From contig NZ_MEGH01000019.1 in assembly GCF_001725415.1 (NCBI RefSeq), positions 2,795 through 66,794 on the forward strand: a stretch of DNA of 64,000 nt, read 5' to 3'. The position numbers were made by a program, and so were the translations under genes. Under the pieces are notes generated by a model, which saw only the letters and a program-made list of their open reading frames with translations, was not told where the DNA came from and ran no database searches. The DNA is from Pseudonocardia sp. SCN 73-27 (GTDB lineage Bacteria; Actinomycetota; Actinomycetes; Mycobacteriales; Pseudonocardiaceae). The number at the start of each line of letters is the position of its first letter. Within the stretch, counting starts at the first letter, position 1. Below, one piece after another: positions 1-64,000 of this stretch.

Positions 1-1
1 G

Positions 2-814
2 GCCAAGCCGGGCGAGTTCGGCGGCGACGTCTCGCACCTCAACCTGCACAAGACGTTCTGCATCCCGCACGGTGGCGGCGGCCCCGGCGTCGGTCCGGTC
101 GCGGTGCGCGCGCACCTCGCGCCGTTCCTGCCCGGCGACCCGCTCGACCCGAAGGGCGGCCCCGTCTCCGCCGCCGCGTACGGCTCCGCCGGCATCCTGC
201 CGATCACCTACGCCTACATCGCGATGATGGGACCGGACGGCCTCACCAGGGCCACCGCGTCCGCGGTCCTGTCGGCCAACTACCTGGCGCGGCGCCTCGA
301 CGAGCACTACCCGGTCCTCTACACCGGCCCGGGCGGGCTGGTCGCGCACGAGTGCATCCTGGACCTGCGCGCGATCACCAAGCAGACCGGCGTCACCGCC
401 GAGGACGTCGCCAAGCGCCTCATCGACTACGGCTTCCACGCCCCGACGCTGTCGTTCCCTGTCGCGGGCACGCTGATGGTCGAGCCGACGGAGTCGGAGT
501 CGCTGGCCGAGATCGACCGCTTCATCGACGCGATGATCGCCATCAAGGGTGAGATCGACAAGGTCGGCGACGGCACGTGGCCGCTCGACGAGAGCCCGCT
601 GCGCAACGCGCCGCACACCGCCGACGTCGTCCTCGTCGAGAACTGGACGCGTCCCTACACCCGTGAGCAGGCGGCCTTCCCGGTGCCGGAGCTGCGCCGC
701 GCGAAGTACTGGCCGCCGATCGGCCGCATCGACGGTGCCAAGGGCGACCGCAACCTGGTCTGCTCCTGCCCCCCGCCCGAAGCCTTCGCCACCCCCGCCC
801 TGGAGACGTCATGA
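2..814 (+). CDS. gcvP: Glycine dehydrogenase (glycine cleavage P protein), C-terminal part; 5' end lies outside the window
   Basis: Frame is open from base 2. It carries the PLP-lysine motif [19 protein letters not shown], then [14 protein letters not shown] and the C-terminal GDRNLVCSC. Confidence 0.97.
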
Positions 815-1923
815 CCGCGAAGGACGACCTCGTCCGCACCCCGCTCGACGCCGAACACGAGCGCCTGGGGGCGACGTTCACCGACTTCGCCGGCTGGCGG
901 ATGCCGGTCCGGTACGACAGCGACCTCGCCGAGCACCACGCCGTCCGCAACTCGGCCGGCCTGTTCGACCTGTCCCACATGGGCGAGGTGGAGTTCGTCG
1001 GCCCGCAGGCCGCCGCGGCCCTCGACCACGCGCTCGCCGGGAAGCTCTCGGCGGTGAAGGTCGGCCGCGCCAAGTACTCGCTGCTGTGCGCACCCGACGG
1101 CGGCGTCCTCGACGACCTCGTCGTCTACCGCCTGGCCGACGACCGGTTCCTCGTCGTCGTCAACGCGTCCAACGCCGCACAGGACGCTGCCGAGCTCATC
1201 GCCCGCGCCAAGGGTTTCGACGTCGAGGTCACCGACCGCTCGGCCGGGACCGCGCTCATCGCCGTGCAGGGCCCGCACGCGCCCGACGTGCTGCGCACCG
1301 CCGAACCCGGCGTCGCGCCGATCATCGAGGAGCTGCGCTACTACGCGGCGGAGCCTGCGACGATCGCCGGCATCCACGTCCTGCTGGCTCGCACCGGCTA
1401 CACCGGTGAGGACGGTTTCGAACTCTACGTCTCCGACGAGCAGGCGCCGGCGTTGTGGAATGCTCTGCTCGCCGCGGGGGAAGAGCACGAACTGCGTCCC
1501 GCGGGCCTCGCCTGCCGCGACACCCTGCGGCTGGAGGCCGGCATGGCGCTCTACGGCCACGAGCTGACCTCGGAGACAAACCCCTTCTCCGCCGGGCTGC
1601 GCCGTGTCGTCGCCCTCGACAAGGAGTTCGTCGGCCGCGACGCGCTGGCCGCTCTCGCCGAGGATGAGCCGGACCAGGTCCTCGTCGGACTCACCGGTAC
1701 CGGCCGCCGCGCCGGCCGGGCGGAGGCGACCGTGCTGGGTCCCGACGACGCCGCCGTCGGTGTCGTCACCTCCGGTGTCCTGTCCCCGACGCTGGGCGTA
1801 CCGATCGCACTGGCCTACGTCGACCGGGGGCTGTCGGAGGTGGGCACCGAACTGCGTGTCGACGTCCGCGGCCGCAGCCAGGACTACACCGTCACCTCCC
1901 TCCCCTTCTACAAGCGCGCCTGA
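811..1923 (+). CDS. gcvT: Glycine cleavage aminomethyltransferase (T protein)
   Basis: Motifs [36 protein letters not shown] and C-terminal PFYKR; ATGA overlap with gcvP. Confidence 0.97.
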
Positions 1924-1954
1924 CCGTCCGGCCTCAGTCCCGAGAGGACCACCG

Positions 1955-2353
1955 ATGACCTCCCCCGACATCATCCCCGAGAACCTGAGCTACACCTCCG
2001 ACCACGAGTGGATCGCCGTCGAGCCGGGCGCCACCGCCTCCGGCGAGGTCCGCGTCGGCCTGTCGTCCGTCGCGACCGACGCGCTCGGCGAGATCGTGTT
2101 CGTCGACCTGCCGGCCGTCGGCACCGAGCTGACCGCGGGCGACGCCTGTGGCGAGATCGAGTCCACCAAGTCGGTGTCCGAGCTGGTCAGCCCCGCCAAT
2201 GGCACCGTCGTGTCGATCAACCCGGCGCTCGAGGACAACCCCGCCCTCGTGGGCGAGGACCCCTACGGCGAGGGCTGGCTGTTCACCGTCGAGGTCACGT
2301 CGCTGGGCAAGGTCCTCGACGCGGCCGCCTACCGCGCCGAGAACGAGGGGTGA
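1955..2353 (+). CDS. gcvH: Glycine cleavage H protein (lipoyl carrier)
   Basis: [17 protein letters not shown], lipoyl-lysine motif ESTKSVSEL and DPYGEGWL. Start set at ATG 1955 after GAGAGG. Confidence 0.96.
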
Positions 2354-2358
2354 CGGAC

Positions 2359-3651
2359 ATGTCCGAGGGAGTCCTCGACCAGTCCCTCGCCGACTTCGAC
2401 CCCGAGGTCGCCGCGCTCATCGGCCGCGAGCTCTCCCGCCAGCAGGACGGGCTGGAGATGATCGCGTCGGAGAACCACGCCCCACTCGCGGTCATGCAGG
2501 CGCAGGGCTCGGTCCTGACCAACAAGTACGCCGAGGGGTACCCGGGTCGTCGCTACTACGGCGGCTGCGAGTTCGTCGACGAGATCGAGACGCTCGCGCT
2601 CGACCGCATCAGGGCGCTCTTCGGGGCCGCGTACGCCAACGTGCAGCCCCACTCGGGTGCGCAGGCGAACGCCGCGGCGATGCAGGCGCTCATCAAGCCG
2701 GGCGACACCATCCTGGGCCTGTCGCTGGCCCACGGCGGGCATCTGACTCACGGCATGCGGATCAACTTCTCCGGCCTGCTCTACAACGTCGCCGCCTACG
2801 AGGTGTCCCCGGACGACTTCCGGGTCGACATGGACGAGGTCGAGCGGCTGGCCGAGGAGCACCAACCCCAGCTGATCATCGCCGGCTGGTCGGCCTACCC
2901 GCGCCGGCTCGACTTCGCGCGCTTCCGTCGGATCGCCGACGAGGTCGGCGCGTACCTGATGGTCGACATGGCGCACTTCGCCGGGCTCGTGGCCACCGGG
3001 CTGCACCCGTCGCCGGTGCCGCACGCGCACGTCACGACGTCGACGACGCACAAGACCCTCGGCGGCCCGCGCGGCGGCATCATCCTCACCAACGACGCCG
3101 CACTGGCCAAGAAGATCAACTCCGCGGTCTTCCCGGGTCAGCAGGGTGGTCCGCTGGAGCACGTCATCGCCGGCAAGGCGGCCGCCTTCAAGATGGCGGC
3201 CCAGCCGGAGTTCGTCGACCGCCAGCGCCGCACCCTCGAGGGCGCGCGCATCCTGGCAGAGCGCCTCACCGCCTCCGACGTCACCGATGCGGGCATCAGC
3301 GTCGTCTCCGGCGGCACCGACGTCCACCTCGTGCTGGTGAACCTCGGTGCCGACGGCATGGACGGCCGGCAGGCCGAGGACCGGCTCGCGGCCGTCGACA
3401 TCACGGTGAACCGCAACGCCGTCCCGTTCGACCCGCGCCCGCCGATGGTGACATCGGGGCTGCGAATCGGCACGGCGGCGCTGGCCACGCGTGGCTTCGA
3501 CACCGAGTCGTTCACCGCGGTCGCCGACGTCATCGCGCGTGCGCTGCTGCTGCCCGCCGACCTCCCGGCCGACGACGCGGCGATCGCCGGGCTGCGTGCC
3601 CAGGTCCAGGCGCTGGCGCGCAAGCACCCGCTCTACCCCGGCCTGGGGTGA
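2359..3651 (+). CDS. glyA: Serine hydroxymethyltransferase
   Basis: [37 protein letters not shown] and PLP motif [12 protein letters not shown]. Confidence 0.97.
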
Positions 3652-3655
3652 GCCC

Positions 3656-5035
3656 ATGACGGTCAGCGTGTTCGACCTGTTCTCGATCGGCATCGGCCCG
3701 TCGAGCTCGCACACGGTCGGTCCGATGCGGGCCGGTGCCCGCTTCGCCGAGGAGCTGGCCGCCGACGGCGTGCTCGACCAGGTCGCGGCGCTCGAGGTGA
3801 CCCTCTACGGGTCCCTCGCCGCGACCGGCGCCGGGCACGGCACGCTTCCCGCCGTCCTGCTCGGCCTCGAAGGCGGGTACCCCGACGTCGTGACCGGAGA
3901 GACGGTGCAGACCCGCACCGCGGAGATCGCCGACACGGGCCGGATCCGGCTCGGCGGCGTCCGAGAGGTGCCGCAGCGGATCGACGACATCGTGCTACGG
4001 CCCCGCACCGTCCTTCCCGAACACCCCAACGGGATGACCCTCACGGTCAGGGACGGTGCGGGCGCGACCCTGCGCGAGAGGACGTACTTCTCCGTCGGCG
4101 GCGGCTTCGTCCACGAGAAGGGCGAGGAACGGCCCGGTGGCGACGACGGGTCCGCGGGCCCGTTCGGCACGGCGGCGGAGCTGCTGGAGCGCTGCATCGA
4201 GTCCGGTTCGTCGATCAGCCAGGTGATGCTGGGCTTCGAGAGCTCGACGCGGTCGGAGGAGGAGGTCCGCAAGGGCCTGCTCGAGATCCGCGACGTCATG
4301 TGGGACTGCGTGGGTCGCGGCGTCACCTCCGACGGCGAACTGCCCGGCGGCCTCCACGTGAAGCGGCGCGCCCGAAGCTGGTACGAGCGGTTGCGGGTCG
4401 AGGACCCGCAGCGCGATCCCGGTTACGCACTCGACTGGGTCAACCTGGTCGCAATGGCCGTGAACGAGGAGAACGCCGCGGGTGGTCGCATCGTCACTGC
4501 ACCGACCAACGGTGCGGCGGGGATCATCCCGGCGGTCATGCACTACGCCACGCACTACACGCCGCTGGGGCTGTGCGACCCGGACGAGGCCGCGGTGCGC
4601 TTCCTGCTCGCCGCAGGGGCCATCGGCTCGTTGTACAAGGAGCTGGCCTCGATCTCGGGTGCCGAGGTGGGTTGCCAGGGCGAGGTCGGTTCGGCCGCGT
4701 CGATGGCGGCGGCCGGTCTGGCCGAGGTTCTGGCCGGCACGCCGGCGCAGGTCGAGAACGCGGCCGAGATCGCGATGGAACACAGCCTCGGGCTGACGTG
4801 CGACCCGATCGGGGGTCTCGTGCAGATCCCGTGCATCGAGCGCAACGCGATCTCGGCGGGCAAGGCGGTCAATGCGGCGCGGATGGCGCTGCGTGGCGAC
4901 GGCCGGCACCGTGTCTCGCTCGACCAGGTCATCATGACCATGCGTGAGACCGGTCGGGACATGAGTGACAAGTACAAGGAGACGTCCCGCGGCGGCCTGG
5001 CGCTCACCATTCCGGTGAACGTCATCGAGTGCTGA
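3656..5035 (+). CDS. sdaA: Fe-S-dependent L-serine dehydratase (single chain)
   Basis: [45 protein letters not shown] and [11 protein letters not shown]. Confidence 0.96.
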
Positions 5036-5054
5036 TCGGGAACGACGGGTCCTG

Positions 5055-5092
5055 ACCGGCCCGGGCGGAGCGTTCCGGCCCGCCCGGGCGGT
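5055..5092. terminator. GC-rich imperfect hairpin between convergent sdaA and FadR genes
   Basis: ACCGGCCCGGGCGG...CCGCCCGGGCGGT near-perfect inverted repeat with no U-tract. Confidence 0.45.
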
Positions 5093-5108
5093 ATGACACG
5101 TGTGCCCG

Positions 5109-5846
5109 TCAGCGGCCGGGGAGCTCCTTGACGGCGCCTTCCATGACCAGCGAGTCGGTCGTGCTCACCAGGTGGGCGAGCATCGCGTCGGCCGCGGCCG
5201 GGGCGTCGCCCGAGCGGATCGCGTCGTAGATGCGACGGTGGTCGGCGAGCGACGTGGCCGGCTGGCCGCTGCGCGTCAGCGACGTGGCCGAGGTCCGGTC
5301 GAGCGCCTGGCGCATGCTGTCGAGCAGGCTGATCAGGATGGGGTTGTGCGACGCCGTCGCCACCCCGACGTGGAAGCGGCGGTCGCCGACGAGGCCTGCC
5401 TCGCCGGCGTCGATCTCGCGTTCCATGTCCTCGAGCGAGGCGGCGAGATTCTTGAGGTCGGACTCGGTGGCCCGGTGCGCAGCGAGGCGGGCGCACTGCG
5501 TCTCGAGCGCCTGGCGCGTCTCCCAGATGGCCGGGTGGTCGATATGGGTCTCGACGAGCTCGGCCGCGAGCGAGGGGATGAGGTCCTCGGGGCGGCGGAC
5601 GAGGTAGATGCCGTCGCCGTGGCGGACCTCGACCTCGCCACGGGCCCGCAGCGCGGTGATGGCCTCGCGGATCGAGGAGCGTCCGACCGAGAGCTGGCGT
5701 GCGAGGTCCCGCTCCGTCATGAGCCGGTCGCCCGGCTGGAGCTGGTTGACGTCGATGAACTCGCGCAGCCGGTCGCTGACCTGTTCGTACAGCGGTCTGC
5801 GGTCCACCGGCCTGATGGGGGCGATCGCCTGCCGGTCCTGACTCAT
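5109..5846 (-). CDS. GntR/FadR-family transcriptional regulator
   Basis: N-terminal wHTH (LQPGDRLMTERDLARQLSVGRSSIREA) and FCD domain (DRRFH...ASHN, DHRRIYDAI). Confidence 0.93.
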   Translation of the reverse strand: MSQDRQAIAPIRPVDRRPLYEQVSDRLREFIDVNQLQPGDRLMTERDLARQLSVGRSSIREAITALRARGEVEVRHGDGIYLVRRPEDLIPSLAAELVETHIDHPAIWETRQALETQCARLAAHRATESDLKNLAASLEDMEREIDAGEAGLVGDRRFHVGVATASHNPILISLLDSMRQALDRTSATSLTRSGQPATSLADHRRIYDAIRSGDAPAAADAMLAHLVSTTDSLVMEGAVKELPGR

Positions 5847-5892
5847 GACACCCCCACGAAGGCGATGCTCGCGCGATCGCCAGGTGATCTGC

Positions 5893-5905
5893 TGGTCCGA
5901 TCCTA
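5893..5905. promoter_or_regulatory. Degenerate FadR-type operator overlapping a candidate -10 (TAGGAT, minus strand) of the regulator gene
   Basis: TGGTCCGATCCTA resembles the two TGGTCTGACC sites downstream. Confidence 0.4.
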
Positions 5906-6130
5906 CCCCGCCGCGACAGCCCCACCCGGATGCCGTGGAGCGGCGGGCGGGACAGGAGATGAGGCGGTGGGGGAGATTCTCCGCGGAGGCGGCGCGGCAG
6001 TGGGTGCGCGCGCCGTGGCGGGAACCGCACCGTACGGTGAAATCGCCGGTGTCGTTGCGGCGCAACGGGTCGAGGTCGCGGCGACGCGCCGGCAGAGCAG
6101 GTAACGACCAGGTCACGGGCGATGAGATGG

Positions 6131-6169
6131 TTGACACACAGGGGGCTCGTCATCAAACTGGTCTGACCA
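6131..6169 (+). promoter_or_regulatory. Candidate sigma70 promoter (TTGACA-17-CAAACT) overlapped by FadR-type operator TGGTCTGACCA
   Basis: TTGACA 6131-6136, CAAACT 6154-6159, palindrome TGGT-N3-ACCA 6159-6169. Confidence 0.65.
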
Positions 6170-6243
6170 CCAGATGACCGTGCCATGCGATGCGGTGGTG
6201 AAACCCCGCCCCCTCTGCAAGACATGACAGCGAGGAGAATGAC

Positions 6244-6723
6244 GTGCGCGCTCTTGCGGCCCTCGGTTTGACGATCGGTGTTCTGGTCGGTGTGTGGGTC
6301 TACGTCAGTGGACTCGTCGACCTGCCTCCGTGGGTCACCGTCATCATCTGGGCCGGCTTCTTCGCCGCAGGCGGCAAGTTCGGAGGCGTCCTCAGGATGG
6401 GTGCCGCCAGCCTCTCCGGCGTGCTGTGGGCCTGGCTCGCGGTGACCATCGCCGGCCTCTTCGGTGGTGCGGCGTTCGCGCTGCCCGTCATGGTCGCGAT
6501 CGCCGCGTTCATCATGTGCGTCCAGGCCGGTTGGTCGCCCCTGTCGTTCATCCCGGGGACCTTCATGGGCGCCGCGTGTCTTTTCGGCACGTCGATCGAC
6601 GTCACGTCCACGGTGATCTGCATCGTGATAGGCCTCGTCCTCGGGTTCATCTCCGAGTGGTCTGCCGGCCTGATCAGCGGTGCCGGCGAGGAGACGACCG
6701 CCGACGCTGCAGCAGGCGCTTGA
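6244..6723 (+). CDS. DUF1097-like integral membrane protein
   Basis: Hydrophobic 159-aa protein with W..FFAAGG and FIPGTFMGAACLF motifs; GAGGAG RBS before GTG. Confidence 0.75.
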   Translation: MRALAALGLTIGVLVGVWVYVSGLVDLPPWVTVIIWAGFFAAGGKFGGVLRMGAASLSGVLWAWLAVTIAGLFGGAAFALPVMVAIAAFIMCVQAGWSPLSFIPGTFMGAACLFGTSIDVTSTVICIVIGLVLGFISEWSAGLISGAGEETTADAAAGA

Positions 6724-6733
6724 GTTGCTGTCC

Positions 6734-6748
6734 AAATTGGTCTGACCG
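6734..6748. promoter_or_regulatory. Second FadR-type operator, upstream of the glutamine-synthetase-like gene
   Basis: AAATTGGTCTGACCG versus AAACTGGTCTGACCA at 6155-6169. Confidence 0.6.
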
Positions 6749-6770
6749 CCTGACCTGTTAGGAGTAGTCG

Positions 6771-8204
6771 ATGGGTTCCACCTTCATCCAGCACCACGGC
6801 TTGTGGAGCGCTGAGCAGCAGGACCAGGCCGACAAGATCGCGGCCCAGGTCAAGGAGCAGGGCCTGCGCCAGGTCCGCGTCGCCTGGGGTGACCAGCACG
6901 GCATCCTGCGCGGCAAGACCCTCGAGGCGGGTCACTTCCTGTCGGTCCTGCGCAACGGCAAGGACTTCCAGACCGCCACCCTGATCTTCGACACCACGAA
7001 CAACCCGGCCGTGCCGCCGTTCGCGGCCGACGGCTTCGGCGACCCGCGCATGACCGGTCTGCCCGACGGTGTCCTCGTGCCCGACCCCGGCACCTTCCGC
7101 ATCCTGCCGTGGCTCGACAGGACCGGCTGGGTCCTGTGCAACCTGCACTACCGCTCCGGTGAGGTCGTCCCGTTCGACACCCGCGGCATCCTGCAGTCGC
7201 AGCTCTCGCAGCTGAAGAACGAGGGCTGGAACTTCCTCGCCGGCATCGAGCTCGAGTTCTACATCACCAAGCTCGAGGACCCGCGCCTGTCGTTCGAGCA
7301 GAGCGGCTACCCGCCGGACCCGCCCCAGGTCAGCGCCGTCTCCCACGGCTTCCAGTACCTGACCGAGAACCGTGGCGACGAGATCGCCGGCATCCTCGAC
7401 ATCCTGCGCGACAACGTGGTGGCCCTCGGCCTGCCGCTCGCCACCATCGAGGACGAGTGGGGCCCCGGCCAGACCGAGTTCACGTTCGACGTGATGGAGG
7501 GCCTGGAGGCCGCCGACTCGGCGATCCTGCTGCGCAGCGCCATCAAGCAGCTCTGCCGCCGCAACGGCTACCACGCCACCTTCATGTCCCGCCCGGCCCT
7601 GCCGAACGCGTTCTCGTCCGGCTGGCACCTGCACCAGTCGCTGGGCAACGCCGAGATCGGCAACGCCTTCCCCGGCGGCGACGACGAGGTCCTGTCGGAC
7701 ACCGGTCGCCACTGGATGGCCGGCCTGCTCGAGCACGCGCGCTCCTGCTCGCTGCTCAGCACTCCCACCGTCAACGGCTACAAGCGCTACCTGCCCGACT
7801 CGTTCGCCCCGGACCGCATCGCGTGGGCCGAGGAGAACCGCGGCGCGCTCATCCGCGTCGCCGGTGGCCGCGGCGACGCGAACACCCACCTGGAGAACCG
7901 CGTCGGCGAGCCGGCCGCGAACCCGTACCTGTACCTGGCCTCCCAGGTCATCTCGGGCCGCGACGGTCTGCGCAACAAGCTCGACCCCGGCCCCTCGGCC
8001 GACGAGCCGTACCAGGCCGAGGCCGAGCGCCTGCCGGGCTCCCTGGAGGAGTCGATCCAACTCTTCGAGCAGAGCAGCCTGCTCCGTACCGAGCTCGGTG
8101 ACCCGTTCATGGAGTACCTGTCGACGGTCAAGGGCAACGAGGTCAAACGCTTCAACTCGGCAGTGACCGACTGGGAGCAGCGCGAGTACTTCGAGGTCTA
8201 CTGA
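6771..8204 (+). CDS. Glutamine synthetase-like gamma-glutamyl:amine ligase (TdnQ/AtdA1-like)
   Basis: GIELEFY, EDEWGPGQTE, SGWHLHQSL, ENRGALIR and LENRVGEPAANPYL. The N-terminus (FIQHHGLWS..EQ, PDPGTFRILPWLDRTGWVLC) resembles TdnQ rather than GlnA1. Confidence 0.88.
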   Translation: MGSTFIQHHGLWSAEQQDQADKIAAQVKEQGLRQVRVAWGDQHGILRGKTLEAGHFLSVLRNGKDFQTATLIFDTTNNPAVPPFAADGFGDPRMTGLPDGVLVPDPGTFRILPWLDRTGWVLCNLHYRSGEVVPFDTRGILQSQLSQLKNEGWNFLAGIELEFYITKLEDPRLSFEQSGYPPDPPQVSAVSHGFQYLTENRGDEIAGILDILRDNVVALGLPLATIEDEWGPGQTEFTFDVMEGLEAADSAILLRSAIKQLCRRNGYHATFMSRPALPNAFSSGWHLHQSLGNAEIGNAFPGGDDEVLSDTGRHWMAGLLEHARSCSLLSTPTVNGYKRYLPDSFAPDRIAWAEENRGALIRVAGGRGDANTHLENRVGEPAANPYLYLASQVISGRDGLRNKLDPGPSADEPYQAEAERLPGSLEESIQLFEQSSLLRTELGDPFMEYLSTVKGNEVKRFNSAVTDWEQREYFEVY

Positions 8205-8205
8205 C

Positions 8206-9252
8206 GTGATCGACGACGCCGGCGCGGGGGTGCCGGGACTTCGGGTCCTGGCAGCCTCCCGTCTTCCGGACCCGGACCCGCGATCGACTCTCACGGTCGC
8301 GGCCGCCCAGCTCGGCGGACGGTGGCTCGACGTCGGTGCGCGCATGAAGCGTCTCGCGGAGGCGGCCCAGGTGGCCGCCTCCGCGGGGGCTCAGGTGCTC
8401 GCCTTCCCTGAGACCTACCTGTCCGGTTATCCCTTCTGGCTCACCCGTACGCACGGCGCCAACTTCGACGACGCTGCGCAGAAGCAGTGCTACGCCTACT
8501 ACCTCGACTCGGCGATCGAGGTCGGCGGTCCGGAACAGCGCGAGCTCGAGGCTCTCGCGACCGACCTCGGCCTGACGATGTACGTCGGGATCACCGAGCG
8601 TGGGCATGGCCCGGCCAGTGGGTCGACCTACTGCACGCTCCTGGCGATCAAGCCCGGCGACGGGCTCGTCGGCCACCACCGCAAGCTCGTCCCGACCTAC
8701 GACGAGCGTCTGGTGTGGGCGCAGGGCGACGGCGCGGGTCTGCGGACCCACGCGGTCGGCGCGGCTCGCGTCGGCGGGCTGAACTGCTGGGAGAACTGGA
8801 TGCCGCAGGCGCGGCACGCCCTGTACGCAGACGGCGAGCAGGTGCACTTCAGCACGTGGCCGGGCGCGAGCTCGATCTGTGCCGACGTCACCCGCTTCAC
8901 CGCACTGGAGGGTCGCGTCTTCGCGATCTCCACATCGGGCATCCTCACCCTCGACGACGTCCCGGACGACTTCCCGCTGCGCGACGAGCTGCACGCGAAC
9001 TCGTCGGAGATGCCGTTCGACGGTGGTTCGGGCATCGCCGCCCCGGACGGAACGTGGCTCGTCGAGCCCGTCAAGGGCGAGGAAGGCCTGATCGTGGCCG
9101 ATCTCGACCTCCGGCAGGTCGCGCAGGCCCGCCTGACCTTCGACCCGACCGGGCACTACAGCCGGCCGGACGTCTTCGGCGTCACCGTCGACCGCACCCG
9201 GCGGGAAGCGGTGTCGTTCACCGATTCGAGCGATTCCGAGGCGAAGCAGTGA
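8206..9252 (+). CDS. Nitrilase (branch 1-type carbon-nitrogen hydrolase)
   Basis: Catalytic triad FPETYLSGYPFW (Glu), HRKLVPT (Lys), LNCWENWMP (Cys); C-terminal DPTGHYSRPDV. Confidence 0.93.
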   Translation: MIDDAGAGVPGLRVLAASRLPDPDPRSTLTVAAAQLGGRWLDVGARMKRLAEAAQVAASAGAQVLAFPETYLSGYPFWLTRTHGANFDDAAQKQCYAYYLDSAIEVGGPEQRELEALATDLGLTMYVGITERGHGPASGSTYCTLLAIKPGDGLVGHHRKLVPTYDERLVWAQGDGAGLRTHAVGAARVGGLNCWENWMPQARHALYADGEQVHFSTWPGASSICADVTRFTALEGRVFAISTSGILTLDDVPDDFPLRDELHANSSEMPFDGGSGIAAPDGTWLVEPVKGEEGLIVADLDLRQVAQARLTFDPTGHYSRPDVFGVTVDRTRREAVSFTDSSDSEAKQ

Positions 9253-9968
9253 CTGACAGCGGAACGGCCCCCGGCGCCCGGGCGGCCGAGGACACGATCC
9301 TGGTCGTCCAGCACCAGGACGACGCCGGCCCCGGCAACCTGGGGGAATGGCTGACCGACAGCGGGCTCCCGTGGGAGCTCGTCGACGCGTCGGTCGGCCC
9401 TCTGCCGGCGCCCGCTCGGTTCCGCGCCCTCGTCGTCCTCGGCAGCCGTGAGGCCGCCTACGACGAGAACGTGGCGTGGCTCGAGGCAGAGAAGGACTTC
9501 GTCCGCGCGACGATGGCGCGCGGCACGCCCATGTTCGGCATCTGCTTCGGCGCCCAGCTCCTGGCGCTGCTGCTGGGCGGGACCGTACAGAAGGCCGCGA
9601 CCATCGAGCGCGGCTGGATCCCGGTCTCCCAGTCGGTCGACGCGTCCGAGGACGACTACGCCGAGCTGGTCGACCACACGTGGTTCGAATGGCACGGCGA
9701 CGAGATCACCGCGCCCGGCTCGGCGGAGATCCTCGCCAAGGGCAGCTGTGTGCAGGCGTTCCGCCAGGACGGGCACCTCGGCGTGCAGTTCCACCCCGAG
9801 GTGACCGAGACGCAGCTCGTCCAGTGGATGGACAGCGACCGTCGGCTCACGTTGCTCGCCGAGGCCGGCGGGGAGCGGGCCGACCTGCTGGCGGACACCG
9901 CGAAGCAGCTCCCCGACGCGATCCCCGCGGCGCACCGCCTCTACTCCCGGTTCTTCCTGGGCAGGTAG
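9249..9968 (+). CDS. Class I glutamine amidotransferase-like protein (candidate gamma-glutamyl hydrolase)
   Basis: GICFGAQ nucleophile elbow, WHGD and QFHPE; GTGA overlap with the nitrilase. Confidence 0.9.
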   Translation: MTDSGTAPGARAAEDTILVVQHQDDAGPGNLGEWLTDSGLPWELVDASVGPLPAPARFRALVVLGSREAAYDENVAWLEAEKDFVRATMARGTPMFGICFGAQLLALLLGGTVQKAATIERGWIPVSQSVDASEDDYAELVDHTWFEWHGDEITAPGSAEILAKGSCVQAFRQDGHLGVQFHPEVTETQLVQWMDSDRRLTLLAEAGGERADLLADTAKQLPDAIPAAHRLYSRFFLGR

Positions 9969-10140
9969 AACGGGGAAGCGGTGGTGCCCCCCGACCAAGG
10001 CCGGCACCACCCCCCACTCGCCCGCCCCCCGGGCGCCGCCCGAGGAGCCTCCCGCTCGAGGTTCCGCGCGCCTGGAGGGAGTCGAGCCCCTGTTCCCGAC
10101 GGCTGCCGGTGCCGCACCCCCGGCGGCCGTCGGATCGACG

Positions 10141-10626
10141 TCAGTCCTGGTCAGCGCCGGCGACGGCCTCCCGCAGCGCTGCGCGTTGCCGGTCGACGAC
10201 CGCGCCCAGCTCGGCCACGAACCGGTCGTAGGACTGCGCGCCGAGCGCCTGCCGGTGCCGGTCGGCGATCTCGGCCATGATCGCGTCGGCCGTGCGCATC
10301 TGGTCGCGACCGCGCGCGGTGGGGCCCACCAGCTTGGCTCGCCGGTCGGCCGGGTCGGGTCTGCGTTCGACGTATCCCAGCTCCTCGAGCTCGTCGACGC
10401 TCTTGCCGATGACCTGTTTGTGCTGCCCGGACAGCCGGGCCAGCTCGGTCGCGCGGATTCCGCCGACCTGCAGGTAGGCGAGGACCGCGCCGTGGCGCGG
10501 CGCGATGTCGTCGAAGCCTGCGCGGTGCAGGCGTGCGTAGAGCTCTCCCTGCACCGCGAACAGCAGCCGTCCCGCGAGGACGCCGATGTCGGTCGCCTCG
10601 TCCCGGCGGCCGGGGCCGTCGCTCAT
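10141..10626 (-). CDS. MarR-family regulator
   Basis: GIRATELARLSGQHKQVIGKSVDELEELGYVERRPDPADRRAKLV. Confidence 0.9.
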   Translation of the reverse strand: MSDGPGRRDEATDIGVLAGRLLFAVQGELYARLHRAGFDDIAPRHGAVLAYLQVGGIRATELARLSGQHKQVIGKSVDELEELGYVERRPDPADRRAKLVGPTARGRDQMRTADAIMAEIADRHRQALGAQSYDRFVAELGAVVDRQRAALREAVAGADQD

Positions 10627-11026
10627 CGTCGCCTCCCTCGTGCGCTCGTGCTGAACTCAGGGCGGAAGCCTAACGCCGCGCCCGCAGCGCTGGAGGCCTG
10701 TTGCGCCGCACCGGTTCCAGAGGCCTGGACGGCCTGGACGGCCTGGCGTGAGGGTGTGCCGTTCGATCGAGCTTCGACGTCGGTAGAAGTTTCTGTCTAC
10801 GGTGTGTCGTCGGGGAGGTGGGTCGGGGCCCGGTTCGGCCCGAGCGGGTGGCCGAGGTCGCGCGCATCATGGAGTACGGCGATGCCCGCGCCGCGAACGC
10901 GGCCCGCTTCTCGCCGGCGGCGGTCTGAAACGGCCTCCGGATCTGCTCCCGAACCGTTGCGCCGCTGGTACAGCGGCCGGACGGGTTGTACGGCCGACGA
11001 GCCCGTGGTTGACGGACCGTCCACCC

Positions 11027-11068
11027 TGTGTAGATAATTCTTGCAATCAGGATACGTCTCGTATCTTG
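11027..11068 (+). promoter_or_regulatory. Upstream element of the aldolase gene: shared 18-mer plus adjacent palindrome
   Basis: TGTGTAGATAATTCTTGC (17/18 identical to 13274-13291) followed by CAGGATACG-TCT-CGTATCTTG. Confidence 0.6.
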
Positions 11069-11182
11069 GGGTGTATGCCGTAAGCAGTAGTGGAGCGGCC
11101 CATCTTGCCGGGAGGTTGGGCGGGCGTGCGCATCGTCGCTCGCGCCACTGCGCGGACCGAGTTCGTTCGATTGGGAGGCGTG

Positions 11183-12001
11183 ATGACCGCGACGCAGGAT
11201 GTGAAAGTCGTCGACCACGACGAGGACGAGGCCCCCGTCCTCCTCGACGACCCGGAGCCCGAGAAGTCCCTCGAGCGCTCCGTGGAGGAGGAGCGCGAGC
11301 ACCGCAAGCGCGTCCTCGCCACCGGTTTCCGCATGTTCGCCCGCTACGGCTTCGAGGAGGGCGTGGCCGGCCACATCACGGCGCGCGACCCCGAGATGCC
11401 CGACCACCTCTGGGTCAATCCCTACGGCGTGCACTTCTCGCGCATGAAGGTCAGTGACCTGCTGCTGCTCGACGGTGACGGCAAGGTCGTCGGCGGCAAC
11501 AAGCGCACCAACAAGACCGCCTTCGCGATCCACGCGGCCGTCCACGACGCCCGCCCCGACATCGCGGGTGTCGCTCATGCGCACACCCTGCACGGCCGGG
11601 CCTGGGCGGCGCTGTCGCGTCCGCTCGACCCGATCATCCAGGAGTCGTGCGCGTTCTGGAACGACCACGTGGTCTTCGAGGAGTACCGCGGCCTGGTGCT
11701 CGACAAGTCCGAGGGTGAGGCCATCGGCGAGCTCATGGGCATGAAGAAGGCCGCGATCCTGCGCCACCACGGTCTGCTGACCGTCGGCCGCACGGTCGAG
11801 GAGGCCATCTGGTGGTTCATCACCATGGACCGCGCCTGCCAGATGCAGCTGATGGCCGAGGCCGCCGGCACCCCGCGGATCATGACCGACGAGGAGGCCA
11901 AGCTGGCCCACCGTCAGTTCGGCAACGCCAACCAGGCGCGGCACAGCTTCGAGCTGCTCGCCGACATCATCCAGGAGGAGGAGCCCGAGGTTCTCGACTG
12001 A
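11183..12001 (+). CDS. Class II aldolase/adducin-fold protein, NovR/CloR-like
   Basis: EGVAGHITARDP, WVNPYG, metal ligands HAHTLHG and LRHHG; GGAGG RBS. Confidence 0.85.
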   Translation: MTATQDVKVVDHDEDEAPVLLDDPEPEKSLERSVEEEREHRKRVLATGFRMFARYGFEEGVAGHITARDPEMPDHLWVNPYGVHFSRMKVSDLLLLDGDGKVVGGNKRTNKTAFAIHAAVHDARPDIAGVAHAHTLHGRAWAALSRPLDPIIQESCAFWNDHVVFEEYRGLVLDKSEGEAIGELMGMKKAAILRHHGLLTVGRTVEEAIWWFITMDRACQMQLMAEAAGTPRIMTDEEAKLAHRQFGNANQARHSFELLADIIQEEEPEVLD

Positions 12002-12097
12002 GAACCCCGCGCAGCGGTCGACGCGGAGCCGGTGACCCCGGCCCGCGTCATCAGTGCCCGGTCCTGTGTGGCCCCGGTCGGCGGATCCCGGCCGGGG

Positions 12098-12679
12098 TCA
12101 CTTCTCTTCGGAGAGCACGTCGAGGTCGGGCACACCTGGTCTGACCAGGACGAGCATCACCTTCGTGGGCGCGTCGCCGTTGTTGGTCAGCTGGTGGCTC
12201 AGGTCGCCCGGGACCATCGCCACGTCGCCGGACTGCAGGTCGATCCGGTGCGTTCCCGATCGCACCTCGATCGCGCCCTCCATGACGATGAAGACCTCCT
12301 TGGCGCCCGGCGAGTGCGGGTGGAACGGGCCCGCGGAGCAGTGCGGGGGGAGCGTGTACCGCACGATCTCCACGCCTTCCAGAACCGGGAGCACCGACTC
12401 CCGGATCGCGCCCGTCTCGTCGTCGACGAGGCTGACGCCACCATCGCCCCGCACCACCTGGACCTCGGACGAGGCGCCCGCGACCGACAGCATCGTCGCC
12501 AGCGGGACCTGCAACGCATCGGCGATCCGTGCCGCCGACGACAGGCTGGGGTTCCGTTCGCCGCGTTCGATCTTCGACAGGGTCGCCCGGGACACGCCGC
12601 TGAGCGTCGCCAATGACTCGAGGCTCAGCCGTGCCTGGTGCCGGCGCAGGCGCAGGCGTGCTCCGAAGCTCGCATTCAC
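12098..12679 (-). CDS. XRE-family HTH regulator with C-terminal cupin
   Basis: LSLESLATLSGVSRATLSKIERGERNPS and cupin HSPGAKEVFIVMEG...GDLSH. Confidence 0.9.
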   Translation of the reverse strand: MNASFGARLRLRRHQARLSLESLATLSGVSRATLSKIERGERNPSLSSAARIADALQVPLATMLSVAGASSEVQVVRGDGGVSLVDDETGAIRESVLPVLEGVEIVRYTLPPHCSAGPFHPHSPGAKEVFIVMEGAIEVRSGTHRIDLQSGDVAMVPGDLSHQLTNNGDAPTKVMLVLVRPGVPDLDVLSEEK

Positions 12680-12690
12680 AGGAAGTGAAT
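12674..12690. promoter_or_regulatory. Palindrome ATTCAC-N5-GTGAAT over the XRE start codon (candidate autoregulatory operator)
   Basis: Perfect 6-bp inverted repeat in the 63-bp divergent gap and start region. Confidence 0.55.
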
Positions 12691-12742
12691 ATCACGGCCG
12701 GCCGTGAGGTCGGCGCGACCCGCACGTCAGGAGGAACTCCCG

Positions 12743-13066
12743 ATGCCCTTCGTCGTCACGACGGCCTGCCTCGACATCCTGGACCGCAGCTGCCTGGACC
12801 AGTGCCCGGTGGACTGCATCTACCTGGGTGAACGCATGACCTACATCAATCCGGACGAGTGCATCGACTGCGGAGCGTGTGAGCCGTCGTGTCCGCAGAA
12901 CGCGATCTTCCACATCGACGACCTGCCCGCGGAGGAGGCGCATCTCGCGCCCGTCGCGGAGAGGTTCCTGCGCACGATGCGCGCGGTCGGCGGCAACATC
13001 GACCGCGGGCCGCTCGGCGCGGACCCGCCGGAGATCGCGGCACTGTCGCCGCGCGCCCAGGACTGA
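12743..13066 (+). CDS. FdxA-type [3Fe-4S]/[4Fe-4S] ferredoxin
   Basis: C..ILDRSCLDQCPVDCIY and CIDCGACEPSCP; GGAGG RBS. Confidence 0.92.
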   Translation: MPFVVTTACLDILDRSCLDQCPVDCIYLGERMTYINPDECIDCGACEPSCPQNAIFHIDDLPAEEAHLAPVAERFLRTMRAVGGNIDRGPLGADPPEIAALSPRAQD

Positions 13067-13273
13067 GTGAGGCGCGCGGCGGCGTCGCCGACGTCGCCTT
13101 CCCGGGGGCGGGCAGTTCGGACGCGGCGTCCGCGGCGAGTCGGCCCGTCGGGACACCCGGCCGACCCCGTTCACGGTGCCGGCGCACGACAGGCGACCTG
13201 CGACGAAGCCGGGCGAACCCTGCAGCGACGAACTCGGTCCGGATCCGGCGAGAGTGTTGACCGACACACCCCA

Positions 13274-13291
13274 TGTGTAGATACTTCTTGC
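13274..13291 (+). promoter_or_regulatory. Second copy of the 18-mer, upstream of the MHS transporter
   Basis: TGTGTAGATACTTCTTGC. Confidence 0.6.
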
Positions 13292-13318
13292 TCACAAGAC
13301 TCTTCTAGTGGAGGTCGT

Positions 13319-14683
13319 ATGTCTGGCGAGACGGCCAAGTTGGACACACCAGTGTCGGCACGAAAGATCGCGCTCGCGAGCGCGATCGGGACGACCATCG
13401 AGTGGTACGACTTCCTGATCTATGCGACCGCTGCATCGCTGGTCTTCGGCAAGATCTTCTTTCCGACCGGCTCGGCCCTCGTGAGCAGCCTGCTCGCGGT
13501 GTCGACCATCGGCGCCGGCTTCCTCGCCCGGCCCCTCGGCGCGATCGTGCTGAGCAACTACGGTGACAAGGTCGGCCGCAAGTCCCTGCTCGTCGGGACA
13601 CTCGGCGCGATGGGCATCGCGACCACTTTGATCGGCCTGCTGCCGACCTACGCCCAGATCGGTATCTGGGCGCCGATCCTGCTGGTGCTGCTGCGCCTCG
13701 TGCAGGGGATCGCGGTCGGTGGCGAGTGGGGCGGCGCCGTGCTGATGGCGATCGAGCACGCGCCGCGCAACCGTCGCGGCTTCTACGGCAGCCTCGTGCA
13801 GATCGGGTTCCCCGTAGGCATGGCGCTCGGGACGTTCTCGTTCCTGCTGCTGGCCCTGCTGCCCGAACCGCACTTCCTGTCGTGGGGCTGGCGCATCCCG
13901 TTCCTCGTCAGCGCGGTCCTCGTGGTGGTCGGGCTCGTCATCCGGCTCAAGGTCACGGAGTCACCGGAGTTCGAGGCGTCGCGGGAGAAGGGCGAGCTCG
14001 TCAAGTACCCGGTGTGGGAGGCGGTGCGCAGGCACCCCAAGAACCTGCTCATCGGCCTGGGTGCGCGCATCACCGAGCTGTCGTGGATCTACGTTCTCAC
14101 GATCTTCGCGCTCGAGTTCGCGACCCACACCCTGCACATCCCGCGGACCTTGGTCCTCGCGGCGATCGGGATCGGTGCGCTGCTCGAGCTCGTCACCGTT
14201 CCGTTGTGCGGGGCGCTGTCCGACCGCGTCGGGCGCCGCGCCATCTACATCGCCGGGTCGGTCGCGGCCGGGCTGCTCGCGTTCCCTGTCTTCTGGGCCA
14301 TCGCCAGCCGTGAGGGCTGGGCCGTCGTGCTCGCGTTCACGATCGGCATGGCCGTCGGGCACGGCGTCATGTACGGCGTGCAGGCGAGTTTCCTGTCGGA
14401 GATGTTCGGCGCCAACGTCCGCTACAGCGGGGCGTCGCTGGGCTACCAGCTCGCCGCGCCCATCGGCGGCGGCCTGGTGCCGGTACTCGCGACCTGGATC
14501 GTCGGCGTCTCGGGCGGCACGTGGGGCGTGTCGGTGATGATGATCGTGCTCGCGCTGATCACCGTCGTCGCCGTCTACTTCGCAAAGGAGACGGCCGCTG
14601 GGAAGGCTGGGGGCACGAGTTCCGCGCACTCCGACAGCACCCAGAGCGTCTCTCCTCCGGGGGAGATCACCGTCACGTCGTGA
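13319..14683 (+). CDS. MFS transporter, MHS (metabolite:H+ symporter, ShiA-like) family
   Basis: GTTIEWYDF, GDKVGRK, RLVQGIAVGGEWGGA and WGWRIPFL; about 12 TM segments. Confidence 0.93.
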   Translation: MSGETAKLDTPVSARKIALASAIGTTIEWYDFLIYATAASLVFGKIFFPTGSALVSSLLAVSTIGAGFLARPLGAIVLSNYGDKVGRKSLLVGTLGAMGIATTLIGLLPTYAQIGIWAPILLVLLRLVQGIAVGGEWGGAVLMAIEHAPRNRRGFYGSLVQIGFPVGMALGTFSFLLLALLPEPHFLSWGWRIPFLVSAVLVVVGLVIRLKVTESPEFEASREKGELVKYPVWEAVRRHPKNLLIGLGARITELSWIYVLTIFALEFATHTLHIPRTLVLAAIGIGALLELVTVPLCGALSDRVGRRAIYIAGSVAAGLLAFPVFWAIASREGWAVVLAFTIGMAVGHGVMYGVQASFLSEMFGANVRYSGASLGYQLAAPIGGGLVPVLATWIVGVSGGTWGVSVMMIVLALITVVAVYFAKETAAGKAGGTSSAHSDSTQSVSPPGEITVTS

Positions 14684-14811
14684 GAAGGGCTCCGTCCAGG
14701 TGGGTCAACCCCGGTGTCCGGTGACATCGGGGCCGGCCCGGCCGACGGTCGGTGCGTGTCCACCGCTGTTCGCGGCGGCCGCGCCGCTGACGGGCCCCCA
14801 CCGGGACGGGC

Positions 14812-15093
14812 TCAGCTCGCCAGGCGCATCGCGCGGGCTGCGGCGCCGCGCTGGGCGACGAGGCGCGCCGAGGAGTCGTGTCCGGCCAGGTGACAGTCCC
14901 AGGCCGTGTCGACGAGCCGTCTCAGCGTCGTGGAGACGAGGCCCGCGGGGAGTGCCGCAACCGCGATCTCGGCCCGGTGGAGTGCATCGGTGACGGCGCG
15001 GGACGTGGGTTCCGCGCGGAGGGCGCCGATGGCGGTGTCGACGGCCTGGGCCGCCCAGTGGAGCGAGCCCATGGCGGCAGCTCTCGTGGCCAT
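14812..15093 (-). CDS. Hypothetical 93-aa helical protein
   Basis: GGAGG RBS before ATG and GC3-biased codons; no family recognised. Confidence 0.6.
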   Translation of the reverse strand: MATRAAAMGSLHWAAQAVDTAIGALRAEPTSRAVTDALHRAEIAVAALPAGLVSTTLRRLVDTAWDCHLAGHDSSARLVAQRGAAARAMRLAS

Positions 15094-15133
15094 GCTGCAC
15101 CTCCTCGATGGTCGGGATGTAGCCTCTAGCTCA

Positions 15134-15195
15134 TCTTGGTCAAGGTAGCATTGACCGCGGTGCAGTCAAGAAGAGGTTGACGGGTTTGACCAAGA
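15134..15195. promoter_or_regulatory. Tandem GTCAA-N7-TTGAC palindromes inside a 10-bp inverted repeat
   Basis: GTCAA-N7-TTGAC at 15139-15155 and 15165-15181; TCTTGGTCAA 15134-15143 and TTGACCAAGA 15186-15195. Confidence 0.65.
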
Positions 15196-15437
15196 AAAAG
15201 GTGTTCGCGCAGGTCAGGGACGCGGCCGACGAGCTGGAGACCTCCACCGACGAGCTGGTCCGCCTCGCCGCGGCGCGCACCCTGCGTCAGCTCGCCGAGC
15301 AGGTCGAGCGCGAGGTCGTCGACGACGCCCGCGCAGCCGGGGTCCGCTGGATCGACATCGGCGAGGTCTACGGCACGTCGAAACAGAGCGTCCAGCAGCG
15401 CTTCACCGCGCGCCGGGCAGCGGCCACCGAGAGCTGA
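15177..15437 (+). CDS. Small HTH DNA-binding protein
   Basis: C-terminal ARAAGVRWIDIGEVYGTSKQSVQQRF HTH. The TTG start is uncertain and possibly leaderless. Confidence 0.75.
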   Translation: MTGLTKKKVFAQVRDAADELETSTDELVRLAAARTLRQLAEQVEREVVDDARAAGVRWIDIGEVYGTSKQSVQQRFTARRAAATES

Positions 15438-15469
15438 CTGTGAGGCCGGCGGGTCAGCCTCCGTCGACA

Positions 15470-15697
15470 ATGACGCATGTTGACCCCCCTGAGCCGGATC
15501 GGCACCCGGATCGGGGGGCCTGGCTTGACACTCCTCGACGCGCGTCGTGAACCTGGGACCAGCCTCGACGCGGAGTGCCGGAGGAAACGTTGAACGCCGA
15601 CGAGTGGAGCGAGACCCACCGGCTCCACGCCGAGGGGATGTCCGTCAAGGGCCTCGCCGCGCACCTCGGGATGCCGCGCAACACCGTCCGCCGCGCG
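15470..15697 (+). mobile_element. IS21-family left-end remnant with truncated IstA transposase N-terminus (36 codons, 15590-15697)
   Basis: LNADEWSETHRLHAEGMSVKGLAAHLGMPRNTVRRA matches the IstA HTH pattern (EDWAEIRRLH..EGM.I..IAR.LG..RNTVRRA). Upstream TTGACCCCC resembles IS21 terminal repeats. The left boundary is approximate. Confidence 0.65.
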
Positions 15698-15701
15698 CCG
15701 G

Positions 15702-16103
15702 ATCACGCTGGAGAAGAAGCGCCCCGGCTACCCGACGGTCGTCGGGGACTCGGAGATGTTCCGCCGCGGCTTCGTCGAGCACGACGCGCTGCTGCAGGCC
15801 GCCCGGCTCTACGTCTACGACGTGCACGCCGAGGCCGAGGCCGCCGCGGCCGCCGGCACGATCACCGACGAGCACCGCGCCCGGCTGCGCCAGGCCGCGA
15901 CCTGGGTGCAGAAGGTCGCCCAGGACATCGTGACCTGGGCCTACAACTGGGGCGGCTCCGCCTCGATCCGCAACCCGAGCGTTCTCGGCCGCTGCCTGCG
16001 CGACATCTCCGTCGGCGCCCAGCACATGCTCGTCGAGCCGATGACGCTGGTCGAGGCCTCGACCCCGATCATCGCCGGCTACCTGAACAAGGAGAACGCC
16101 TGA
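15702..16103 (+). pseudogene. C-terminal fragment of an acyl-CoA dehydrogenase-fold flavin monooxygenase (HsaA/IacA-like)
   Basis: GGSASIRNPSVLGRCLRDISVGAQH; the N-terminal two thirds are missing and replaced by the IS remnant. Confidence 0.7.
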
Positions 16104-16294
16104 TGTCCGACACCGACAACCTCACCGAGGCGTTCGCCGCCGCCGACAAGGGCGACGCCAGCCTGCTGGTCGGCCTCTACGCCGACGACATGACCTGGGC
16201 CGGCTTCGAGCCGGACGGCACCCAGACCGTCTACACGAAGGGCTCGTTCCTCGAGGGCTTCGGCGAGTACTGGACCAAGCTGGGTCTTGCCTGA
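16103..16294 (+). pseudogene. Truncated SnoaL/NTF2-like protein (63 aa)
   Basis: AFAAADKGD...LYADDMTW N-terminal NTF2 pattern, about half the usual length; coupled to neighbours by TGATG overlaps. Confidence 0.5.
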
Positions 16295-16454
16295 TGGCGG
16301 GTCGCGTCGAGGGCAAGGTCGCGCTCGTCACCGGGCGGCACGGGGCCAGGGCCGGGCGCACGCCCTGCGGCTGGCCGAGGAGGGCGCCGACATCACCGCC
16401 GTCGACCTCGCGCGGATGCTGCTCGTGACCCGCCGCGCCCAGGCCGCTGCCTGA
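16294..16454 (+). pseudogene. Frameshifted N-terminal fragment of an SDR oxidoreductase (mycofactocin-associated SDR-like)
   Basis: MAGRVEGKVALVTG, then after a 1-nt deletion ARGQGRAHALRLAEEGADITAVDL, then a premature end. Confidence 0.75.
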
Positions 16455-16462
16455 GCCCGGCC

Positions 16463-16666
16463 TCAGCCCACGATCCGCAGCGACAACAGCGGTGCGCCGA
16501 TGTCGCGGACGGCGGCGAGGACGCCGTGGAGGCGGGCCTGGTCGGGCATCGGTCCGGTGAGGGTCGAGGTGCCGTCGGGGTGACGGGCGAGGACGAGGTC
16601 GCCGAGCAGCGGGGACCAGTGGTCGTCGAGGTGGCCGGCGACGCGGAGCTCGTAGGTGGCGCTCAC
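16463..16666 (-). CDS. Small 67-aa conserved-looking protein (companion of MalT-like regulator cassette)
   Basis: MSATYELRVAGHLDDHW...GPMPDQARLHGVLAAVRDIGAPLLSL; GTGA overlap with the upstream gene. Confidence 0.7.
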   Translation of the reverse strand: MSATYELRVAGHLDDHWSPLLGDLVLARHPDGTSTLTGPMPDQARLHGVLAAVRDIGAPLLSLRIVG

Positions 16667-17286
16667 GCGGGTGTCCGAACAGGACGCCTGATGATCCACT
16701 CCGCGACCGCCAGGTTCACGATCCAACCGGCTCCGTTCGCGAGGTCGGTGACCCACACGCCGGTGCCGAACACGGCGGTGCCGAGGCCGATCGTCAGGAC
16801 CTGGGTGCCGGCGGCGAGGGCGATCGCGTAGGCGCGGATCATCCACGCCCGGTGCGCGGCCAGGGCACGACGTCGGACGGCCGCGACGCCGAGCACCAGG
16901 CACGCGGCCTGCGCCGAGCCGAACACCAGCCGCAGCAGGTACAGCAGATCGCCGGTGCCCGGCTTCGGCGGCGTGAACAGCGTCATCCACAGCGCCGATC
17001 CGGCTACGACCAGCCCCGCCGTGACGACGACCTTGCCGGCGCGGCGGTGCCAGCCGCCGCGGCGCAGCGCCGGGACGAACTGGGCGGCCCCGCCGAGCAC
17101 GAACACCGCCGCGCCGAGGACGTGCAGCACCACGGGAAGCGGCCCGGCGTCGAAGCGGGGGTCGGTGGGCACGACGGCGGGTCCGCCGGCGAGCTGCAGC
17201 AGCCGCAGCCCGCCCACCGTCAGGGGAATCGCCGCGAGGGCGACGAGCGCCCCCGCGATCGCCCACGACCGGACGGCCGTCGTCAT
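16663..17286 (-). CDS. DUF2306-like membrane protein
   Basis: LHVLGAAVF..GAAQF, WHRRAGK and AHRAWMIRAYA; ATGA overlap. Confidence 0.82.
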   Translation of the reverse strand: MTTAVRSWAIAGALVALAAIPLTVGGLRLLQLAGGPAVVPTDPRFDAGPLPVVLHVLGAAVFVLGGAAQFVPALRRGGWHRRAGKVVVTAGLVVAGSALWMTLFTPPKPGTGDLLYLLRLVFGSAQAACLVLGVAAVRRRALAAHRAWMIRAYAIALAAGTQVLTIGLGTAVFGTGVWVTDLANGAGWIVNLAVAEWIIRRPVRTPA

Positions 17287-17948
17287 CGGACCGCGGGCGC
17301 GTCGACAACCGGTGTGGTCTCGGGGCGGCCCTGCCACAGCGAGACGCCGAGCCCGATCAGCGCGACGGCGACCGGGAGCGCGGCCAGCCGCAGCAGCGAG
17401 TGCGGAACCAGCGGCGCGGCCAGGGTGAGGACGGGCCCGACGGCCAGCAGCGCCGACGCCCACCGGGCGAGGACCCGGGCGCGGAACAGGGTGATGCCGA
17501 GCAGGACGCCGCCGACGAGGTAGAGCGCGAACGACGCCGGGCCGACCATGGCCACGGCGCCGAGGTCGCCGGTGTCGCCGCCACCGGGGATCGCGAGGAT
17601 CTCCGCGGCGACGCCCGGTGCGGTACCGGCCAGCTCGGGCAGCACGAACGCCTCGACGAACGTGTATGCCGTCGTCACGAGGTAGAAGCCGCTGAACGCC
17701 AGCCATCCGACGAGGCCGGCGACGCCGACCCGCCGCGCCTGGCTCAGGTACAGCCCGGCGGTCCCGGCGAGGCCGAGGACGGCCATCAGCAACGTCAGGT
17801 AGTGGGTGACGGCCCAGCCGGTGGTCGTGACGGCAGCGACCGTCTCGGCGGGGTGGATGAACTGTACGAACCCGAACAGCAGGCCGGACGCCGCGGCGGC
17901 GAGGCCCGCGGCCCGCGTGAGGCCGGTGACGGTGACGGTGACGGTCAT
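17283..17948 (-). CDS. Multi-pass membrane protein of unknown function
   Basis: Hydrophobic 221-aa ORF with GC3 bias, coupled to DUF2306. Confidence 0.75.
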   Translation of the reverse strand: MTVTVTVTGLTRAAGLAAAASGLLFGFVQFIHPAETVAAVTTTGWAVTHYLTLLMAVLGLAGTAGLYLSQARRVGVAGLVGWLAFSGFYLVTTAYTFVEAFVLPELAGTAPGVAAEILAIPGGGDTGDLGAVAMVGPASFALYLVGGVLLGITLFRARVLARWASALLAVGPVLTLAAPLVPHSLLRLAALPVAVALIGLGVSLWQGRPETTPVVDAPAVR

Positions 17949-18015
17949 GTCTGCTCCCAGGCGTATCGGTGTCCGGTGTGCCGCAGACGTTATGGACCGA
18001 CATGGTGAGCGCACA

Positions 18016-18031
18016 TCACATGACGATGTGA
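18016..18031. promoter_or_regulatory. Palindrome TCACAT-N4-ATGTGA between MalT-like regulator and its downstream operon
   Basis: Perfect 6-bp inverted repeat in a 97-bp gap. Confidence 0.55.
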
Positions 18032-18045
18032 CCCGGGCCCACGGC

Positions 18046-20646
18046 TCAGAGCAGGCCGAGCTCACCCGCCCGGCGGACCGCGGCGCGGCGGGTGTTCACG
18101 TCGAGCTTGGTGAAGATCGCCTTGGTGTGAGTGCGCAGCGTGTTGACGGTGACGAACAGGCTGCGGGCGATCTCGGGCCCCGTGAGGTCGGTGGCGAGCA
18201 GCCGCAGGACGTCGAGCTCGCGGGCGCTCAGCAGGTCCTCGTGCGCGGAGACGCTGCGGCCCAACGGGTTCGGGATGCGGGCGAGCAAGTCGGCCAGCGC
18301 CGGGCCCTCGTCGAGGAACAGCCGGGCGAACCCGGCTGGGACACCGGCGTCGAGAGCGGCGGTGAGCTCGGCGACGGCGTCGTCGACCCGACCGTTCGCC
18401 TGGTGGAGCTGCGCCCGCAGCATCCGCACCTCGACGACGCTGCCGTCGCGCTGCCCGCGACGGGCGTCGTCCTCGATGCGGTCGAGGGCTTCGGCGATCC
18501 CGTGCGTGTCCTGCGTGAGCCGCAGCCGGACGAGCGTCAGGCGGTCGAACTCGGCCAGGTAGGACACCGGCCCGTCCAGCGTGAGCGACGCGAGCGACTC
18601 CGCGGCCTCGTCGAGGCGGCCCGCGGCGATGAGCACTCTGGCCCGCATCGACCGGATCGGCCGGACGTCGGGGAAGAACCCGGGCAGGTGCAACGTCGCG
18701 GCCCGGTCGAGCAGGGCCAGCGCGTCGTCGAGGTCCCCGCGGGCGCGCGCGATCCCGGCCGCCGTCGTGAACCAGCGGTACCGGTTCTCCAGCAGCGACG
18801 CGGCCTCGCCCAGGTCCCGGGCGGCCTGCAGGTGCTCGTCGGCGGCAGTCGGCGCGTCGTGCTCGCGCAGCACGTCGGCGAGGGCGACGTGCAGGTCGCC
18901 GGTCGTCGTCAGCGGGGTGTCGCCGGCCCTCTCGAGCGCCCGTTCCAGGAGCCGCCGCGCCTGGACGGGCCGGCCGCGGGCCTGCCACATCTCGGCGAGG
19001 ACGACGGTCGCGCCCAGCTCGTCGGCGACGTTCCCGGCCGCGGCGAGGCTCGCGACGGCGTCGGTGAAGGTGTCGACGGCCGTCGCCATTTCGCCCTCGG
19101 CCCACGCCGCGAGCCCCAGGAAACCGGCGGCTCCGCCGCGGGCGAGGTGGTCGCGCGGCCCGGCGAGGCCGAGGGCGCGGCGGGCATGGGTGACGGTCCC
19201 GGCGGTGTCACCGCGCGCCTGCGCCACGGACGCCCGATAGATCGCGACGGTCGCAGGCAGCGCACGGAGCTCGTCGTCACGGGCGGTGACCCGCGCCGGG
19301 TCGCCGGGGATCGCCGCGGCCGGGCGTTCCAGAGCGGTCTCCGCGGCGTCGAGCCAGGTGTCGACGCCGTCGAGGTCGCCCACCGACAGCCGTGACCAGG
19401 CCGCGGTGGTCGCAAGCAGCGCTCGGCCGCGGACCTCGTCGGCGGGCAGGTCGTACAGCCAGGCACGCAGCGTCCGGTCCTCGCGGCGCTGCCGCAGCTC
19501 GGGCAGCCCGAGCTCGACGAGATCGGCGGCGAACCCCGTGTCGTCCCCGGTGATCGCGTGGCCGACGGCGTCGGCGAGGTCGCCGTGGGTGGCGTGCCAG
19601 CGGGCAGCGGCCCGGTGCAGTGCCGCGACCCGGCCCGGGGACGCCGCCGTCAGCCTCGCGCGCAACGCCTCGGCGAACAGGTGGTGGTAGCGGTACCAGG
19701 TGCGCCGGCCGTCGAGCGGCACGACGAACACGTTCTCCCGCTCCAGCGTCGCGAGCATCTCCGCGCCGTCGTCGCGGCCTGTCAGCGCGTCGCAGAGCGG
19801 GCCGGTGAGCTGATGCAGCACCGACGTCGCCAGCAGGAAGTCGCGGACGTCGTCGCTGCGCCGACGCAGCACCTCCTCGACGAGGTAGTCGAGGACGAAC
19901 CGGTGGCTGCCGGTGAAGTCGTCGACGAACCGGTCGACGTCGTCCTGGCCGCGCAGCGTGAGCGCCGCGAGCTGGAGCCCGGCGGCCCAGCCCTCGGTCC
20001 GCGCGCCGAGGGCGGCGACGTGCGCGTCGGTGAGGTCGAGACCCATGACGTCGGTGAGGAACTCGGCTGCCTCGGCGGGGGTGAAGCGCAGGTCGGCCGC
20101 GCGCAGCTCGACCAGCTCGTCGCGCACCCGCAGCCGCGGCAACGGCAGCGGGGGATCGGCCCGGGTCGCGACGGCCAGCGTCACCCCGGCCGGCATGCGG
20201 TCGAGCAGGTAGGTGACGCACGCGTGGACCGCCGGGTCGTCGACGACGTGGTAGTCGTCCAGCGCCAGTACCGTCGCGCCGGGCAGCTGGTCGAGGTCGT
20301 CGACCAGCGGCGCCAGGAGCGTCTCGACGGGTGGGAGCCGGTCGCCGGCGAGCTGCGCCGCCGTCGCGACACCGACCTCGGGTGCGACCGTCTGCAACGC
20401 AGCGACGACGTGGGTGACGAAGCGCCGCAGGTCGTTGTCGGCGGCGTCCAGCGACAGCCACGCCGTCCTCGTGGCAGGCGTCGAGGCCAGCCACTGCGCA
20501 AGCGCCGTCGTCTTGCCGAAGCCCGCCGGCGCCGAGACCAGCACCAGCCGCGGGGTGCCGCGCCGCACGTCGTCGAGGATGCGTGGCCGGGCCACGAGGC
20601 GCCTGCGCGGCGCCGGGACCCGGACCTTCGTCCCCGGAACCGGCAT
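18046..20646 (-). CDS. MalT-like STAND ATPase / TPR / LuxR-HTH transcriptional regulator
   Basis: Walker A APAGFGKTT, Walker B LALDDYH, RTEGWAAGLQL, WYRYHHLF and C-terminal LSARELDVL...NTLRTHTKAIFTKL. Confidence 0.94.
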   Translation of the reverse strand: MPVPGTKVRVPAPRRRLVARPRILDDVRRGTPRLVLVSAPAGFGKTTALAQWLASTPATRTAWLSLDAADNDLRRFVTHVVAALQTVAPEVGVATAAQLAGDRLPPVETLLAPLVDDLDQLPGATVLALDDYHVVDDPAVHACVTYLLDRMPAGVTLAVATRADPPLPLPRLRVRDELVELRAADLRFTPAEAAEFLTDVMGLDLTDAHVAALGARTEGWAAGLQLAALTLRGQDDVDRFVDDFTGSHRFVLDYLVEEVLRRRSDDVRDFLLATSVLHQLTGPLCDALTGRDDGAEMLATLERENVFVVPLDGRRTWYRYHHLFAEALRARLTAASPGRVAALHRAAARWHATHGDLADAVGHAITGDDTGFAADLVELGLPELRQRREDRTLRAWLYDLPADEVRGRALLATTAAWSRLSVGDLDGVDTWLDAAETALERPAAAIPGDPARVTARDDELRALPATVAIYRASVAQARGDTAGTVTHARRALGLAGPRDHLARGGAAGFLGLAAWAEGEMATAVDTFTDAVASLAAAGNVADELGATVVLAEMWQARGRPVQARRLLERALERAGDTPLTTTGDLHVALADVLREHDAPTAADEHLQAARDLGEAASLLENRYRWFTTAAGIARARGDLDDALALLDRAATLHLPGFFPDVRPIRSMRARVLIAAGRLDEAAESLASLTLDGPVSYLAEFDRLTLVRLRLTQDTHGIAEALDRIEDDARRGQRDGSVVEVRMLRAQLHQANGRVDDAVAELTAALDAGVPAGFARLFLDEGPALADLLARIPNPLGRSVSAHEDLLSARELDVLRLLATDLTGPEIARSLFVTVNTLRTHTKAIFTKLDVNTRRAAVRRAGELGLL

Positions 20647-20764
20647 CCGGCGAGGATAGCCGCGCAGGCGTGAATCCGATGTGGAGAGATCAGCCCCGGA
20701 CGGTCGATCCGCTGGGGCGCAGGGCGGTCCAGACTGATCGCGACACCGACGTCAGGGGGAGAGC

Positions 20765-21052
20765 GTGGCACCGGTACCCGTGTTCAAGAACGGCACCAAC
20801 GTCCGGCGGGGCGGCAGCACGAAGGGCAGCCCGGACAACATCCTCGGCGCGATCGACGCCGGCGACTACAACGCCATCGGCCAGTGCGCGGGCGAGCAGA
20901 TCACCGAGGGTGAGAACACCAACTTCTGGTGGGTCCTGCTCGACACCCCGGTCGGCCAGGGCTGGGTGAGTGCGGTCCGGATCAATCTGGGCGGCAACGA
21001 CCAGCCCATCCCCGGCGTCCCCACCGGCCCCACCCACTTCAGCTGGGGCTGA
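20765..21052 (+). CDS. Stand-alone 95-aa SH3b-like protein
   Basis: NVRRGGST...N.WWVLLD..GQGWVSAV..GGND.PIPGVP pattern; GGGGGAGAG RBS; no signal peptide. Confidence 0.6.
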   Translation: MAPVPVFKNGTNVRRGGSTKGSPDNILGAIDAGDYNAIGQCAGEQITEGENTNFWWVLLDTPVGQGWVSAVRINLGGNDQPIPGVPTGPTHFSWG

Positions 21053-21074
21053 TCCACTCACGCCCCCGCGGGAT

Positions 21075-21170
21075 TCAGTCGCGCAGCAGCAGGTTCAGTG
21101 CCGCGCGGGTCCCGGCGGCGTCGACCGTGGGGGCGACGTCGGCCATCGCGGTGAAGGCGGTGCGCGCCAG
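21075..21170 (-). pseudogene. Coding-like 31-codon 3' remnant of an unidentified gene
   Basis: LARTAFTAMADVAPTVDAAGTRAALNLLLRD* with almost all G/C third positions; no start or RBS. Confidence 0.35.
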
Positions 21171-21171
21171 G

Positions 21172-21756
21172 TCAGGCCGTCGCGGGGACCGGCGTGCGGC
21201 CCGTGAGCATCAGCAGCAGCTCGGAGATCGAGGCCTCCAGGGTGCGGCCGGACCCGCGGCGGAAATCGACGTCCGTCGCAACGATCTCGAGGCCGCGCAC
21301 CCGGTCGCGCGCGTGGAACGGGAAGCCGCGCGACCACACGAGCGCCGCGGCTGCCGCGGCGGCGTCGACCGGCATCGGGTGCGCGATGCCCAGAGGGCGG
21401 GCGATGTCCTGGGTGTGGACGAGCACGTCGTTGAGCGGGTCGACCGGTGAGGTTCCGGGCGGGCGGCGGCGCTGCCCGACGAGGCCGCGGACCTCGGCGA
21501 CCAGCTGTGCGGTGGACCGGCGGGCGGCGTGGGCCCGAGCGGTCCGGTCGATCATCGTGTCGAACCGGAAGCCGGCCCTGACCAGCTCGATCACCGCAGT
21601 GTGCGCCGGCCCGGTGCTCAGGGCGACGTGCGCGGCGACCTCACGCACCCGCCAGCCCGCGCACAGCGACGGCTGCTCCCACTGCGTCTCGTCGAGCCCG
21701 GCGAGCAGGTCGGCGAGCTCGGTCCGGGCGGCGTCCACGGCGTCGGCGACGTCCAC
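21172..21756 (-). CDS. Mycothiol-dependent maleylpyruvate isomerase N-terminal (MDMPI/DinB-superfamily) protein
   Basis: WEQPSLCAGWRVREVAAHV, DVLVHTQDIARPLG and ELLLMLTGR; GGAGG RBS before GTG. Confidence 0.88.
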   Translation of the reverse strand: MDVADAVDAARTELADLLAGLDETQWEQPSLCAGWRVREVAAHVALSTGPAHTAVIELVRAGFRFDTMIDRTARAHAARRSTAQLVAEVRGLVGQRRRPPGTSPVDPLNDVLVHTQDIARPLGIAHPMPVDAAAAAAALVWSRGFPFHARDRVRGLEIVATDVDFRRGSGRTLEASISELLLMLTGRTPVPATA

Positions 21757-21772
21757 GTCGACCTCCAAGGTC

Positions 21773-21817
21773 GTCAGATTCTCTGACCAAATTGTAGTCA
21801 GAGCATCTGACTACAAT
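21773..21817. promoter_or_regulatory. MarR operator pair with back-to-back TACAAT -10 elements
   Basis: Perfect 12-bp IR ATTGTAGTCAGA-GCA-TCTGACTACAAT (21791-21817) plus GTCAGA-TTC-TCTGAC (21773-21787). Confidence 0.8.
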
Positions 21818-21823
21818 CAAGGT

Positions 21824-22258
21824 GTGAATGTCGGAACGCTGCTGTTCATCCCCTACCGGGCGATGGAGTCCGAGGTCATGGCCGCCCTCGCCGCCGCGGG
21901 CCACGGCGAGCTCACCCTCGCCCAGGCCCGCGTCTTCCAGCGCATCGCGCCCGGAGGCAGCCGCCCCACCGACCTCGCCGACCAGGCGCAGGTCACCAAG
22001 CAGACCGTCGGCGTGCTCGTCGACCAGCTCCAGCGCGCCGGCTACGTCCGCCGCGTCCCCGACCCCACCGACGGCCGCGCCCGGCTCGTCGTGTTCACCG
22101 AGCTCGGGCTGGAGGCGTGCGTCGTCGCCAACAGCCGCGTCGAGGAGATCGAGGCCCTCTGGGCCGAGCGCCTCGGCCCCGAGCGCATGACCGCGCTGCG
22201 CGATGCGCTCACCGAGCTGCGCACGCTCACCGACCCGTACCTCGACGACCCCGGCTGA
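21824..22258 (+). CDS. MarR-family regulator (probably leaderless)
   Basis: GSRPTDLADQAQVTKQTVGVLVDQLQRAGYVRRVPDPTDGRARLV; GTG 6 nt after TACAAT. Confidence 0.92.
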   Translation: MNVGTLLFIPYRAMESEVMAALAAAGHGELTLAQARVFQRIAPGGSRPTDLADQAQVTKQTVGVLVDQLQRAGYVRRVPDPTDGRARLVVFTELGLEACVVANSRVEEIEALWAERLGPERMTALRDALTELRTLTDPYLDDPG

Positions 22259-22280
22259 CCCGGATGGCACGATCCCGGGC

Positions 22281-22733
22281 ATGGCGCGGTTGCTGATCGT
22301 CCACCATACGCCGTCGCCCGCGACCGCGGAGCTGCTCGACGCCGTGGTCCGCGGCGCGAACGACCCGGAGATCACCGGCGTCGAGGTCGTGCGCCGGGCG
22401 GCGTTGGGCGCCACCGCCTCCGACCTGCTCGCCGCCGACGGCGTCGTCCTCGGCACCCCCGCGAACATCGGCTACATGTCGGGCGCGCTCAAGCACTTCT
22501 TCGACACCGTCTACTACGTCGCAGCCGACGACACCCGCGGCCTCCCGTACGGCCTGTACGTGCACGGCAACCTGGGCGTCGAGGGGGCGGTCGCGGCCGT
22601 CGACGCCGTCACCGGCGGCCTGGGCTGGACGCAGGCCGCGGCGACCGTCGAGGTCGTCGGCGCACCGGACAGGGCCGCCCTGGAGCGCTGCTACGAGCTG
22701 GGCGCCACCGTCGCCGCGACGATCGCCGGGTGA
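22281..22733 (+). CDS. Flavodoxin-like / WrbA-type protein
   Basis: LIVHHTPS, ADGVVLGTPANIGYMSGALKHFFD. Confidence 0.85.
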   Translation: MARLLIVHHTPSPATAELLDAVVRGANDPEITGVEVVRRAALGATASDLLAADGVVLGTPANIGYMSGALKHFFDTVYYVAADDTRGLPYGLYVHGNLGVEGAVAAVDAVTGGLGWTQAAATVEVVGAPDRAALERCYELGATVAATIAG

Positions 22734-22736
22734 GCC

Positions 22737-24008
22737 TCAGCGGGTCGTCGGCACCGCCGCCGGGTTCCCGGGCGTCTGGATGTTGGGGTAGAACACCGGC
22801 AGGATCGCCTTGAGCAGCGTCAACGCCGATCCCTCGCCCGACGGCACCGTCGCCAGGTTCGTCGCGATCGTGATCACGAGACCTGTCTTCGGGTCCTGAC
22901 CGGTGAACGTCATGAAGCCGGGGATCTGGCCGTCGTGCCCGACGAGCGGCCCCAGCTTGGCGATGCCGATGCCGTAGCCCGCGGCATCGGGATGGGCCGG
23001 GTCGGTCGGCCGGATGCTGTCCATCCGGATCTTCTGCGTCTTCGCGTCGAGCAGGCCCTGGCCGCTGACGAGCGCCCTCACGTACGTCGACAGGTCGGGC
23101 ACCGTGGAGATCGCGCCACCCGCGGCCCAGGCCCACGACGGGTTGGCGTCCGTGACGTCGTTGGGCTTCAGGGTGCCTGCGAGCGCCTGGGTCTGCTGGG
23201 CGGCCGGGAGCGCGTACGTCTCGATCTGAGAGACGTTGGTGCCGAACGAGTAGCCCTGCGGGTGCGGGTCGGGGATCTCGGCATCGGTCCGCACCGGCAG
23301 CCTCGTCTGCGTCAGCCCGAGCGGCTTGACGATGCGCTCGTCGAACGCCCGCTCCAGCGGCTGGCCCGTCAGCTGCTCGATGACCACCCCGAGCAGCGCG
23401 ATGTTGGTGTTGGAGTACTCGAACGTCGTGTCGGGCGGCGCGTTGACCGGGTGCGAGAATGCGATCCTCAGCAGTTCGTCGGGCGTCCACGCCTTTTCGG
23501 GGTCGTTGTCGAGCGTGGCGTTGAAGGCCGGGTCGAACGTGTAGCTGTAGAGCCCGCTGCGCATCTCGGCCAGGTCGGCGATCGTGATCGTGTCGCCGTT
23601 CGGGACACCCTGGCGGTACTTCGAGATCGGGTCGTCGAGGGAGAGCCTGCCCTCCTGCACCAGCTGCAGGATGACCGTCGACGTCATCGTCTTCGTGATG
23701 CTGCCGATGCGGACGTGGTCGTCCATGGCCATCGGGTCCTCGCGGCCGATGGTGCCGGTGCCGAAGGTGCCCGACCAGTCGCCCTGCGTCGGCGAGGAGA
23801 TCTTCACGATCGCGCCCGGGATGACGTTGGCCCTCATCGCAGCCGTGATCCGGTCCTTGACCGCGGCGGAGTACCCGGCCGGCTGCGGCAACGTGGGGAC
23901 GGCCGTGTTCGGGGGCAGCGTCGAGGGGCCTTCGCCTGCGGCGGTGCACGCCGTCAGCGCGGCGAACGCGCAGGCCACGACCAGCGCGGCGGTCTTCGTC
24001 GGACGCAT
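22737..24008 (-). CDS. Serine hydrolase (beta-lactamase/D-Ala-D-Ala carboxypeptidase family) lipoprotein
   Basis: Lipobox LTAC, SxxK (GSITKT), YxN (YSNTN) and GHDG. Confidence 0.9.
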   Translation of the reverse strand: MRPTKTAALVVACAFAALTACTAAGEGPSTLPPNTAVPTLPQPAGYSAAVKDRITAAMRANVIPGAIVKISSPTQGDWSGTFGTGTIGREDPMAMDDHVRIGSITKTMTSTVILQLVQEGRLSLDDPISKYRQGVPNGDTITIADLAEMRSGLYSYTFDPAFNATLDNDPEKAWTPDELLRIAFSHPVNAPPDTTFEYSNTNIALLGVVIEQLTGQPLERAFDERIVKPLGLTQTRLPVRTDAEIPDPHPQGYSFGTNVSQIETYALPAAQQTQALAGTLKPNDVTDANPSWAWAAGGAISTVPDLSTYVRALVSGQGLLDAKTQKIRMDSIRPTDPAHPDAAGYGIGIAKLGPLVGHDGQIPGFMTFTGQDPKTGLVITIATNLATVPSGEGSALTLLKAILPVFYPNIQTPGNPAAVPTTR

Positions 24009-24184
24009 GGGCGTCTCCAGGCTCGGTCGGGTCCGCAAGGAGGTCGGACCGCGGGCGGCCGAGCACGGACGATCACGTTCCGGACAGTGTGGACAGAGTT
24101 TCGGCCCGACCGTCCACACGGGTAGCCGCCACTCGGGTGGCGTCGGCGACCCACCGGTCACGGAGAGTCTGTCAGGGTGGCGGG

Positions 24185-24946
24185 GTGACGACCGAGCACC
24201 GTGTGACGACCGAACGCCGCGGGCACGTCCTGCTGATCCGGATGGAGCGGCCCGCGAAGCGCAACGCCGTCGACGCCGCGATGACCGCCGCCCTGTCCGC
24301 GGCACTCGACGATCTCGAGGACGATCCCGACCTGTGGTGCGGCGTGCTCTCCGGTGGGCCCGGAATGTTCTGCGCCGGAACGGACCTGGCGGCCGGCGCC
24401 GGGGGGCCGACGCCCCGCGGCGGCAACTACGGCGTCGTCCGGCGGGTCCGGTCCACACCGCTGGTCGCCGCCGTCGAGGGCGCGGCCTACGGCGGCGGCT
24501 TCGAGATCGTGCTGGCCTGCGACGTGGTCGTCGCCGGCCGGTCTGCCCGGTTCGCGCTGCCCGAGGTGGCGCGCGGGCTCGTCGCCAACTGCGGTGCGCT
24601 GTTCCGCACGCACCGGCCGCTGCCGCTCACCGTCGCCAAACAGATGCTGCTGACGGGGCAGCCGCTGCCCGCGCAGCGCGCCCACGACCTCGGCCTGGTC
24701 TCCGAACTCGTCGACGACGGCGAGGCCGAGGCGGCGGCGCTCGCCCTGGCCCAGCAGGTGTGCGCCAACTCGCCCGTCGCGGTCCGCGCGACGCTGCGCG
24801 CTGTCGACGCCGTGGTGGGCGAAGCCGACGAGAAGGGTTGGCGTGCAACGGCCGTCGCCGGCGTCGTCATCGACGGGTCGGAGGACAAGGCCGAGGGCAT
24901 CGCGGCCTTCCTGGAGAAGCGCGGGCCCCGCTGGACGGGTCGCTGA
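24185..24946 (+). CDS. Enoyl-CoA hydratase/crotonase family protein
   Basis: FCAGTDL, AYGGGFEIVLACD, FALPEVARGL and EGIAAFLEKR. Confidence 0.93.
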   Translation: MTTEHRVTTERRGHVLLIRMERPAKRNAVDAAMTAALSAALDDLEDDPDLWCGVLSGGPGMFCAGTDLAAGAGGPTPRGGNYGVVRRVRSTPLVAAVEGAAYGGGFEIVLACDVVVAGRSARFALPEVARGLVANCGALFRTHRPLPLTVAKQMLLTGQPLPAQRAHDLGLVSELVDDGEAEAAALALAQQVCANSPVAVRATLRAVDAVVGEADEKGWRATAVAGVVIDGSEDKAEGIAAFLEKRGPRWTGR

Positions 24947-24967
24947 CCCCGGATCGCCGGCCCGGGG

Positions 24968-25294
24968 TCAGGGCCGGACGCGGACCACGACCTCTGACGA
25001 CGTCAGCCGCTCGACGCCGACCGTGAAGCCCGCGGCCCGGGTCTCCGCACCCACCGGGACGCGCACCCGCTGCCCGGCGACCTCGATGTCGGCGACGTCG
25101 TTCTGCACCCCGACGAGCTTCGCCTCGATCCCCAGCACCGACACGGCGGCCTCGCCGCTGCGCGGGAAGGCGATGGTGCAGCCGTCCAGGCCGCAGTCGG
25201 TGGTCGACGAGCCGCTGCACCCCGCGAGGACCAGCGCGAGCGCGACGATCGGCAGGGCCAGGAGTGCGCGCCGGGCGGGCGCAGCCGGGTTCAC
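24968..25294 (-). CDS. Small lipoprotein of unknown function
   Basis: Signal peptide and lipobox LAGC, then CGLDGC and a beta-rich domain. Confidence 0.65.
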   Translation of the reverse strand: MNPAAPARRALLALPIVALALVLAGCSGSSTTDCGLDGCTIAFPRSGEAAVSVLGIEAKLVGVQNDVADIEVAGQRVRVPVGAETRAAGFTVGVERLTSSEVVVRVRP

Positions 25295-25480
25295 GCCGCA
25301 AGCGTATGAGGCATTCGTCCGGATCGGTCGACCGGTGGCCGCCGTCGCCTCACACGGAGCCCACCCCAGCCGCACGTTGGACGCCTGGCGGGGGCCGTTC
25401 GGCCGCACCGAGCACGGCTTTTTGCCGTCGGTTAACCGAACGACCGGAAGACTGAGCGCCATGACGACGAGGGCCCGCGG

Positions 25481-27013
25481 ATGACGTCCCCGACACCGAC
25501 GCCGCGGCGACAGGTCGACGACACCCAGCCGATCCCCGCCGTCCCGCCGGCAGCAGTCCCTCCTGCGCAGGGCCCCGATGCCACGCAGGCGATCGCGCCG
25601 CCGCAGGCCACCCAGGCCATGCCCGCCCCGGGCACCCCGCCTCCCGGCTCGACGCAGACCACACAGATCGCCGCCTCCCCGCCGCCGCGCCGCCCGCGCC
25701 GGCTCGTGCCCGGCGCGATCGCGCTCGTCGTCGTCCTCGTCGCGGGCATCCTGTGGTGGGTGCTCACACCGTCGTCGTCCCCGCAGCCCCCCGGCAGCTC
25801 GCCCGTCGCGGTGCCCTCCGGCGTCGGCCCCGCGCCCGCGGGCACCGGCAAGACCCTCGACGTCGCCGCCGACGGGTCCAAGCAGTTCCGCACCATCGCC
25901 GCCGCCGCTGCGCAGGCCGAGCCCGGCGACACCGTGCTGATTCAGCCCGGCTCCTACGCGGGCTTCCGCGTCCCCACCAGCGGCACCGACGGCCAGTGGA
26001 TCACCTACGAGGCCGCGCCGGGCGGTGCCGTCCAGGTCAACGACGGCGACGGCAGCGACAAGGGCCGTATCGACCTGTCCGACCGCTCCTTCATCCGCAT
26101 CGCGGGCCTGTCGGTGCAGAAGGCCAACCGCTTCGGCATCTACGCCGAGGACACCTCGAACATCGTGCTCGACAAGGTCGAGGTGGCCGACTCCCGCCAC
26201 GGCGGCGTCGTCTTCCTCAACGGCTCGAAGATCACTGTCCAGTACGCGAACGTCCACGGCAACAACTCCCTCGGCACCGACGCCGAGATGGAGGCCATCA
26301 GCATGGACAACGTCGACGGCTTCGAGATCGTCGGCTGCACGGTGACGGGCAACGGCGAGGAGGGCATCGACGCGAAGTACGAGGCCCGCAACGGCCGCAT
26401 CCACGGCAACACCGCCACCGACAACCGCGGCCCCAACATCTACATCGACTCCGCGCACGACATCGTGGTGTCCGACAACAAGGTCTCCGGCGCCAGCGGC
26501 CCCGGCAAGACCGGGATCATGCTCGGCGTCGAGGACTACTCCGACACCCGGCGCCTGGCCGACATCGACATCGTCAACAACGTCGTGACCGGCAACAACG
26601 GCGGCGGCATCGGATTCTTCACCGAGTCCGACGGAACCTTCTCCGACGTGCGGATCCTCAACAACACGATCGTCGGCAACGAGACCGCCGGCCTGGTCGT
26701 TGGCAACACCAAGCTCAGCGGCACGAACATCCTGCGCAACAACCTGTTCGCGGGCAACGAGCAGGACGTCAAGGGCCGCTCCGACACGGCGTTCACCGCC
26801 GACCACAACCTGTTCGCCGCCCAGGGCATCGGCACCGACAACGTGACCGGCGTGCCCGACTTCGTCGACCAGCAGGCCGGCGACCTCCACCTCAAGCCGG
26901 GGACGCCGGGAACCGCGGCGGGCTCGCCGGAGGGCGCTCCGCCTGCCGACATCGCGGGCGCCGCGCGGCCGACGGAGAAGCCCGACATCGGGGCGTACCA
27001 GACCGTCGAGTGA
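25481..27013 (+). CDS. Membrane-anchored right-handed parallel beta-helix protein (pectate-lyase-like fold)
   Basis: Pro/Gln-rich N-terminus, one TM (AIALVVVLVAGILWWVL), Asn/Gly/Ile beta-helix repeats and C-terminal FVD..GDLHL...DIGAYQ. Confidence 0.85.
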   Translation: MTSPTPTPRRQVDDTQPIPAVPPAAVPPAQGPDATQAIAPPQATQAMPAPGTPPPGSTQTTQIAASPPPRRPRRLVPGAIALVVVLVAGILWWVLTPSSSPQPPGSSPVAVPSGVGPAPAGTGKTLDVAADGSKQFRTIAAAAAQAEPGDTVLIQPGSYAGFRVPTSGTDGQWITYEAAPGGAVQVNDGDGSDKGRIDLSDRSFIRIAGLSVQKANRFGIYAEDTSNIVLDKVEVADSRHGGVVFLNGSKITVQYANVHGNNSLGTDAEMEAISMDNVDGFEIVGCTVTGNGEEGIDAKYEARNGRIHGNTATDNRGPNIYIDSAHDIVVSDNKVSGASGPGKTGIMLGVEDYSDTRRLADIDIVNNVVTGNNGGGIGFFTESDGTFSDVRILNNTIVGNETAGLVVGNTKLSGTNILRNNLFAGNEQDVKGRSDTAFTADHNLFAAQGIGTDNVTGVPDFVDQQAGDLHLKPGTPGTAAGSPEGAPPADIAGAARPTEKPDIGAYQTVE

Positions 27014-27104
27014 CGTCGGCCCGACTCTGCACCCCTGCGCAAGCCACGCGCCGCACTCCGTCGCAGGATGGTCCCAAGGACCGGAGATCGACGGAGGAGC
27101 GCGC

Positions 27105-27998
27105 GTGACGAAGCCGGCAATCGGTGCGTGGCTGGGCACGACGTGGGCACCGCACGAGGTGCTCGCGGTGGCCGGGGAGGCGGAGGCCGCCGGGTTCGAC
27201 TCGGTGTGGCTGGCCGACCACTTCATGGCCAACACCGGCACGGAGAAGGTGTCCGACCGCGGCAACCTCGAGTGCTTCGGCATGCTCGCCGGCATTGCCG
27301 CCGCTGTGCCGCGGGTACGCCTCGGCAGCCTCGTCGCGTCGATCACCTTCCGGCACCCCGCAGTGCTGGCCAACATCGCCGCGACCGTCGACGGCATCGC
27401 GTCCGGACGGCTCGTCCTCGGCGTCGGCGCGGGCTGGCAGCTCAACGAGCACGCCGCCTACGGCCTGCCGCTCGGCCCGGTCCGCGACCGGATCGACCGG
27501 TTCGAAGAAGGACTGCAGGTCCTCACCGGGCTGTTGCGCTCGGATTCCACGACCGTCGCCGGAGAGCACTACACAGTGACGGGCGCGCCGATCGTGACGC
27601 GCCCCGGCGCCGCCCGCACACCCATCCTCATCGGGGCGAGCGGCGAGAAGCGGATGCTCGGCGTCGTCGCCCGCTACGCCGACGAGTGGAACTGCTGGTC
27701 GACGCCCGAGCTGTTCGCGCACAAGTCCCGGGTGCTCGACGAGCACTGCGAGCGGATCGGCCGCGACCCGCGGGAGATCCGCCGCTCCACGCAGGCGATG
27801 CTGGAGATCGACGGCGAGGGCACCGGCGCGGGCAGCGCGGTCGTCTCCGGGTCGGTCGCACAGATCGTCGACACCATCGGGCAGTGGAGCGACGCCGGCG
27901 TCGACGAGGTGATCGTCCCCGGCATCCGCGGCACCGCCGACGAGGGCCGCCGCCTCTTCGACCGCGTCGCCACGGAGATCCTCCCGCAACTCGGCTGA
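27105..27998 (+). CDS. LLM-class (probably F420-dependent) oxidoreductase
   Basis: GFDSVWLADHF, RLGSLV, FRHPAVLA, GRLVLGVGAGW and ARYADEWN. Confidence 0.9.
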   Translation: MTKPAIGAWLGTTWAPHEVLAVAGEAEAAGFDSVWLADHFMANTGTEKVSDRGNLECFGMLAGIAAAVPRVRLGSLVASITFRHPAVLANIAATVDGIASGRLVLGVGAGWQLNEHAAYGLPLGPVRDRIDRFEEGLQVLTGLLRSDSTTVAGEHYTVTGAPIVTRPGAARTPILIGASGEKRMLGVVARYADEWNCWSTPELFAHKSRVLDEHCERIGRDPREIRRSTQAMLEIDGEGTGAGSAVVSGSVAQIVDTIGQWSDAGVDEVIVPGIRGTADEGRRLFDRVATEILPQLG

Positions 27999-28027
27999 CA
28001 GCCCCTGCTCACGAGCGTCGCGGCGCG

Positions 28028-28107
28028 CACGCCGCACCGCCATCGGCGTCCAGAACCTGCCGCTCGGGTTCGCCGTCGAGGTCGACATGGTCGTACAGCT
28101 CGGCTGA
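28028..28107 (+). pseudogene. C-terminal remnant of a RidA/YjgF-family gene
   Basis: H-A-(R)-T-A-I-G-V-Q-N-L-P-L-G-F-A-V-E-V-D-M-V-V with a 1-nt deletion at the Arg codon. Confidence 0.65.
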
Positions 28108-28157
28108 ACCGCGCCGACGGGGCCATCATGGGGTCCGGCCCGGGAGGAGGACCCACC

Positions 28158-29354
28158 ATGGCGTACTACCGGCGCACCGGCCACGTCCCGCTCAAGCGGC
28201 ACACCCAGCACCGCAGCAGCGACGGCGACCTCCACTACGAGGAGCTCATGGGGGAGGAGGGTTTCTCGTCGGACTCCTCGCTGCTCTACCACCGCGGCGT
28301 CCCCTCGGCGATCGTCGACGCCACACCGTGGGACCCCCACGACCAGACGCTGACCGAGAACCGGCCGCTGCTGCCGCGGCACCTGCAGCTGCACGCCCTC
28401 GGCGGTGACGACTGGAAGGCCGTCGACGCCGTCACCGGGCGCCGGCTCGTGCTCGGTAACGCCGACGTCCGCATCTCCTACGTCGTCGCCGGGCAGCCGT
28501 CGCCGCTCTACCGCGACGCCGTCGGCGACGAGTGCGTCTACGTCGAGTCCGGCGCGGCGACGATCGAGACCGTGTTCGGGTCGCTGCGCGCCTCCGCCGG
28601 GCACTACGTCGTCATCCCGCGGTCGACGACGCACCGCTGGATCCCCGACGGCTCGGAACCGTTGCGGCTCTACGCGATCGAGGCGTCGTCGCACATCGCG
28701 CCGCCCAAGCGGTATCTGTCGCGCTACGGACAGTTCCTCGAACACGCGCCCTTCTGCGAGCGTGACCTCCACAGCGCGTCAGAGCCGCTGCTCGTGGAGG
28801 GATCGGACGTCGAGGTGCTGGTCCGGCACCGGGGCACGCAGGGCATCACCGGCACCCGGTACGTGTTCGCGACGCACCCCTTCGACGTCGTCGGCTGGGA
28901 CGGCTGCCTCTACCCCTACACGTTCGACGTCGCCGACTTCGAGCCGATCACCGGCCGCGTGCACCAGCCGCCGCCGGTGCACCAGGTGTTCGAGGGCGAC
29001 GGGTTCGTGATCTGCAACTTCGTGCCCCGCAAGGTCGACTACCACCCGCTGTCGGTGCCCGTGCCGTACTACCACTCCAACGTCGCCTCCGACGAGGTCA
29101 TGTTCTACTGCGGCGGCAACTACGAGGCGCGCAAGGGATCCGGGATCGCGCAGGGCTCGGTGTCGCTGCACCCGGGCGGGCACAGCCACGGGCCGCAGCC
29201 GTCCGCGATCGAACGGTCGCTCGGGGCGGAGTTCTTCGACGAGCTCGCGGTCATGGTCGACACCTTCCGGCCGCTCGCGCTCGGCGAGGGCGGGCTCGCC
29301 GCCGAGGACCCCGCCTACGCGTGGACCTGGGCGGGCCGGGGCCCCTCGGTGTGA
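28158..29354 (+). CDS. hmgA: Homogentisate 1,2-dioxygenase family protein
   Basis: Actinobacterial-type MAYYR..G.VP.KRHTQ, HQPPPVH, PYYHSNVASDEVMFY and SLHPGGHSHGP. Confidence 0.85.
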   Translation: MAYYRRTGHVPLKRHTQHRSSDGDLHYEELMGEEGFSSDSSLLYHRGVPSAIVDATPWDPHDQTLTENRPLLPRHLQLHALGGDDWKAVDAVTGRRLVLGNADVRISYVVAGQPSPLYRDAVGDECVYVESGAATIETVFGSLRASAGHYVVIPRSTTHRWIPDGSEPLRLYAIEASSHIAPPKRYLSRYGQFLEHAPFCERDLHSASEPLLVEGSDVEVLVRHRGTQGITGTRYVFATHPFDVVGWDGCLYPYTFDVADFEPITGRVHQPPPVHQVFEGDGFVICNFVPRKVDYHPLSVPVPYYHSNVASDEVMFYCGGNYEARKGSGIAQGSVSLHPGGHSHGPQPSAIERSLGAEFFDELAVMVDTFRPLALGEGGLAAEDPAYAWTWAGRGPSV

Positions 29355-29501
29355 GCGTCCCGGCCGGCACAGGGGCACGTCAGCCCATCAGCAGTCTCGA
29401 TCCCCTCACGACCAGTGGGCGCACGGTCTGACCCCAGAGCCCGCAGGCTCCGAGGTTGGGAGTGCTGACCCGCCGGCCGCTACCGGAGCCGAGCCTGGCC
29501 A

Positions 29502-30662
29502 TCAGAGGTGGTGCGGGAACCGGAACCGCAGCGCCGCCGCCGCGACCGCGGCAGCCGCGACGACGATCGCGCCCAGCAGCAGCGCCGGCCGGTAGCCGCC
29601 GTCGAGCAGCGGAGCCGCGAGGACCGGCCCGAGGATCTGGCCGACGCTGTAGCCGACGGTCAGCACCGCGACCGCGCGGCCGATGCCGAGCTGCGTGCCG
29701 ATGGGCAGCGAGATCGTCGCGACGGCCAGGAACGTCGCCCCGAACAGGACGGCCGCGACGACCGCCGGGCCGGTACCGCCGAACAGGGCCGGCAGCGCGA
29801 CCCCGACCGTCTGGACCAGCAGCGCGGCGAGCAGCAACGTGGGTCGTGACCAGCGGCGGATCAACGAGGTCCACAGCGCACACGACGGCAGCGCCGCCAG
29901 CCCGACGACGATCCACGTCCATGCGCCGACCCCGCCGGAGGTGTTCTGCTGCACCGCGGCGACGAGGAACGTGCCGGCGATGATGTAACCGACGCCTTCG
30001 AGCGAGTAGCTGACGAACAGCGCCACGAACCAGGGGCGGGTCCGCGGCCGGGCGGTCCCCGCCGGAGCCGGTGCGGGTGCGGGGTCGGCGCCCACCGGCA
30101 CCAGCCACGCCGCCGCCGTGAGCAGCGCGGCGAGTGCCGCCGAGGCCCACCACGCCACGGTCCAGTCGGCGACCGTCCGCAGCAGTGCGACGAGCAGTCC
30201 GGACAGCGCGATCCCCACGCCGACGCCGCCCATCGTCCAGCCCACGAGATGGGCGGCGTGCCCCCGCAGCCTCACGACGATCGTCGTGAAGACGGCGACG
30301 AACACGACCGCACTCGCCACGCCCGCGATGCCGCGCAACAGGACCCAGACCCCCACGTTCGTGCTGACGGGCATCAGCGCGACCGAGGCGACGAGCAGCA
30401 GCAGCGACAGCCGGTAGACCGCACGCGAGCGCATCGCGGCGGGCGCGACCGTCCCGATGATCGCGCCGACGAGGTAGCCGACGTAGTTGGCGGTCGCCAG
30501 CGCGGCGGCCGTCGGCGCGCTGAGCCCGGCCTGCTCTTCCATCAGCGGCAGGATCGGGGTGTACACGAAGCGACCGATGCCCATCGCCGTCGCCAGCGCG
30601 CAGGCGCCGAGGGCGACGGTCCGCCACGGCGCGGCGGCGCGTACGGGGGCGTCGGTGGTCAT
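29502..30662 (-). CDS. YbfB/YjiJ-family MFS transporter
   Basis: MGIGRFVYTPILPLM, LATANYVGYL and YSLEGVGYII. Confidence 0.9.
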   Translation of the reverse strand: MTTDAPVRAAAPWRTVALGACALATAMGIGRFVYTPILPLMEEQAGLSAPTAAALATANYVGYLVGAIIGTVAPAAMRSRAVYRLSLLLLVASVALMPVSTNVGVWVLLRGIAGVASAVVFVAVFTTIVVRLRGHAAHLVGWTMGGVGVGIALSGLLVALLRTVADWTVAWWASAALAALLTAAAWLVPVGADPAPAPAPAGTARPRTRPWFVALFVSYSLEGVGYIIAGTFLVAAVQQNTSGGVGAWTWIVVGLAALPSCALWTSLIRRWSRPTLLLAALLVQTVGVALPALFGGTGPAVVAAVLFGATFLAVATISLPIGTQLGIGRAVAVLTVGYSVGQILGPVLAAPLLDGGYRPALLLGAIVVAAAAVAAAALRFRFPHHL

Positions 30663-30702
30663 CGGTTCCGACGCTATGTCGTCGGCCCCTCAGGTGGAAG
30701 CC

Positions 30703-30796
30703 CGTACCGCACGGTACGGCGGCTGCTCCACTTGTGGCCCATGGCATACGTTGCTACAAAAGGTGAACACCCCTCAACGGCATACCGCACGGTACG
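30703..30796. promoter_or_regulatory. Two copies of a 16-bp palindrome C(G/A)TACCGCACGGTACG (candidate TetR operators)
   Basis: CGTACCGCACGGTACG 30703-30718 (perfect IR) and CATACCGCACGGTACG 30781-30796. Confidence 0.75.
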
Positions 30797-30827
30797 CGAC
30801 GAGCCTCCCGAGACAGGAAGGTGCCCG

Positions 30828-31967
30828 GTGGACCGCACGTCGGAGCTGGCCCTCATCGACGAGATCGCCGACCTCCTCGCCCGCGGCACGACGGCGATGG
30901 CCCCCGACGTGGGCCGCGTCCGCACCGCCGACATCGTCGGACCCGAGCGCGCCGAGGCCGAGCGGGCACTGTTCACGCAGCAGCCGATCGTCGTCGCCCC
31001 CGGCGCGGCCGTCCCGGGTCCGGGTGACTTCGTCGCCGACGAGATCGCGGGCCTCCCACTACTGGTGGTGCGGGGTGACGACGGCGCCGTCCGCGTCTTC
31101 CTGAACGCCTGCAGGCACCGCGGCAACATCGTCTGCCAGGAGCCGCAGGGCAACCGGCGGGTGTTCTCCTGCGAGTACCACGCCTGGACCTACGACCGGC
31201 AGGGTCGCTGCCGCAGCACCGTCGACCGGGTGGGCTTCGCGGGGCTCGGCGACGCCGACACCAGCCTCGTCGCGTTCCCCACCGAGGAGCGGCACGGGCT
31301 GATCTGGGCGAGGCTGACCGCGGGCGCGGACCTCGACGTCGCCGCCCATCTCGGCCCCGACCTCGACGCCGAGCTGGCCGGGTTCGCCCCGCACGCGCAG
31401 CACCTCTACGCGGGCGAGACGACGACGTTCCCCTTCAACTGGAAGTTCGGCGTCAACACGTTCCAGGAGCTGTTCCACCTGGCGTTCCTGCACAAGAAGA
31501 CGCTGGGCTCGGCATTCATCTCCAACGTCTCGGCCTACCGCAGCTACCCCCTGCACCAGCGGCTGACGGTCGTCCGCAGCACCTTCCCCGAGATGGTCGC
31601 GGGCCCCGAGTCGCAGCGGTCCCTGTTCCCGCACTGCACCCTCGTCTACGTGCTGTTCCCGAACACGGTGTTCGTGTGGCAGCTCGACCATCTCGAGGTC
31701 TGGCGGTTCACCCCGACGCCCGGCGACCCCGGCTCCTGCCAGGTCGGCCTGTGGCTGACGACGGAGCACGCGCCGCAGACCGACAAGGCCCGCACGCACT
31801 GGCAGCGCAACTGGGAGCTGACCAAGGCGACCGTCTACGGCGAGGACTTCGCGACGATGGCCAACATCCAGCGCACCGTCAGCTCCGGGGCGCTGCCCGA
31901 GATCGTTTACGGGCGCAACGAGATCGGGCTGCAGGACTACTACCGGAACGTTGCGGAGGCGGTGTGA
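30828..31967 (+). CDS. Rieske non-heme iron oxygenase alpha subunit
   Basis: Rieske CRHRG...CEYHAW; mononuclear Fe site NTFQELFHLAFLH and EDF. Confidence 0.92.
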   Translation: MDRTSELALIDEIADLLARGTTAMAPDVGRVRTADIVGPERAEAERALFTQQPIVVAPGAAVPGPGDFVADEIAGLPLLVVRGDDGAVRVFLNACRHRGNIVCQEPQGNRRVFSCEYHAWTYDRQGRCRSTVDRVGFAGLGDADTSLVAFPTEERHGLIWARLTAGADLDVAAHLGPDLDAELAGFAPHAQHLYAGETTTFPFNWKFGVNTFQELFHLAFLHKKTLGSAFISNVSAYRSYPLHQRLTVVRSTFPEMVAGPESQRSLFPHCTLVYVLFPNTVFVWQLDHLEVWRFTPTPGDPGSCQVGLWLTTEHAPQTDKARTHWQRNWELTKATVYGEDFATMANIQRTVSSGALPEIVYGRNEIGLQDYYRNVAEAV

Positions 31968-32836
31968 GGGCGGCTCTCGTGACGGGCGGCGCCAGCGGGA
32001 TCGGGCGCGCCGTCGTCGAACGGTTGCTCGTCGACGGCCTGGGCGTCGTCGTCGCCGACTTCAACGAGGCGAACGGCGTCACGACGGTCGGCGAGCTGAC
32101 CGAGGCCGGGTTCGGCGAGCACGTGGCGTTCATGCGCACCGACGTGTCCGACGAGGACCAGGTCGCCGCTGCGATCGCCGCGACCCGGGAGCACTTCGGC
32201 CGGCTGGACGTCGTGGTCAACAACGCGGGCGTCGGCGGGGCGTTCGGCCCGATCACCGAGGTCGAGCTGGAGGACTGGGAGTACACGTTCGGTGTGATCA
32301 GCCGGGGCGTGTTCCTCGGGACGAAGCACGCCGCGCGCGTCATGAAGGCCGACGGGAACGGTGGCAGCATCGTCAACACCGGGTCGCTCGCGGGGATCAG
32401 CGGTGGGGCCGGGCCGCAGGCGTACTCGGCGGCGAAGGCGGCCGTCATCAACTTCACCCGGGCGGTCGCGGTCGAGCTGGCGCCGTGGCGGATCCGGGTC
32501 AACAGCGTCTCGCCCGGGTTCATCCGCACCCCGATCCTCGGCGGCGGGGAGAAGCTGCTCGACCGTTTGATCGGCACCGTCCAGCCGTGGCCGGAGGTGG
32601 GGGAGCCGGCGCATGTCGCGTCGGTGGTGTCGTTCCTGGCGGGTGCGGACTCGTCGTTCGTGACGGGAGAGTCGATCAATGTCGACGGCGGGGTCACGGC
32701 GGCGGGCCCGCACGTCGGCGACACCGTCGGCGGGGACCCGGCGGCTCGCGGACTGGTCGGCGTCGCGCGGGGGTCGACGGGGCAGGAGTCGGTGGTGCGC
32801 AGGCGGTCGGGGGACGATCGTGTCGCGGACTCCTGA
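31964..32836 (+). CDS. SDR-family NAD(P)-dependent oxidoreductase
   Basis: TGGASGIG, NNAG, YSAAK and IRVNSVSPG. Confidence 0.93.
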   Translation: MRAALVTGGASGIGRAVVERLLVDGLGVVVADFNEANGVTTVGELTEAGFGEHVAFMRTDVSDEDQVAAAIAATREHFGRLDVVVNNAGVGGAFGPITEVELEDWEYTFGVISRGVFLGTKHAARVMKADGNGGSIVNTGSLAGISGGAGPQAYSAAKAAVINFTRAVAVELAPWRIRVNSVSPGFIRTPILGGGEKLLDRLIGTVQPWPEVGEPAHVASVVSFLAGADSSFVTGESINVDGGVTAAGPHVGDTVGGDPAARGLVGVARGSTGQESVVRRRSGDDRVADS

Positions 32837-33413
32837 GACGCGGCGCAGCTCGCGCGACGGGATCGTCGCCGCCGCGGTCGCGCTGTTCGACAAGCAGGGC
32901 TACGAGGCCACGTCGGTGCAGGAGATCGTCGACGCGGCCGGCGTGACCAAGGGATCCTTTTATCATCACTTCGACAGCAAGGACGCTGTCCTCCTGGTCA
33001 TCCACGACACCTTCATCGACCACCAGCTCGACGTCCTCGACTCCATCTCCACCGCCGACCGGCCCGTCCGCGACGTCCTGGCCGAGGTCATCGAGGAGAT
33101 CGTCGTCGGCGTCGAGGCCTACCAGCAGCAGCAACGCATCTTCTACGAGCAGCACCGCTTCCTCACCGACGAGCGGTTCGAGGCCGTCAAGGTCAAGCGC
33201 AGCGAGTTCGAACGCCGCGTGGTCCGGATGATCGAACGCGGCATCGAACGCGGCGAGTTCCGGGCGATCGACTCGGCGAAGATCGTCGCTTTCGGCATCA
33301 TCGGGATGAGCGCCTGGACCTACCACTGGTACCACCCGGGCGCCCTCACCGCGCGCGAGATCGGGCGCCTCTACGCGCAGGTGGTGATCCGTGGGCTCGC
33401 CGGTGACGGCTGA
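32820..33413 (+). CDS. TetR/AcrR-family regulator (KstR2-like C-terminal domain)
   Basis: GYEATSVQEIVDAAGVTKGSFYHHF and GMSAWTYHWY. Confidence 0.92.
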   Translation: MSRTPETRRSSRDGIVAAAVALFDKQGYEATSVQEIVDAAGVTKGSFYHHFDSKDAVLLVIHDTFIDHQLDVLDSISTADRPVRDVLAEVIEEIVVGVEAYQQQQRIFYEQHRFLTDERFEAVKVKRSEFERRVVRMIERGIERGEFRAIDSAKIVAFGIIGMSAWTYHWYHPGALTAREIGRLYAQVVIRGLAGDG

Positions 33414-33897
33414 CCGCGTCTCCCTGGCCCTCGCTGGGGGACCGCGCGAGATGGTGTTCTGGGTCGAGGAGCTCGCGCACCGTGCGGACCGGCCCGGCGC
33501 GGTCGCGTTCGCCGTCGCGACGCTCTCGCCGGTGACCGTCCCCCTGCTCGCCGACCTCCTCGCCGACCCCGACGCCCGCCCCGGCCCGCACGTCGACGCC
33601 CTCGTCGCGCTCGACCCGTTGGACCACAGGCCCCACCTCGACGACGGCGCCGACGCCGCGGTCCTCGCCGACATCCTGCTCACCGGGCTGTCCCGTTCCC
33701 GCGCCGACTACGAGAGCGTTCGCGTGTGGGCGGCCGACCGCGTCGACGGCCCCGACGACGTCGCCGGTCTGAACCGCGTCGTCCGCGGGCTGCTGGCCCA
33801 CGACTCGATCTATGCCACCCCTGAGTGCCGGGCCCGTCTCGAAGGACGGGCCCGCTACAACCTCGCGATCGAGGACCGCGCGACCCGCAAGCACTGA
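33403..33897 (+). CDS. Hypothetical 164-aa protein
   Basis: Overlaps the TetR stop, GC3-biased codons, fills the operon gap; no family recognised. Confidence 0.6.
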   Translation: MTADRVSLALAGGPREMVFWVEELAHRADRPGAVAFAVATLSPVTVPLLADLLADPDARPGPHVDALVALDPLDHRPHLDDGADAAVLADILLTGLSRSRADYESVRVWAADRVDGPDDVAGLNRVVRGLLAHDSIYATPECRARLEGRARYNLAIEDRATRKH

Positions 33898-33926
33898 TCC
33901 CCCGACGAAGTGGGAGGCCGCAGGGC

Positions 33927-35465
33927 ATGGACGGACTGACGATGTCGGCGGCGGTGCGCCGCGCCGCCGAACTGCACCCCTACCGGACCGCGATCGTCTA
34001 CGACGGTCGCAGGTGGACCTACCGGGAGTACGACGAGCGCGTCAACCGGGCCGCGAACCTGTTGCTGGGCCTCGACGTCGGGTTCGGCGAGCACGTCGCG
34101 ATCCTGGGTCGCAACTCGATCGAGTACCTCGAGCTGTGTCACGCGTCCGGGCGGATCGGCGCCGTGTTCGGCACGATCAACTGGCGGTTGGCGCCGAAGG
34201 AGATCAGTTTCATCGTCACCGACGGCGACGCGAAGGTGCTGTTCGTCGAGGCCATGTTCCAGGACGCCGTCGCCGCCGTGCTCGACGAGCTCGCCGGCAT
34301 CACCCTCGTCGTCTACGACGGTCCGCCGACCCTGCCCGGCGCCCTCGCCTACGACGACCTCCACACCGCCGCCGACACCACGAACCCCGACATCGAGGTG
34401 AACAGCGACGACGAGGCGCTGATCATGTACACCTCGGGCACGACCGGCCTGCCCAAGGGGGCGGTGCTCACACACGGCAACATCTGCTGGGACACCATCT
34501 CCTACCTGACCTACGCCCCGCCGCGGCCCGGCGACGTCGCCCTGCTGTCGATGCCGACCAACCACGTCAGTGGCCTGCACATGGTCGTCAACGGGTTCTT
34601 CGCCCGCGCGCTGCCGGTCGTCGTCATGCGGCAGTTCGAGCCCGCCGAGGCGTGCCGGCTGATCGCGGAGCACCGCGTCACCCAGGCCTGCATCCTCGTG
34701 ACCCCGATGCAGATGCTGCTCGACTACCCCGACCTGCACACACACGACCTCAGCTCGCTGCGTTCGGTGCTCACCGCCGCGGCGAAGTACAACCGGGCGT
34801 TCCCGGCGTCGGTCATGCACAAGTTGGAGCTCGAACACCTCTGGTTCGTCTACGGCCTGACCGAGGCCTCGCCCATGGTGTCGGTGACCGAGTTCGTCGG
34901 CGAGATGGCGGATCGGGAGAACACCCTCGGGCGGCCGATGTGGTACCTCGACGTCCGGATCGCGGACGACGACGACCAGCCCGTCGCCCCCGGCGAGGTC
35001 GGGGAGATCCTCGTCAAGGGCCCCAACGTCTTCCGCGGCTACTACAAGCGCGACGACGTCAACAAGGAGGTGCTGCGCGGTGGCTGGCTGCACACCGGCG
35101 ACCTCGCCCGCGCCGACTCCGACGGCTTCCTGTACTTCGTCGACCGCAAGAAGGACATGATCAAGTCCGGTGGTGAGAACGTCTTCTCGCTGGAGGTCGA
35201 GATGGCCCTGCTCGCGGCCAACCCCGAGCTGTCCGAGGCCGCCGTCCTCGGGATCCCCGACGACAGGTGGGGCGAGGCCGTCACCGCCTTCGTGACGTTC
35301 CGCGACGGAGAGTCGGCCGACACCGCCGAGATCGTCCAGCGCACACGGCACCATCTCGCCGGTTACAAGCTGCCCAAGACGGTGCACGTGCGCGACGAGC
35401 TGCCCAAGAACGTCTCGGGCAAGGTCCTCAAGCGGGTGCTGCGCGACGACCTGCTGGGCTCCTGA
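33927..35465 (+). CDS. Acyl-CoA synthetase (AMP-binding, class I adenylate-forming)
   Basis: YTSGTTGLPKG, YGLTEA, GWLHTGD, DRKKDMIKSGGEN and GKVLK. Confidence 0.95.
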   Translation: MDGLTMSAAVRRAAELHPYRTAIVYDGRRWTYREYDERVNRAANLLLGLDVGFGEHVAILGRNSIEYLELCHASGRIGAVFGTINWRLAPKEISFIVTDGDAKVLFVEAMFQDAVAAVLDELAGITLVVYDGPPTLPGALAYDDLHTAADTTNPDIEVNSDDEALIMYTSGTTGLPKGAVLTHGNICWDTISYLTYAPPRPGDVALLSMPTNHVSGLHMVVNGFFARALPVVVMRQFEPAEACRLIAEHRVTQACILVTPMQMLLDYPDLHTHDLSSLRSVLTAAAKYNRAFPASVMHKLELEHLWFVYGLTEASPMVSVTEFVGEMADRENTLGRPMWYLDVRIADDDDQPVAPGEVGEILVKGPNVFRGYYKRDDVNKEVLRGGWLHTGDLARADSDGFLYFVDRKKDMIKSGGENVFSLEVEMALLAANPELSEAAVLGIPDDRWGEAVTAFVTFRDGESADTAEIVQRTRHHLAGYKLPKTVHVRDELPKNVSGKVLKRVLRDDLLGS

Positions 35466-35484
35466 CGCGTCCCGTACAACCGGG

Positions 35485-35532
35485 CGCAACCTCACGGTCG
35501 TGTCGCCGTGCCCGGACAGCCATGAGGTTGCG
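35485..35532. terminator. 10-bp inverted repeat between convergent CoA ligase and P450 genes
   Basis: CGCAACCTCA...TGAGGTTGCG. Confidence 0.4.
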
Positions 35533-35586
35533 GCCGGAGTGTGGGGCGGGCCTGCGCCGCCCTCCCGGCAGCTCGGCCCGCCCGGC

Positions 35587-38500
35587 TCAGCCGACCGCCG
35601 ACTCGCCCCAGATGTCCTCCAGGTAGCGGTGCTCGGCGCGCATCCCGGCGAGCCAGGTCTCCCCGTCGGCGCTGTCGGCGGAGCCTCCGTGCACCTCCAT
35701 GAACGCGGCCCGGACGGCCGGGGCCATCGTGTTGGCGTTGCCGCAGACGTAGACGTGCGCGTCCTGGTCGAGCAGCCTGCGCACCTCGTCGGCCTCGTCG
35801 ACGATCGCCTGCTGCACGTAGCGGCGGTTGTCGGCGACCCGGGAGAACGCCGTGCACAGCTTCACGACGCCGTCGCGTTCGAAGGCGCGCAGCTCGTCGG
35901 CGTAGAGGAAGTCCTGGTCGGGCGTGCGGCACCCGAAGAACAGCAGGGACTCCGCGATGGGCACCCCGCGCCGCTTGAGCGCGGCCCGTTCCTGGAGGAA
36001 CCCGCGGAACGGTGCCATGCCCGTCCCGGCCCCGACCATGATCATCGGGATGTGCGGGTTCTCCGGCGGCGTGAACGGGATCGTCGGCTTGCGGACGAAC
36101 GTGAACACCGTCCCGTCGACCTCGCTGCCGCGCAGGTGGGTCGAGCACACCCCGGCGAACCGGCCGTCGCGGCCGCGGGCGGGGGCGTCGAGCACGCCGA
36201 CGGTGATGTGGCAGGCCCCGTTCTCCGTCGGTGCCGACGAGATCGAGTAGTAGCGCGGCCGCAGCGGCGGCAGCATGTCGAGGAACTGCGCGAACTCCAG
36301 GTTGCAGCTGGGGTAGGCGTCGAGCAGGTCGAGCACCGTGACCCGCGGCTCGGCGATGGTCTTGCGGTAGCGGGCGCGACCTTCGTCGTCGAGTGTGGTG
36401 AGGGCCGTCAGCGCGTCGCGTTCGGCCGGGTCGGTCGCGACGGACGCGAGCGTCGTGATGTCGGAGCGCCCGGCGACGTCCTGCAGCTCGACGCAGCTGC
36501 CCAGCACCCCGAGCAGGGGTGCGGGCTCGTCGAGTGGCAGGTGGGTCCACGACCCGCCGTTGGGTGTGATCGTCAGATAGGTGCCTGCGTCGAGCTTGAA
36601 CTTGGCGATGACCCGGCGGATGAGGTCGACGTTGTTGCGCGGCAGCACACCCAGGTGGTCGCCGGTGGCGTACTCGGTGCCGGGCGCGAGCGCGATCTCG
36701 ACGTGGCGGGTCGAGCGGTCGGCGCCGTCGGCGTTGAGCTCACGGTTGACCAGGACGGTCGAGGGCCGCGCCCGGTAGGAGACGACGACCGGGTTGGTGG
36801 TCTGCCGGTTGGTCATCGTCAGCGTGAGCCGGGCACCCTTCGTGCCGGCGCCGACCGCGTCCGCACCGAGGCCGAGCGCCTCGGTCATGGCGGGCCACAT
36901 CGTCGCGTACCAGGCCTCGTACTGGCCGTCGAAGTCCGAGCGGGCGTCGCCCTCGCCGCGGTCGACGACGCGTCGGCCGCCGTGGGCCGCGAGCTGTTCG
37001 TCGAGCATGGTGGGGATCGCCTGGTAGGTCGACGCCCAGTCCATGTTGCCGCAGCCGAACACGGCGAACGCCGCTCCGGCGGCCGCGTCGGCCGGGGTCG
37101 CCGCGTCGCGGATCCAGGTGCAGAACTTCTCGGCGTTGTCGGGCGGCAGCCCGTTGTACGACGCGCACACGACGACGAGCGCGCCCTCCTTCGGCAGGTC
37201 GGCGACGTGGTCGTCGAGCGCGCCGAGGGTGACGGCGAACCCGCGGTCGGCACCGTCCTGGGCGATGCGGGTCGCGATGCCCTCGGCGGTGCCGAGGTTC
37301 GACCCGAACAGGACGGTGAGCGGAGTGCCGTGGCGGTCGCCGACGGGCGCGAGGCGCAGCGTCGGCTTCGCCGCCGGTGCCTGCGCGGCCCGTGGCGCGA
37401 CGACGACCGTGCCGGTGGTCCGGTCGGGGCGCGGCCGCAGCCGGATGAACAGCCCGTCGGGCTTGAGCGTCAACGCCTCCTTGATCTTCAGCTGGTAGTT
37501 GTGCTCGTCGATGAAGTCGAAGCGCTGCAGCAGCATGCCGAGCACGAGCACGGCTTCCTGCATCGCGAACTGCCGTCCGATGCACGCCCGCTGCCCCGAC
37601 CCGAACGGCTTGAACGCGTTGGGCGGCAACGTCGCGCGGAACTCGGCACGGAAGTGGTCGGGGTTGAACTCCTCCGCGTCAGGGCCCCAGATCTCGGGGA
37701 TGCGGTGCAACATCGGCGTCAGTGCGGTCAGCGACGAGCCCTTGGGGATGCGGTATCCGCCGAGGACCACGTCCTCGTAGGGGTAGCGGGTGAACGCCGG
37801 CGCGGTGGGCCAGAGCCGCAGGATCTCGTTGAGGATCTGGGTGACGTAGGTGAGGCCCTGGACCTGCTGAAAGCTCGGCATGACGCCCGGGTCGGTCCCC
37901 AGGACCCGGTCGACCTCGGCCTGCGCCTTCACGACGACGTCCCGGTTCTTGAGCAGGTAGGCGATCGTGAACGACAGCAGCCCGCTCGTGGTCTCGTGGC
38001 CGGCGACGAGGAACGTCAGGCACTGGCCGACGATGTTCTCGTCGGGCAGCGTCAGGCCGGTCTTCTTGTCGACGCCGGTGAGCATGCAGCTCAGCAGGTC
38101 CTGGTGCTCGTCGGCGTTCCCGGAGCGGCGCCGCTCGTCGAGGATGTTCTGGACCTCCCGCTCCATGTAGGCGTTGTCCTCCACGAGCTGGTGCTGCGCT
38201 CTGCGGCGGAACCGGATCAGCCCCGGCACCAGCCGGGCCCGCTTCTGGGTCTCGGTCAGCGTGCGCATCATCGCGCCGACGAACGGGTGCTGGGTGTTGC
38301 GGTAGAACGAGTTGAAGCGGTACCCGAACCCGCACAACGCGATGGTGTCGAGCGTCAGGCGTGTCATGTCGCCGGTGACGTCGACGTCCTCGCCCGGGTT
38401 GAGCCGCTCCCACTTCTGCATGAGCTGCAGTGCGATGTCGATCATCATCGGCAGGTAGCCCTGCATCGCCTGCATGCTGAAGTTGGGCAGCAGGATGTTG

Positions 38501-38829
38501 TGCGCCCGCTGCCACATCGGGTCGTCGGTGTCGGCGGTGAAGAGGCCGTCGCTCGGGCGCATCTTGCGCAGCTCCTTCTGCGCCGTCCCGACGAGCTTGT
38601 CGTACCGCGAGTCGTCGCACAGGTCGTCGACCATCTCCAGGCTCGAGACGACGTACCGGTCGCCGACCGGCGTGGTCAACCGCATGATCGGCCCGTAGGT
38701 GCGGGTGAGGTCCATCAGCGCCTGGATCATCCGGTCGCCGGGGATGTCGAGGGCGTTGCCGATGATCGGCTTGGCCGGTGGTCCGGGGATCTCGCTCGCG
38801 TCGCGGATCCCGATCGGGGTGGTGGTCAT
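35587..38829 (-). CDS. Self-sufficient cytochrome P450 / NADPH-P450 reductase fusion (CYP102 family)
   Basis: Heme domain AGHETT, EILR and FGSGQRACIG; FMN GSNLGTAE; FAD RYYSISS; NADPH GAGTGMAPFRG, YVCG and terminal DIW. Confidence 0.96.
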   Translation of the reverse strand: MTTTPIGIRDASEIPGPPAKPIIGNALDIPGDRMIQALMDLTRTYGPIMRLTTPVGDRYVVSSLEMVDDLCDDSRYDKLVGTAQKELRKMRPSDGLFTADTDDPMWQRAHNILLPNFSMQAMQGYLPMMIDIALQLMQKWERLNPGEDVDVTGDMTRLTLDTIALCGFGYRFNSFYRNTQHPFVGAMMRTLTETQKRARLVPGLIRFRRRAQHQLVEDNAYMEREVQNILDERRRSGNADEHQDLLSCMLTGVDKKTGLTLPDENIVGQCLTFLVAGHETTSGLLSFTIAYLLKNRDVVVKAQAEVDRVLGTDPGVMPSFQQVQGLTYVTQILNEILRLWPTAPAFTRYPYEDVVLGGYRIPKGSSLTALTPMLHRIPEIWGPDAEEFNPDHFRAEFRATLPPNAFKPFGSGQRACIGRQFAMQEAVLVLGMLLQRFDFIDEHNYQLKIKEALTLKPDGLFIRLRPRPDRTTGTVVVAPRAAQAPAAKPTLRLAPVGDRHGTPLTVLFGSNLGTAEGIATRIAQDGADRGFAVTLGALDDHVADLPKEGALVVVCASYNGLPPDNAEKFCTWIRDAATPADAAAGAAFAVFGCGNMDWASTYQAIPTMLDEQLAAHGGRRVVDRGEGDARSDFDGQYEAWYATMWPAMTEALGLGADAVGAGTKGARLTLTMTNRQTTNPVVVSYRARPSTVLVNRELNADGADRSTRHVEIALAPGTEYATGDHLGVLPRNNVDLIRRVIAKFKLDAGTYLTITPNGGSWTHLPLDEPAPLLGVLGSCVELQDVAGRSDITTLASVATDPAERDALTALTTLDDEGRARYRKTIAEPRVTVLDLLDAYPSCNLEFAQFLDMLPPLRPRYYSISSAPTENGACHITVGVLDAPARGRDGRFAGVCSTHLRGSEVDGTVFTFVRKPTIPFTPPENPHIPMIMVGAGTGMAPFRGFLQERAALKRRGVPIAESLLFFGCRTPDQDFLYADELRAFERDGVVKLCTAFSRVADNRRYVQQAIVDEADEVRRLLDQDAHVYVCGNANTMAPAVRAAFMEVHGGSADSADGETWLAGMRAEHRYLEDIWGESAVG

Positions 38830-39545
38830 GAGGCAGCCTCCGGAATCGCGCGGGCGCCGGGACGTCCGGCGCGGACGAGGACGATGACGCCGACGAGCAC
38901 GGCCCACCCGGGCAGCACCAGCAGGACGGCAGGGTTGAAGGTGGTGGCGATCAACATCGCCAGTGCGAGGACGTAGCTGAGCAGCCCGAGCCAGCGCGGC
39001 AGCAGCGCGGCCTTCATGAGCAGCGTCGTCGTGGTCATGACGTACATGCCGGCGGCGCGGACCGCGTACACGAAGACGACCGCGTACCCGATGCCCGAGA
39101 GCGCCCGGCCGACGTCGGGGCCCGGCACCGGACCGGTCCCGATGTCGACGACGAGTGCCACGGCCCCGGCCGCCGCGGTGCCGACCCACAGCAGCGCGAC
39201 GAACAGCCCACCGGCGAGGACCTGTAACGACATCGGCATCTTCGGCACGTCCGGGGCGAGCTCGCGGACCAGCAGTCGCACCGTGATCATGTGCCAGAGG
39301 AACGCGATGCCCGCGAACGGGATGAGGTAGAGGCCGACGGTGATCAGCACCGTCTTGCCGCCCGGCGCGTAGAAGGCGTCGTAGGACTGGTCGCTGGCGG
39401 CGAACCCGGGGGACCGGTTCACCAGGATCAGCGCGAGCGACATCAGCACCGCGAACACCACGGCCAGGACCCCGGAGAGCCTGGCGTACTTGGCGGCCTC
39501 GGCCGAGACGACGGGTCGGGTACCGGCGTCGCGCAGATCAGCCAT
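38826..39545 (-). CDS. Multi-pass membrane protein of unknown function
   Basis: About 6 TM segments; ATGA overlap with the P450 start. Confidence 0.8.
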   Translation of the reverse strand: MADLRDAGTRPVVSAEAAKYARLSGVLAVVFAVLMSLALILVNRSPGFAASDQSYDAFYAPGGKTVLITVGLYLIPFAGIAFLWHMITVRLLVRELAPDVPKMPMSLQVLAGGLFVALLWVGTAAAGAVALVVDIGTGPVPGPDVGRALSGIGYAVVFVYAVRAAGMYVMTTTTLLMKAALLPRWLGLLSYVLALAMLIATTFNPAVLLVLPGWAVLVGVIVLVRAGRPGARAIPEAAS

Positions 39546-39726
39546 CGTCGTTCCCCCGGTCACGCGTGGCTGCCGGGTCGTCGTCGAGCGCCGGCAGGTC
39601 GATCGCCTCGAGCACACGGAGCAGGTCGAGCACTCCGGTGAACGGGCCGCCGCCACCATCGGGGGCACGGACGGTCCCTTCGATGCGGCCGTCCCCGCTC
39701 CGGAAGAGGTCCATCTGGATCCGCAT
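39538..39726 (-). CDS. Small 62-aa protein
   Basis: Strong RBS GGAGGAGGGAGG; MRIQMDLFRSGDGRIEGTV...PFTGVLDLLRVLE; overlaps the next gene. Confidence 0.65.
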   Translation of the reverse strand: MRIQMDLFRSGDGRIEGTVRAPDGGGGPFTGVLDLLRVLEAIDLPALDDDPAATRDRGNDDG

Positions 39727-39814
39727 GGCCCCTCCCTCCTCCGGGCCGTGGCCGGCCCGAGGTGGCGTGCGCCGTCGAGCATCGGCCCGGGAGGGTGGGC
39801 AGTGGGCTGTCAGG

Positions 39815-39835
39815 ACCTTCCAGCGAACCTTCCAG
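39815..39835. promoter_or_regulatory. 9-bp direct repeat (ACCTTCCAG x2, 12-bp period) between LuxR-ATPase and its downstream operon
   Basis: 39815-39823 and 39827-39835. Confidence 0.45.
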
Positions 39836-39848
39836 TGCAGCTCCGAGG

Positions 39849-42533
39849 TCACAGGCCTTGGAGGTGTGAGGTCAGCTCGCGGCGGGAGGAGATGCCGAGC
39901 TTCGCGTAGATGTTGGACAGGTGGAACGCGACGGTGCGGCCCGTGACGAACAAGGTCGCGCCGACCTCGCGGTTGGTCCGGCCCTGCGCGACGAGCCGGG
40001 CGACGGCCAGCTCCTGCGGCGTCAGCGAGAGCGGTCCGCCTGCGGCGGGGGGATGCAGGCCGGCAGCGCGCAGCTCGTCGTCACTGCGCGCGGCGAAGGG
40101 GGCGGCGCCGAGGCGGGTGAGCCGTTCGTGGGCGGTGCGCAGCAGGTCGACGCCGGGGCGACGCTCGCCCGCGGTGATGAGGTGTCGTCCGAACGCGGTC
40201 TCCAGCCGGGCACGGGGGAGCTCGGCGCGGGCCTGCCCGGCGACGTCGACGGCCTGCTCGTAGTCGGATCGGCGGTCGGTCAGCTCGGCGCGCAGTCGCG
40301 CGACCTCGACGGCCGTCCACCCCGGACGGCCGGCGACGCGCAGTGCGAGGGCGTCGAGCTCCGCGATGGCGGCGTCGTGCTCACCGGTCCCGATCAGGGC
40401 CTCGACGAGCAGCGCCCGCCACGGCAGGACCCCGACCCGGTCGACCGGGCCGTGCACGGCGGCGTCGGCGACCCGAGGGGCGAGCGCCGTGTGCATGCCC
40501 GCGGGGTCGCCGCGGGCCTGGGCGAGGATCGCGGCCGCCGTCGACGAGTAGGCGTACCCGCCCCACCACGGCAGCAGCCGGGTCGCACCCAGCGCGGTGT
40601 CGACGCGGGTCTGCGCGACGTCCCAGTCGCCGCGGCCGGAGGCGACGTAGCTGGTCAGGGCGTTGGTGATGCCCGCACCGAGGAGGACACCGGCGTCGCG
40701 GGCCAGTGACAGGGCGAGGGTGCCGTGCGCGGCCGAGCCGTCCCAGTCACCGATCCGGTAGGTGGCCTCGGAGAGGTGGGCGAGGGCGAGCACGCGGGCC
40801 TGCATCGACATGCCGGTGGCGTCGTCGCGGACGATCGCGGCCAGCGTCTCGGCGGCCGCGCCCGCGTCCTCCCGCCAGAGCGCCACCACGCCGCGCAGCG
40901 CCGCCGCCTCCACGCTCCCGCCGTTGCGGGCGAGCGCGGCGTCGGCGCCGGCGTGGTCGCCGTTCGCGAACAGCGCGACGGTGCGGACGAACCGGGCCGT
41001 CGGTTCGTCCTCGGCCGCGGGTCCCCAGGTCAGTGCCCGGCCGGCGAGCTCGGCGGCCGCGTCCGTGTCGCCCTCGATCAACGACAGCAACGACAGGTGC
41101 GCGGCGGCGGCGGCGCGGCGGGTGTCGTCGTCGCCCGCGGCGTCGAGGGCGGTGGCGAGAGAGACGCGGGCGGCGTGGAAGCGGCCCGTCATCGCCTCCA
41201 GCCTGCCGACGACGCGGCTGCGCGCGGCACTCGGCGGCAGCGCCCGGACGTCGGGTTCGCTGCGCAGGGCGCGGCCGAGGTCACCACCCGCGAGCATCGC
41301 GTCGACACCCCCGACGAGCCGGGCCGCCCGCGCCGCCGGGTCGGGGCTGAGGTCGGCGGCCGACAGGAGGTGGTCGGCGGCGGCGCGCCACCGGCGGGCG
41401 GCGGCGTCGTCGCGGGCCTGTGCCTCCAGCTCGGCCGCGAGGTCCGGGTCGACACCGACGGCTGCAGCGACCCGGTGCGCGGTCGCCGCCCTCCCGTCGA
41501 CGAGCTCCGCCGCGGCCCGGTGCAGGGCGTGCCGCCGCGCCGGGGGCAGGTCGCCGTACACGGCCGCGCGCACGAGCTGGTGGGGGAAGGCGATGTCGCG
41601 CCCGGACTCGACGAGCAACCCCGCACGGACGGCTTCGTCGAGCGCGGCCACCGGATCGTCCACACCCGACGCGGTGACGGCGTCGCCGAGCGGGCAGTGG
41701 TCGCCGAGCACTGCGGCGGTGAGGACGAGCTCACGCGTCGCCGGGGCAAGCGCGGCCACCCTGACCAGCACCAACGTCGCGAACGACCGGGGTGCGGGCA
41801 GCGCGGTGGAGGTGTCGAGCAGGACGTCGGCGGGCAGTTCGCGCAGCAGCGCCGCCGCGTGCAGGGGATGGCCGTCGGTGTGCTCGCGCAGCCGGTCCGC
41901 CGCGGCCGGGGTCAGCTCCCGGTCGAGGGTGCGGCCCAGCTCGACGAGGTCGTCGGCGTCGAGCCCGGCGAGCGCGACCCGTCGGGGCGGCCGTGCGCCG
42001 ACGGCGCCGCGTTCCCACCAGGCCGGACCCGGGTCCGGGTCGCGCACCCCGAGCACGACCAGCACGTGGTCGCGGCGCAGCCGGCGCACGGTGAACGCCA
42101 GCGCGCGGGCGGACGCGTCGTCGATCCACTGGGTGTCGTCGACGACGAGCAGGACGGGATCGCCCGCCTCGAGCTCGCCGAGCGCCGCGAGCAGCTGGGC
42201 GCCGACAGCGAGCGGATCGGCGGTCGCGGGCGGGGCCGTCGTGAGGAGAGGGCCGCGGGCGTCGGCGGGGATGTCGGCGACGAGCTGGCCGACGATCCCG
42301 AACGGCAGGGCGACCTCCTCGGGCGCACCCGTCGCGCGCAGGACCGCGGTGACCGGGCCGGACGTGGCGAGCCGGCGCAACAGGGTCGTCTTCCCGATCC
42401 CGGCGGCTCCGGACACGACGACGACGGACGGGTCACCCCCGCGCGCCCGGTTGAGCTCACCGAACAGCGTGGCGAGTTCCTCCGTCCGCCCGACGAACGG
42501 CTCCCCCGAGCCCACACCGTCGAGTCTGGTCAT
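39849..42533 (-). CDS. LAL-type AAA ATPase / LuxR-HTH regulator
   Basis: FVGRTEEL, Walker A GAAGIGKT, Walker B LVVDDTQW, TDGHPL and C-terminal LTPQELAVARLVAQGRTNREV...HLSNIYAKL. Confidence 0.93.
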   Translation of the reverse strand: MTRLDGVGSGEPFVGRTEELATLFGELNRARGGDPSVVVVSGAAGIGKTTLLRRLATSGPVTAVLRATGAPEEVALPFGIVGQLVADIPADARGPLLTTAPPATADPLAVGAQLLAALGELEAGDPVLLVVDDTQWIDDASARALAFTVRRLRRDHVLVVLGVRDPDPGPAWWERGAVGARPPRRVALAGLDADDLVELGRTLDRELTPAAADRLREHTDGHPLHAAALLRELPADVLLDTSTALPAPRSFATLVLVRVAALAPATRELVLTAAVLGDHCPLGDAVTASGVDDPVAALDEAVRAGLLVESGRDIAFPHQLVRAAVYGDLPPARRHALHRAAAELVDGRAATAHRVAAAVGVDPDLAAELEAQARDDAAARRWRAAADHLLSAADLSPDPAARAARLVGGVDAMLAGGDLGRALRSEPDVRALPPSAARSRVVGRLEAMTGRFHAARVSLATALDAAGDDDTRRAAAAAHLSLLSLIEGDTDAAAELAGRALTWGPAAEDEPTARFVRTVALFANGDHAGADAALARNGGSVEAAALRGVVALWREDAGAAAETLAAIVRDDATGMSMQARVLALAHLSEATYRIGDWDGSAAHGTLALSLARDAGVLLGAGITNALTSYVASGRGDWDVAQTRVDTALGATRLLPWWGGYAYSSTAAAILAQARGDPAGMHTALAPRVADAAVHGPVDRVGVLPWRALLVEALIGTGEHDAAIAELDALALRVAGRPGWTAVEVARLRAELTDRRSDYEQAVDVAGQARAELPRARLETAFGRHLITAGERRPGVDLLRTAHERLTRLGAAPFAARSDDELRAAGLHPPAAGGPLSLTPQELAVARLVAQGRTNREVGATLFVTGRTVAFHLSNIYAKLGISSRRELTSHLQGL

Positions 42534-42570
42534 GAGGCCCCGACCGGACAAGGGCCGATCGGCGCGGCAC

Positions 42571-42580
42571 TTGTATACAA
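42571..42580. promoter_or_regulatory. Palindrome TTGTATACAA (GntR-type operator-like)
   Basis: Perfect AT-rich 10-bp palindrome in the divergent gap. Confidence 0.45.
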
Positions 42581-42636
42581 ATCTCTCGCGATGGCAGAGG
42601 ATGGGCCGGTCGCCCGATCCATGAGGAGGGAACTGC

Positions 42637-43869
42637 ATGCAACGCACGGTTCTGGTCAACGGCACGTTCCTCACCGGCGACGATCTGACGCCCGTCACCG
42701 GCTCTCTCGCGATCGCCGACGGCCGCATCGAGTCGTTCGGAACCGACATCCCGACCCGCCCCGGCGACGACGTCGTCGACCTCGGCGGAGCGTTCGCGAT
42801 GCCCGGTCTCATGGACGCGCACTGCCACCTCATCTACCGCGACGTCGCCGACCCGTACGACATCGAGCTGCGCAAGTCCGTCCCGCAGGCGACCGTCGAC
42901 GCCGTCCACAACGCCGGGGTACTGCTGGGCAAGGGATTCACGACCGTCCGCGACGTCGGCAGCCGCGCCAACATCGGCGTCGAGGTCCGCGACGCGATCC
43001 GCCGCGGCGACGTCCCCGGCCCGCGGGTCCTCGCGGCGGGGCGCATCGTCTCCGCACCCGGCGGCCTCGGCGACTTCCAGCCCTCCCACCTGTTCGAGCA
43101 CGCGCCCTACCCGCACAGCCTGGCCGTGCAGGTCGTCGGCCCGTACGAGGCCGCGGCCGTCGTCCGCACCCAGCTCAAGGACGGCGTCGACTGGATCAAG
43201 GTCGGGGTCAGCGGCACCGGGTTCAACCCGCTGTGCCCCGCCGAGCGCAGCGGCCTCACCGACGTCGAGTTCCACGCGCTCGTCGACGAGGCCGTCCGCC
43301 AGGGCGTGCCCGTCGTCGCCCACGCCGAGTCCGAGGACTCGGTGCGCACCGCCGCCCGCGCCGGCGTCGCCAGCATCGAGCACGCGCTCTTCCTCGCCGA
43401 CGACGCGCTGGAGGCGGTCGTCGAGCACGGCCTGACGATCTCCCCGACGCTGTCGATGTACCGGGCGTTCGCCGAGCAGGGGCTGCAGATGGGCATCCCG
43501 CAGGTCATCGTCGACCAGCACAGACGCACCCACGAGCACCACGTCGCGAGCATCGCCAAGGCGACGGCCGCGGGCGTCCCGATCGTCGCGGGCGGCGACG
43601 CCGGGCTCACCCACTTCGTGCAGGGCAGCTGTGCGGTCGAGCCCGCGACCTACGTCGAGCTCGTCGGCATGACGCCGCGTGCAGCGCTGCAGTCGATCAC
43701 CGTGAACATCGCGCGGCTGCTGCGGATCGACGACGAGGTCGGCACCCTCGCGCCCGGGAAGGTCGCCGACGTGCTCGTCCTGCGCCGGGATCCGCTGGCC
43801 GACGTCACGGCGTTGTCCGACGACGCGGCCCGGGTCATGGTCGTGCAGGGTGGGCGGATCGTGTCCTAG
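42637..43869 (+). CDS. Metal-dependent amidohydrolase (prolidase-like / Xaa-Pro dipeptidase subgroup)
   Basis: PGLMDAHCH, GFTTVRDVG, WIKV, AHA, SIEH, GGDAG and GTLAPGKVAD. Confidence 0.92.
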   Translation: MQRTVLVNGTFLTGDDLTPVTGSLAIADGRIESFGTDIPTRPGDDVVDLGGAFAMPGLMDAHCHLIYRDVADPYDIELRKSVPQATVDAVHNAGVLLGKGFTTVRDVGSRANIGVEVRDAIRRGDVPGPRVLAAGRIVSAPGGLGDFQPSHLFEHAPYPHSLAVQVVGPYEAAAVVRTQLKDGVDWIKVGVSGTGFNPLCPAERSGLTDVEFHALVDEAVRQGVPVVAHAESEDSVRTAARAGVASIEHALFLADDALEAVVEHGLTISPTLSMYRAFAEQGLQMGIPQVIVDQHRRTHEHHVASIAKATAAGVPIVAGGDAGLTHFVQGSCAVEPATYVELVGMTPRAALQSITVNIARLLRIDDEVGTLAPGKVADVLVLRRDPLADVTALSDDAARVMVVQGGRIVS

Positions 43870-44902
43870 ACGTACTGCCTGGATCCGCGCCGGTGATGTG
43901 GTCAGGCGCCGCCGTCACCGGGAATGCCGGTTTCCGAGGCCCTCCGGCCCGATTCGGATCAGGCCCGTACGCGGCGGCCAGCTCCGCGCCGATCCGGGCC
44001 AGCTCGGCCTTCACCGAGCCGGGCCCGAGCACCTCGACGCCCGCGCCCCAGCCCGCCAGGTTCTCGGCGATCGAGAGTGCCATCGGCGCCGCGACCCTGA
44101 GGCGGACGCGGCCGTCGTCCTCGACGCCGAGCGTCGCGCAGTGCCGGCCGAACTGGTGGCGCAGCACGTGCGCGTGCCGCTCCGGGATCAGCACGATCGC
44201 CTCGACCAGGGACCTCCGACGTTCCATCTCGCCGACGACCTCCTCCCACTCGCGGGAGAGATCGAGGTCGCCGGGCCGTTCGGCGGGCTCGCCGGTGACC
44301 TCGACGGCGACGACCCGGTCGACGCGGAACGTCCGGCGTCCCCTGTCGGTCCCGCAGAGGAGGTACCAGTCGCCGTCCTTGTCGACGAGCCCCCACGGGT
44401 CGACGAGCCGCTCCGACCTGCGTCGTCTTGCGTCCTCGTAGGTCAGCCGGGCGCGGCGACGGCGCACGACGGCGTCCTGCAGCGTGTCGACCATCGCCGG
44501 GCGGTGACGGTCGTCGCGACCCCAGCGTGCCGGGTCGACGACGACCGACTCGGCGGCGGCCTCGGCGTCGGCGCGGAAGGTGTCGGGCAGTGCGGCGACC
44601 AGTTTGCGCAACGCCGAGCGTGCGGCCGGAGCGACCGCGGCACCCGGCCCGGCCAGCGCGAACAGCGCTGTCGCCTCCCCGGCGGTGAGCCCGGTGAGGT
44701 CGGTGCGGGCGCCGCCGACCAGCGACCAGCCCCCACCCCGGCCCGGCTGCGGGCACACCGGCACCCCCGCCGACGACAACGCCTCCAGGTCACGACGAGC
44801 CGTGGCCACCGAGACCTCCAGTTCCTCGGCGACCTGCGCGGCGGTCACCCGGCCCCGCGCCTGCATGAGCAGGAGGGTGGCCACGAGGCGGTCGGCGCGC
44901 AT
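43835..44902 (-). CDS. YafY-type HTH-WYL-WCX transcriptional regulator
   Basis: MRADRL...ELEVSVATARRDLEAL, DPWGLV, WYLLC and RTFRVDRV. Confidence 0.93.
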   Translation of the reverse strand: MRADRLVATLLLMQARGRVTAAQVAEELEVSVATARRDLEALSSAGVPVCPQPGRGGGWSLVGGARTDLTGLTAGEATALFALAGPGAAVAPAARSALRKLVAALPDTFRADAEAAAESVVVDPARWGRDDRHRPAMVDTLQDAVVRRRRARLTYEDARRRRSERLVDPWGLVDKDGDWYLLCGTDRGRRTFRVDRVVAVEVTGEPAERPGDLDLSREWEEVVGEMERRRSLVEAIVLIPERHAHVLRHQFGRHCATLGVEDDGRVRLRVAAPMALSIAENLAGWGAGVEVLGPGSVKAELARIGAELAAAYGPDPNRAGGPRKPAFPVTAAPDHITGADPGSTSRTRSAHPARP

Positions 44903-44923
44903 GGCTGCGGATTCTGCCCGGAA

Positions 44924-44946
44924 AAGTGCTCATTCGGTGAGCACTT
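44924..44946. promoter_or_regulatory. Perfect palindrome AAGTGCTCA-N5-TGAGCACTT (candidate WYL-regulator site)
   Basis: 9-bp IR in the 64-bp divergent gap. Confidence 0.75.
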
Positions 44947-44966
44947 CACCTCGGCATGGTGTCTCC

Positions 44967-45374
44967 ATGCTTCGAGGACTCACCACGGTCAGCTTCTACG
45001 CCGACGATCTCGCCGCCGCTCGCGACTGGTACACGCAGGTGCTCGGCATCGAGCCCTACTTCGCCTTCCCGCCGGCGCCGCAGCCGCCCGCCTACATCGA
45101 GTTCCGCATCGGCGACGACGAGGACGAGCTGGGCTTCGTCGACCGCCGCTGGGCCCCGCCCGGCAGCACCGGCACGCCGGGCGGGGCGGTCGTGTTCTGG
45201 CACGTCGACGACCTGGAGGCCACCGTCGCCCGGCTCCTGGAGCTCGGCGCGACCGAGTACGAGCCGATCACGCCGCGCGGCGACTCCGGGTTCGTGACGG
45301 CCTCGGTCGTCGACCCGTTCGGCAACGTCCTCGGGGTCATGACGAACCCGCACTTCGCGGCGCTGCACTCGTGA
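44967..45374 (+). CDS. VOC/glyoxalase/bleomycin-resistance family protein
   Basis: VSFYADDLAAARDWY, FWHVDDL and DPFGNVLG. Confidence 0.9.
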   Translation: MLRGLTTVSFYADDLAAARDWYTQVLGIEPYFAFPPAPQPPAYIEFRIGDDEDELGFVDRRWAPPGSTGTPGGAVVFWHVDDLEATVARLLELGATEYEPITPRGDSGFVTASVVDPFGNVLGVMTNPHFAALHS

Positions 45375-46600
45375 ACACGGTCGAGGCCGCGGACCGCGGC
45401 GCCTGGCGGGCATGGCTCGCCGCGCACGGCGACTCCGTCGACGAGGCCTGGCTCGTCCTCGGCCGCGGCGGGGCGACGACACCGCGCGTCAGCCACCGCG
45501 AGTCGATCGAGGAAGCGCTGGCCGCAGGCTGGATCGACTCGCTCGCCCGGCGTCGTGACGACGAGTCCTGGATCCTGCGGTTCACACCCCGCACGACCAC
45601 GAGCGCGTGGAGCCTGGTCAACCACGAGATCGTCGCGTCTCTCGTCGCCCAGGGGTTGATGACGCCGCGCGGGCAGGCGGCGGTCGACGACGCCAAGCGG
45701 ACCGGCATGTGGTCGCTGCTGATCGACGCGCAGCGTGGCGTCGTGCCCGACGACCTGCGCGCCGCCCTCGACGCGGCGTCGGCGTCGGCAGTGTTCGACG
45801 GCTGGTCGCACTCCGCCCGCCGCGCCGCGCTCGAACACCTCGCCCGGGCCAGACGCCCGGCCACCCGAGAGCGCCGGATCGCGGAGATCGTCGCCCGCGC
45901 GGGAGCCGCCCGACCCCCGCCGCGTTCGACGTCAGGCTGGTTCGATCATGGTCTGCGGCAGCCTGGTGTCGAACTCGGCGGGGCGGGGCGGCCTGCGGCG
46001 CGACGACATATCATGACGGTCGTCATGGTCGACCGGAGTCCCCGCGAGCGCATCGTGCGCAGCGCCGCCCTGCTGTTCCGCGAACGCGGCGTCGGCGCCA
46101 CCGGGATGCGTGAGATCGTCGCCCATGCGCAGGCCCCGCGCGGGTCGCTCCAGCACTACTTCCCCGGCGGCAAGCAAGAGCTGGTCGCCGAGGCGATGGC
46201 GTGGATGGCCGAACGCGCCGCCCGCCCGCTGCGCGCGAGCCTCGACGTCGAGCCGCCGCCCGCGCCCGGCGACGTCGTCCGCGGAGTCGTCGACCGGTTC
46301 CGCGAGGTCCTGGCGCTCACCGACTTCGACGGCGGCTGCCCGATCGTCGCCGGCGTCGCCGACGCGGCATGGGACGGCGAGGTCGTCGCCACGGCCGCGC
46401 GCGACGCCTTCGCCCTCTGGCTCGACCCGCTCGCCCACGCCCTGCGCCGCGGCGGGATCGCGGACGACCGCGCGGATCGCCTGGCGCTCATGGTGATCAG
46501 CGCGGTCGAGGGGGCGCTCGTCATCAGCCGGGCGCGGCGCGACGAGTCGGCCCTCGACGCCGTGCAGGCGGAGCTCGACCTGCTCCTCGCGGCAGGCTAG
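45371..46600 (+). CDS. Open frame containing a YdeI/OmpD-associated domain (about 45371-45905) running in frame into the TetR gene
   Basis: WRAWL..H...EAWL, EEALAAGWIDS, RFTPR...S.WS..N and PDDLRAAL; no stop before the TetR start. Confidence 0.75.
   Translation: MNTVEAADRGAWRAWLAAHGDSVDEAWLVLGRGGATTPRVSHRESIEEALAAGWIDSLARRRDDESWILRFTPRTTTSAWSLVNHEIVASLVAQGLMTPRGQAAVDDAKRTGMWSLLIDAQRGVVPDDLRAALDAASASAVFDGWSHSARRAALEHLARARRPATRERRIAEIVARAGAARPPPRSTSGWFDHGLRQPGVELGGAGRPAARRHIMTVVMVDRSPRERIVRSAALLFRERGVGATGMREIVAHAQAPRGSLQHYFPGGKQELVAEAMAWMAERAARPLRASLDVEPPPAPGDVVRGVVDRFREVLALTDFDGGCPIVAGVADAAWDGEVVATAARDAFALWLDPLAHALRRGGIADDRADRLALMVISAVEGALVISRARRDESALDAVQAELDLLLAAG
46013..46600 (+). CDS. TetR/AcrR-family regulator (LmrA/YxaF-like); start 46013 or 46025
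   Basis: GVGATGMREIVAHAQAPRGSLQHYFPGGK, GGCPI and SAVEGALV. Confidence 0.9.
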   Translation: MTVVMVDRSPRERIVRSAALLFRERGVGATGMREIVAHAQAPRGSLQHYFPGGKQELVAEAMAWMAERAARPLRASLDVEPPPAPGDVVRGVVDRFREVLALTDFDGGCPIVAGVADAAWDGEVVATAARDAFALWLDPLAHALRRGGIADDRADRLALMVISAVEGALVISRARRDESALDAVQAELDLLLAAG

Positions 46601-46609
46601 ACGTCCGTC

Positions 46610-47470
46610 TCAGGCGAGTCCGACGATCCCCACCGGGTTCGGCTCGGGGATCATCCCGCTGCGCACGACCGCGGCGGCCAGCGGCGTGAGCAGCTCGGCC
46701 AACCGGGCCGTCGCATCGGGGCCCAGCGCCTCCCAGGGCCCCTCCGCGGCGGCGTCGGTGGCGGCCTCGACGTCGTCGTGCAGCGTCCGGCCGGCGTCGG
46801 TGAGCCTCCCGTCGCCGCCGACGACGCCCGCGACGCGCAGCTCCTCGAGATCCGCCTGCCAGGCGTCGTCGCTGAAGCGGCGGCCCAGCTGCAGCGCGGT
46901 GGGGTCGGACTCGTCGGCGGCAACCTTGATCAGGTGCGACGCCAGCGGGGAGATGCCGCGGGAGACCAGGACGGCGATGTGCCCGTCGCCGCGGTGCTCG
47001 CGCAACGTCGTCGTGGCCTGCCAGAGCGCGAGGTGCGGGGCGTCGGGGCGGGGGAGCGCCTGGTTGGCGGCCGCAAGGACACGGCCCGCGGTGTCGGCGG
47101 TCGTGGCGGCGGCCCAGGCGAGGTCGGCGGCTTCGCCGACCTGCGGGGACGCGACGACGTCGGCGCCCCAGACGGCGCGCAGCGCAGCGTCGACGCCGTC
47201 GAGCCGGGCCGCAAGGGCGCGTGCCGGGTCGGCGACCTCCCATGCCGACGGGAGGGCGCGTTCGAGCCTGCTCGGGTGGAAGCCGTGGAAGGCGGCCGTC
47301 GCGACGGCCGGGCCGACCGCGCCGAGCGGGGCGGCGCGCAGCGCCACGTAGCCCATCCAGAAGCCGCGCATGCCGATCGCGTCGGCGGCGGCGAGGGCCT
47401 CGGGGGCGAAGTAGGTGACGTCGTGGACCGGTTCGAAGCGGGTCCACAGGTGGCGCGCGGTGCTGTCCAT
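46610..47470 (-). CDS. SCO6745-like conserved actinobacterial protein
   Basis: LWTRFEPVHDVTYF, GFWMGY..LRAAPLG and TTLREHRGDGH. Confidence 0.75.
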   Translation of the reverse strand: MDSTARHLWTRFEPVHDVTYFAPEALAAADAIGMRGFWMGYVALRAAPLGAVGPAVATAAFHGFHPSRLERALPSAWEVADPARALAARLDGVDAALRAVWGADVVASPQVGEAADLAWAAATTADTAGRVLAAANQALPRPDAPHLALWQATTTLREHRGDGHIAVLVSRGISPLASHLIKVAADESDPTALQLGRRFSDDAWQADLEELRVAGVVGGDGRLTDAGRTLHDDVEAATDAAAEGPWEALGPDATARLAELLTPLAAAVVRSGMIPEPNPVGIVGLA

Positions 47471-47493
47471 CCGTCCTCCGGACTGTGTCGGCT

Positions 47494-47559
47494 ATGACAA
47501 GCGTCATGATGCCTGATGTCCGGGAGGCGCGTAGAACAGTCCACTATGACGACTGTCAT
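47494..47559. promoter_or_regulatory. Two ATGAC-N4-GTCAT palindromes (third copy at 46013-46026)
   Basis: ATGACAAGCGTCAT 47494-47507; ATGACGACTGTCAT 47546-47559. Confidence 0.7.
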
Positions 47560-48028
47560 GGAACGGCTCGTGACGGGAAGCGGTCCCGCGAGCGACGGGG
47601 ACGTCGAGACGCCCGTCCGGGCCTGCTCGGTGCGGTCGCTGTCGGACCGCTTCGCCGCCGCCCACCGGCTCACCCCCGAGGCCGTCCTGACCCGGTACCG
47701 GCGCTGGCTCCTGGCCGGTGAGGCCGTCGTCGCCCGGATCGAGGACCGTCCCGTCGGGCTGGTCAACCTCGTGGACGACCCGCTGCGCCCGCGCGCCACC
47801 GACCTCGCCCTGCTCGTCGCCGACGACGTCCAGCGTCGCGGCGTCGCCACGGGCCTACTCCACCACGCCCTCGGCGCCCCGGCGCGCGCCGGCTGGGCGG
47901 TCCGCGCCACGGTCCGCGACGACAACCGCGCCGCCATCGGCCTGCTGCGCACCCAACGTCTCGGGCCGGTCCGGCTCGCGTCGTTCGAGGCCGGCGAGCT
48001 CACCTACGAGATCGCGATCCCGGCGTGA
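47546..48028 (+). CDS. GNAT-family N-acetyltransferase
   Basis: [20 protein letters not shown] acetyl-CoA motif and [11 protein letters not shown]. Confidence 0.8.
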
Positions 48029-48921
48029 GGCCCCTCGGATTCCTCGGTCTCGGGCTCATGGGCACGCCGATGGCGCTGCGCCTCGTCCGCGCCGGGACCC
48101 CGCTCGTCGTCTGGAACCGGACGCCGTCGGCGTGCGAACCGCTGCGGGACGCGGGTGCCGACGTCGCGACCGACTCGGCCGAGGTCTTCGCCCGTGCCGA
48201 CGTCGTCCTGCTGATGCTCGCGAACGCCGGCGCGATCGACGCCGTCCTGCGCCGCGGCACCCCTGCGTTCGCCGGGCTCGTCCGCGACCGCACCGTCGTG
48301 CACATGGGAACGACCGCGCCGGAGTTCAGCCGCGGCCTCGCCGTCGACGTCCACGCCGTGGGCGGGCGCTACGTCGAGGCACCGGTGTCCGGGTCGCGCG
48401 TCCCCGCCGAGCAGGGCGCGCTCGTCGCGATGCTCGCCGGTACCGACGACGCCGTCGCCGCCGTGCGCCCGCTGCTCGCGCCGATGTGTCGCGAGGCCGT
48501 GCCGTGCGGCGCCGTCCCGGGCGCACTGCTGACCAAGCTCGCGGTCAACCTCTATCTGGTCACGATGGTCACCGGGCTCGCCGAGGCGTTCCACTTCGCG
48601 CAGCGGCACGGGCTGGATCTGGACGTCGTCCGCGCGGTGCTCGACGCCGGCCCGATGGCCAGCGACGTCTCCCGCGTCAAGGCCGCGAAGCTCGTCGCCG
48701 GTGACGTCACCGCGCAGGCCGCGGCGGCCGACGTCGCGTACAACGCCCGGCTGATCGTGGACGCCGCCCGGGGCGCGGGTGTCGCGTCCCCGCTCGTCGA
48801 CGTCGCCCGCGCGCTGTTCGCCGAGACGGTCGCGGCCGGGCGCGGGGCCGACGACATGGTCGCCGTCCTGGGTGCGATCGAGGCGCGGACCCTGTCGGGG
48901 GAGGCCCGGGATCCGGGATGA
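48025..48921 (+). CDS. NAD(P)-dependent oxidoreductase, 3-hydroxyisobutyrate dehydrogenase family
   Basis: [21 protein letters not shown] and KLAVN. Confidence 0.92.
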
Positions 48922-49172
48922 TGGGCGCTGTGGAGGTGGCGGTGACCGACGAGGAGTTGATCGTCGCGTTCGCGCTCGTGCGTCTCGACAACCCGGGCCT
49001 CGATCTCGAGGAGATCGCCGCGCTCGTCGTCCGGCGACTCGGCGACGACGCGATGCTGCAGTTCGCCTCGCACACCCTCGCCGTCCGCGACGAGCTGCGC
49101 GGCACGCTGTTCGCGGCGGCCGTCGATCACGTCCTGCGGGTCGTCCTCACCATGCGCGGTGAGCGTGACTGA
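48918..49172 (+). CDS. Hypothetical 84-aa protein
   Basis: ATGA overlap; GGAGG before an internal GTG; GC3 bias. Confidence 0.5.
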
Positions 49173-49269
49173 CCTTCAGGTCAGGCTCCTCGCGGCCTGC
49201 GAGGTTGACGCTACACACCGACCGTCGCCTCCTGACTGGTCGGGCGCAGCGCAGCAGGTTGTGGCCGGG

Positions 49270-49720
49270 CCGGAAGAACCGCCTCTCCTCGCCCACGACG
49301 ACCGGCGCGACCATCAGTCGCAGCTCGTCGACCAGGCCCTGCGCGAGCAGCCACGCTCCGAGCCGGGCGCTGCCGTGTACCTGCAGCTCCCCGCCCGGCC
49401 GTGCCTTCAGCTCCGCCACCCGCGCCGCGACGTCGCCGGACAGGCGCCCGGTCCGCCTCCCGCAGCGTCGTCGTCGCGACGTACCTGGGCAGGCCGTTGA
49501 GCCTGCTCGCGACGGGGTCGTCCGGGTCGGCGGCCTTCGGCCAGTCGCGCGCGAACGCCTCGTAGGGGCGGCGCCCGAACAGGAACGCCTCGGCCTCGCA
49601 CGTCCAGGCCGTGACGATCTCGAGGAACCGGTCGTCGAGGAACGGGACGAGCCAGCCGCCGCGGGTGAACCCGTCGGTGGTGTTCTCGTCGGGGGCGCCG
49701 GGGCCCTGGCAGACGCCCCG
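49270..49720 (-). pseudogene. Frameshifted, 5'-truncated dihydrofolate reductase/RibD C-terminal family gene
   Basis: GVCQGPGAPDE..DGFTRGGW, LFGRRPY and SRLNGLPRYVA in one frame; LKARPGGELQVHGS..L..GLVDELRLMVAPVVVG in another, with the shift near 49455. Confidence 0.8.
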
Positions 49721-49988
49721 CCGACCGTGTCTGGCAGCTCTGGACCGATCCTCGCAAGCTCGAACGCTGGTGGTTCCCGCCCGGCGTCACCGCCGTCGTC
49801 CGCGAGCACGACCTCGCCGCCGGCGGCCGGGTCACCTACGACTGCGAGACCCCCGACGGCCCGCGCTCGGGCAGCTGGGACGTGCGGTTCGCCGCCGACG
49901 CCGACCTGAGCTCATGCTCTCGATCGGCTTCGACCGCGGGCTGTCGGCGGCTGTGGCGCAGGGGGACGAGCTGCTCGCGGGGCCGTGA
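49720..49988 (+). pseudogene. Internally deleted SRPBCC/AHSA1-domain remnant
   Basis: DRVWQLWTDPRKLERWW..HDLAAGGRVTY, then a jump to the C-terminal helix MLSIGFDRGLSAAVAQGDELL; no start. Confidence 0.65.
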
Positions 49989-50279
49989 GCCGACCGCCGG
50001 TCGAGGGACCTTCGGATCAATCTCCGGGGCCCGCTCCGGCCGTACGATCCCGCCATGCACGCCCTGGCAGGGCCGACGACGGGCCGGAAGTGGCTGTCGC
50101 TGGTGGCGTGGCATCTCACCGACCGACGACCAGGTCGCCGATGTCCGTGACTTCCTCGCCCAGTCCGAGCAGATGGGCAGGCGCAACGTCCCGGGCGACT
50201 CCACGGTGCAGGTCGTCCTGGAAGACCTGATCCATACGCACGCCCAGTCGTTCCAGGTCCTCCGGCCCGTGACCGGTGG

Positions 50280-51326
50280 TCACCTGAGGAGGGCGCGCGC
50301 CTCGTCCCACATGCCGGTGACGATCTCGCCCGCCGGCTCGGCGCGGGCCAGGGCGGCCGACTGTCCGGCCCACATGTTCACGCGGTCGACGCCCTCCGCG
50401 CCGCCGCGACGGAACCGGCCGACGAGCCGGCGTTGCTGCGGGTAGGGCGCCGGGCGGGGGCCGTCGTCAGCCGCCCAGGCCTGCACGAACGGCGTCGCGA
50501 TCGCCCGGCCGAGGCGTCCGGAGTAGGCGCGGGTCGGGGTGGTGCGCTCCGGGGCGAGGCCGTCGAGGGATTTCGCCCACTCGGCGTCGACGCCTGCCTC
50601 CGGCGAACGCAGCAGCGTCGTCCCGACCTGCACCGCGCTCGCCCCCAGCGCCAGCGCTGCCGCGACACCCCGGCCGTCGGCGATCCCACCCGCCGCCACC
50701 ACCGGCACGTCGAGCGCGTCGGCGAACCGGGGAACCAGCGCCATCAGGCCGACCGTCGTCGCCTCCGCGGTGGCCGGGTCGAACGTGCCGCGGTGCCCGC
50801 CCGCCTCCATGCCCTGCGCGACGACCGCGTCGGCACCCGCCTCCTGCGCGGCGAGCGCGTCGTCGAGCGTGGTGGCGCACGCGAACCACGCGATGCCGCG
50901 CTCGTGCAGCCGCGTGACGTACTCCGGCGGGAACAGGCCCATGATCGACGAGACGACGGTCGGTGCCGCCTCGAGCATCGCCTCGCACTGCGCGTCGAAA
51001 TCGGGGCCCTCGGCGTCGGCACCGGGAGAGCCGAACGTCTCCAGGAACGCCGTCGCCGCCGCGACCCGGTCGGGGTCGTCGACGGGCTCGTCGGGCAGCC
51101 AGATGTTGAGCTGCAACGCGCCGTCCGACATCGCGCGGAACCGGGTCACCCAGTCGGCGATCTTCGCCGGCCCGTCGAGGACGACACCGTTCGCGCCCAT
51201 CCCGCCCGCGTTCGCGACGGCCGCCGCCAGCTCGGGCGGGCACGCCCCCGCCATCGGGGCCTCCAGTACCGGCACGGTGGTGCCGAACCGCTCGCAGAAC
51301 GCGGCCACCCGCGTCGTCACCGTCAT
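50280..51326 (-). CDS. Nitronate monooxygenase-family FMN oxidoreductase
   Basis: EAPMAG, QGMEAGGHRG, AAGGIADGRG, VQVGT and MWAGQS. Confidence 0.92.
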   Translation of the reverse strand: MTVTTRVAAFCERFGTTVPVLEAPMAGACPPELAAAVANAGGMGANGVVLDGPAKIADWVTRFRAMSDGALQLNIWLPDEPVDDPDRVAAATAFLETFGSPGADAEGPDFDAQCEAMLEAAPTVVSSIMGLFPPEYVTRLHERGIAWFACATTLDDALAAQEAGADAVVAQGMEAGGHRGTFDPATAEATTVGLMALVPRFADALDVPVVAAGGIADGRGVAAALALGASAVQVGTTLLRSPEAGVDAEWAKSLDGLAPERTTPTRAYSGRLGRAIATPFVQAWAADDGPRPAPYPQQRRLVGRFRRGGAEGVDRVNMWAGQSAALARAEPAGEIVTGMWDEARALLR

Positions 51327-51511
51327 GATCCGCTCCTGTTCGTCCCGCTCGGTCCCAGATTGTCACGACAACCCGTTCCGAGAGGTTCGCGTGTTTGATT
51401 CCTGTTGTGCTGCAAGGGATCCGCCTCACGAGCGGGCCCTCACCCGACGGTGGCAGTCTGTACCCCGGGGGCCTTCGGTACGGAGGCTGGAGGGGTTGGG
51501 TGGGGACTGTC

Positions 51512-52732
51512 GTGAGAGCTCCGACGGGCCGGGTCCGGACCGGGCTGACACTGTCGCTGGGCGTGGCGGTGCTCGCGTGCATCGTGTTGTCCGCGTTGGT
51601 CATCGTGTCGCCGAGGCAGGCCGAGGCGCTCTCCTCCGGCATCAGCGGCGGCGTCGTGGCACCGCCCGCACCGGCCGCGCCGGTCCTGGCCACCAACGCC
51701 GACGACGGGCCCTTCAACCCGGGCGACCCGCTGCACCTCACCGTCACCGGCGGGACCATCACCGCCGTCGCGATGACCGACAAGGCCAGCGGCAAGCCCG
51801 TCGCCGGCGACCTGGCGCGGACCGGCACCGGATGGGCCTCCACCGGCGACCTCGGCTACGGCAGCACCTACACCCTGGGCGTCGACACCGTCGGCCCCGA
51901 CGGCAGCAAGCACCACGACGACCGCACCGTCAGCACCCTGAAGCCGGCGCAGACCGCGTACCCGTCGTTCATCCCGCCGCCCGCGCAGACCACCGTCGGC
52001 GTCGGGCAGCCCCTCGTCGTCCGCTTCGACCACGCCGTCAAGGACCACGCCACCGCCGAGAAGGCCCTGACCGTCACCTCCGACCCTCCGCAGGAGGGCA
52101 GCTGGTACTGGCTGTCCGACACCGAGGTCCACTACCGGCCCAAGGTCTACTGGCAGGCCGGCAGCACGATCACCCTCAAGGCCGACCTCTTCGGCGTCGA
52201 CCTCGGCAACGGCACCTACGGCCAGACCTCCCGCAGCGAGACGATCCACGTCCACGACTCGTGGGTCGCCAAGGCCGACGGCAAGGCCGAGCAGATGCAG
52301 ATCTTCCACAACGGCGCGCTCGTCGACACGATGCCGATCAGCCTCGGCTCGCCCGGCTTCCCCTCCCACACCGGCCCGCACGTCATCTCCGACAAGCAGC
52401 CCACGATCACCATGGACTCCTGCACCTACGGCGTCTGCCAGGGCCAGCCCGGCTACTACAAGGAGCAGGTCGACCTCGACCTGCGCATCTCCGACGACGG
52501 CGAGTTCGTGCACTCCGCGCCCTGGTCGGTGGGCTCGCAGGGCGGGGCCAACGTCTCCCACGGCTGCGTCAACCTGAGCCCCGCCAACGCCCAGTGGTTC
52601 TTCGACCACTTCGGCATCGGCGACGTCGTCGAGATCACCAACTCCGGCGGCCCCGCGCTGCCGCTGGGCGACACCTACGGCGACTGGGAGCTGTCCTGGG
52701 CGCAGTGGCAGACGGGCAGCGCCGCGAAGTAG
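51512..52732 (+). CDS. L,D-transpeptidase (Ig-like domains plus YkuD)
   Basis: N-terminal TM, GVGQPL, HYRPKVYW and catalytic FVHSAPWS...SHGCVN. Confidence 0.94.
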   Translation: MRAPTGRVRTGLTLSLGVAVLACIVLSALVIVSPRQAEALSSGISGGVVAPPAPAAPVLATNADDGPFNPGDPLHLTVTGGTITAVAMTDKASGKPVAGDLARTGTGWASTGDLGYGSTYTLGVDTVGPDGSKHHDDRTVSTLKPAQTAYPSFIPPPAQTTVGVGQPLVVRFDHAVKDHATAEKALTVTSDPPQEGSWYWLSDTEVHYRPKVYWQAGSTITLKADLFGVDLGNGTYGQTSRSETIHVHDSWVAKADGKAEQMQIFHNGALVDTMPISLGSPGFPSHTGPHVISDKQPTITMDSCTYGVCQGQPGYYKEQVDLDLRISDDGEFVHSAPWSVGSQGGANVSHGCVNLSPANAQWFFDHFGIGDVVEITNSGGPALPLGDTYGDWELSWAQWQTGSAAK

Positions 52733-52771
52733 CGCGGTAACGGTCGGCCGCCCGGGGCCGACCAGCCAGAC

Positions 52772-53629
52772 GTGACCCCTGACCAGCGGTTGCGGCGCGG
52801 CCGCGTCGCCGTCCTCGTCGTGCTCGTGGCGCTGTTCGTGCTCTACCTCGTCGGGCTGCTCACGGTCGCGCAGTTGCTCACCCTGTTCGTGTTCGCGATC
52901 GTCGCCGTCCTGGTCATGACGGTCCGCCCCGCGCAGGTGCGCGCACTGCTCGGCCGGGTGGAGCAGGTGTCGGCGGGCGGGGTCAGCATCGAGCTGGCCG
53001 CCGCCGGTGCGAAGGCCGCGGCGGCCGCGCCGACCGGCATGGAGGACGACGGCGACGACGACGCGACCTCGATCGTCGAGCTGCGGTTCCGGCTGGAGCG
53101 CAAGCTCGCCGACCTGGCCGCCGGGGTGCTGTCGGAACCGGTGGGCGACGTCGTCGTGCCGACGCACGTGACCATCGGCGGGCTCGTCCGTGACCACCTG
53201 CTCGGCTCCGCCGAGGCGACCGTCGCCGACACGATCCTCACCACCAGCGAGAACGAGTTCCGCTCCTACGCCGAGACGCAGCGCGAGGCGCTGCTGCGCG
53301 ACGGCGGACGGTTCGTCGCGACGTTCCGCGCGGCCGTGTTCCACGAGCGCGCAGCCCAGGTCCTCGCCCGGCAGCTGGGCGGGGTCGAGCGGGTGCGGCG
53401 CGACGACGCGGCCGGCGAGGACCTCGTCGTCACCGGTACCGGCGGGCGGGTGCGCTGGGTCCCGGTGTTCGCCGACGCCGGCTCCGACCTCGTCCGCGAC
53501 CAGCAGCGGCGTGTCGCCGTGCTGCCCGGTCGCAGTGTCGTGCTCGTCCCGGCCCTGACCCCGAGCCCGCCGCCGGCCGATGGCCAGGTTCCGGTCCGCA
53601 CCTTCGGCGACCTGCTGCGCGGCACCTAG
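52772..53629 (+). CDS. Hypothetical membrane-anchored protein
   Basis: Two N-terminal TM helices and a soluble domain; GC3 bias. Confidence 0.7.
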   Translation: MTPDQRLRRGRVAVLVVLVALFVLYLVGLLTVAQLLTLFVFAIVAVLVMTVRPAQVRALLGRVEQVSAGGVSIELAAAGAKAAAAAPTGMEDDGDDDATSIVELRFRLERKLADLAAGVLSEPVGDVVVPTHVTIGGLVRDHLLGSAEATVADTILTTSENEFRSYAETQREALLRDGGRFVATFRAAVFHERAAQVLARQLGGVERVRRDDAAGEDLVVTGTGGRVRWVPVFADAGSDLVRDQQRRVAVLPGRSVVLVPALTPSPPPADGQVPVRTFGDLLRGT

Positions 53630-53634
53630 CCGGG

Positions 53635-54720
53635 TCAGGGGACGAGCACGACCTTCAGGCGGTCCGTCAGGTCGTGGTTCGACACCGCCGCGATGGCCGC
53701 CTCCGCGTCGTGCAGGTCGAAGCGGTGCGTCACCAGCTTCTCGAAGGGGAACCGGTCCGTCGCCGCCAGCGCCATCGCCCGGCGCACCGAGGCGCTGTCG
53801 AAGCTGAACACGCCCTGGAGCCGGATCTCCTTGAGCGTCACGACGTCCATCGGCAGCGGCGTCAGCACGTCCTTGCCGGTGACGCCGCCGCTGACCACTG
53901 TCCCGGTCCTCCGGACGAGGTCGAGCGAGGTGCGCAGCGCCTCGGGGCTGCCCGTGGTGTCGACGACGACGTCGGCGAGCCGGCCGCCCGTCGCGTCCCG
54001 GACGACCTCGACGACGTCGCGCTCCCCGGCGGTGACGACGACGTCCGCGCCGAACTGCGGCGCCAGCTCGCGGCCGAGGACGTCGCGTGGCAGCCCGGTG
54101 GCGATCACGGTCCGGGCGCCTGCGGCCCGGGCGGCGGCGACGCAGCACAGCCCGATCGGCCCGACCCCCTGCACGACCACGTCGTGACCCTGGACGACCC
54201 CGCCCCGCGCGAGCGTCCACTGCACGGCGTTGGCGATCGCGACGGTGCACAGCATCCCCACCTCGGCGCTCATGCCGTCGGGGACCTTGTGAACGACGGC
54301 GCCCGGCGCGAGGTGCATCAGTGGTGAGTAGGCACCCCACAGGTGCGGCACGACGTCGGAGGAGGTGACGGTGCCGTAGCCGTCGGCGTTGTCGCAGAAG
54401 CGGCTGTCCCCGGCGGTGCAGTAGGGGCAGGCGCCGCACGCGACCATGGGCTCGACGACGACGCGGTCCCCGGCCGCCACACCCCACTTCCGGGCCGCGC
54501 GTGTCCCGACCTCCTCGATCCGGCCGACGATCTCGTGGCCCATGATCAGCGGCAACGGCGTCGGATAGCCGCCGGTGACGATGTCGACGTCGGTGTGGCA
54601 GATGCCCGCGAGCTCGACGCGCAGCAGCCCGTCGTCGGGGCCGACCGTGGGCCGGGGGAAACCCCGGGTCTCGAACGTCCGCGCCTCGGTGAGCACCATC
54701 GCCTGCACGATCTCCGGCAC
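53635..54720 (-). CDS. Zinc-dependent alcohol dehydrogenase (MDR family)
   Basis: GICHTD, GHEIVG, CGACPYC..C and GVGPIG; GGAGGA RBS. Confidence 0.93.
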   Translation of the reverse strand: MPEIVQAMVLTEARTFETRGFPRPTVGPDDGLLRVELAGICHTDVDIVTGGYPTPLPLIMGHEIVGRIEEVGTRAARKWGVAAGDRVVVEPMVACGACPYCTAGDSRFCDNADGYGTVTSSDVVPHLWGAYSPLMHLAPGAVVHKVPDGMSAEVGMLCTVAIANAVQWTLARGGVVQGHDVVVQGVGPIGLCCVAAARAAGARTVIATGLPRDVLGRELAPQFGADVVVTAGERDVVEVVRDATGGRLADVVVDTTGSPEALRTSLDLVRRTGTVVSGGVTGKDVLTPLPMDVVTLKEIRLQGVFSFDSASVRRAMALAATDRFPFEKLVTHRFDLHDAEAAIAAVSNHDLTDRLKVVLVP

Positions 54721-54734
54721 CGCAGCTCCTCCCT

Positions 54735-54774
54735 GTGAGTGGCAACAGTGGTTATAGCGACTATTGCCACTCAC
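54735..54774. terminator. 40-nt near-perfect hairpin between MFS stop and ADH RBS (terminator or operator)
   Basis: GTGAGTGGCAACAGT / ACTATTGCCACTCAC, 14 of 15 paired. Confidence 0.5.
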
Positions 54775-54792
54775 GACCCCCCGGGAGGTCGC

Positions 54793-56505
54793 TCAACGGG
54801 CGGCGAGATCGCCGTCGACGTAGCGGGTGCCGCGGGAGACGCTCGCCGCGGCGGCGATCAGGCAGGCGGCGATCGCGAACCCGAACGCGATGTGCAGGCC
54901 GGCCTGGAAGGGCCCGGAGATCAGGTCGGGGAAGAAGGTGTTGCCGGTGACCGCGGCGACGTCGGCGGGCGGCATCTGGGCGAGCACACCGTCGCCGAGC
55001 AGGTGCTGCATCGGGTTGTAGCCCAGGAACGCGGCGAACAGCACCGACACGGGCGGACTCGACGCGACGGCCTGCGCGGCGGCCGCCGGGACGTGGTGTG
55101 CCTCCAGGCCGGACACGAGCGTCGGCGGGAGCGCGGCGGCCAGCCCGGCGATCATCAGCGAGAAGAAGATGCCGATGGAGAAGACCTGGGCGGAGTTCTG
55201 GAAGGTGGAGTTCATGCCGCCACCGGCGCCGCGGTCGCCGACGGGCAGGCTGTTCATCACGGCGGCCCGGTTGGGAGCGGCGAAGCAGCCCATGGCGAGC
55301 CCGTTGAGCAGCAGGATCCCGGCGAACGCCCAGTAGGGGAAGTCGATCGGGAGCAGTTCGAGCAGCAGGAACGTGAGGGCGGCGGCGAGCATGCCGCCGG
55401 TGGCGAACCAGCGGGCGCCGAAACGGTCGGACAGGTAGCCGGAGACGGGTCCGGCGGCGAGGAACCCGACCGTCAGCGGCAGCATGTGGATGCCCGCCCA
55501 GAGCGGCGTCTCCTCGAACGTGTAGCCGTGCAGCGGCAGCCAGATCCCCTGCAACCAGATGATCAGCATGAACATCAGGCCGCCGCGGCCGAGGGCGGAC
55601 AGGAACGTCGACAGGGTGCCGAACGTGAACGCGCGGATCCGGAACAGCGGCAGCCGGAACATGGGGAACCGCACGCGTCGTTCGATGGCGGCGAAGGCCA
55701 GCAGAAGCACGATCCCGCCGGCGAGCGAGCCGAGGACGAGCGGGCTCGTCCAGCCCATGGTGTGCCCCGCGTAGGGCTGGATGCCGTGGGTGATGCCGAC
55801 CATCACGAGGACCAGCCCGACGGCGAAGGTGATGTTGCCGAGCCAGTCGACGGGCTGGTGGGAGCGGGTGCCGACGTCGCGCAGCCGCCGGTATGCCCAC
55901 ACGGCGCCGAAGATGCCGCAGGGCACGGAGATCAGGAAGACGAGCCGCCAGTTGATCGGGGCGAGCAGCCCGCCGAGGACGAGCCCGATGAAGGTGCCGC
56001 TGATGCCGGCGACGTTGTTGATGCCCAGGGCCAGGCCGCGCTGGTGGGCGGGGAAGGCGTCGGTGAGGATCGCGCCGGAGTTGCCGACGAGGAACGCCCC
56101 GCCGATGCCCTGCACGATCCGCCAGACCAGCAGCCAGATGGCGCCGGCGTGCCCGGTCATCCAGGTGATCGTCAGCATCAGGGACGCGAAGGTGTAGACG
56201 ACGAAGCCGAGGTTGTACATCTTCACGCGGCCGAACAGGTCGCCGAGGCGGCCGACGCTGACGACGAGGACGCTGCTGGTCACGAGGTAGCCGAGGATCA
56301 TCCACAGCAGGTAGAAGCTGTTCTCGGGGAGCAGCGGGTCGAGCTGGATGCCGCGGAAGATGTCGGGCATCGCGATGAGCATGATCGAGGCGTCGATGGT
56401 CGCGAGGAGGACGCCGACGGTGGTGTTGGTGAGCGCGACCCACTTGTAGCGGTCGTCGCGCGGGGTGGGGCGGGTGGCCGTCGCGACGTCGTCCGTAGTG
56501 GCCAC
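54793..56505 (-). CDS. DHA2-family (14-TM) MFS efflux transporter
   Basis: GRLGDLFGR, RIVQGIG, NWRLVFLISVP and GYLSDRFGAR. Confidence 0.92.
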   Translation of the reverse strand: MATTDDVATATRPTPRDDRYKWVALTNTTVGVLLATIDASIMLIAMPDIFRGIQLDPLLPENSFYLLWMILGYLVTSSVLVVSVGRLGDLFGRVKMYNLGFVVYTFASLMLTITWMTGHAGAIWLLVWRIVQGIGGAFLVGNSGAILTDAFPAHQRGLALGINNVAGISGTFIGLVLGGLLAPINWRLVFLISVPCGIFGAVWAYRRLRDVGTRSHQPVDWLGNITFAVGLVLVMVGITHGIQPYAGHTMGWTSPLVLGSLAGGIVLLLAFAAIERRVRFPMFRLPLFRIRAFTFGTLSTFLSALGRGGLMFMLIIWLQGIWLPLHGYTFEETPLWAGIHMLPLTVGFLAAGPVSGYLSDRFGARWFATGGMLAAALTFLLLELLPIDFPYWAFAGILLLNGLAMGCFAAPNRAAVMNSLPVGDRGAGGGMNSTFQNSAQVFSIGIFFSLMIAGLAAALPPTLVSGLEAHHVPAAAAQAVASSPPVSVLFAAFLGYNPMQHLLGDGVLAQMPPADVAAVTGNTFFPDLISGPFQAGLHIAFGFAIAACLIAAAASVSRGTRYVDGDLAAR

Positions 56506-56558
56506 GCCTCACTCCAGCATTTTTGCTTGATACAAGGCAACTACTTGCGACGAAGAAG

Positions 56559-56588
56559 GCGCCGGGCGGTCGGGGGACCGCCCGGCGC
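56559..56588 (-). terminator. Intrinsic terminator-like hairpin after the 56609-57385 gene
   Basis: Perfect 13-bp stem GCGCCGGGCGGTC-GGGG-GACCGCCCGGCGC, followed on the minus strand by CTTCTT. Confidence 0.65.
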
Positions 56589-56608
56589 GTGGCCGTCGGG
56601 AGTGCGGA

Positions 56609-57385
56609 TCAGGCGGGAAGGGCGGCGGTGATCTTGTTCAGCACCGGGGCGTAGCCGGTTTTCGAGAACCGCTCGAAGCCGCTCATCGTGATCGTGTAGC
56701 CGCCCTTGCCGGTGACCGCGACCGCCTCGCCGCCGAGCTCCTTGGTCGCGACGTACCCCTTGCCGCCGGCCAGGTCCGACACCGCGTCGTACTGCCCGCT
56801 CGCCTGCTCGCGCAGGGTGTCGAGCATGATCTCGCCGGTCGAGGCGCTGGTCGTCGTGATGCTCAGCTGGGCGGTGCCCTTGCCGTCGCCGAAGAGGCAG
56901 CTGCCGTCGTCCTTCATCTGCTGGCCGACGATCGAGCTGATCTGTGCGGCCGTGAACGGGCAGGCCGGCGCCGTGCTGGCGGCGCCACCGGCGAAGGCGG
57001 TGTCCTGCGGGCCGGGGCCGGCGTCGGCCGTGCCCGTGGCGGGCGCCTCCGTCGTCGAGACCGCGGCCGGCTTCGCCCCACCCGAGCCGAAGGGCAGCGT
57101 GCCGCCCAGTGCCCAGTACGCGGCGCCCCCACCGACGACGAGCACGGCGAGCACGACGACGACGATCGTCGCGATCGACCTGCCCGACCCGGAACGGCTG
57201 GGCGCGATGTGGGTGTCACCGGCGCGGGACGGCGCCTGCGGCGGCGCGTAGCCCTGCGGCGGGTGGTAGCCGGGAGCCTCGCCGTAGCTGCGGGCGCCGG
57301 GCACCGGCGGGCGCGGCGGCGGAGGCGGGTAGCCCTGGCCGGGCTGCTGACCGTAGTGGGCGGGGCCGTTGCCGTAGGGGGTCAT
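56609..57385 (-). CDS. Single-pass membrane protein with Pro/Gly/Tyr-rich N-terminus and DUF3558-like extracellular domain
   Basis: Low-complexity N-terminus, TM, then ACPF...SCLF two-Cys domain. Confidence 0.7.
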   Translation of the reverse strand: MTPYGNGPAHYGQQPGQGYPPPPPRPPVPGARSYGEAPGYHPPQGYAPPQAPSRAGDTHIAPSRSGSGRSIATIVVVVLAVLVVGGGAAYWALGGTLPFGSGGAKPAAVSTTEAPATGTADAGPGPQDTAFAGGAASTAPACPFTAAQISSIVGQQMKDDGSCLFGDGKGTAQLSITTTSASTGEIMLDTLREQASGQYDAVSDLAGGKGYVATKELGGEAVAVTGKGGYTITMSGFERFSKTGYAPVLNKITAALPA

Positions 57386-57578
57386 CGGGAGTCTCCTTCA
57401 TGGGGGCGGGGGGGCTCCCGCATGAGAAGAATCGTGCCGATCCCGCGGCCTCCTCTCGATCGTGCCGTCCCCCGAGCCGGGTGGGGAGAACCCCCGCTCC
57501 GCCGCGCGTCGTTAGAACCTTGACTACGCCGCCCATGGCCGTTGACACTCGTGGCGTCCCTCGACGAGGAGAGGTCCC

Positions 57579-58175
57579 GTGGCCCGCCTGCATGCCGTCC
57601 CACCCCAGGATTTCGACCCCGCCCTGCGCGCAACGCTCGGCCCCGCCCTCGACGACCCCCAGGGCCTCGGCCTGCTGCGGGTCCTCGCCCAGCGACCCGA
57701 TGTCGCGCAGGCATTCCTCGCGTTCCGCAGCGCCCTCACAGCGAGCTCGACGCTGTCGCCGCGGCTCGTCGAGCTCGTCCGGCTGCGCATCGCGTTCCAC
57801 AACCAGTGCCGCAGCTGCATGGCCCTGCGCACCGCGACCGGCGCGGCCGACGGCGTCACCGAAGGCCTCGTGTGCTCGCTGGAGAAGCCGGCGGAGGCGC
57901 CCGACCTCACCGATGCCGAGAAGGCCGCGCTGCGCTACGCCGACCTGTTCGCCACCGACCACCTCGCCGCCGACGAGGCCGTCTTCGACGACCTGCGCAC
58001 GTACTTCACCGAACCCGAGATCGTCGAGCTGGGCGTGCAGATCGGCGTGTTCGTCGGCTTCGGGCGGCTCTCGGCGACCTGGGACATCGTCGACGACCTG
58101 CCCGAGCGCTTCCGCGACCGCGACGACCTGGTGACGCCGTGGGGCGCCGACGCGGTGGTGGCCGACCACCGCTGA
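57579..58175 (+). CDS. Carboxymuconolactone decarboxylase / AhpD-like protein
   Basis: LSPRLVELVRLRIAFHNQCRSC, ALRYAD and FTEPEIVELG. Confidence 0.85.
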   Translation: MARLHAVPPQDFDPALRATLGPALDDPQGLGLLRVLAQRPDVAQAFLAFRSALTASSTLSPRLVELVRLRIAFHNQCRSCMALRTATGAADGVTEGLVCSLEKPAEAPDLTDAEKAALRYADLFATDHLAADEAVFDDLRTYFTEPEIVELGVQIGVFVGFGRLSATWDIVDDLPERFRDRDDLVTPWGADAVVADHR

Positions 58176-58214
58176 TACCTGGCCCCGGCGGGCGTCGGAG
58201 AGGACGATGCCCGC

Positions 58215-58952
58215 GTGAGCAGCGCGATCGCGGCCGTCGCCGCGACCATGCAGGAACGGCTCGACGCGATGCCGCCGGGCCGCGCCGCGCAACGCGACTT
58301 CCTCGGCACCTACCGGCGCACGACCCTCGCCGTCGGCGAGGCCGTCGACTGCGGCGTGTTCGAGGACCCGGGATGGGTCGACGAGTGGGACGTCGCCTTC
58401 GCCGGCCTCTACCTGGCAGCTCTCGACGCCGACCTCGCCGGCGACGCGCCCCCGCGGCCGTGGCGCCTGGCGTTCGGGGCGCGGGAGTCGCTGCCGTCGC
58501 TGATCCACGTCCTGCTCGGGGTGAACGCGCACGTCAACTACGACCTGCCGCAGGCCCTGCTCGCCGTCATCCCCGACGAGGGGTTCGCCGACCCGGCGCT
58601 GCTCGACCTGCGCCGCCGCGATCACGAGCGCATCGACGGCATCCTCTCCGCACGGGTCGCGGCCGAGGACGATGAGCTTGCCGCACGATCGGCGCGCCGG
58701 CTGCTCGACCGCATCCTCGCACCCCTGAACCGCCGGGCGTCGCGACGGTTCCTGCGGGAGTCACGGCAGAAGGTGTGGCACAACGCGATCGAGCTGCAAC
58801 GCGCCCGACTCGCCGGCCCGGACGCCTACACAGCACGGCTCGCCGAGCTGGAGGTCCTGGCTGCGGCGAAGATCGCCGACCTGCTGGCGCCGGGCCAGGT
58901 GCTGCTGCGACTGTCCGTCGCCGGCTTCGGGGTCACCCTGCCCCCGCCCTGA
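58215..58952 (+). CDS. DUF5995-like protein
   Basis: FLGTYRRTT, WDVAFAGLY, LLGVNAHVNYDLP and DHERID. Confidence 0.75.
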   Translation: MSSAIAAVAATMQERLDAMPPGRAAQRDFLGTYRRTTLAVGEAVDCGVFEDPGWVDEWDVAFAGLYLAALDADLAGDAPPRPWRLAFGARESLPSLIHVLLGVNAHVNYDLPQALLAVIPDEGFADPALLDLRRRDHERIDGILSARVAAEDDELAARSARRLLDRILAPLNRRASRRFLRESRQKVWHNAIELQRARLAGPDAYTARLAELEVLAAAKIADLLAPGQVLLRLSVAGFGVTLPPP

Positions 58953-58971
58953 TCAGGGGTCGCTCACAGGG

Positions 58972-60978
58972 CTAGATCTCGATGCGGGAGCCCATCACGA
59001 CGGTGCGCTCCAGGGGCAGCTTGAAGAACGCCGCGGGGGTCGCCGCGTTGTGCGAGAGCCCGATGAACAGCCGCGTCCGCCACGACGCCATCTCGCCCGA
59101 CCCGCCACGCTCGATCGTCAGCCGCGACAGGAAGTACGAGGCGGTGTCGACGTCGAGGTCCAGCTCCGTGGCCAGTGACCGGCAGTCGCGCAGCAGCTGC
59201 GGGATGTCGGGCGCGTCCTGGAACCCGAACCGCGCCGTGACGTGCACGATCCCGTCCTCGGAGTCGCCCAGGTCGTCGACGGTGAGCCGCTCGCTCAGCG
59301 GCACGTACGGCACGTTCAGCGACTGCACCGATACGATGATCACCTGCTCGTGCAACACCTTGTTGAACTCGACGTTGGCGCGCAACGCCAGCGGCGCCGT
59401 CTGGTTGGTGGGGTGCGGGAAGACGGCGATGCCGGGGACGCGGGCGACGTGGTCGTCGTGCAGCTTCTGCACGAAGTCGTCCAGCGGTCCCTCGAGGTCG
59501 ATCCGCCTGCCGGTGACGATCTGGCGGCCGCGCTGCCACGTCGTCATCACGGTGACGACGATCGCCGCGATCAGCAACGGCAGCCAGCCGCCGTGGGGGA
59601 TCTTGGTGACGTTCGCGGCGAAGTAGAGCAGCTCCAGCCCTCCGAAGACGACGCCGGTGAGCACGAGCTGCCACACCGGCCAGCGCCAGTGGGTGGCGGC
59701 GTACATGAGGAAGAGCGTCGTCGTCAGTATCAGGGTGCCGGTGACGGCGAGGCCGTATGCGGTGGCCAGCTTGCCCGACGACTGGAACGTCACCATCAGC
59801 ACCAGCACCCCTGCGAACAGCAGCCAGTTCACCGCGGGCACGTAGATCTGGCCGCTCTCCCGCGTCGACGTGTGCTTGACCGTGAGCGTCGGCAGGTAGC
59901 CCAGCCGCACCGCCTGCCGCGACACCGAGAACGCGCCGGAGATGACGGCCTGGGAGGCGATGACCGTCGCGAAGGTCGCGAGGACGACCAGCGGCCAGCG
60001 CGCCCAGCCGGGGGCGAGCAGGTAGAACGGGTTGTCGATCGCCGTGGGGTCCTCGAGGATCAGCGCCGCCTGGCCGAGGTAGTTCAGGATCAGCGCCGGC
60101 CACACGATCGCGAACCACGACACCCGGATGGGCCGCTTCCCGAAGTGCCCCATGTCGGCGTACAGCGCCTCGGCGCCGGTGATCGACAGGACCACCGCGC
60201 CCATCGCGATGAACGCCGTGAACGGGTGGTCGACGATGAAGCCGACGATGTAGGTCGGCGACAGCCCGCCCAGCACCGTCGGGTGCGTGAGGACGTGCGG
60301 CACGCCCAGCACGGCCAGGGCGACGAACCACAGCACCATGATCGGCCCGAACAGCCGTCCGACGCGGTGCGTGCCGAAGCGCTGCGCCACGAACAGCAGC
60401 GCGAGGATGCCGATCCCGATGGGCAGCACCAGGTCCGCGAGCCCGGGCTCGGCGACCTCCAGGCCCTCGACGGCCGACAGCACCGAGATGGCCGGGGTGA
60501 TCAGCGAGTCGCCGTAGAACAGCGACGCCCCCAGGACCCCGAGGAGCAGCGCCAGCGCCGCCCGCCGGGGATGCGTCTTGGTCACCTCGCGGACCAGCGC
60601 GGCGAGCGCCATGATGCCGCCCTCGCCGTCGTTGTCGGCACGCAGGATGAACGACACGTACTTGATCGTCACGACGATCGTCACCGACCAGAAGATCAGC
60701 GACACGATCCCGTAGACGTCCGACGGCGTCGGCTTGACGGCGCCGCCGTCGATCGAGAAGACCGTCTGCATCGCGTACAGCGGGCTGGTGCCGATGTCGC
60801 CGAACACGATCCCCAGTGCACCGAGCGCGAGGCCGGCGAGACCGCCGCCGTGCGCCGCCGGATGGTCGGGGTTCCCGATGGCCGGCCGGGGTGCGGACGG
60901 CGGCGGTTCGACGGGCTCGAGAGCCCCGGCCTCCGCGACGGCGGAGGGCTCTGCGTCGGTCACCCGCACAGTGTGCAC
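58972..60978 (-). CDS. kup: KUP/HAK/KT-family potassium transporter
   Basis: FGDIGTSPLY, ADNDGEGG, TPAISVLSAVEG, GAEALYADMGHF, GQIYVP and FGFQD. Confidence 0.96.
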   Translation of the reverse strand: MHTVRVTDAEPSAVAEAGALEPVEPPPSAPRPAIGNPDHPAAHGGGLAGLALGALGIVFGDIGTSPLYAMQTVFSIDGGAVKPTPSDVYGIVSLIFWSVTIVVTIKYVSFILRADNDGEGGIMALAALVREVTKTHPRRAALALLLGVLGASLFYGDSLITPAISVLSAVEGLEVAEPGLADLVLPIGIGILALLFVAQRFGTHRVGRLFGPIMVLWFVALAVLGVPHVLTHPTVLGGLSPTYIVGFIVDHPFTAFIAMGAVVLSITGAEALYADMGHFGKRPIRVSWFAIVWPALILNYLGQAALILEDPTAIDNPFYLLAPGWARWPLVVLATFATVIASQAVISGAFSVSRQAVRLGYLPTLTVKHTSTRESGQIYVPAVNWLLFAGVLVLMVTFQSSGKLATAYGLAVTGTLILTTTLFLMYAATHWRWPVWQLVLTGVVFGGLELLYFAANVTKIPHGGWLPLLIAAIVVTVMTTWQRGRQIVTGRRIDLEGPLDDFVQKLHDDHVARVPGIAVFPHPTNQTAPLALRANVEFNKVLHEQVIIVSVQSLNVPYVPLSERLTVDDLGDSEDGIVHVTARFGFQDAPDIPQLLRDCRSLATELDLDVDTASYFLSRLTIERGGSGEMASWRTRLFIGLSHNAATPAAFFKLPLERTVVMGSRIEI

Positions 60979-61159
60979 GGATCACGCCGCGTGGTCGTGG
61001 CGATCGTCGGCAGAGATGTGGCGCCCGTGCGGCACCGCACGTGACTGATCGCATACGCCCTGTTCAACGGCGTGGAGATCGACTCGCCGAGTTCCGCGGC
61101 CGCCCCCAGGCTCGGATGCAGGGCCGCAACGGCGCGACCCACGACCGGAAGGAACATCC

Positions 61160-61621
61160 ATGCGGTTCGTCCGTCTGTTCCGGCTTCCACTGCTGCTGCT
61201 CGCCCTGGCGGTCGGCGGCCTCGCGCTCGCCGCCCCGGCGAACGCGGGCACCCCCGCACCCGCGGGCCACCAGAGCCACGACTGGCACCCGCCCTCACCG
61301 CCGACGGTGAAGGTGAAGGGCGGGTCGACGTCGCTGACCGTCGACAAGTCGACAGCCGCGGTGCTCACCAAGAACAAGGTCACCGTCACGGCCGTCTACG
61401 GCGCGGGTGGTAAGGCCCCGACGTTCTGGTTCCCGATCACCGGCGGGTCGGTCGACCCGAAGACCGCCGCCGGCACGATCACCCACAGCGGTGGGCTGAA
61501 GATCGCGGCCGGGAAGACGCGGACCGCCGAGGCGGCCGCGGCGCTCAACTCGACGTTCCACGTCACGCTGTTCACCAAGGGCCTGTCGATCGGGACCGCG
61601 GCGGTGCACGCGCGGACCTGA
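61160..61621 (+). CDS. Secreted beta-rich protein, possibly internally deleted
   Basis: Signal peptide ending APANA, FPITGG, GTITHSGGL and AAAALNSTF; GAAGGA RBS. Confidence 0.65.
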   Translation: MRFVRLFRLPLLLLALAVGGLALAAPANAGTPAPAGHQSHDWHPPSPPTVKVKGGSTSLTVDKSTAAVLTKNKVTVTAVYGAGGKAPTFWFPITGGSVDPKTAAGTITHSGGLKIAAGKTRTAEAAAALNSTFHVTLFTKGLSIGTAAVHART

Positions 61622-61634
61622 CCCCCTGCACGGC

Positions 61635-61671
61635 AGAACGCCCCCGGACCGATGTGGTCCGGGGGCGTTCT
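61635..61671. terminator. Bidirectional terminator hairpin between convergent genes
   Basis: Perfect 16-bp stem AGAACGCCCCCGGACC-GATGT-GGTCCGGGGGCGTTCT. Confidence 0.8.
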
Positions 61672-61683
61672 CCGCGGGACGGC

Positions 61684-61785
61684 TCAGTGGTGGCCGTAGC
61701 CGCTGCTCGCGTGGCTGTAGTCGTCGTTCCAGTTCTTGTCGTGGTTGTTGTACTTCGAACCGGAGTGGCAGGAGGACTTGAACAT
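61684..61785 (-). CDS. Small ORF, 33 aa: MFKSSCHSGSKYNNHDKNWNDDYSHASSGYGHH
   Basis: AGAGG RBS 7 nt before ATG; nearly all codons end in G/C; stop is 12 nt before the terminator hairpin. Below the ORF-track cutoff. Confidence 0.7.
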   Translation of the reverse strand: MFKSSCHSGSKYNNHDKNWNDDYSHASSGYGHH

Positions 61786-61904
61786 TTGGGGGCCTCTATC
61801 CGTGGGGGTGGGGGTTCGTTCCGTTGAGGAGAACTCTGCCGTCCGCGGGCCCCGGTTTCGATCGAGTGCGCCCCCGTTCCCGAGGGGGCAGACCCCACTT
61901 CCCG

Positions 61905-63383
61905 TCAGAGGGGCGGCTCCCTGTCGGCCCAGGGCCGGGCGGCCTCCAGCTGCGTCGCCAGCGCCAGCAGCCGGCCCTCCCCGCCGAGCGGCCCCACGAA
62001 CTGCACCCCCAGCGGAAGCCCGTCGGGCGTCCGGTACAGCGGCACCGACATCGCCGGGCGGCCCGTGATGTTCGCGAGCTGCGTGTACGGCACCGGCGAC
62101 AGGTTCTGGTCGATCAAGGTGTCCAGCACGTTCGTCCTCGCCAGCAGCCCCGCCGCGTGCGCGCGCAGCAGCACCCGGCTCGCCCGCTGGATCGCCTCCG
62201 GCGCCGCGAGCTCACCGATCCGCACCGGCGGACGGGCCAGCGTCGGCGTCAGCAACAGGTCGTAGCGCTCGTGGAAGGCCGCGAGCCGGCGGGTGTGGTC
62301 GTTCCAACGGCCGTGCGCGGCGATGTACGTCGGTGCCGACGTCGCCCGGCCGACCGCCGCCATGACCTGCGTATCCAGCTCGAACGCCTCCGGCCCGCAC
62401 CCGGTGAGCGCGCGGGTCTCCGACACCTGCGCGGCGACCGCGGCGAACCACATCGTCAGGAAGTCCTTGGCCAGCTGTCGCTCGTCGACCCCGCTCGACG
62501 CAGCCTCCACCGTGTGGCCCGCCGCCTCCAGCAGCCCGGCCGCGTCCTCCACCGCTGCGACGGCCTGCGGGTCGACGGGTGTGCCGAGCGGTGAGGCCGT
62601 CGAGAAGCCGATGCGCAGTCCTCCCGGATCGCGACGGGCCTGGTCCGCGAACGGCTCCGCCGGCCTCGCCGCCGGGTACGGACCACCCGGGTCGGGGCCG
62701 GCGAGCACGTCCAGCATCGCCGCGGTGTCGCGCACCGTTCGCGACACGACGCCGTTCACCGCCGCACCATGGAGCCGCTCGGCGACGTCGGGCCCGTCGG
62801 GAAGCAGGCCGCGACCCGGCTTGAGCCCGAACAACCCGCAGCACGCGGCGGGGATGCGGATCGAGCCCCCGCCGTCGGACGCCCCCGCGACCGGCACCAC
62901 GCCCGCCGCGACCGCCGCCGCCGACCCGCCCGACGAGCCGCCCGGCGTGCGCCCGGTGTCCCACGGGTTGCGGCTCGGACCGTTGGCGTCCGGCTCGGTG
63001 ATCGCCTTCGCCCCGAACTCCGGGGTGTTCGTCTTCCCGAACGGGACGAGCCCTGCGTCGAGCCAGCGCCGCACGACGGTCGCGTGCACCGGCCGCGGGT
63101 ACGACGCCAACGAACGTGACCCGGCGCCCGTCGGCAGGCCGGCGTAGTGCTGGCCCAGGTCCTTGATCAGGAACGGGACCCCGGCGAACGGCCCCGACAA
63201 CGGCCCGGCGGCGCGGGCCCGGGCGATCTCGTACATCGGCCGCACGAGGGCGCGGATCCGCGGCTCGACCTCCTCGGTCCGCGCGATCGCCGTCTCCAGC
63301 AGCTCCGACGCGGAGACCTCGCCCTTGGCGACCAGCGCGGCCAGCCCGACGGCGTCGTGGCGGCGGTACTCGGTGTAGTCCAC
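61905..63383 (-). CDS. Amidase signature family enzyme
   Basis: GVPFLIKD (Lys), GKTNTPEFG, PGGSSGGS and DGGGSIRIPA. Confidence 0.95.
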   Translation of the reverse strand: MDYTEYRRHDAVGLAALVAKGEVSASELLETAIARTEEVEPRIRALVRPMYEIARARAAGPLSGPFAGVPFLIKDLGQHYAGLPTGAGSRSLASYPRPVHATVVRRWLDAGLVPFGKTNTPEFGAKAITEPDANGPSRNPWDTGRTPGGSSGGSAAAVAAGVVPVAGASDGGGSIRIPAACCGLFGLKPGRGLLPDGPDVAERLHGAAVNGVVSRTVRDTAAMLDVLAGPDPGGPYPAARPAEPFADQARRDPGGLRIGFSTASPLGTPVDPQAVAAVEDAAGLLEAAGHTVEAASSGVDERQLAKDFLTMWFAAVAAQVSETRALTGCGPEAFELDTQVMAAVGRATSAPTYIAAHGRWNDHTRRLAAFHERYDLLLTPTLARPPVRIGELAAPEAIQRASRVLLRAHAAGLLARTNVLDTLIDQNLSPVPYTQLANITGRPAMSVPLYRTPDGLPLGVQFVGPLGGEGRLLALATQLEAARPWADREPPL

Positions 63384-63467
63384 GTCGTGGCTCCTTCGCC
63401 GTCCGTCGGGGCGCGGCCGACACTAACGCGGTTCCGGAGCCCCGGGGCTAGCCTCCGAGGTGTGGCG

Positions 63468-64000
63468 ATGCTCGAGTTCGGTGACGACGAGGCCAGGCGG
63501 CTCGACCGCAGCTACGCGACCAGCGACGTCGTCGCGCAACGGGCGCAGACGCTCGACATGCTGCGGCTGCGGCGCGGCGAGTGCGTCCTCGACATCGGGT
63601 CCGGCCCCGGCTACCTGCTGGCGTCGATGGCCGAGGCCGTCGGCCCGGCCGGCTCGGTGCACGGCATGGACCCCAGCGAGGCGATGAACGCGCTGGCCCG
63701 GGAGCGGTGCGCGTCGATGCCGTGGACGACCGTCGGCACCGGTGACGCCCTCGCGCTGCCCTTCGACGACGAGTGCTTCGACGTCGCCGTCTGCACCCAG
63801 GTCTACGAGTACGTCGCCGACATGCCGACGGCCGTCGCGGAGCTGCGCCGGGTGCTGCGGCCGGGCGGGCGCGCGGTCGTGCTCGACACCGACTGGGACT
63901 CCCTGGTCTGGAACGTCGCCGACCGGGCCCTGCACGACCGGATCATCGACGCCTGGGAGGAACACCTCGCCGACTCCCGGCTGCCGCGGCGCCTCGCAGG
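63468..64000 (+). CDS. Class I SAM-dependent methyltransferase (partial, runs off the window)
   Basis: VLDIGSGPG, GDALALPFDDECFD and ELRRVLRPGG. Confidence 0.9.
   Translation, partial: MLEFGDDEARRLDRSYATSDVVAQRAQTLDMLRLRRGECVLDIGSGPGYLLASMAEAVGPAGSVHGMDPSEAMNALARERCASMPWTTVGTGDALALPFDDECFDVAVCTQVYEYVADMPTAVAELRRVLRPGGRAVVLDTDWDSLVWNVADRALHDRIIDAWEEHLADSRLPRRLA

Follow-up and report, generated by a model that had tools for sequence, protein, structure and literature searches.

A ligase-nitrilase operon beside glycine cleavage genes in Pseudonocardia: a candidate gamma-glutamylation route for an amino-nitrile

Transient gamma-glutamylation is known as a handle on putrescine, isopropylamine, ethanolamine, anilines and naphthylamine, and to our knowledge the middle step, in which the tagged compound is modified, is oxidative in all of these pathways. 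Here we describe an operon in the soil actinomycete Pseudonocardia sp. SCN 73-27 in which that position is taken by a nitrilase. The glutamylate-then-transform logic is thus already known, whereas the pairing of ligase and nitrilase appears to be new: literature searches for a nitrilase with gamma-glutamyl, with aminoacetonitrile or with GS-like found no description of it. The window, that is the whole stretch of DNA analysed, comprises 64,000 nucleotides, and the features discussed below lie at the following window positions.

1..5035, plus strand: context genes gcvP (C-terminus), gcvT (811-1923), gcvH (~1955-2353), glyA (~2359-3651) and sdaA (~3656-5035); Pfam, tblastn, annotated relatives
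5109..5849, minus strand: GntR+FCD regulator, divergent from the operon; Pfam GntR 57 bits, FCD 103 bits
6159..6169, no strand: predicted operator 1, palindrome TGGTCTGACCA, 75 nt ahead of the DUF1097 start; from sequence
6244..6723, plus strand: DUF1097 protein; Pfam PF06496, 99 bits
6738..6747, no strand: predicted operator 2, TGGTCTGACC, 24 nt ahead of the GS-like start; from sequence
6771..8204, plus strand: GS-like ligase, GoaS type; Pfam Gln-synt_C PF00120, 270 bits
8206..9252, plus strand: branch-1 nitrilase; Pfam CN_hydrolase PF00795, 132 bits
9249..9968, plus strand: stand-alone class-I GATase-like hydrolase; Pfam PF00117, 55 bits

A previous sequence-only reading of this DNA had named five genes (FadR-type regulator, DUF1097, ligase, nitrilase and amidotransferase), and Pfam and NCBIfam recovered all five in place. 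The tight coupling that it described directly after gcvPTH-glyA-sdaA is borne out by a 1-nt gap between the ligase stop (TGA, 8202-8204) and the nitrilase start (GTG, 8206) and by a 4-nt overlap (GTGA, 9249-9252) of the nitrilase TGA with the GATase GTG; the gap between the DUF1097 and ligase genes measures 47 nt and contains operator 2 and an AGGAG ribosome-binding site. Of the context genes, Pfam recognised gcvP (C-terminus), gcvT and sdaA; gcvH and glyA were identified from annotated relatives and tblastn. A glycine riboswitch lies ahead of gcvP, just outside the window. Beyond the GATase follow a MarR gene (minus strand), a class II aldolase, an HTH-cupin regulator, a 4Fe-4S ferredoxin and an MFS transporter, none of which recurs in other loci carrying the module. 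That no oxygenase is adjacent, as had also been stated, holds true: none has been conserved along with the operon, Rieske genes are absent from it and from its immediate neighbourhood, and the operon contains neither an oxidase nor an aldehyde dehydrogenase that could take the role of PuuB or PuuC. A consensus scan of the high-GC operon region for promoters and terminators found nothing.

By predicted function the ligase belongs with the GoaS enzymes, gamma-glutamyl organic-amide synthetases such as NpaA1, AtdA1, TdnQ, DcaQ, PuuA and IpuC. It matches NpaA1 (PDB 8WWU) with 471 bits and true GS structures with at most 172 bits, is 45.8% identical to NpaA1 on pJS3066, and falls below the equivalog thresholds of both GlnA (TIGR00653, 210 bits, cut-off 429) and PuuA (NF045547, 226 bits, cut-off 650). 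The ligase tree makes it sister to the NpaA1/DcaQ group. Structure matches and tree together put it on the TdnQ/AtdA1/NpaA1 side of the GS-like family, in support of the sequence-only reading. The metal, ATP and glutamate motifs are intact (GIELEFY, IEDEWGPGQ, GWHLHQS, NGYKRY, LENRVGE). In GoaS enzymes, an N-terminal “15th motif” loop together with aromatic tunnel residues forms the organic-amine site (PMC11335346); the window ligase has this loop and retains the equivalents of NpaA1 F75', F86', E232, E234 and W235. Among nitrilase-linked ligases the amine-pocket loop KDFQTATLIFDTTNNPAVPPF hardly varies, suggesting that they share a substrate head-group. This loop is more polar than the NpaA1 and DcaQ loops and resembles those of ligases paired with an amine oxidase or an FMO. 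NpaA1 V201 was uninformative as a pocket marker, as Tyr at this position is the family default, DcaQ included.

The nitrilase is of branch-1 type in its fold, Glu-Lys-Cys triad, second Glu and CWE motif, and its activity is predicted from these. The E-K-C triad is intact, as had been read from the sequence, and is joined by the second glutamate (E167): E69, K160, E167 and C194 lie within the motifs FPETY, HRKLVPT, YDER and NCWENW and are invariant in 23 homologues. The top PDB matches (116-164 bits) are true nitrilases and cyanide (di)hydratases, including NIT4 and Nit6803, and the score against the Nit6803 equivalog (TIGR04048, 172.9 bits) is below the cut-off of 502.6. Only two positions, D166 and F271, separate ligase-linked nitrilases from other nitrilases, and the specificity-determining positions revealed no obvious gamma-glutamyl-binding signature. 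Sister nitrilases without a ligase are neighboured by TerD, alpha/beta hydrolases, a luciferase-like enzyme and LysR, which gave no hint of a substrate. Branch-1 nitrilases commonly take free nitriles, and the need for glutamylation is argued from gene order and co-inheritance only.

The ligase and the nitrilase are inherited as one unit. A ligase gene lies directly upstream of 19/19 nitrilases in two sub-clades, so that the co-conservation on which the sequence-only reading had staked its own refutation is strict. Mapped on the nitrilase tree, the upstream-ligase trait requires 2 changes, compared with 17.5 in shuffles (0 of 500 shuffles as low), and the ligase tree shows the same sub-clades as the nitrilase tree. 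In many loci the coupling of the genes spans 1-50 nt. The module is found in, among other hosts, Pseudonocardia, Amycolatopsis, Streptomyces, mycobacteria, Solirubrobacterales and two Alphaproteobacteria; one copy resides on a Streptomyces tendae plasmid, and the distribution is patchy, with 1 of 400 genomes in a phylum-wide sample. Comparison with a genome of the same genus (G653) as a potential empty site revealed no clean insertion boundary, the gcv/sdaA region being arranged differently. No genes other than those for the regulator, ligase, nitrilase, GATase and DUF1097 recur across loci, and this lack of dedicated downstream genes fits a central metabolite as product.

Other ligases inside or beside the clade are partnered with an FMO, an amine oxidase, a PNPOx+SDR+ALDH set or a Rieske dioxygenase, suggesting that the nitrilase fills the slot of an enzyme that modifies the tagged amine. 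These sister loci, with oxidative enzymes in that slot, agree with the earlier description of the middle step in related systems as oxidative. In arylamine clusters the ligase gene adjoins Rieske dioxygenase subunits; in all 19 related loci a nitrilase occupies that position.

The third enzyme is less constant. Of the trio of ligase, nitrilase and GATase proposed previously, the ligase-nitrilase pair is strict, whereas the GATase is present in 10 and missing in 8 of 18 related loci and hence accessory. Its catalytic triad consists of C99 (in GICFG) and H182/E184 (in FHPE). Among solved structures the enzyme comes nearest to the M. smegmatis GATase 7D54 (E 2e-25) and, more distantly, to the plant gamma-glutamyl peptidase GGP1 (E 7e-7). 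Identity to NpaA2, DcaT and a PuuD-like protein is 26-32% over partial lengths only (~26% each for NpaA2 and the PuuD-like protein), and Peptidase_C26 matches a stretch of just 38 residues. In the aniline system, as Takeo et al. are said to have found in 2013, the amidotransferase reverses glutamylation and does not finish the pathway.

The regulator is, judged by its winged helix and FCD domain, a GntR protein of the FadR subfamily with predicted palindromes of the T.GT-N-AC.A type. Its likely start (MSQDRQ) gives 246 aa, the same as in relatives, and orthologues with 54-77% identity flank the pair in 14 of 17 tabulated loci; tblastn found no match in the remaining L015, L032 and L070, but Pfam did show a pair-adjacent GntR+FCD gene in L015. 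The predicted operators, TGGTC(T/A)GACC, are conserved ahead of DUF1097 (or of a YaaH-type channel in Streptomyces) and ahead of the ligase. Specifically, TGGTCTGACCA precedes the first operon gene in L001, L002, L081, L105, L116 and L134, and TGGTCTGACC is kept ahead of the ligase gene in L001, L004, L005, L116 and L134, with the variant palindromes GGTGATCTGATCACC in mycobacteria and TTGGTCGACCAA in Solirubrobacterales. Genome-wide there are 17 TGGTCTGACCA sites, four of which fall within 15 kb. A perfect copy lies between lipA and gcvP in the genome under study and in L116; neither P. benzenivorans nor the Streptomyces locus has it, and co-regulation of gcv by the GntR protein was retained as weak evidence only. 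A third operator-like site, at window position 12137, falls inside the HTH-cupin gene, at its 3' end, and probably has no function.

DUF1097 is a six-helix membrane protein and a probable channel or transporter for the substrate. It is found beside the ligase-nitrilase pair in Amycolatopsis, Streptomyces, Mycolicibacterium and Azorhizobium as well, and its presence in 5/18 loci marks it as accessory. The AF2 model (pLDDT 91.9) retrieved only a weak ALMT1-like match in a fold search (E 0.73).

In our best reading, which we hold with moderate confidence and whose chemistry is deduced from gene content, the operon would glutamylate, hydrolyse and then deglutamylate an amino-nitrile. As part of this reading, it probably serves, under GntR repression, the catabolism or detoxification of a small compound bearing a primary amine and a nitrile. 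The compound would enter via DUF1097, and the ligase would use ATP to couple its amine to the gamma-carboxyl of glutamate. The nitrilase would then convert the nitrile of the gamma-glutamyl adduct to a carboxylate and ammonia, and the GATase-like hydrolase would release glutamate and an ordinary amino acid, a step that a general gamma-glutamyl peptidase might perform in genomes without the GATase.

Aminoacetonitrile, yielding glycine, is our leading but tentative guess for the substrate; 3-aminopropionitrile and other short amino-nitriles are alternatives. Equally tentatively, the module may serve specifically to salvage and detoxify alpha-aminonitriles, of which aminoacetonitrile is the prototype. 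Such compounds are the Strecker-type adducts of aldehydes, ammonia and cyanide. In their weak basicity (pKa ~5.3) alpha-aminonitriles resemble the anilines on which the nearest characterised ligases act; once N-acylated they are more stable and make better nitrilase substrates. Gamma-glutamylation might tie up the labile, weakly basic amine and thereby allow the nitrilase to yield a gamma-glutamyl amino acid; from aminoacetonitrile the route would lead via gamma-Glu-Gly to glycine for the adjoining glycine cleavage genes. gcvPTH-glyA-sdaA adjoins the module in four Pseudonocardia-type contigs, and gcvT-gcvP and sdaA adjoin a rearranged copy in the S. phaeochromogenes group. The linkage is confined to these two lineages, no gcv genes being found within the fetched flanks (up to 10 kb) of the other ~15 loci. 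Two reasons for the adjacency are conceivable, namely that glycine is the product and that the substrate poisons glycine decarboxylase; aminoacetonitrile inhibits glycine decarboxylation, according to a passage in PMC12457704 that cites Usuda 1980. Against the glycine reading, we found no natural source of aminoacetonitrile for soil bacteria documented in the literature.

Among the other explanations, an aromatic amino-nitrile such as an aminobenzonitrile or a herbicide-derived cyano-aniline, converted to an aminobenzoate by a xenobiotic cassette like atd/tdn/npa, is unlikely. In its favour, NpaA1 and DcaQ, the nearest characterised ligases, use anilines and naphthylamine, and this preference for aromatic amines counts against our best reading. 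The plasmid-borne copy and the patchy distribution would also suit such a cassette. However, genes for aromatic-ring catabolism do not recur around the module, the amine loop has the polar character described above, and the transport proteins, DUF1097 and YaaH type, are small channels. Conservation of the regulator and its operators across phyla likewise argues for an old natural substrate and against an aromatic one.

It is improbable that the CN-hydrolase does not act on nitriles at all, being instead an amidase for the distal amide of a gamma-glutamylated amino-amide, or that the two enzymes have unrelated substrates and merely share a regulator. Some members of the nitrilase superfamily are amidases, specificity is unreadable from sequence, and one related ligase locus pairs with an amidase-signature enzyme and an AmiS/UreI channel. 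Yet the best structural relatives are all genuine branch-1 nitrilases or cyanide (di)hydratases, CWENW is typical of that branch, and strict co-inheritance with translational coupling favours a single pathway.

Assimilation of cyanamide or another N-cyano compound is quite improbable. The ligase would here produce N5-cyano-glutamine, which the nitrilase would convert to a carbamate that loses CO2 to give glutamine, with the GATase as a glutaminase. Cyanamide occurs naturally in plants and serves as a fertiliser. The scheme would explain why the GATase is dispensable in 8/18 loci, as glutamine requires no special hydrolase, and why no downstream catabolic genes recur. It would also suit the closest match of the GATase, a mycobacterial stand-alone enzyme crystallised with glutamine. 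But as an amine nucleophile cyanamide is very poor, the conserved aromatic residues of the tunnel point to a cationic amine, the scheme leaves the gcv/sdaA genes beside the module in two lineages unexplained, and we know of no nitrilase for N-cyano groups. A biosynthetic role in making a gamma-glutamyl metabolite or signal is very improbable: some antibiotic pathways (butirosin, fosfazinomycin) employ gamma-glutamylation for protection, but here the regulator is a FadR-type GntR repressor whose predicted operators overlap promoter regions, the operon contains a membrane channel, conserved biosynthetic neighbours are absent, and the hydrolase, where present, would take the glutamyl group off again.

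If the amino-nitrile reading is true, the nitrilase version would add hydrolytic nitrile chemistry to the gamma-glutamylation strategy, provide the first physiological setting for a so far unassigned nitrilase and GS-like clade of mycobacteria, Streptomyces and other soil bacteria, and suggest a role for DUF1097. With aminoacetonitrile as substrate it would also join cyanide-adduct chemistry to glycine metabolism. Nitrilases that accept N-acyl amino-nitriles are wanted in biocatalysis for amino-acid synthesis.

Compared with known systems, the operon shares with NpaA1/AtdA1/TdnQ/DcaQ a homologous ligase with the same F75', F86', E232, E234 and W235, a class-I GATase-like gene and, as proposed, glutamylation before transformation. 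In contrast to the arylamine pathways, the middle enzyme is a hydrolytic nitrilase and not a Rieske dioxygenase, ring-cleavage genes are absent, the GATase is only ~26% identical to NpaA2, the amine loop is more polar than that of NpaA1, and the regulator is GntR/FCD whereas the pNB8c arylamine cluster has LysR. The nitrilase shares its fold, E-K-E-C catalytic residues and C-terminal extension with NIT4, Nit6803 and cyanide dihydratase, but identity is ~30-35% at most and its clade always follows a GS-like gene. The hydrolase resembles, distantly, GGP1 and 7D54 in its stand-alone class-I GATase fold and Cys-His-Glu triad, and GGP1 cleaves gamma-glutamyl isopeptide bonds of conjugates. The closest mechanistic analogy for the proposed pathway is the Puu system of E. 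coli (PuuA, PuuB, PuuC, PuuD), in which a small aliphatic amine with two functional groups is glutamylated at one end, altered at the other and deglutamylated to an amino acid. The Pseudonocardia hydrolase differs in being a GuaA-type GATase and not a clear Peptidase_C26 member, and the distal group, oxidised in Puu, would here be hydrolysed.

All genes named in the sequence-only reading were recovered by Pfam and NCBIfam searches in the places assigned to them, within a window of ~71% G+C:

Genes of the operon and its regulator (Pfam/NCBIfam)
5109-5849, minus strand, GntR/FCD regulator
6244-6723, DUF1097 protein
6771-8204, GS-like ligase
8206-9252, CN-hydrolase (nitrilase)
9249-9968, class-I GATase

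One nucleotide separates the ligase stop codon from the GTG start of the nitrilase gene, whose own stop overlaps the GATase start in a GTGA. Upstream of the operon lie gcvP, gcvT, gcvH, glyA and sdaA, and an Rfam search places a glycine riboswitch (54.8 bits) ahead of gcvP, at positions 523-614 of the same contig (C19) and just outside the window. The genome carries a second gcvP (67%), gcvH (66%) and glyA (50%) elsewhere (contigs C15, C55 and C32); its sole canonical gcvT and sole sdaA are those adjoining the operon.

Relatives of the nitrilase were sought in one genome per species and their loci analysed by tblastn, giving a synteny census of up to 80 loci, to which loci found by protein look-ups were added. 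Among the loci examined, every nitrilase with at least 62% identity has a ligase gene immediately upstream, an arrangement shared by more distant nitrilases from Patulibacter, Azorhizobium oxalatiphilum and Solirubrobacteraceae, actinobacterial and Acidocella MAGs. The 19 ligase-linked nitrilases make up two (starred) clades of a 93-row nitrilase tree, on which linkage changes twice, against a mean of 17.5 changes after shuffling (0/500 shuffles as low), and the ligase tree, made like the nitrilase tree by a quick method, recovers the same sub-clades. From the linkage pattern and the matching ligase tree it follows that the pair has been passed on and transferred as a unit, and the co-conservation of ligase and nitrilase predicted from the sequence was thus borne out. 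The module is rare and patchy in distribution: out of 400 genomes drawn from across the phylum, one has a ligase with >60% identity, and the module was absent from the same-genus and same-family genomes sampled. One copy resides on a 408-kb plasmid of Streptomyces tendae, and a P. benzenivorans locus encodes a nitrilase and ligase 88-91% identical to those of the window.

When all ORFs of the 19 loci were clustered, only five families recurred, namely the ligase, the nitrilase, the GntR/FCD regulator (54-77% identity), the GATase and DUF1097. Ten of 18 loci have the GATase and five of 18 have DUF1097; the gene order in Mycolicibacterium, for example, is GntR-ligase-nitrilase-DUF1097, without a GATase. 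Of the trio initially proposed, the ligase-nitrilase pair therefore stands, but the GATase is not a constant third member.

The ligase matches the 1-naphthylamine gamma-glutamylating enzyme NpaA1 (PDB 8WWU) with 471 bits and true glutamine synthetases with at most 172 bits; it is 45.8% identical to NpaA1 of plasmid pJS3066 and scores under the curated cut-offs of both PuuA and GlnA. Placing the NpaA1 residues (PMC11335346) on the ligase alignment showed that the tunnel and amine-site residues F75', F86', E232, E234 and W235 are all retained, and that the remaining N-terminal loop is more polar in the window ligase (KDFQTATLIFDTTNNPAVPPF) than in NpaA1 (SEVAIGPFFFDLVSSMVFNLF). The nitrilase carries E69, K160, E167 and C194, and among solved structures it comes closest to genuine nitrilases, to plant NIT4 and Nit6803, and to cyanide (di)hydratases; in the NCBIfam search it fell outside all named equivalog families. 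The GATase, with a C99/H182/E184 triad, has its closest counterpart in a mycobacterial stand-alone GATase and a distant one in the plant gamma-glutamyl peptidase GGP1, and shares only ~26% identity with NpaA2, the partner GATase of NpaA1, and with a PuuD-like protein. A protein of Pseudonocardia sp. shares 88% identity with the DUF1097 protein, which together with the P. benzenivorans locus makes a Pseudonocardia the most likely source of the window. The AF2 model of DUF1097 is a confident six-helix fold (pLDDT 91.9), and its sole match, a weak one (E 0.73, TM 0.53), is to the ALMT1 transmembrane domain, ALMT1 being a plant malate channel. From its place in the operon, DUF1097 gains a first candidate role, that of a channel conducting a small nitrogenous compound.

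Related ligases in or beside the clade are paired with an FMO, amine oxidase plus SDR, PNPOx+SDR+ALDH, Rieske dioxygenase alpha subunits, or the complete dioxygenase systems of NpaA and DcaQ. These partners would all act on the far end of the glutamylated amine, so that the nitrilase stands in the "modify" place. Mainly because of this position, we think that its substrate is the gamma-glutamyl adduct of a compound bearing both an amine and a nitrile, which the GATase, where present, would then deglutamylate.

The nearest non-nitrilase partners of the ligase clade (loci L084, L085 and L131) comprise an FMO with an unknown 685-aa protein, a Puu-like amine oxidase plus SDR, and an amino-alcohol-like PNPOx+SDR+aldehyde dehydrogenase set, and the clade resembles a toolbox of mostly uncharacterised glutamylate-then-modify pathways. 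A related GS-like ligase on Prescottella equi plasmid p1-WH99 (1517-8026) belongs to a separate operon of GATase, AmiS/UreI channel, amidase, ligase and acetyl-CoA synthetase with MocR-type regulators at its flanks, another undescribed gamma-glutamylation module that perhaps serves a small amide or amine.

A TGGTCTGACC(A) palindrome lies 75 nt before DUF1097 and again 24 nt before the ligase gene. It recurs at the same places in Amycolatopsis, Streptomyces, some Mycobacterium and other Pseudonocardia loci, precedes a YaaH-type channel gene in S. phaeochromogenes, and is replaced by variant palindromes in Mycolicibacterium and Solirubrobacterales; we infer that these are putative operators bound by the GntR protein. 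A perfect putative operator (TGGTCTGACCA) also lies between lipA and gcvP (C19:394-404), ~120 nt upstream of the glycine riboswitch; both elements lie 2.2-2.4 kb before the window begins. A third TGGTCTGACC copy in the window (12137-12146) falls within the 3' end of a minus-strand gene for an HTH-cupin regulator (12098-12679); it is unlikely to function as an operator but adds to the local clustering of the motif.

As to the substrate, we favour a small aliphatic amino-nitrile that would yield a common amino acid, because the amine loop is polar and hardly varies, the membrane proteins are small channels, recurrent dedicated downstream genes were not found and the hydrolase is dispensable. Several observations point to aminoacetonitrile and glycine in particular: gcv-glyA-sdaA adjoins the module in four Pseudonocardia-type contigs, in the S. 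phaeochromogenes group gcvT-gcvP and sdaA adjoin a rearranged copy, the lipA-gcvP operator is perfect both in this genome and in its close relative L116 (ligase 97% identical), four of the 17 operator sites genome-wide lie within 15 kb, and aminoacetonitrile is a classical inhibitor of glycine decarboxylation (as cited in PMC12457704). Against glycine count the lack of gcv neighbours within the fetched flanks of most loci and of a gcv-side operator in P. benzenivorans and the Streptomyces locus. We also know of no documented natural soil source of aminoacetonitrile.

In the S. phaeochromogenes group (L081), four glycine-riboswitch aptamers (3323-3879), two tandem pairs in series, precede gcvP-gcvT, a pair adjoining sdaA, the YaaH-type channel and the ligase-nitrilase-GATase-GntR module. 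In L116, ~3 kb downstream of the operon (16534-20569), split NHase-alpha-like genes, an NHase-beta-like gene, an amidase and a rhodanese may form a nitrile, cyanide or thiocyanate island, suggestive of a wider neighbourhood concerned with nitriles and cyanide; the corresponding place in the window holds a 4Fe-4S ferredoxin (12704-13066) and an MFS transporter (13067-14683).

Four alternatives rank below the amino-nitrile reading. Assimilation of cyanamide or another N-cyano compound to glutamine would account neatly for the optional GATase but is without any enzymological precedent, and an aromatic amino-nitrile would fit the nearest characterised ligases, whereas the polar loop favours an aliphatic one. 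A CN-hydrolase working as an amidase, next to relatives that are genuine nitrilases, and a biosynthetic module are likewise placed lower.

Full-text searches combining nitrilase with GS-like or gamma-glutamyl, or with aminoacetonitrile, returned nothing relevant within the full-text library used, which covers a minority of subscription journals. Compared with the characterised systems, the gamma-glutamylation strategy itself is known; what we rate as new, judging from gene content and order, is a hydrolytic nitrilase as the putative middle enzyme.

Follow-up and report, generated by a model that had tools for sequence, protein, structure and literature searches.

The XRE-cupin factors ErfA, PsdR, PauR, PA0535 and others of Pseudomonas are experimentally established as local repressors of adjacent enzyme/transporter genes, acting through palindromic sites (Trouillon et al. 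2021, PMC7901475). A comparable arrangement was found in the window, i.e. the whole stretch of 64,000 nucleotides of Pseudonocardia sp. SCN 73-27 that was analysed, where an XRE-cupin gene lies between the genes for a class II aldolase-fold enzyme and an MHS-like transporter. As in the Pseudomonas factors and in PuuR of E. coli, the Pseudonocardia protein has an N-terminal XRE helix-turn-helix and a C-terminal cupin, its gene adjoins one or two putative target promoters, serving an enzyme and a small-molecule transporter, and a palindromic site lies over the promoter, the whole forming a unit with a tiny regulon, patchy in its occurrence and easily lost. Unlike them, it comes from an actinomycete and belongs to a separate orthologous group (PuuR model score only 31.5 bits); operator sequence and target genes are also different, with binding and ligand putative in Pseudonocardia, and the regulator gene sits between its two targets instead of being divergent from one.

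Concerning the enzyme, its closest described relatives are NovR/CloR and TqaM, three-histidine non-heme iron oxidative decarboxylases with a class II aldolase fold. The three-histidine site and an N-terminal extension of about 35 residues are common to all of them and to the Pseudonocardia protein, as is the loss of the catalytic Glu and the phosphate site of FucA. To our knowledge, O2-dependent oxidative decarboxylases of the NovR/TqaM type have so far been encountered only in antibiotic and fungal biosynthesis, and the only characterised close relatives of the enzyme belong to secondary metabolism. Unlike the genes of NovR/CloR, which serve aminocoumarin ring-A formation, the Pseudonocardia gene stands without a biosynthetic cluster, among MarR, XRE-cupin, ferredoxin and MHS genes; the ABBA prenyltransferase (PF11468; CloQ/NovQ) had no match in the 99.99%-complete genome, a weak negative, as the control genomes were also silent. 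The oxime dioxygenase POD (8IL8, 8IQA, 8IX6) shares with the enzyme the class II aldolase fold, the three-histidine Fe(II) site, a small carboxylate as (here predicted) substrate and the N-terminal extension, which is essential in POD. Its sequence is, however, far more distant from the enzyme than that of NovR, and no nitrification context was seen; reported POD homologues are 50-90% identical among themselves (PMC5216522).

Promoters and dyads of the enzyme and transporter genes

The features of the region are listed in Table 1. The earlier note had described two AT-rich 18-mers, 17/18 identical, upstream of the enzyme and transporter genes, a description that was confirmed: TGTGTAGATAATTCTTGC precedes the aldolase-fold gene and TGTGTAGATACTTCTTGC the MHS gene. 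Their G+C contents are 33% and 39% vs. 72.6% for the genome, and both sites are the lowest-G+C 30-mers within positions 9000-16000. With up to 3 mismatches allowed, shuffled versions of the window gave no match and the whole 6.95 Mb genome gave two copies only, so that the motif is not the widespread promoter consensus that had been considered as an objection.

As a shared operator by itself, the 18-mer did not hold: it is made of a -10 element and the left arm of a 16-bp dyad with the consensus TTCTYS-N4-SRAGAA. A promoter scan of positions 10600-14900 gave only two promoter-like sites, both coinciding with the 18-mers. The dyad begins within or immediately behind the -10 element and extends over the expected transcription start; its right arm is weak at the aldolase promoter. 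By local alignment, the two upstream regions are alike over about 30-36 bp, ending at the 18-mer, and a TTGAC -35 hexamer just upstream of this stretch is common to both. A long segmental duplication as the source of the 18-mers was rejected, the flanks being at chance level.

Within the window, no dyad was found at the XRE-cupin gene's own promoter or anywhere in the XRE-cupin/ferredoxin intergenic region. A scan of the genome with the bare dyad gave few background matches and was uninformative. As for the leaders, the Rfam scan of positions 9000-16000 for riboswitches and known RNAs gave a chance miRNA match only, and a structured 138-nt aldolase leader was rejected, since its fold was no better than those of shuffles (z = 0.04).

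Table 1. Position and basis of the features of the enzyme, regulator and transporter region (window coordinates)
Feature	Position	Strand	Basis
Promoter of aldolase-fold gene, sigma-70-type: TTGACG, 18-nt spacer, GATAAT	11009..11038	+	promoter scan 10/12
18-mer copy 1	11027..11044	+	spans spacer end, -10 element, left half of dyad
Putative operator dyad TTCTTG-CAAT-CAGGAT, aldolase promoter	11038..11053	+	4/6 positions complementary
NovR/TqaM-like class II aldolase-fold enzyme, 272 aa; putative Fe(II)/O2-dependent oxidative decarboxylase	11183..12001	+	PF00596, PRK06208
G+C-rich terminator-like hairpin between convergent aldolase and XRE-cupin genes	12068..12101		14 pairs, 11 G-C, then T-rich tail
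XRE-cupin transcription factor, 193 aa, putative dyad-binding repressor	12098..12679	-	HTH_31/HTH_3 + Cupin_2
FdxA-type ferredoxin, 107 aa, divergent from XRE-cupin gene, without motif	12743..13066	+	NF045480 FdxA_Actino, 134 bits vs. cut-off 125
Promoter of MHS gene, sigma-70-type: TTGACC, 17-nt spacer, GATACT	13257..13285	+	promoter scan 9/12
18-mer copy 2	13274..13291	+	sequence comparison and genome scan
Putative operator dyad TTCTTG-CTCA-CAAGAC, MHS promoter	13285..13300	+	5/6 positions complementary
MHS-like MFS organic-acid/H+ symporter (predicted), 454 aa	13319..14683	+	MFS_1, Sugar_tr

The motif and the XRE-cupin gene in other Pseudonocardia

The composite motif is present in only three of the 137 genomes of the genus, those of the window species, P. 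eucalypti and P. spinosispora, with one match in the controls; these counts cover three mutually related species and are thus not independent. Anchored to the promoter, the pattern matches only sites adjoining aldolase, MHS or XRE-cupin genes. All six promoters have the same layout, i.e. TTGAC, spacer, TAGAnAnTTCT and dyad, and when aligned over the three species, TTGAC, G-TAGA-A-TTCT and part of the right arm are invariant. The dyad arms are complementary at 29/36 positions with a spacer of 4 vs. at most 14/36 at every other spacer, and they change symmetrically, from TTCTTG/CAAGA in the window to TTCTC/GAGAA in the other species. Such a palindromic site, to which binding is putative, overlaps the promoter at both genes flanking the regulator and at the four orthologous promoters.

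P. eucalypti has a single motif site, starting 27 bp past the XRE-cupin stop codon and preceding an MHS-aldolase operon. There, the MHS orthologue (75%) lies directly upstream of the aldolase gene and is translationally coupled to it, the MHS stop overlapping the aldolase start, with both genes behind the same promoter/operator layout. Three sites were found in P. spinosispora, before the aldolase gene, ridA-XRE-cupin and mmsA-amidohydrolase-amidase, the latter two flanking the regulator gene on both sides. With the motif unique to two promoters in the window's genome and with enzyme and transporter forming one operon in P. eucalypti, the co-regulated uptake and enzyme module put forward in the earlier note is supported.

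The XRE-cupin protein carries HTH_31/HTH_3 at residues 5-61 and Cupin_2 at residues 107-177. Its orthologues occur in four of the 137 genomes (G000, G046, G127 and G018), which are the three motif-bearing ones and that of strain N23 (G046); the cupin HxH...E...H residues are kept in all four, and the gene adjoins a motif in all three motif-bearing species. This distribution fits the known behaviour of XRE-cupins, which repress enzyme and transporter genes next to their own. Since its gene accompanies and adjoins the motif in three species, the protein, which the earlier note had set beside a regulator encoded elsewhere, becomes the best-supported candidate: encoded between the two genes, it probably reads their shared promoter-plus-operator sequence. 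Outside the genus, no XRE-cupin match was obtained at E <= 1e-35 in 400 genomes of the order, and a metagenome scan with the XRE-cupin alignment returned the same organism only (L054), the other matches being at most 42% identical and without aldolase, MHS or motif.

In strain N23, the module has decayed: the aldolase and MHS genes are lost and the motif is absent from the whole genome, though the XRE-cupin is kept (91-92% identical). A regulator without motif suggests that the XRE-cupin may have another target, e.g. the divergent ferredoxin gene. The positions of the XRE-cupin and ferredoxin genes between the two motifs were as the earlier note had them, but the ferredoxin is no conserved part of the unit: its place next to the XRE-cupin gene is confined to the window and N23, and neither P. 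eucalypti nor P. spinosispora has it at the locus. A tie to the upstream GS-like/nitrilase/amidotransferase operon was also considered, since a nitrilase could yield 2-hydroxy acids from cyanohydrins. It was rejected, as N23 keeps this operon (~94% identity) despite losing aldolase and MHS, and as the adjacency is seen in no other species.

The aldolase-fold enzyme and the transporter

The enzyme matches PF00596 (E 2.6e-47, residues 45-223) and NCBIfam PRK06208 (371 bits vs. a cut-off of 255), and its start codon is backed by orthologue alignment. In a search of PDB sequences, the closest solved relative was NovR (9ryg, E 1.8e-59; about 43% identity over 235 residues), followed by TqaM (E 3.4e-55). 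Residues H132, H134 and H196 line up with FucA H92/H94/H155 as well as with the NovR/TqaM motifs HxH and HG, the three-histidine metal site being kept. In the substrate complex of TqaM, G73, H74, N123 and Q166 hold the substrate by its C1 carboxylate and C2 hydroxyl (PMC13351049); according to a HMMER alignment to 9m09, they correspond to G63/H64/N110/Q153 of the enzyme, while NovR has Leu where the other two have His (H74 and H64, respectively). Where TqaM has the serine that holds the beta-amino group, the enzyme has Ala62, which makes a beta-amino acid an improbable substrate.

FucA of E. coli binds phosphate through N29, T43, S71 and S72, with E73 and Y113 as catalytic residues (PMC5216522), and all six differ in the enzyme (N29->H, T43->Y, S71/S72/E73->N/K/T, Y113->E). 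The fucA model gave 60.9 bits vs. a cut-off of 400, and the enzyme also lies well below the cut-offs of the PhtC and OtnC models. With the FucA residues lost and those of NovR/TqaM kept, its assignment as NovR/CloR-like, and not as a Zn sugar-phosphate aldolase, is supported at the sequence level. Concerning the keto acid proposed as substrate, the acid class stands and the restriction to keto acids does not, a 2-hydroxy or 2-oxo acid fitting better; the substrate is probably such an acid, imported from outside. Actinomycetes are rich in this family: over 7,900 relatives reach E <= 1e-20, every one generically named; in 400 genomes of the class, no match was found at E <= 1e-100, a threshold that is probably too strict.

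The transporter resembles the MHS family (ShiA, KgtP, ProP, TcuC; TC 2.A.1.6), matching TIGR00883 over its full length (E 6.5e-126; 420.6 bits vs. a curated cut-off of 443.45). The closest named model is that of ShiA (390.7 bits vs. 538). Since no named equivalog's curated cut-off is reached, the MHS family does not reveal the transporter's substrate.

Proposed regulation and alternative readings

As a whole, the locus can be read with reasonable, though far from full, confidence as a local XRE-cupin regulatory unit, in which two dyad-bearing promoters serve a NovR/TqaM-like enzyme and an MHS symporter. A dimer of the XRE-cupin would bind the dyad and block RNA polymerase until a small molecule, which is probably the imported acid or its product, occupies the metal-type cupin domain and releases the protein, upon which importer and enzyme would be produced together. 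Judging from its relatives, the enzyme would bind a 2-hydroxy or 2-oxo carboxylate via the carboxylate and the C2 oxygen at a three-histidine Fe(II) site and remove C1 oxidatively with O2. The pairing of the enzyme gene with an importer and a repressor points to the catabolism of an external acid. Such a unit is a tidy but ordinary local metabolic switch of a soil actinomycete, and no new kind of system.

It is very improbable that the shared sequence is just a duplicated strong promoter, e.g. the relic of a split MHS-aldolase operon, without any dedicated repressor. The conserved block does take in the -35 and -10 elements, the window's two copies are closer to each other than to any orthologous copy, and a single promoter serves both genes in P. 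eucalypti, which makes operon fission with promoter copying plausible. The similarity ends, however, after about 36 bp, and six promoters, among them those before the non-homologous ridA and mmsA, retain the dyad just past the -10 element, whereas the pattern is missing from 134 other genomes of the genus; a plain housekeeping promoter needs no conserved inverted repeat over the transcription start. Binding of the motif by another regulator, be it the MarR protein (gene at 10141-10626) or one whose gene lies elsewhere, with the XRE-cupin controlling the ferredoxin instead, is unlikely. In P. eucalypti and P. spinosispora, the loci with the motif yielded no MarR homologue and lack the ferredoxin, while the XRE-cupin gene stands next to the motif in three species and has orthologues only in the motif-bearing genomes and N23; this weighs against the divergent orientation of the MarR and aldolase genes and against the motif-less strain N23, which keeps XRE-cupin and ferredoxin together with their well-conserved, dyad-free intergenic region.

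As to the chemistry, it is possible, without being the expected outcome, that the enzyme is not of the NovR/TqaM type and works otherwise on the same fold, by decarboxylating without oxidation (as HMPDdc, PhtC or OtnC do), by dioxygenating an oxime (as POD does) or as a true aldolase whose acid substrate bears no phosphate. The fold family covers varied functions (NCBIfam list; PMC5216522, PMC11841055), including non-oxidative decarboxylases as well as an oxime dioxygenase, NovR itself is labelled 'decarboxylase' in the PDB and lacks the His at position 64 of the enzyme, and the P. spinosispora regulon comprises a CoA-acylating (methyl)malonate-semialdehyde dehydrogenase and RidA, which an aldehyde or imine intermediate would fit better than a simple acid product. 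The similarity to NovR and TqaM is nevertheless far above that to POD (8il8, E 3.1e-25; 8ix6, E 2e-29) or to HMPDdc (2z7b, E 8e-10), and the low PhtC, OtnC and FucA scores and the retention of the TqaM residues holding the carboxylate and C2 hydroxyl also speak for the oxidative type.

For the XRE-cupin unit as favoured here, one regulator, one operator and two promoters make a compact, testable regulon, and the rule of the XRE-cupin local functional unit would be carried from Pseudomonas to a high-G+C Gram-positive. Operator and regulator would also offer a practical route to the substrate, via the ligand that releases the repressor. Rather speculatively, NovR/TqaM-type enzymes might be widely catabolic in actinomycetes, with an MHS carrier importing a 2-hydroxy or 2-oxo acid, the enzyme cutting off one carbon, an XRE-cupin as repressor, and some species feeding (methyl)malonate semialdehyde into an acyl-CoA route; ridA, mmsA, the amidohydrolase and the amidase are the motif-linked genes of P. 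spinosispora named for the latter. If so, knowledge of the substrate would tell what thousands of 'class II aldolase/adducin family' proteins do physiologically. The XRE-cupin unit is further backed by MHS genes that adjoin aldolase-family genes at four further loci (in genomes G018, G100, G045 and G131) and, in G100 and G054, by other XRE-cupin genes beside aldolase orthologues that are more distantly related.

Two motif-bearing promoters in the window

As a whole, the source genome (6.95 Mb, 72.6% G+C) holds only two copies of the 18-mer with three or fewer mismatches, both in the window (where shuffles lead one to expect 0), and their sites are the most A+T-rich 30-mers in 9000-16000. The observation of the earlier note, namely two such sequences upstream of the aldolase-fold gene and the MHS transporter gene, is thus borne out, and its descriptions of the four genes hold. 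Its interpretation was also largely right, except that the 18-mer is now read as a -10 element plus half of a putative dyad operator. The features concerned are listed in the table.

A consensus scan of 10600-14900 found exactly two sigma-70-type promoters (shuffles give 0.1). Since these two promoter-like sites coincide with the motif sites, the 18-mer spans the last part of the spacer, the -10 element and six bases beyond it. In local alignment, the likeness between the two upstream regions is confined to about 36 bp, with flanks at chance level; what they share is therefore a core promoter, and a long duplication as its source was ruled out.

Features of the module in the window and of the compared loci
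Feature	Position	Strand	Remarks
18-mer copy 1, TGTGTAGATAATTCTTGC	11027-11044		
18-mer copy 2, TGTGTAGATACTTCTTGC	13274-13291		
Aldolase-gene promoter, sigma-70-type			TTGACG-18-GATAAT; consensus scan
MHS-gene promoter, sigma-70-type			TTGACC-17-GATACT; consensus scan
MarR-family gene	10141-10626	-	divergent from aldolase gene
Class II aldolase-fold protein	11183-12001	+	
XRE-cupin regulator	12098-12679	-	
FdxA-type ferredoxin	12743-13066	+	
MHS-like MFS transporter	13319-14683	+	
Decayed module, strain N23	L008:3977-5251 and L008:6453-6580		vs. window 10309-11786 and 13045-14811
Motif-bearing promoter, P. spinosispora			before ridA, itself preceding the XRE-cupin gene
Motif-bearing promoter, P. 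spinosispora			before mmsA, CoA-acylating (methyl)malonate-semialdehyde dehydrogenase (645 bits)
Different-repeat regions	L045:9354-9573 (G100); L046 ~9280-9587 (G054); L043/L044		L043/L044: upstream of aldolase gene

Related loci and the putative operator

Among the 137 genomes of the genus that were compared, only six others carry close orthologues of the enzyme (68-84% identity). In P. eucalypti, the XRE-cupin (55%), MHS (75%) and aldolase (82%) genes follow each other in this order on a single strand, the MHS stop codon and the aldolase start codon overlapping as ATGA. The P. spinosispora aldolase gene (84%) has no MHS gene nearby. Read directly, the upstream regions of both species show TTGAC, a spacer, TAGAnAnTTCT and an inverted repeat, as in the window. 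Two further motif-bearing promoters lie around the regulator gene at the P. spinosispora XRE-cupin locus (L052:8380-15661, contig G127:C30), where mmsA is followed 3' by genes for an Amidohydro_3 protein, an unknown 401-aa protein and an amidase. This larger regulon may point to the pathway served by the NovR-like enzyme.

When the six promoters were aligned, TTGAC, G-TAGA-A-TTCT and two right-arm positions proved invariant. TAGAnAn is directly followed by TTCTYS, four bases and SRAGAA, and the complementarity of these arms across the six sites is 29/36 at a spacer of 4 vs. at most 14 at all other spacers tested (0-8). The arms read TTCTTG...CAAGA in the window vs. TTCTC...GAGAA in the other species; both have thus changed symmetrically, as a dimeric binder of slightly altered specificity would select. 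The pattern TTGAC-N15-20-TAGANANTTCT, scanned in four genomes, matches these six sites only, with zero matches in N23, and the composite TAGANANTTCTY-N6-RAGA occurs in three of the 137 genomes, always at these promoters, with one control match in the whole set. Because these scans and the genome-wide search for the 18-mer match so few sites, a widely found promoter consensus, which the earlier note had considered as a refutation, is excluded.

At 11047-11069, where the 138-nt aldolase leader is predicted to begin, there is a stem of about 10 bp (core GATACG-TCT-CGTATC at 11051-11065), which shares bases with the right arm of the dyad. As a whole, this leader folds no better than shuffles, and that of the P. 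spinosispora orthologue is much shorter.

Aldolase orthologues at a greater distance (about 68-72% identity) adjoin other XRE-cupin genes in genomes G100 and G054, and another such orthologue adjoins a lone cupin gene in G077. Loci of this type carry a different repeat, e.g. GTTGCCTC-A-GAGGCAAC, as well as TTGCCTC...AGG variants, which suggests that parallel regulator/operator pairs may serve one enzyme family.

The candidate regulator and strain N23

XRE-cupin orthologues were found in only four of the 137 genomes, i.e. the three motif-bearing ones (this genome, P. spinosispora and P. eucalypti) and N23; a sample of 400 genomes of the order yielded none, and a metagenome scan returned this same organism only. 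All four keep the HxH...E...H metal motif of the cupin. The gene adjoins a motif in each of the three motif-bearing species and, in P. spinosispora, is flanked by motif-bearing promoters on both sides. Experimentally defined XRE-cupin factors of Pseudomonas are dimeric repressors with palindromic sites. They block promoter access at one or two neighbouring genes for enzymes or transporters, and a metabolite of the pathway presumably releases them (PMC7901475). Judged from sequence association, the unit in the window matches this local-repressor behaviour.

On this comparative evidence, which is one of association, the XRE-cupin protein is the favoured regulator and the putative binder of the dyad. 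The divergent MarR-family gene, separated from the aldolase gene by a 556-bp gap (10627-11008 included) with no confidently coding ORF, is an alternative, but it has no counterpart at the motif loci of the other species. A counter-point to the XRE-cupin model comes from the sister strain N23, about 88% identical to the window at the DNA level, which keeps the XRE-cupin (91-92%) and ferredoxin genes with a well-conserved region between them. There, a GntR-family gene has taken the place of the 5' part of the MarR gene (only the last ~45 residues remain), of the promoter in front of the aldolase gene and of the 5' end of that gene; about 160 bp are deleted within the rest of it, neither the MHS gene nor its promoter is present, and no motif is left in the genome. 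The N23 regulator is thus either a relic or directed at another target. With the XRE-cupin protein as putative controller, the module in the window is a local metabolic switch of a known kind.

The XRE-cupin and ferredoxin genes, which are divergent, lie 63 bp apart; the stretch between them (12680-12742) contains GTGAATATCAC and TTCAC-N5-GTGAA repeats. GATATT lies 9 nt before the GTG start of the XRE-cupin gene, whose mRNA may be leaderless.

Enzyme, transporter and possible substrate

The enzyme has a match to PF00596 and one to PRK06208, an NCBIfam subfamily that is uncharacterised. Its best solved relative is NovR (9ryg, E 1.8e-59, ~43% identity counted from the printed alignment), followed by TqaM (E 3.4e-55). 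The earlier note had named a Zn sugar-phosphate aldolase as a refuting outcome. Compared with E. coli FucA, the three metal histidines are kept (H132, H134 and H196 in the enzyme) and the phosphate-binding and catalytic residues N29, T43, S71, S72, E73 and Y113 (PMC5216522) are lost; scores also fall far under the fucA and araD model cut-offs, so that this function is not supported. In the substrate complex of TqaM, the metal is chelated by the carboxylate and C2 hydroxyl of a 2-hydroxy acid, which G73, H74, N123 and Q166 hold in place (PMC13351049). These residues align to G63, H64, N110 and Q153 of the enzyme; the TqaM serine contacting the beta-amino group is replaced by Ala62. NovR/CloR carry out two oxidative decarboxylations that depend on O2 and pass through a mandelate intermediate; their iron is bound at a three-histidine site (PMC13111500). 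Residue conservation and the likeness to NovR and TqaM favour a reaction in which the enzyme would remove C1, O2-dependently, from an imported 2-hydroxy or 2-oxo acid. Pyruvic oxime dioxygenase, an iron enzyme of the same fold, matches far more weakly (8IL8, E 3e-25; 8IX6, E 2e-29), and another chemistry on this fold is rather unlikely, albeit not negligible.

The transporter hits TIGR00883 (E 6.5e-126) just under the curated cut-off, with ShiA as the nearest named model; its MHS assignment is probably sound at the family level. At four other Pseudonocardia loci, too, MHS and aldolase-family genes are neighbours, and in P. eucalypti the two are translationally coupled; a functional pair is therefore likely. 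The ferredoxin gene lacks the motif, is found with the XRE-cupin gene in this strain and N23 alone, and does not count as a conserved member of the unit; that its product keeps the iron of the enzyme reduced is at most conceivable.

As for the substrate, the regulon of P. spinosispora (ridA, mmsA, amidohydrolase, amidase) offers a hint: the precursor may contain nitrogen, and the route may end at (methyl)malonate semialdehyde. In this genome, these genes are not under the motif, and the closest mmsA homologues (66% and 57% identity to the P. spinosispora protein) are encoded on other contigs, which are free of the motif. The GS-like ligase, nitrilase and amidotransferase operon at 5109-9968 might in principle provide the NovR-like enzyme with 2-hydroxy acids made from cyanohydrins; N23 keeps it though aldolase and MHS are lost, which counts against a supply link, and its adjacency to the aldolase gene was seen in no other species.

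The module is chiefly valuable because it offers a way towards the substrate of an enzyme family that is large but unnamed, with over 7,900 members at E <= 1e-20. Among the matches listed, the named close relatives are all generically named actinomycete proteins. The enzyme gene has no biosynthetic context at its locus, and an ABBA prenyltransferase search of the genome gave no match, a weak negative. Many genomes of the genus have a member of a more distant paralogous group (about 45-56%), of which this genome has one copy at another place. This copy (G000:C8:205373-206092; L047:9275-10096; 45-49% identity) adjoins AraC-cupin regulator and DUF899 genes, and its group was found in about 60 of 136 genomes of the genus.
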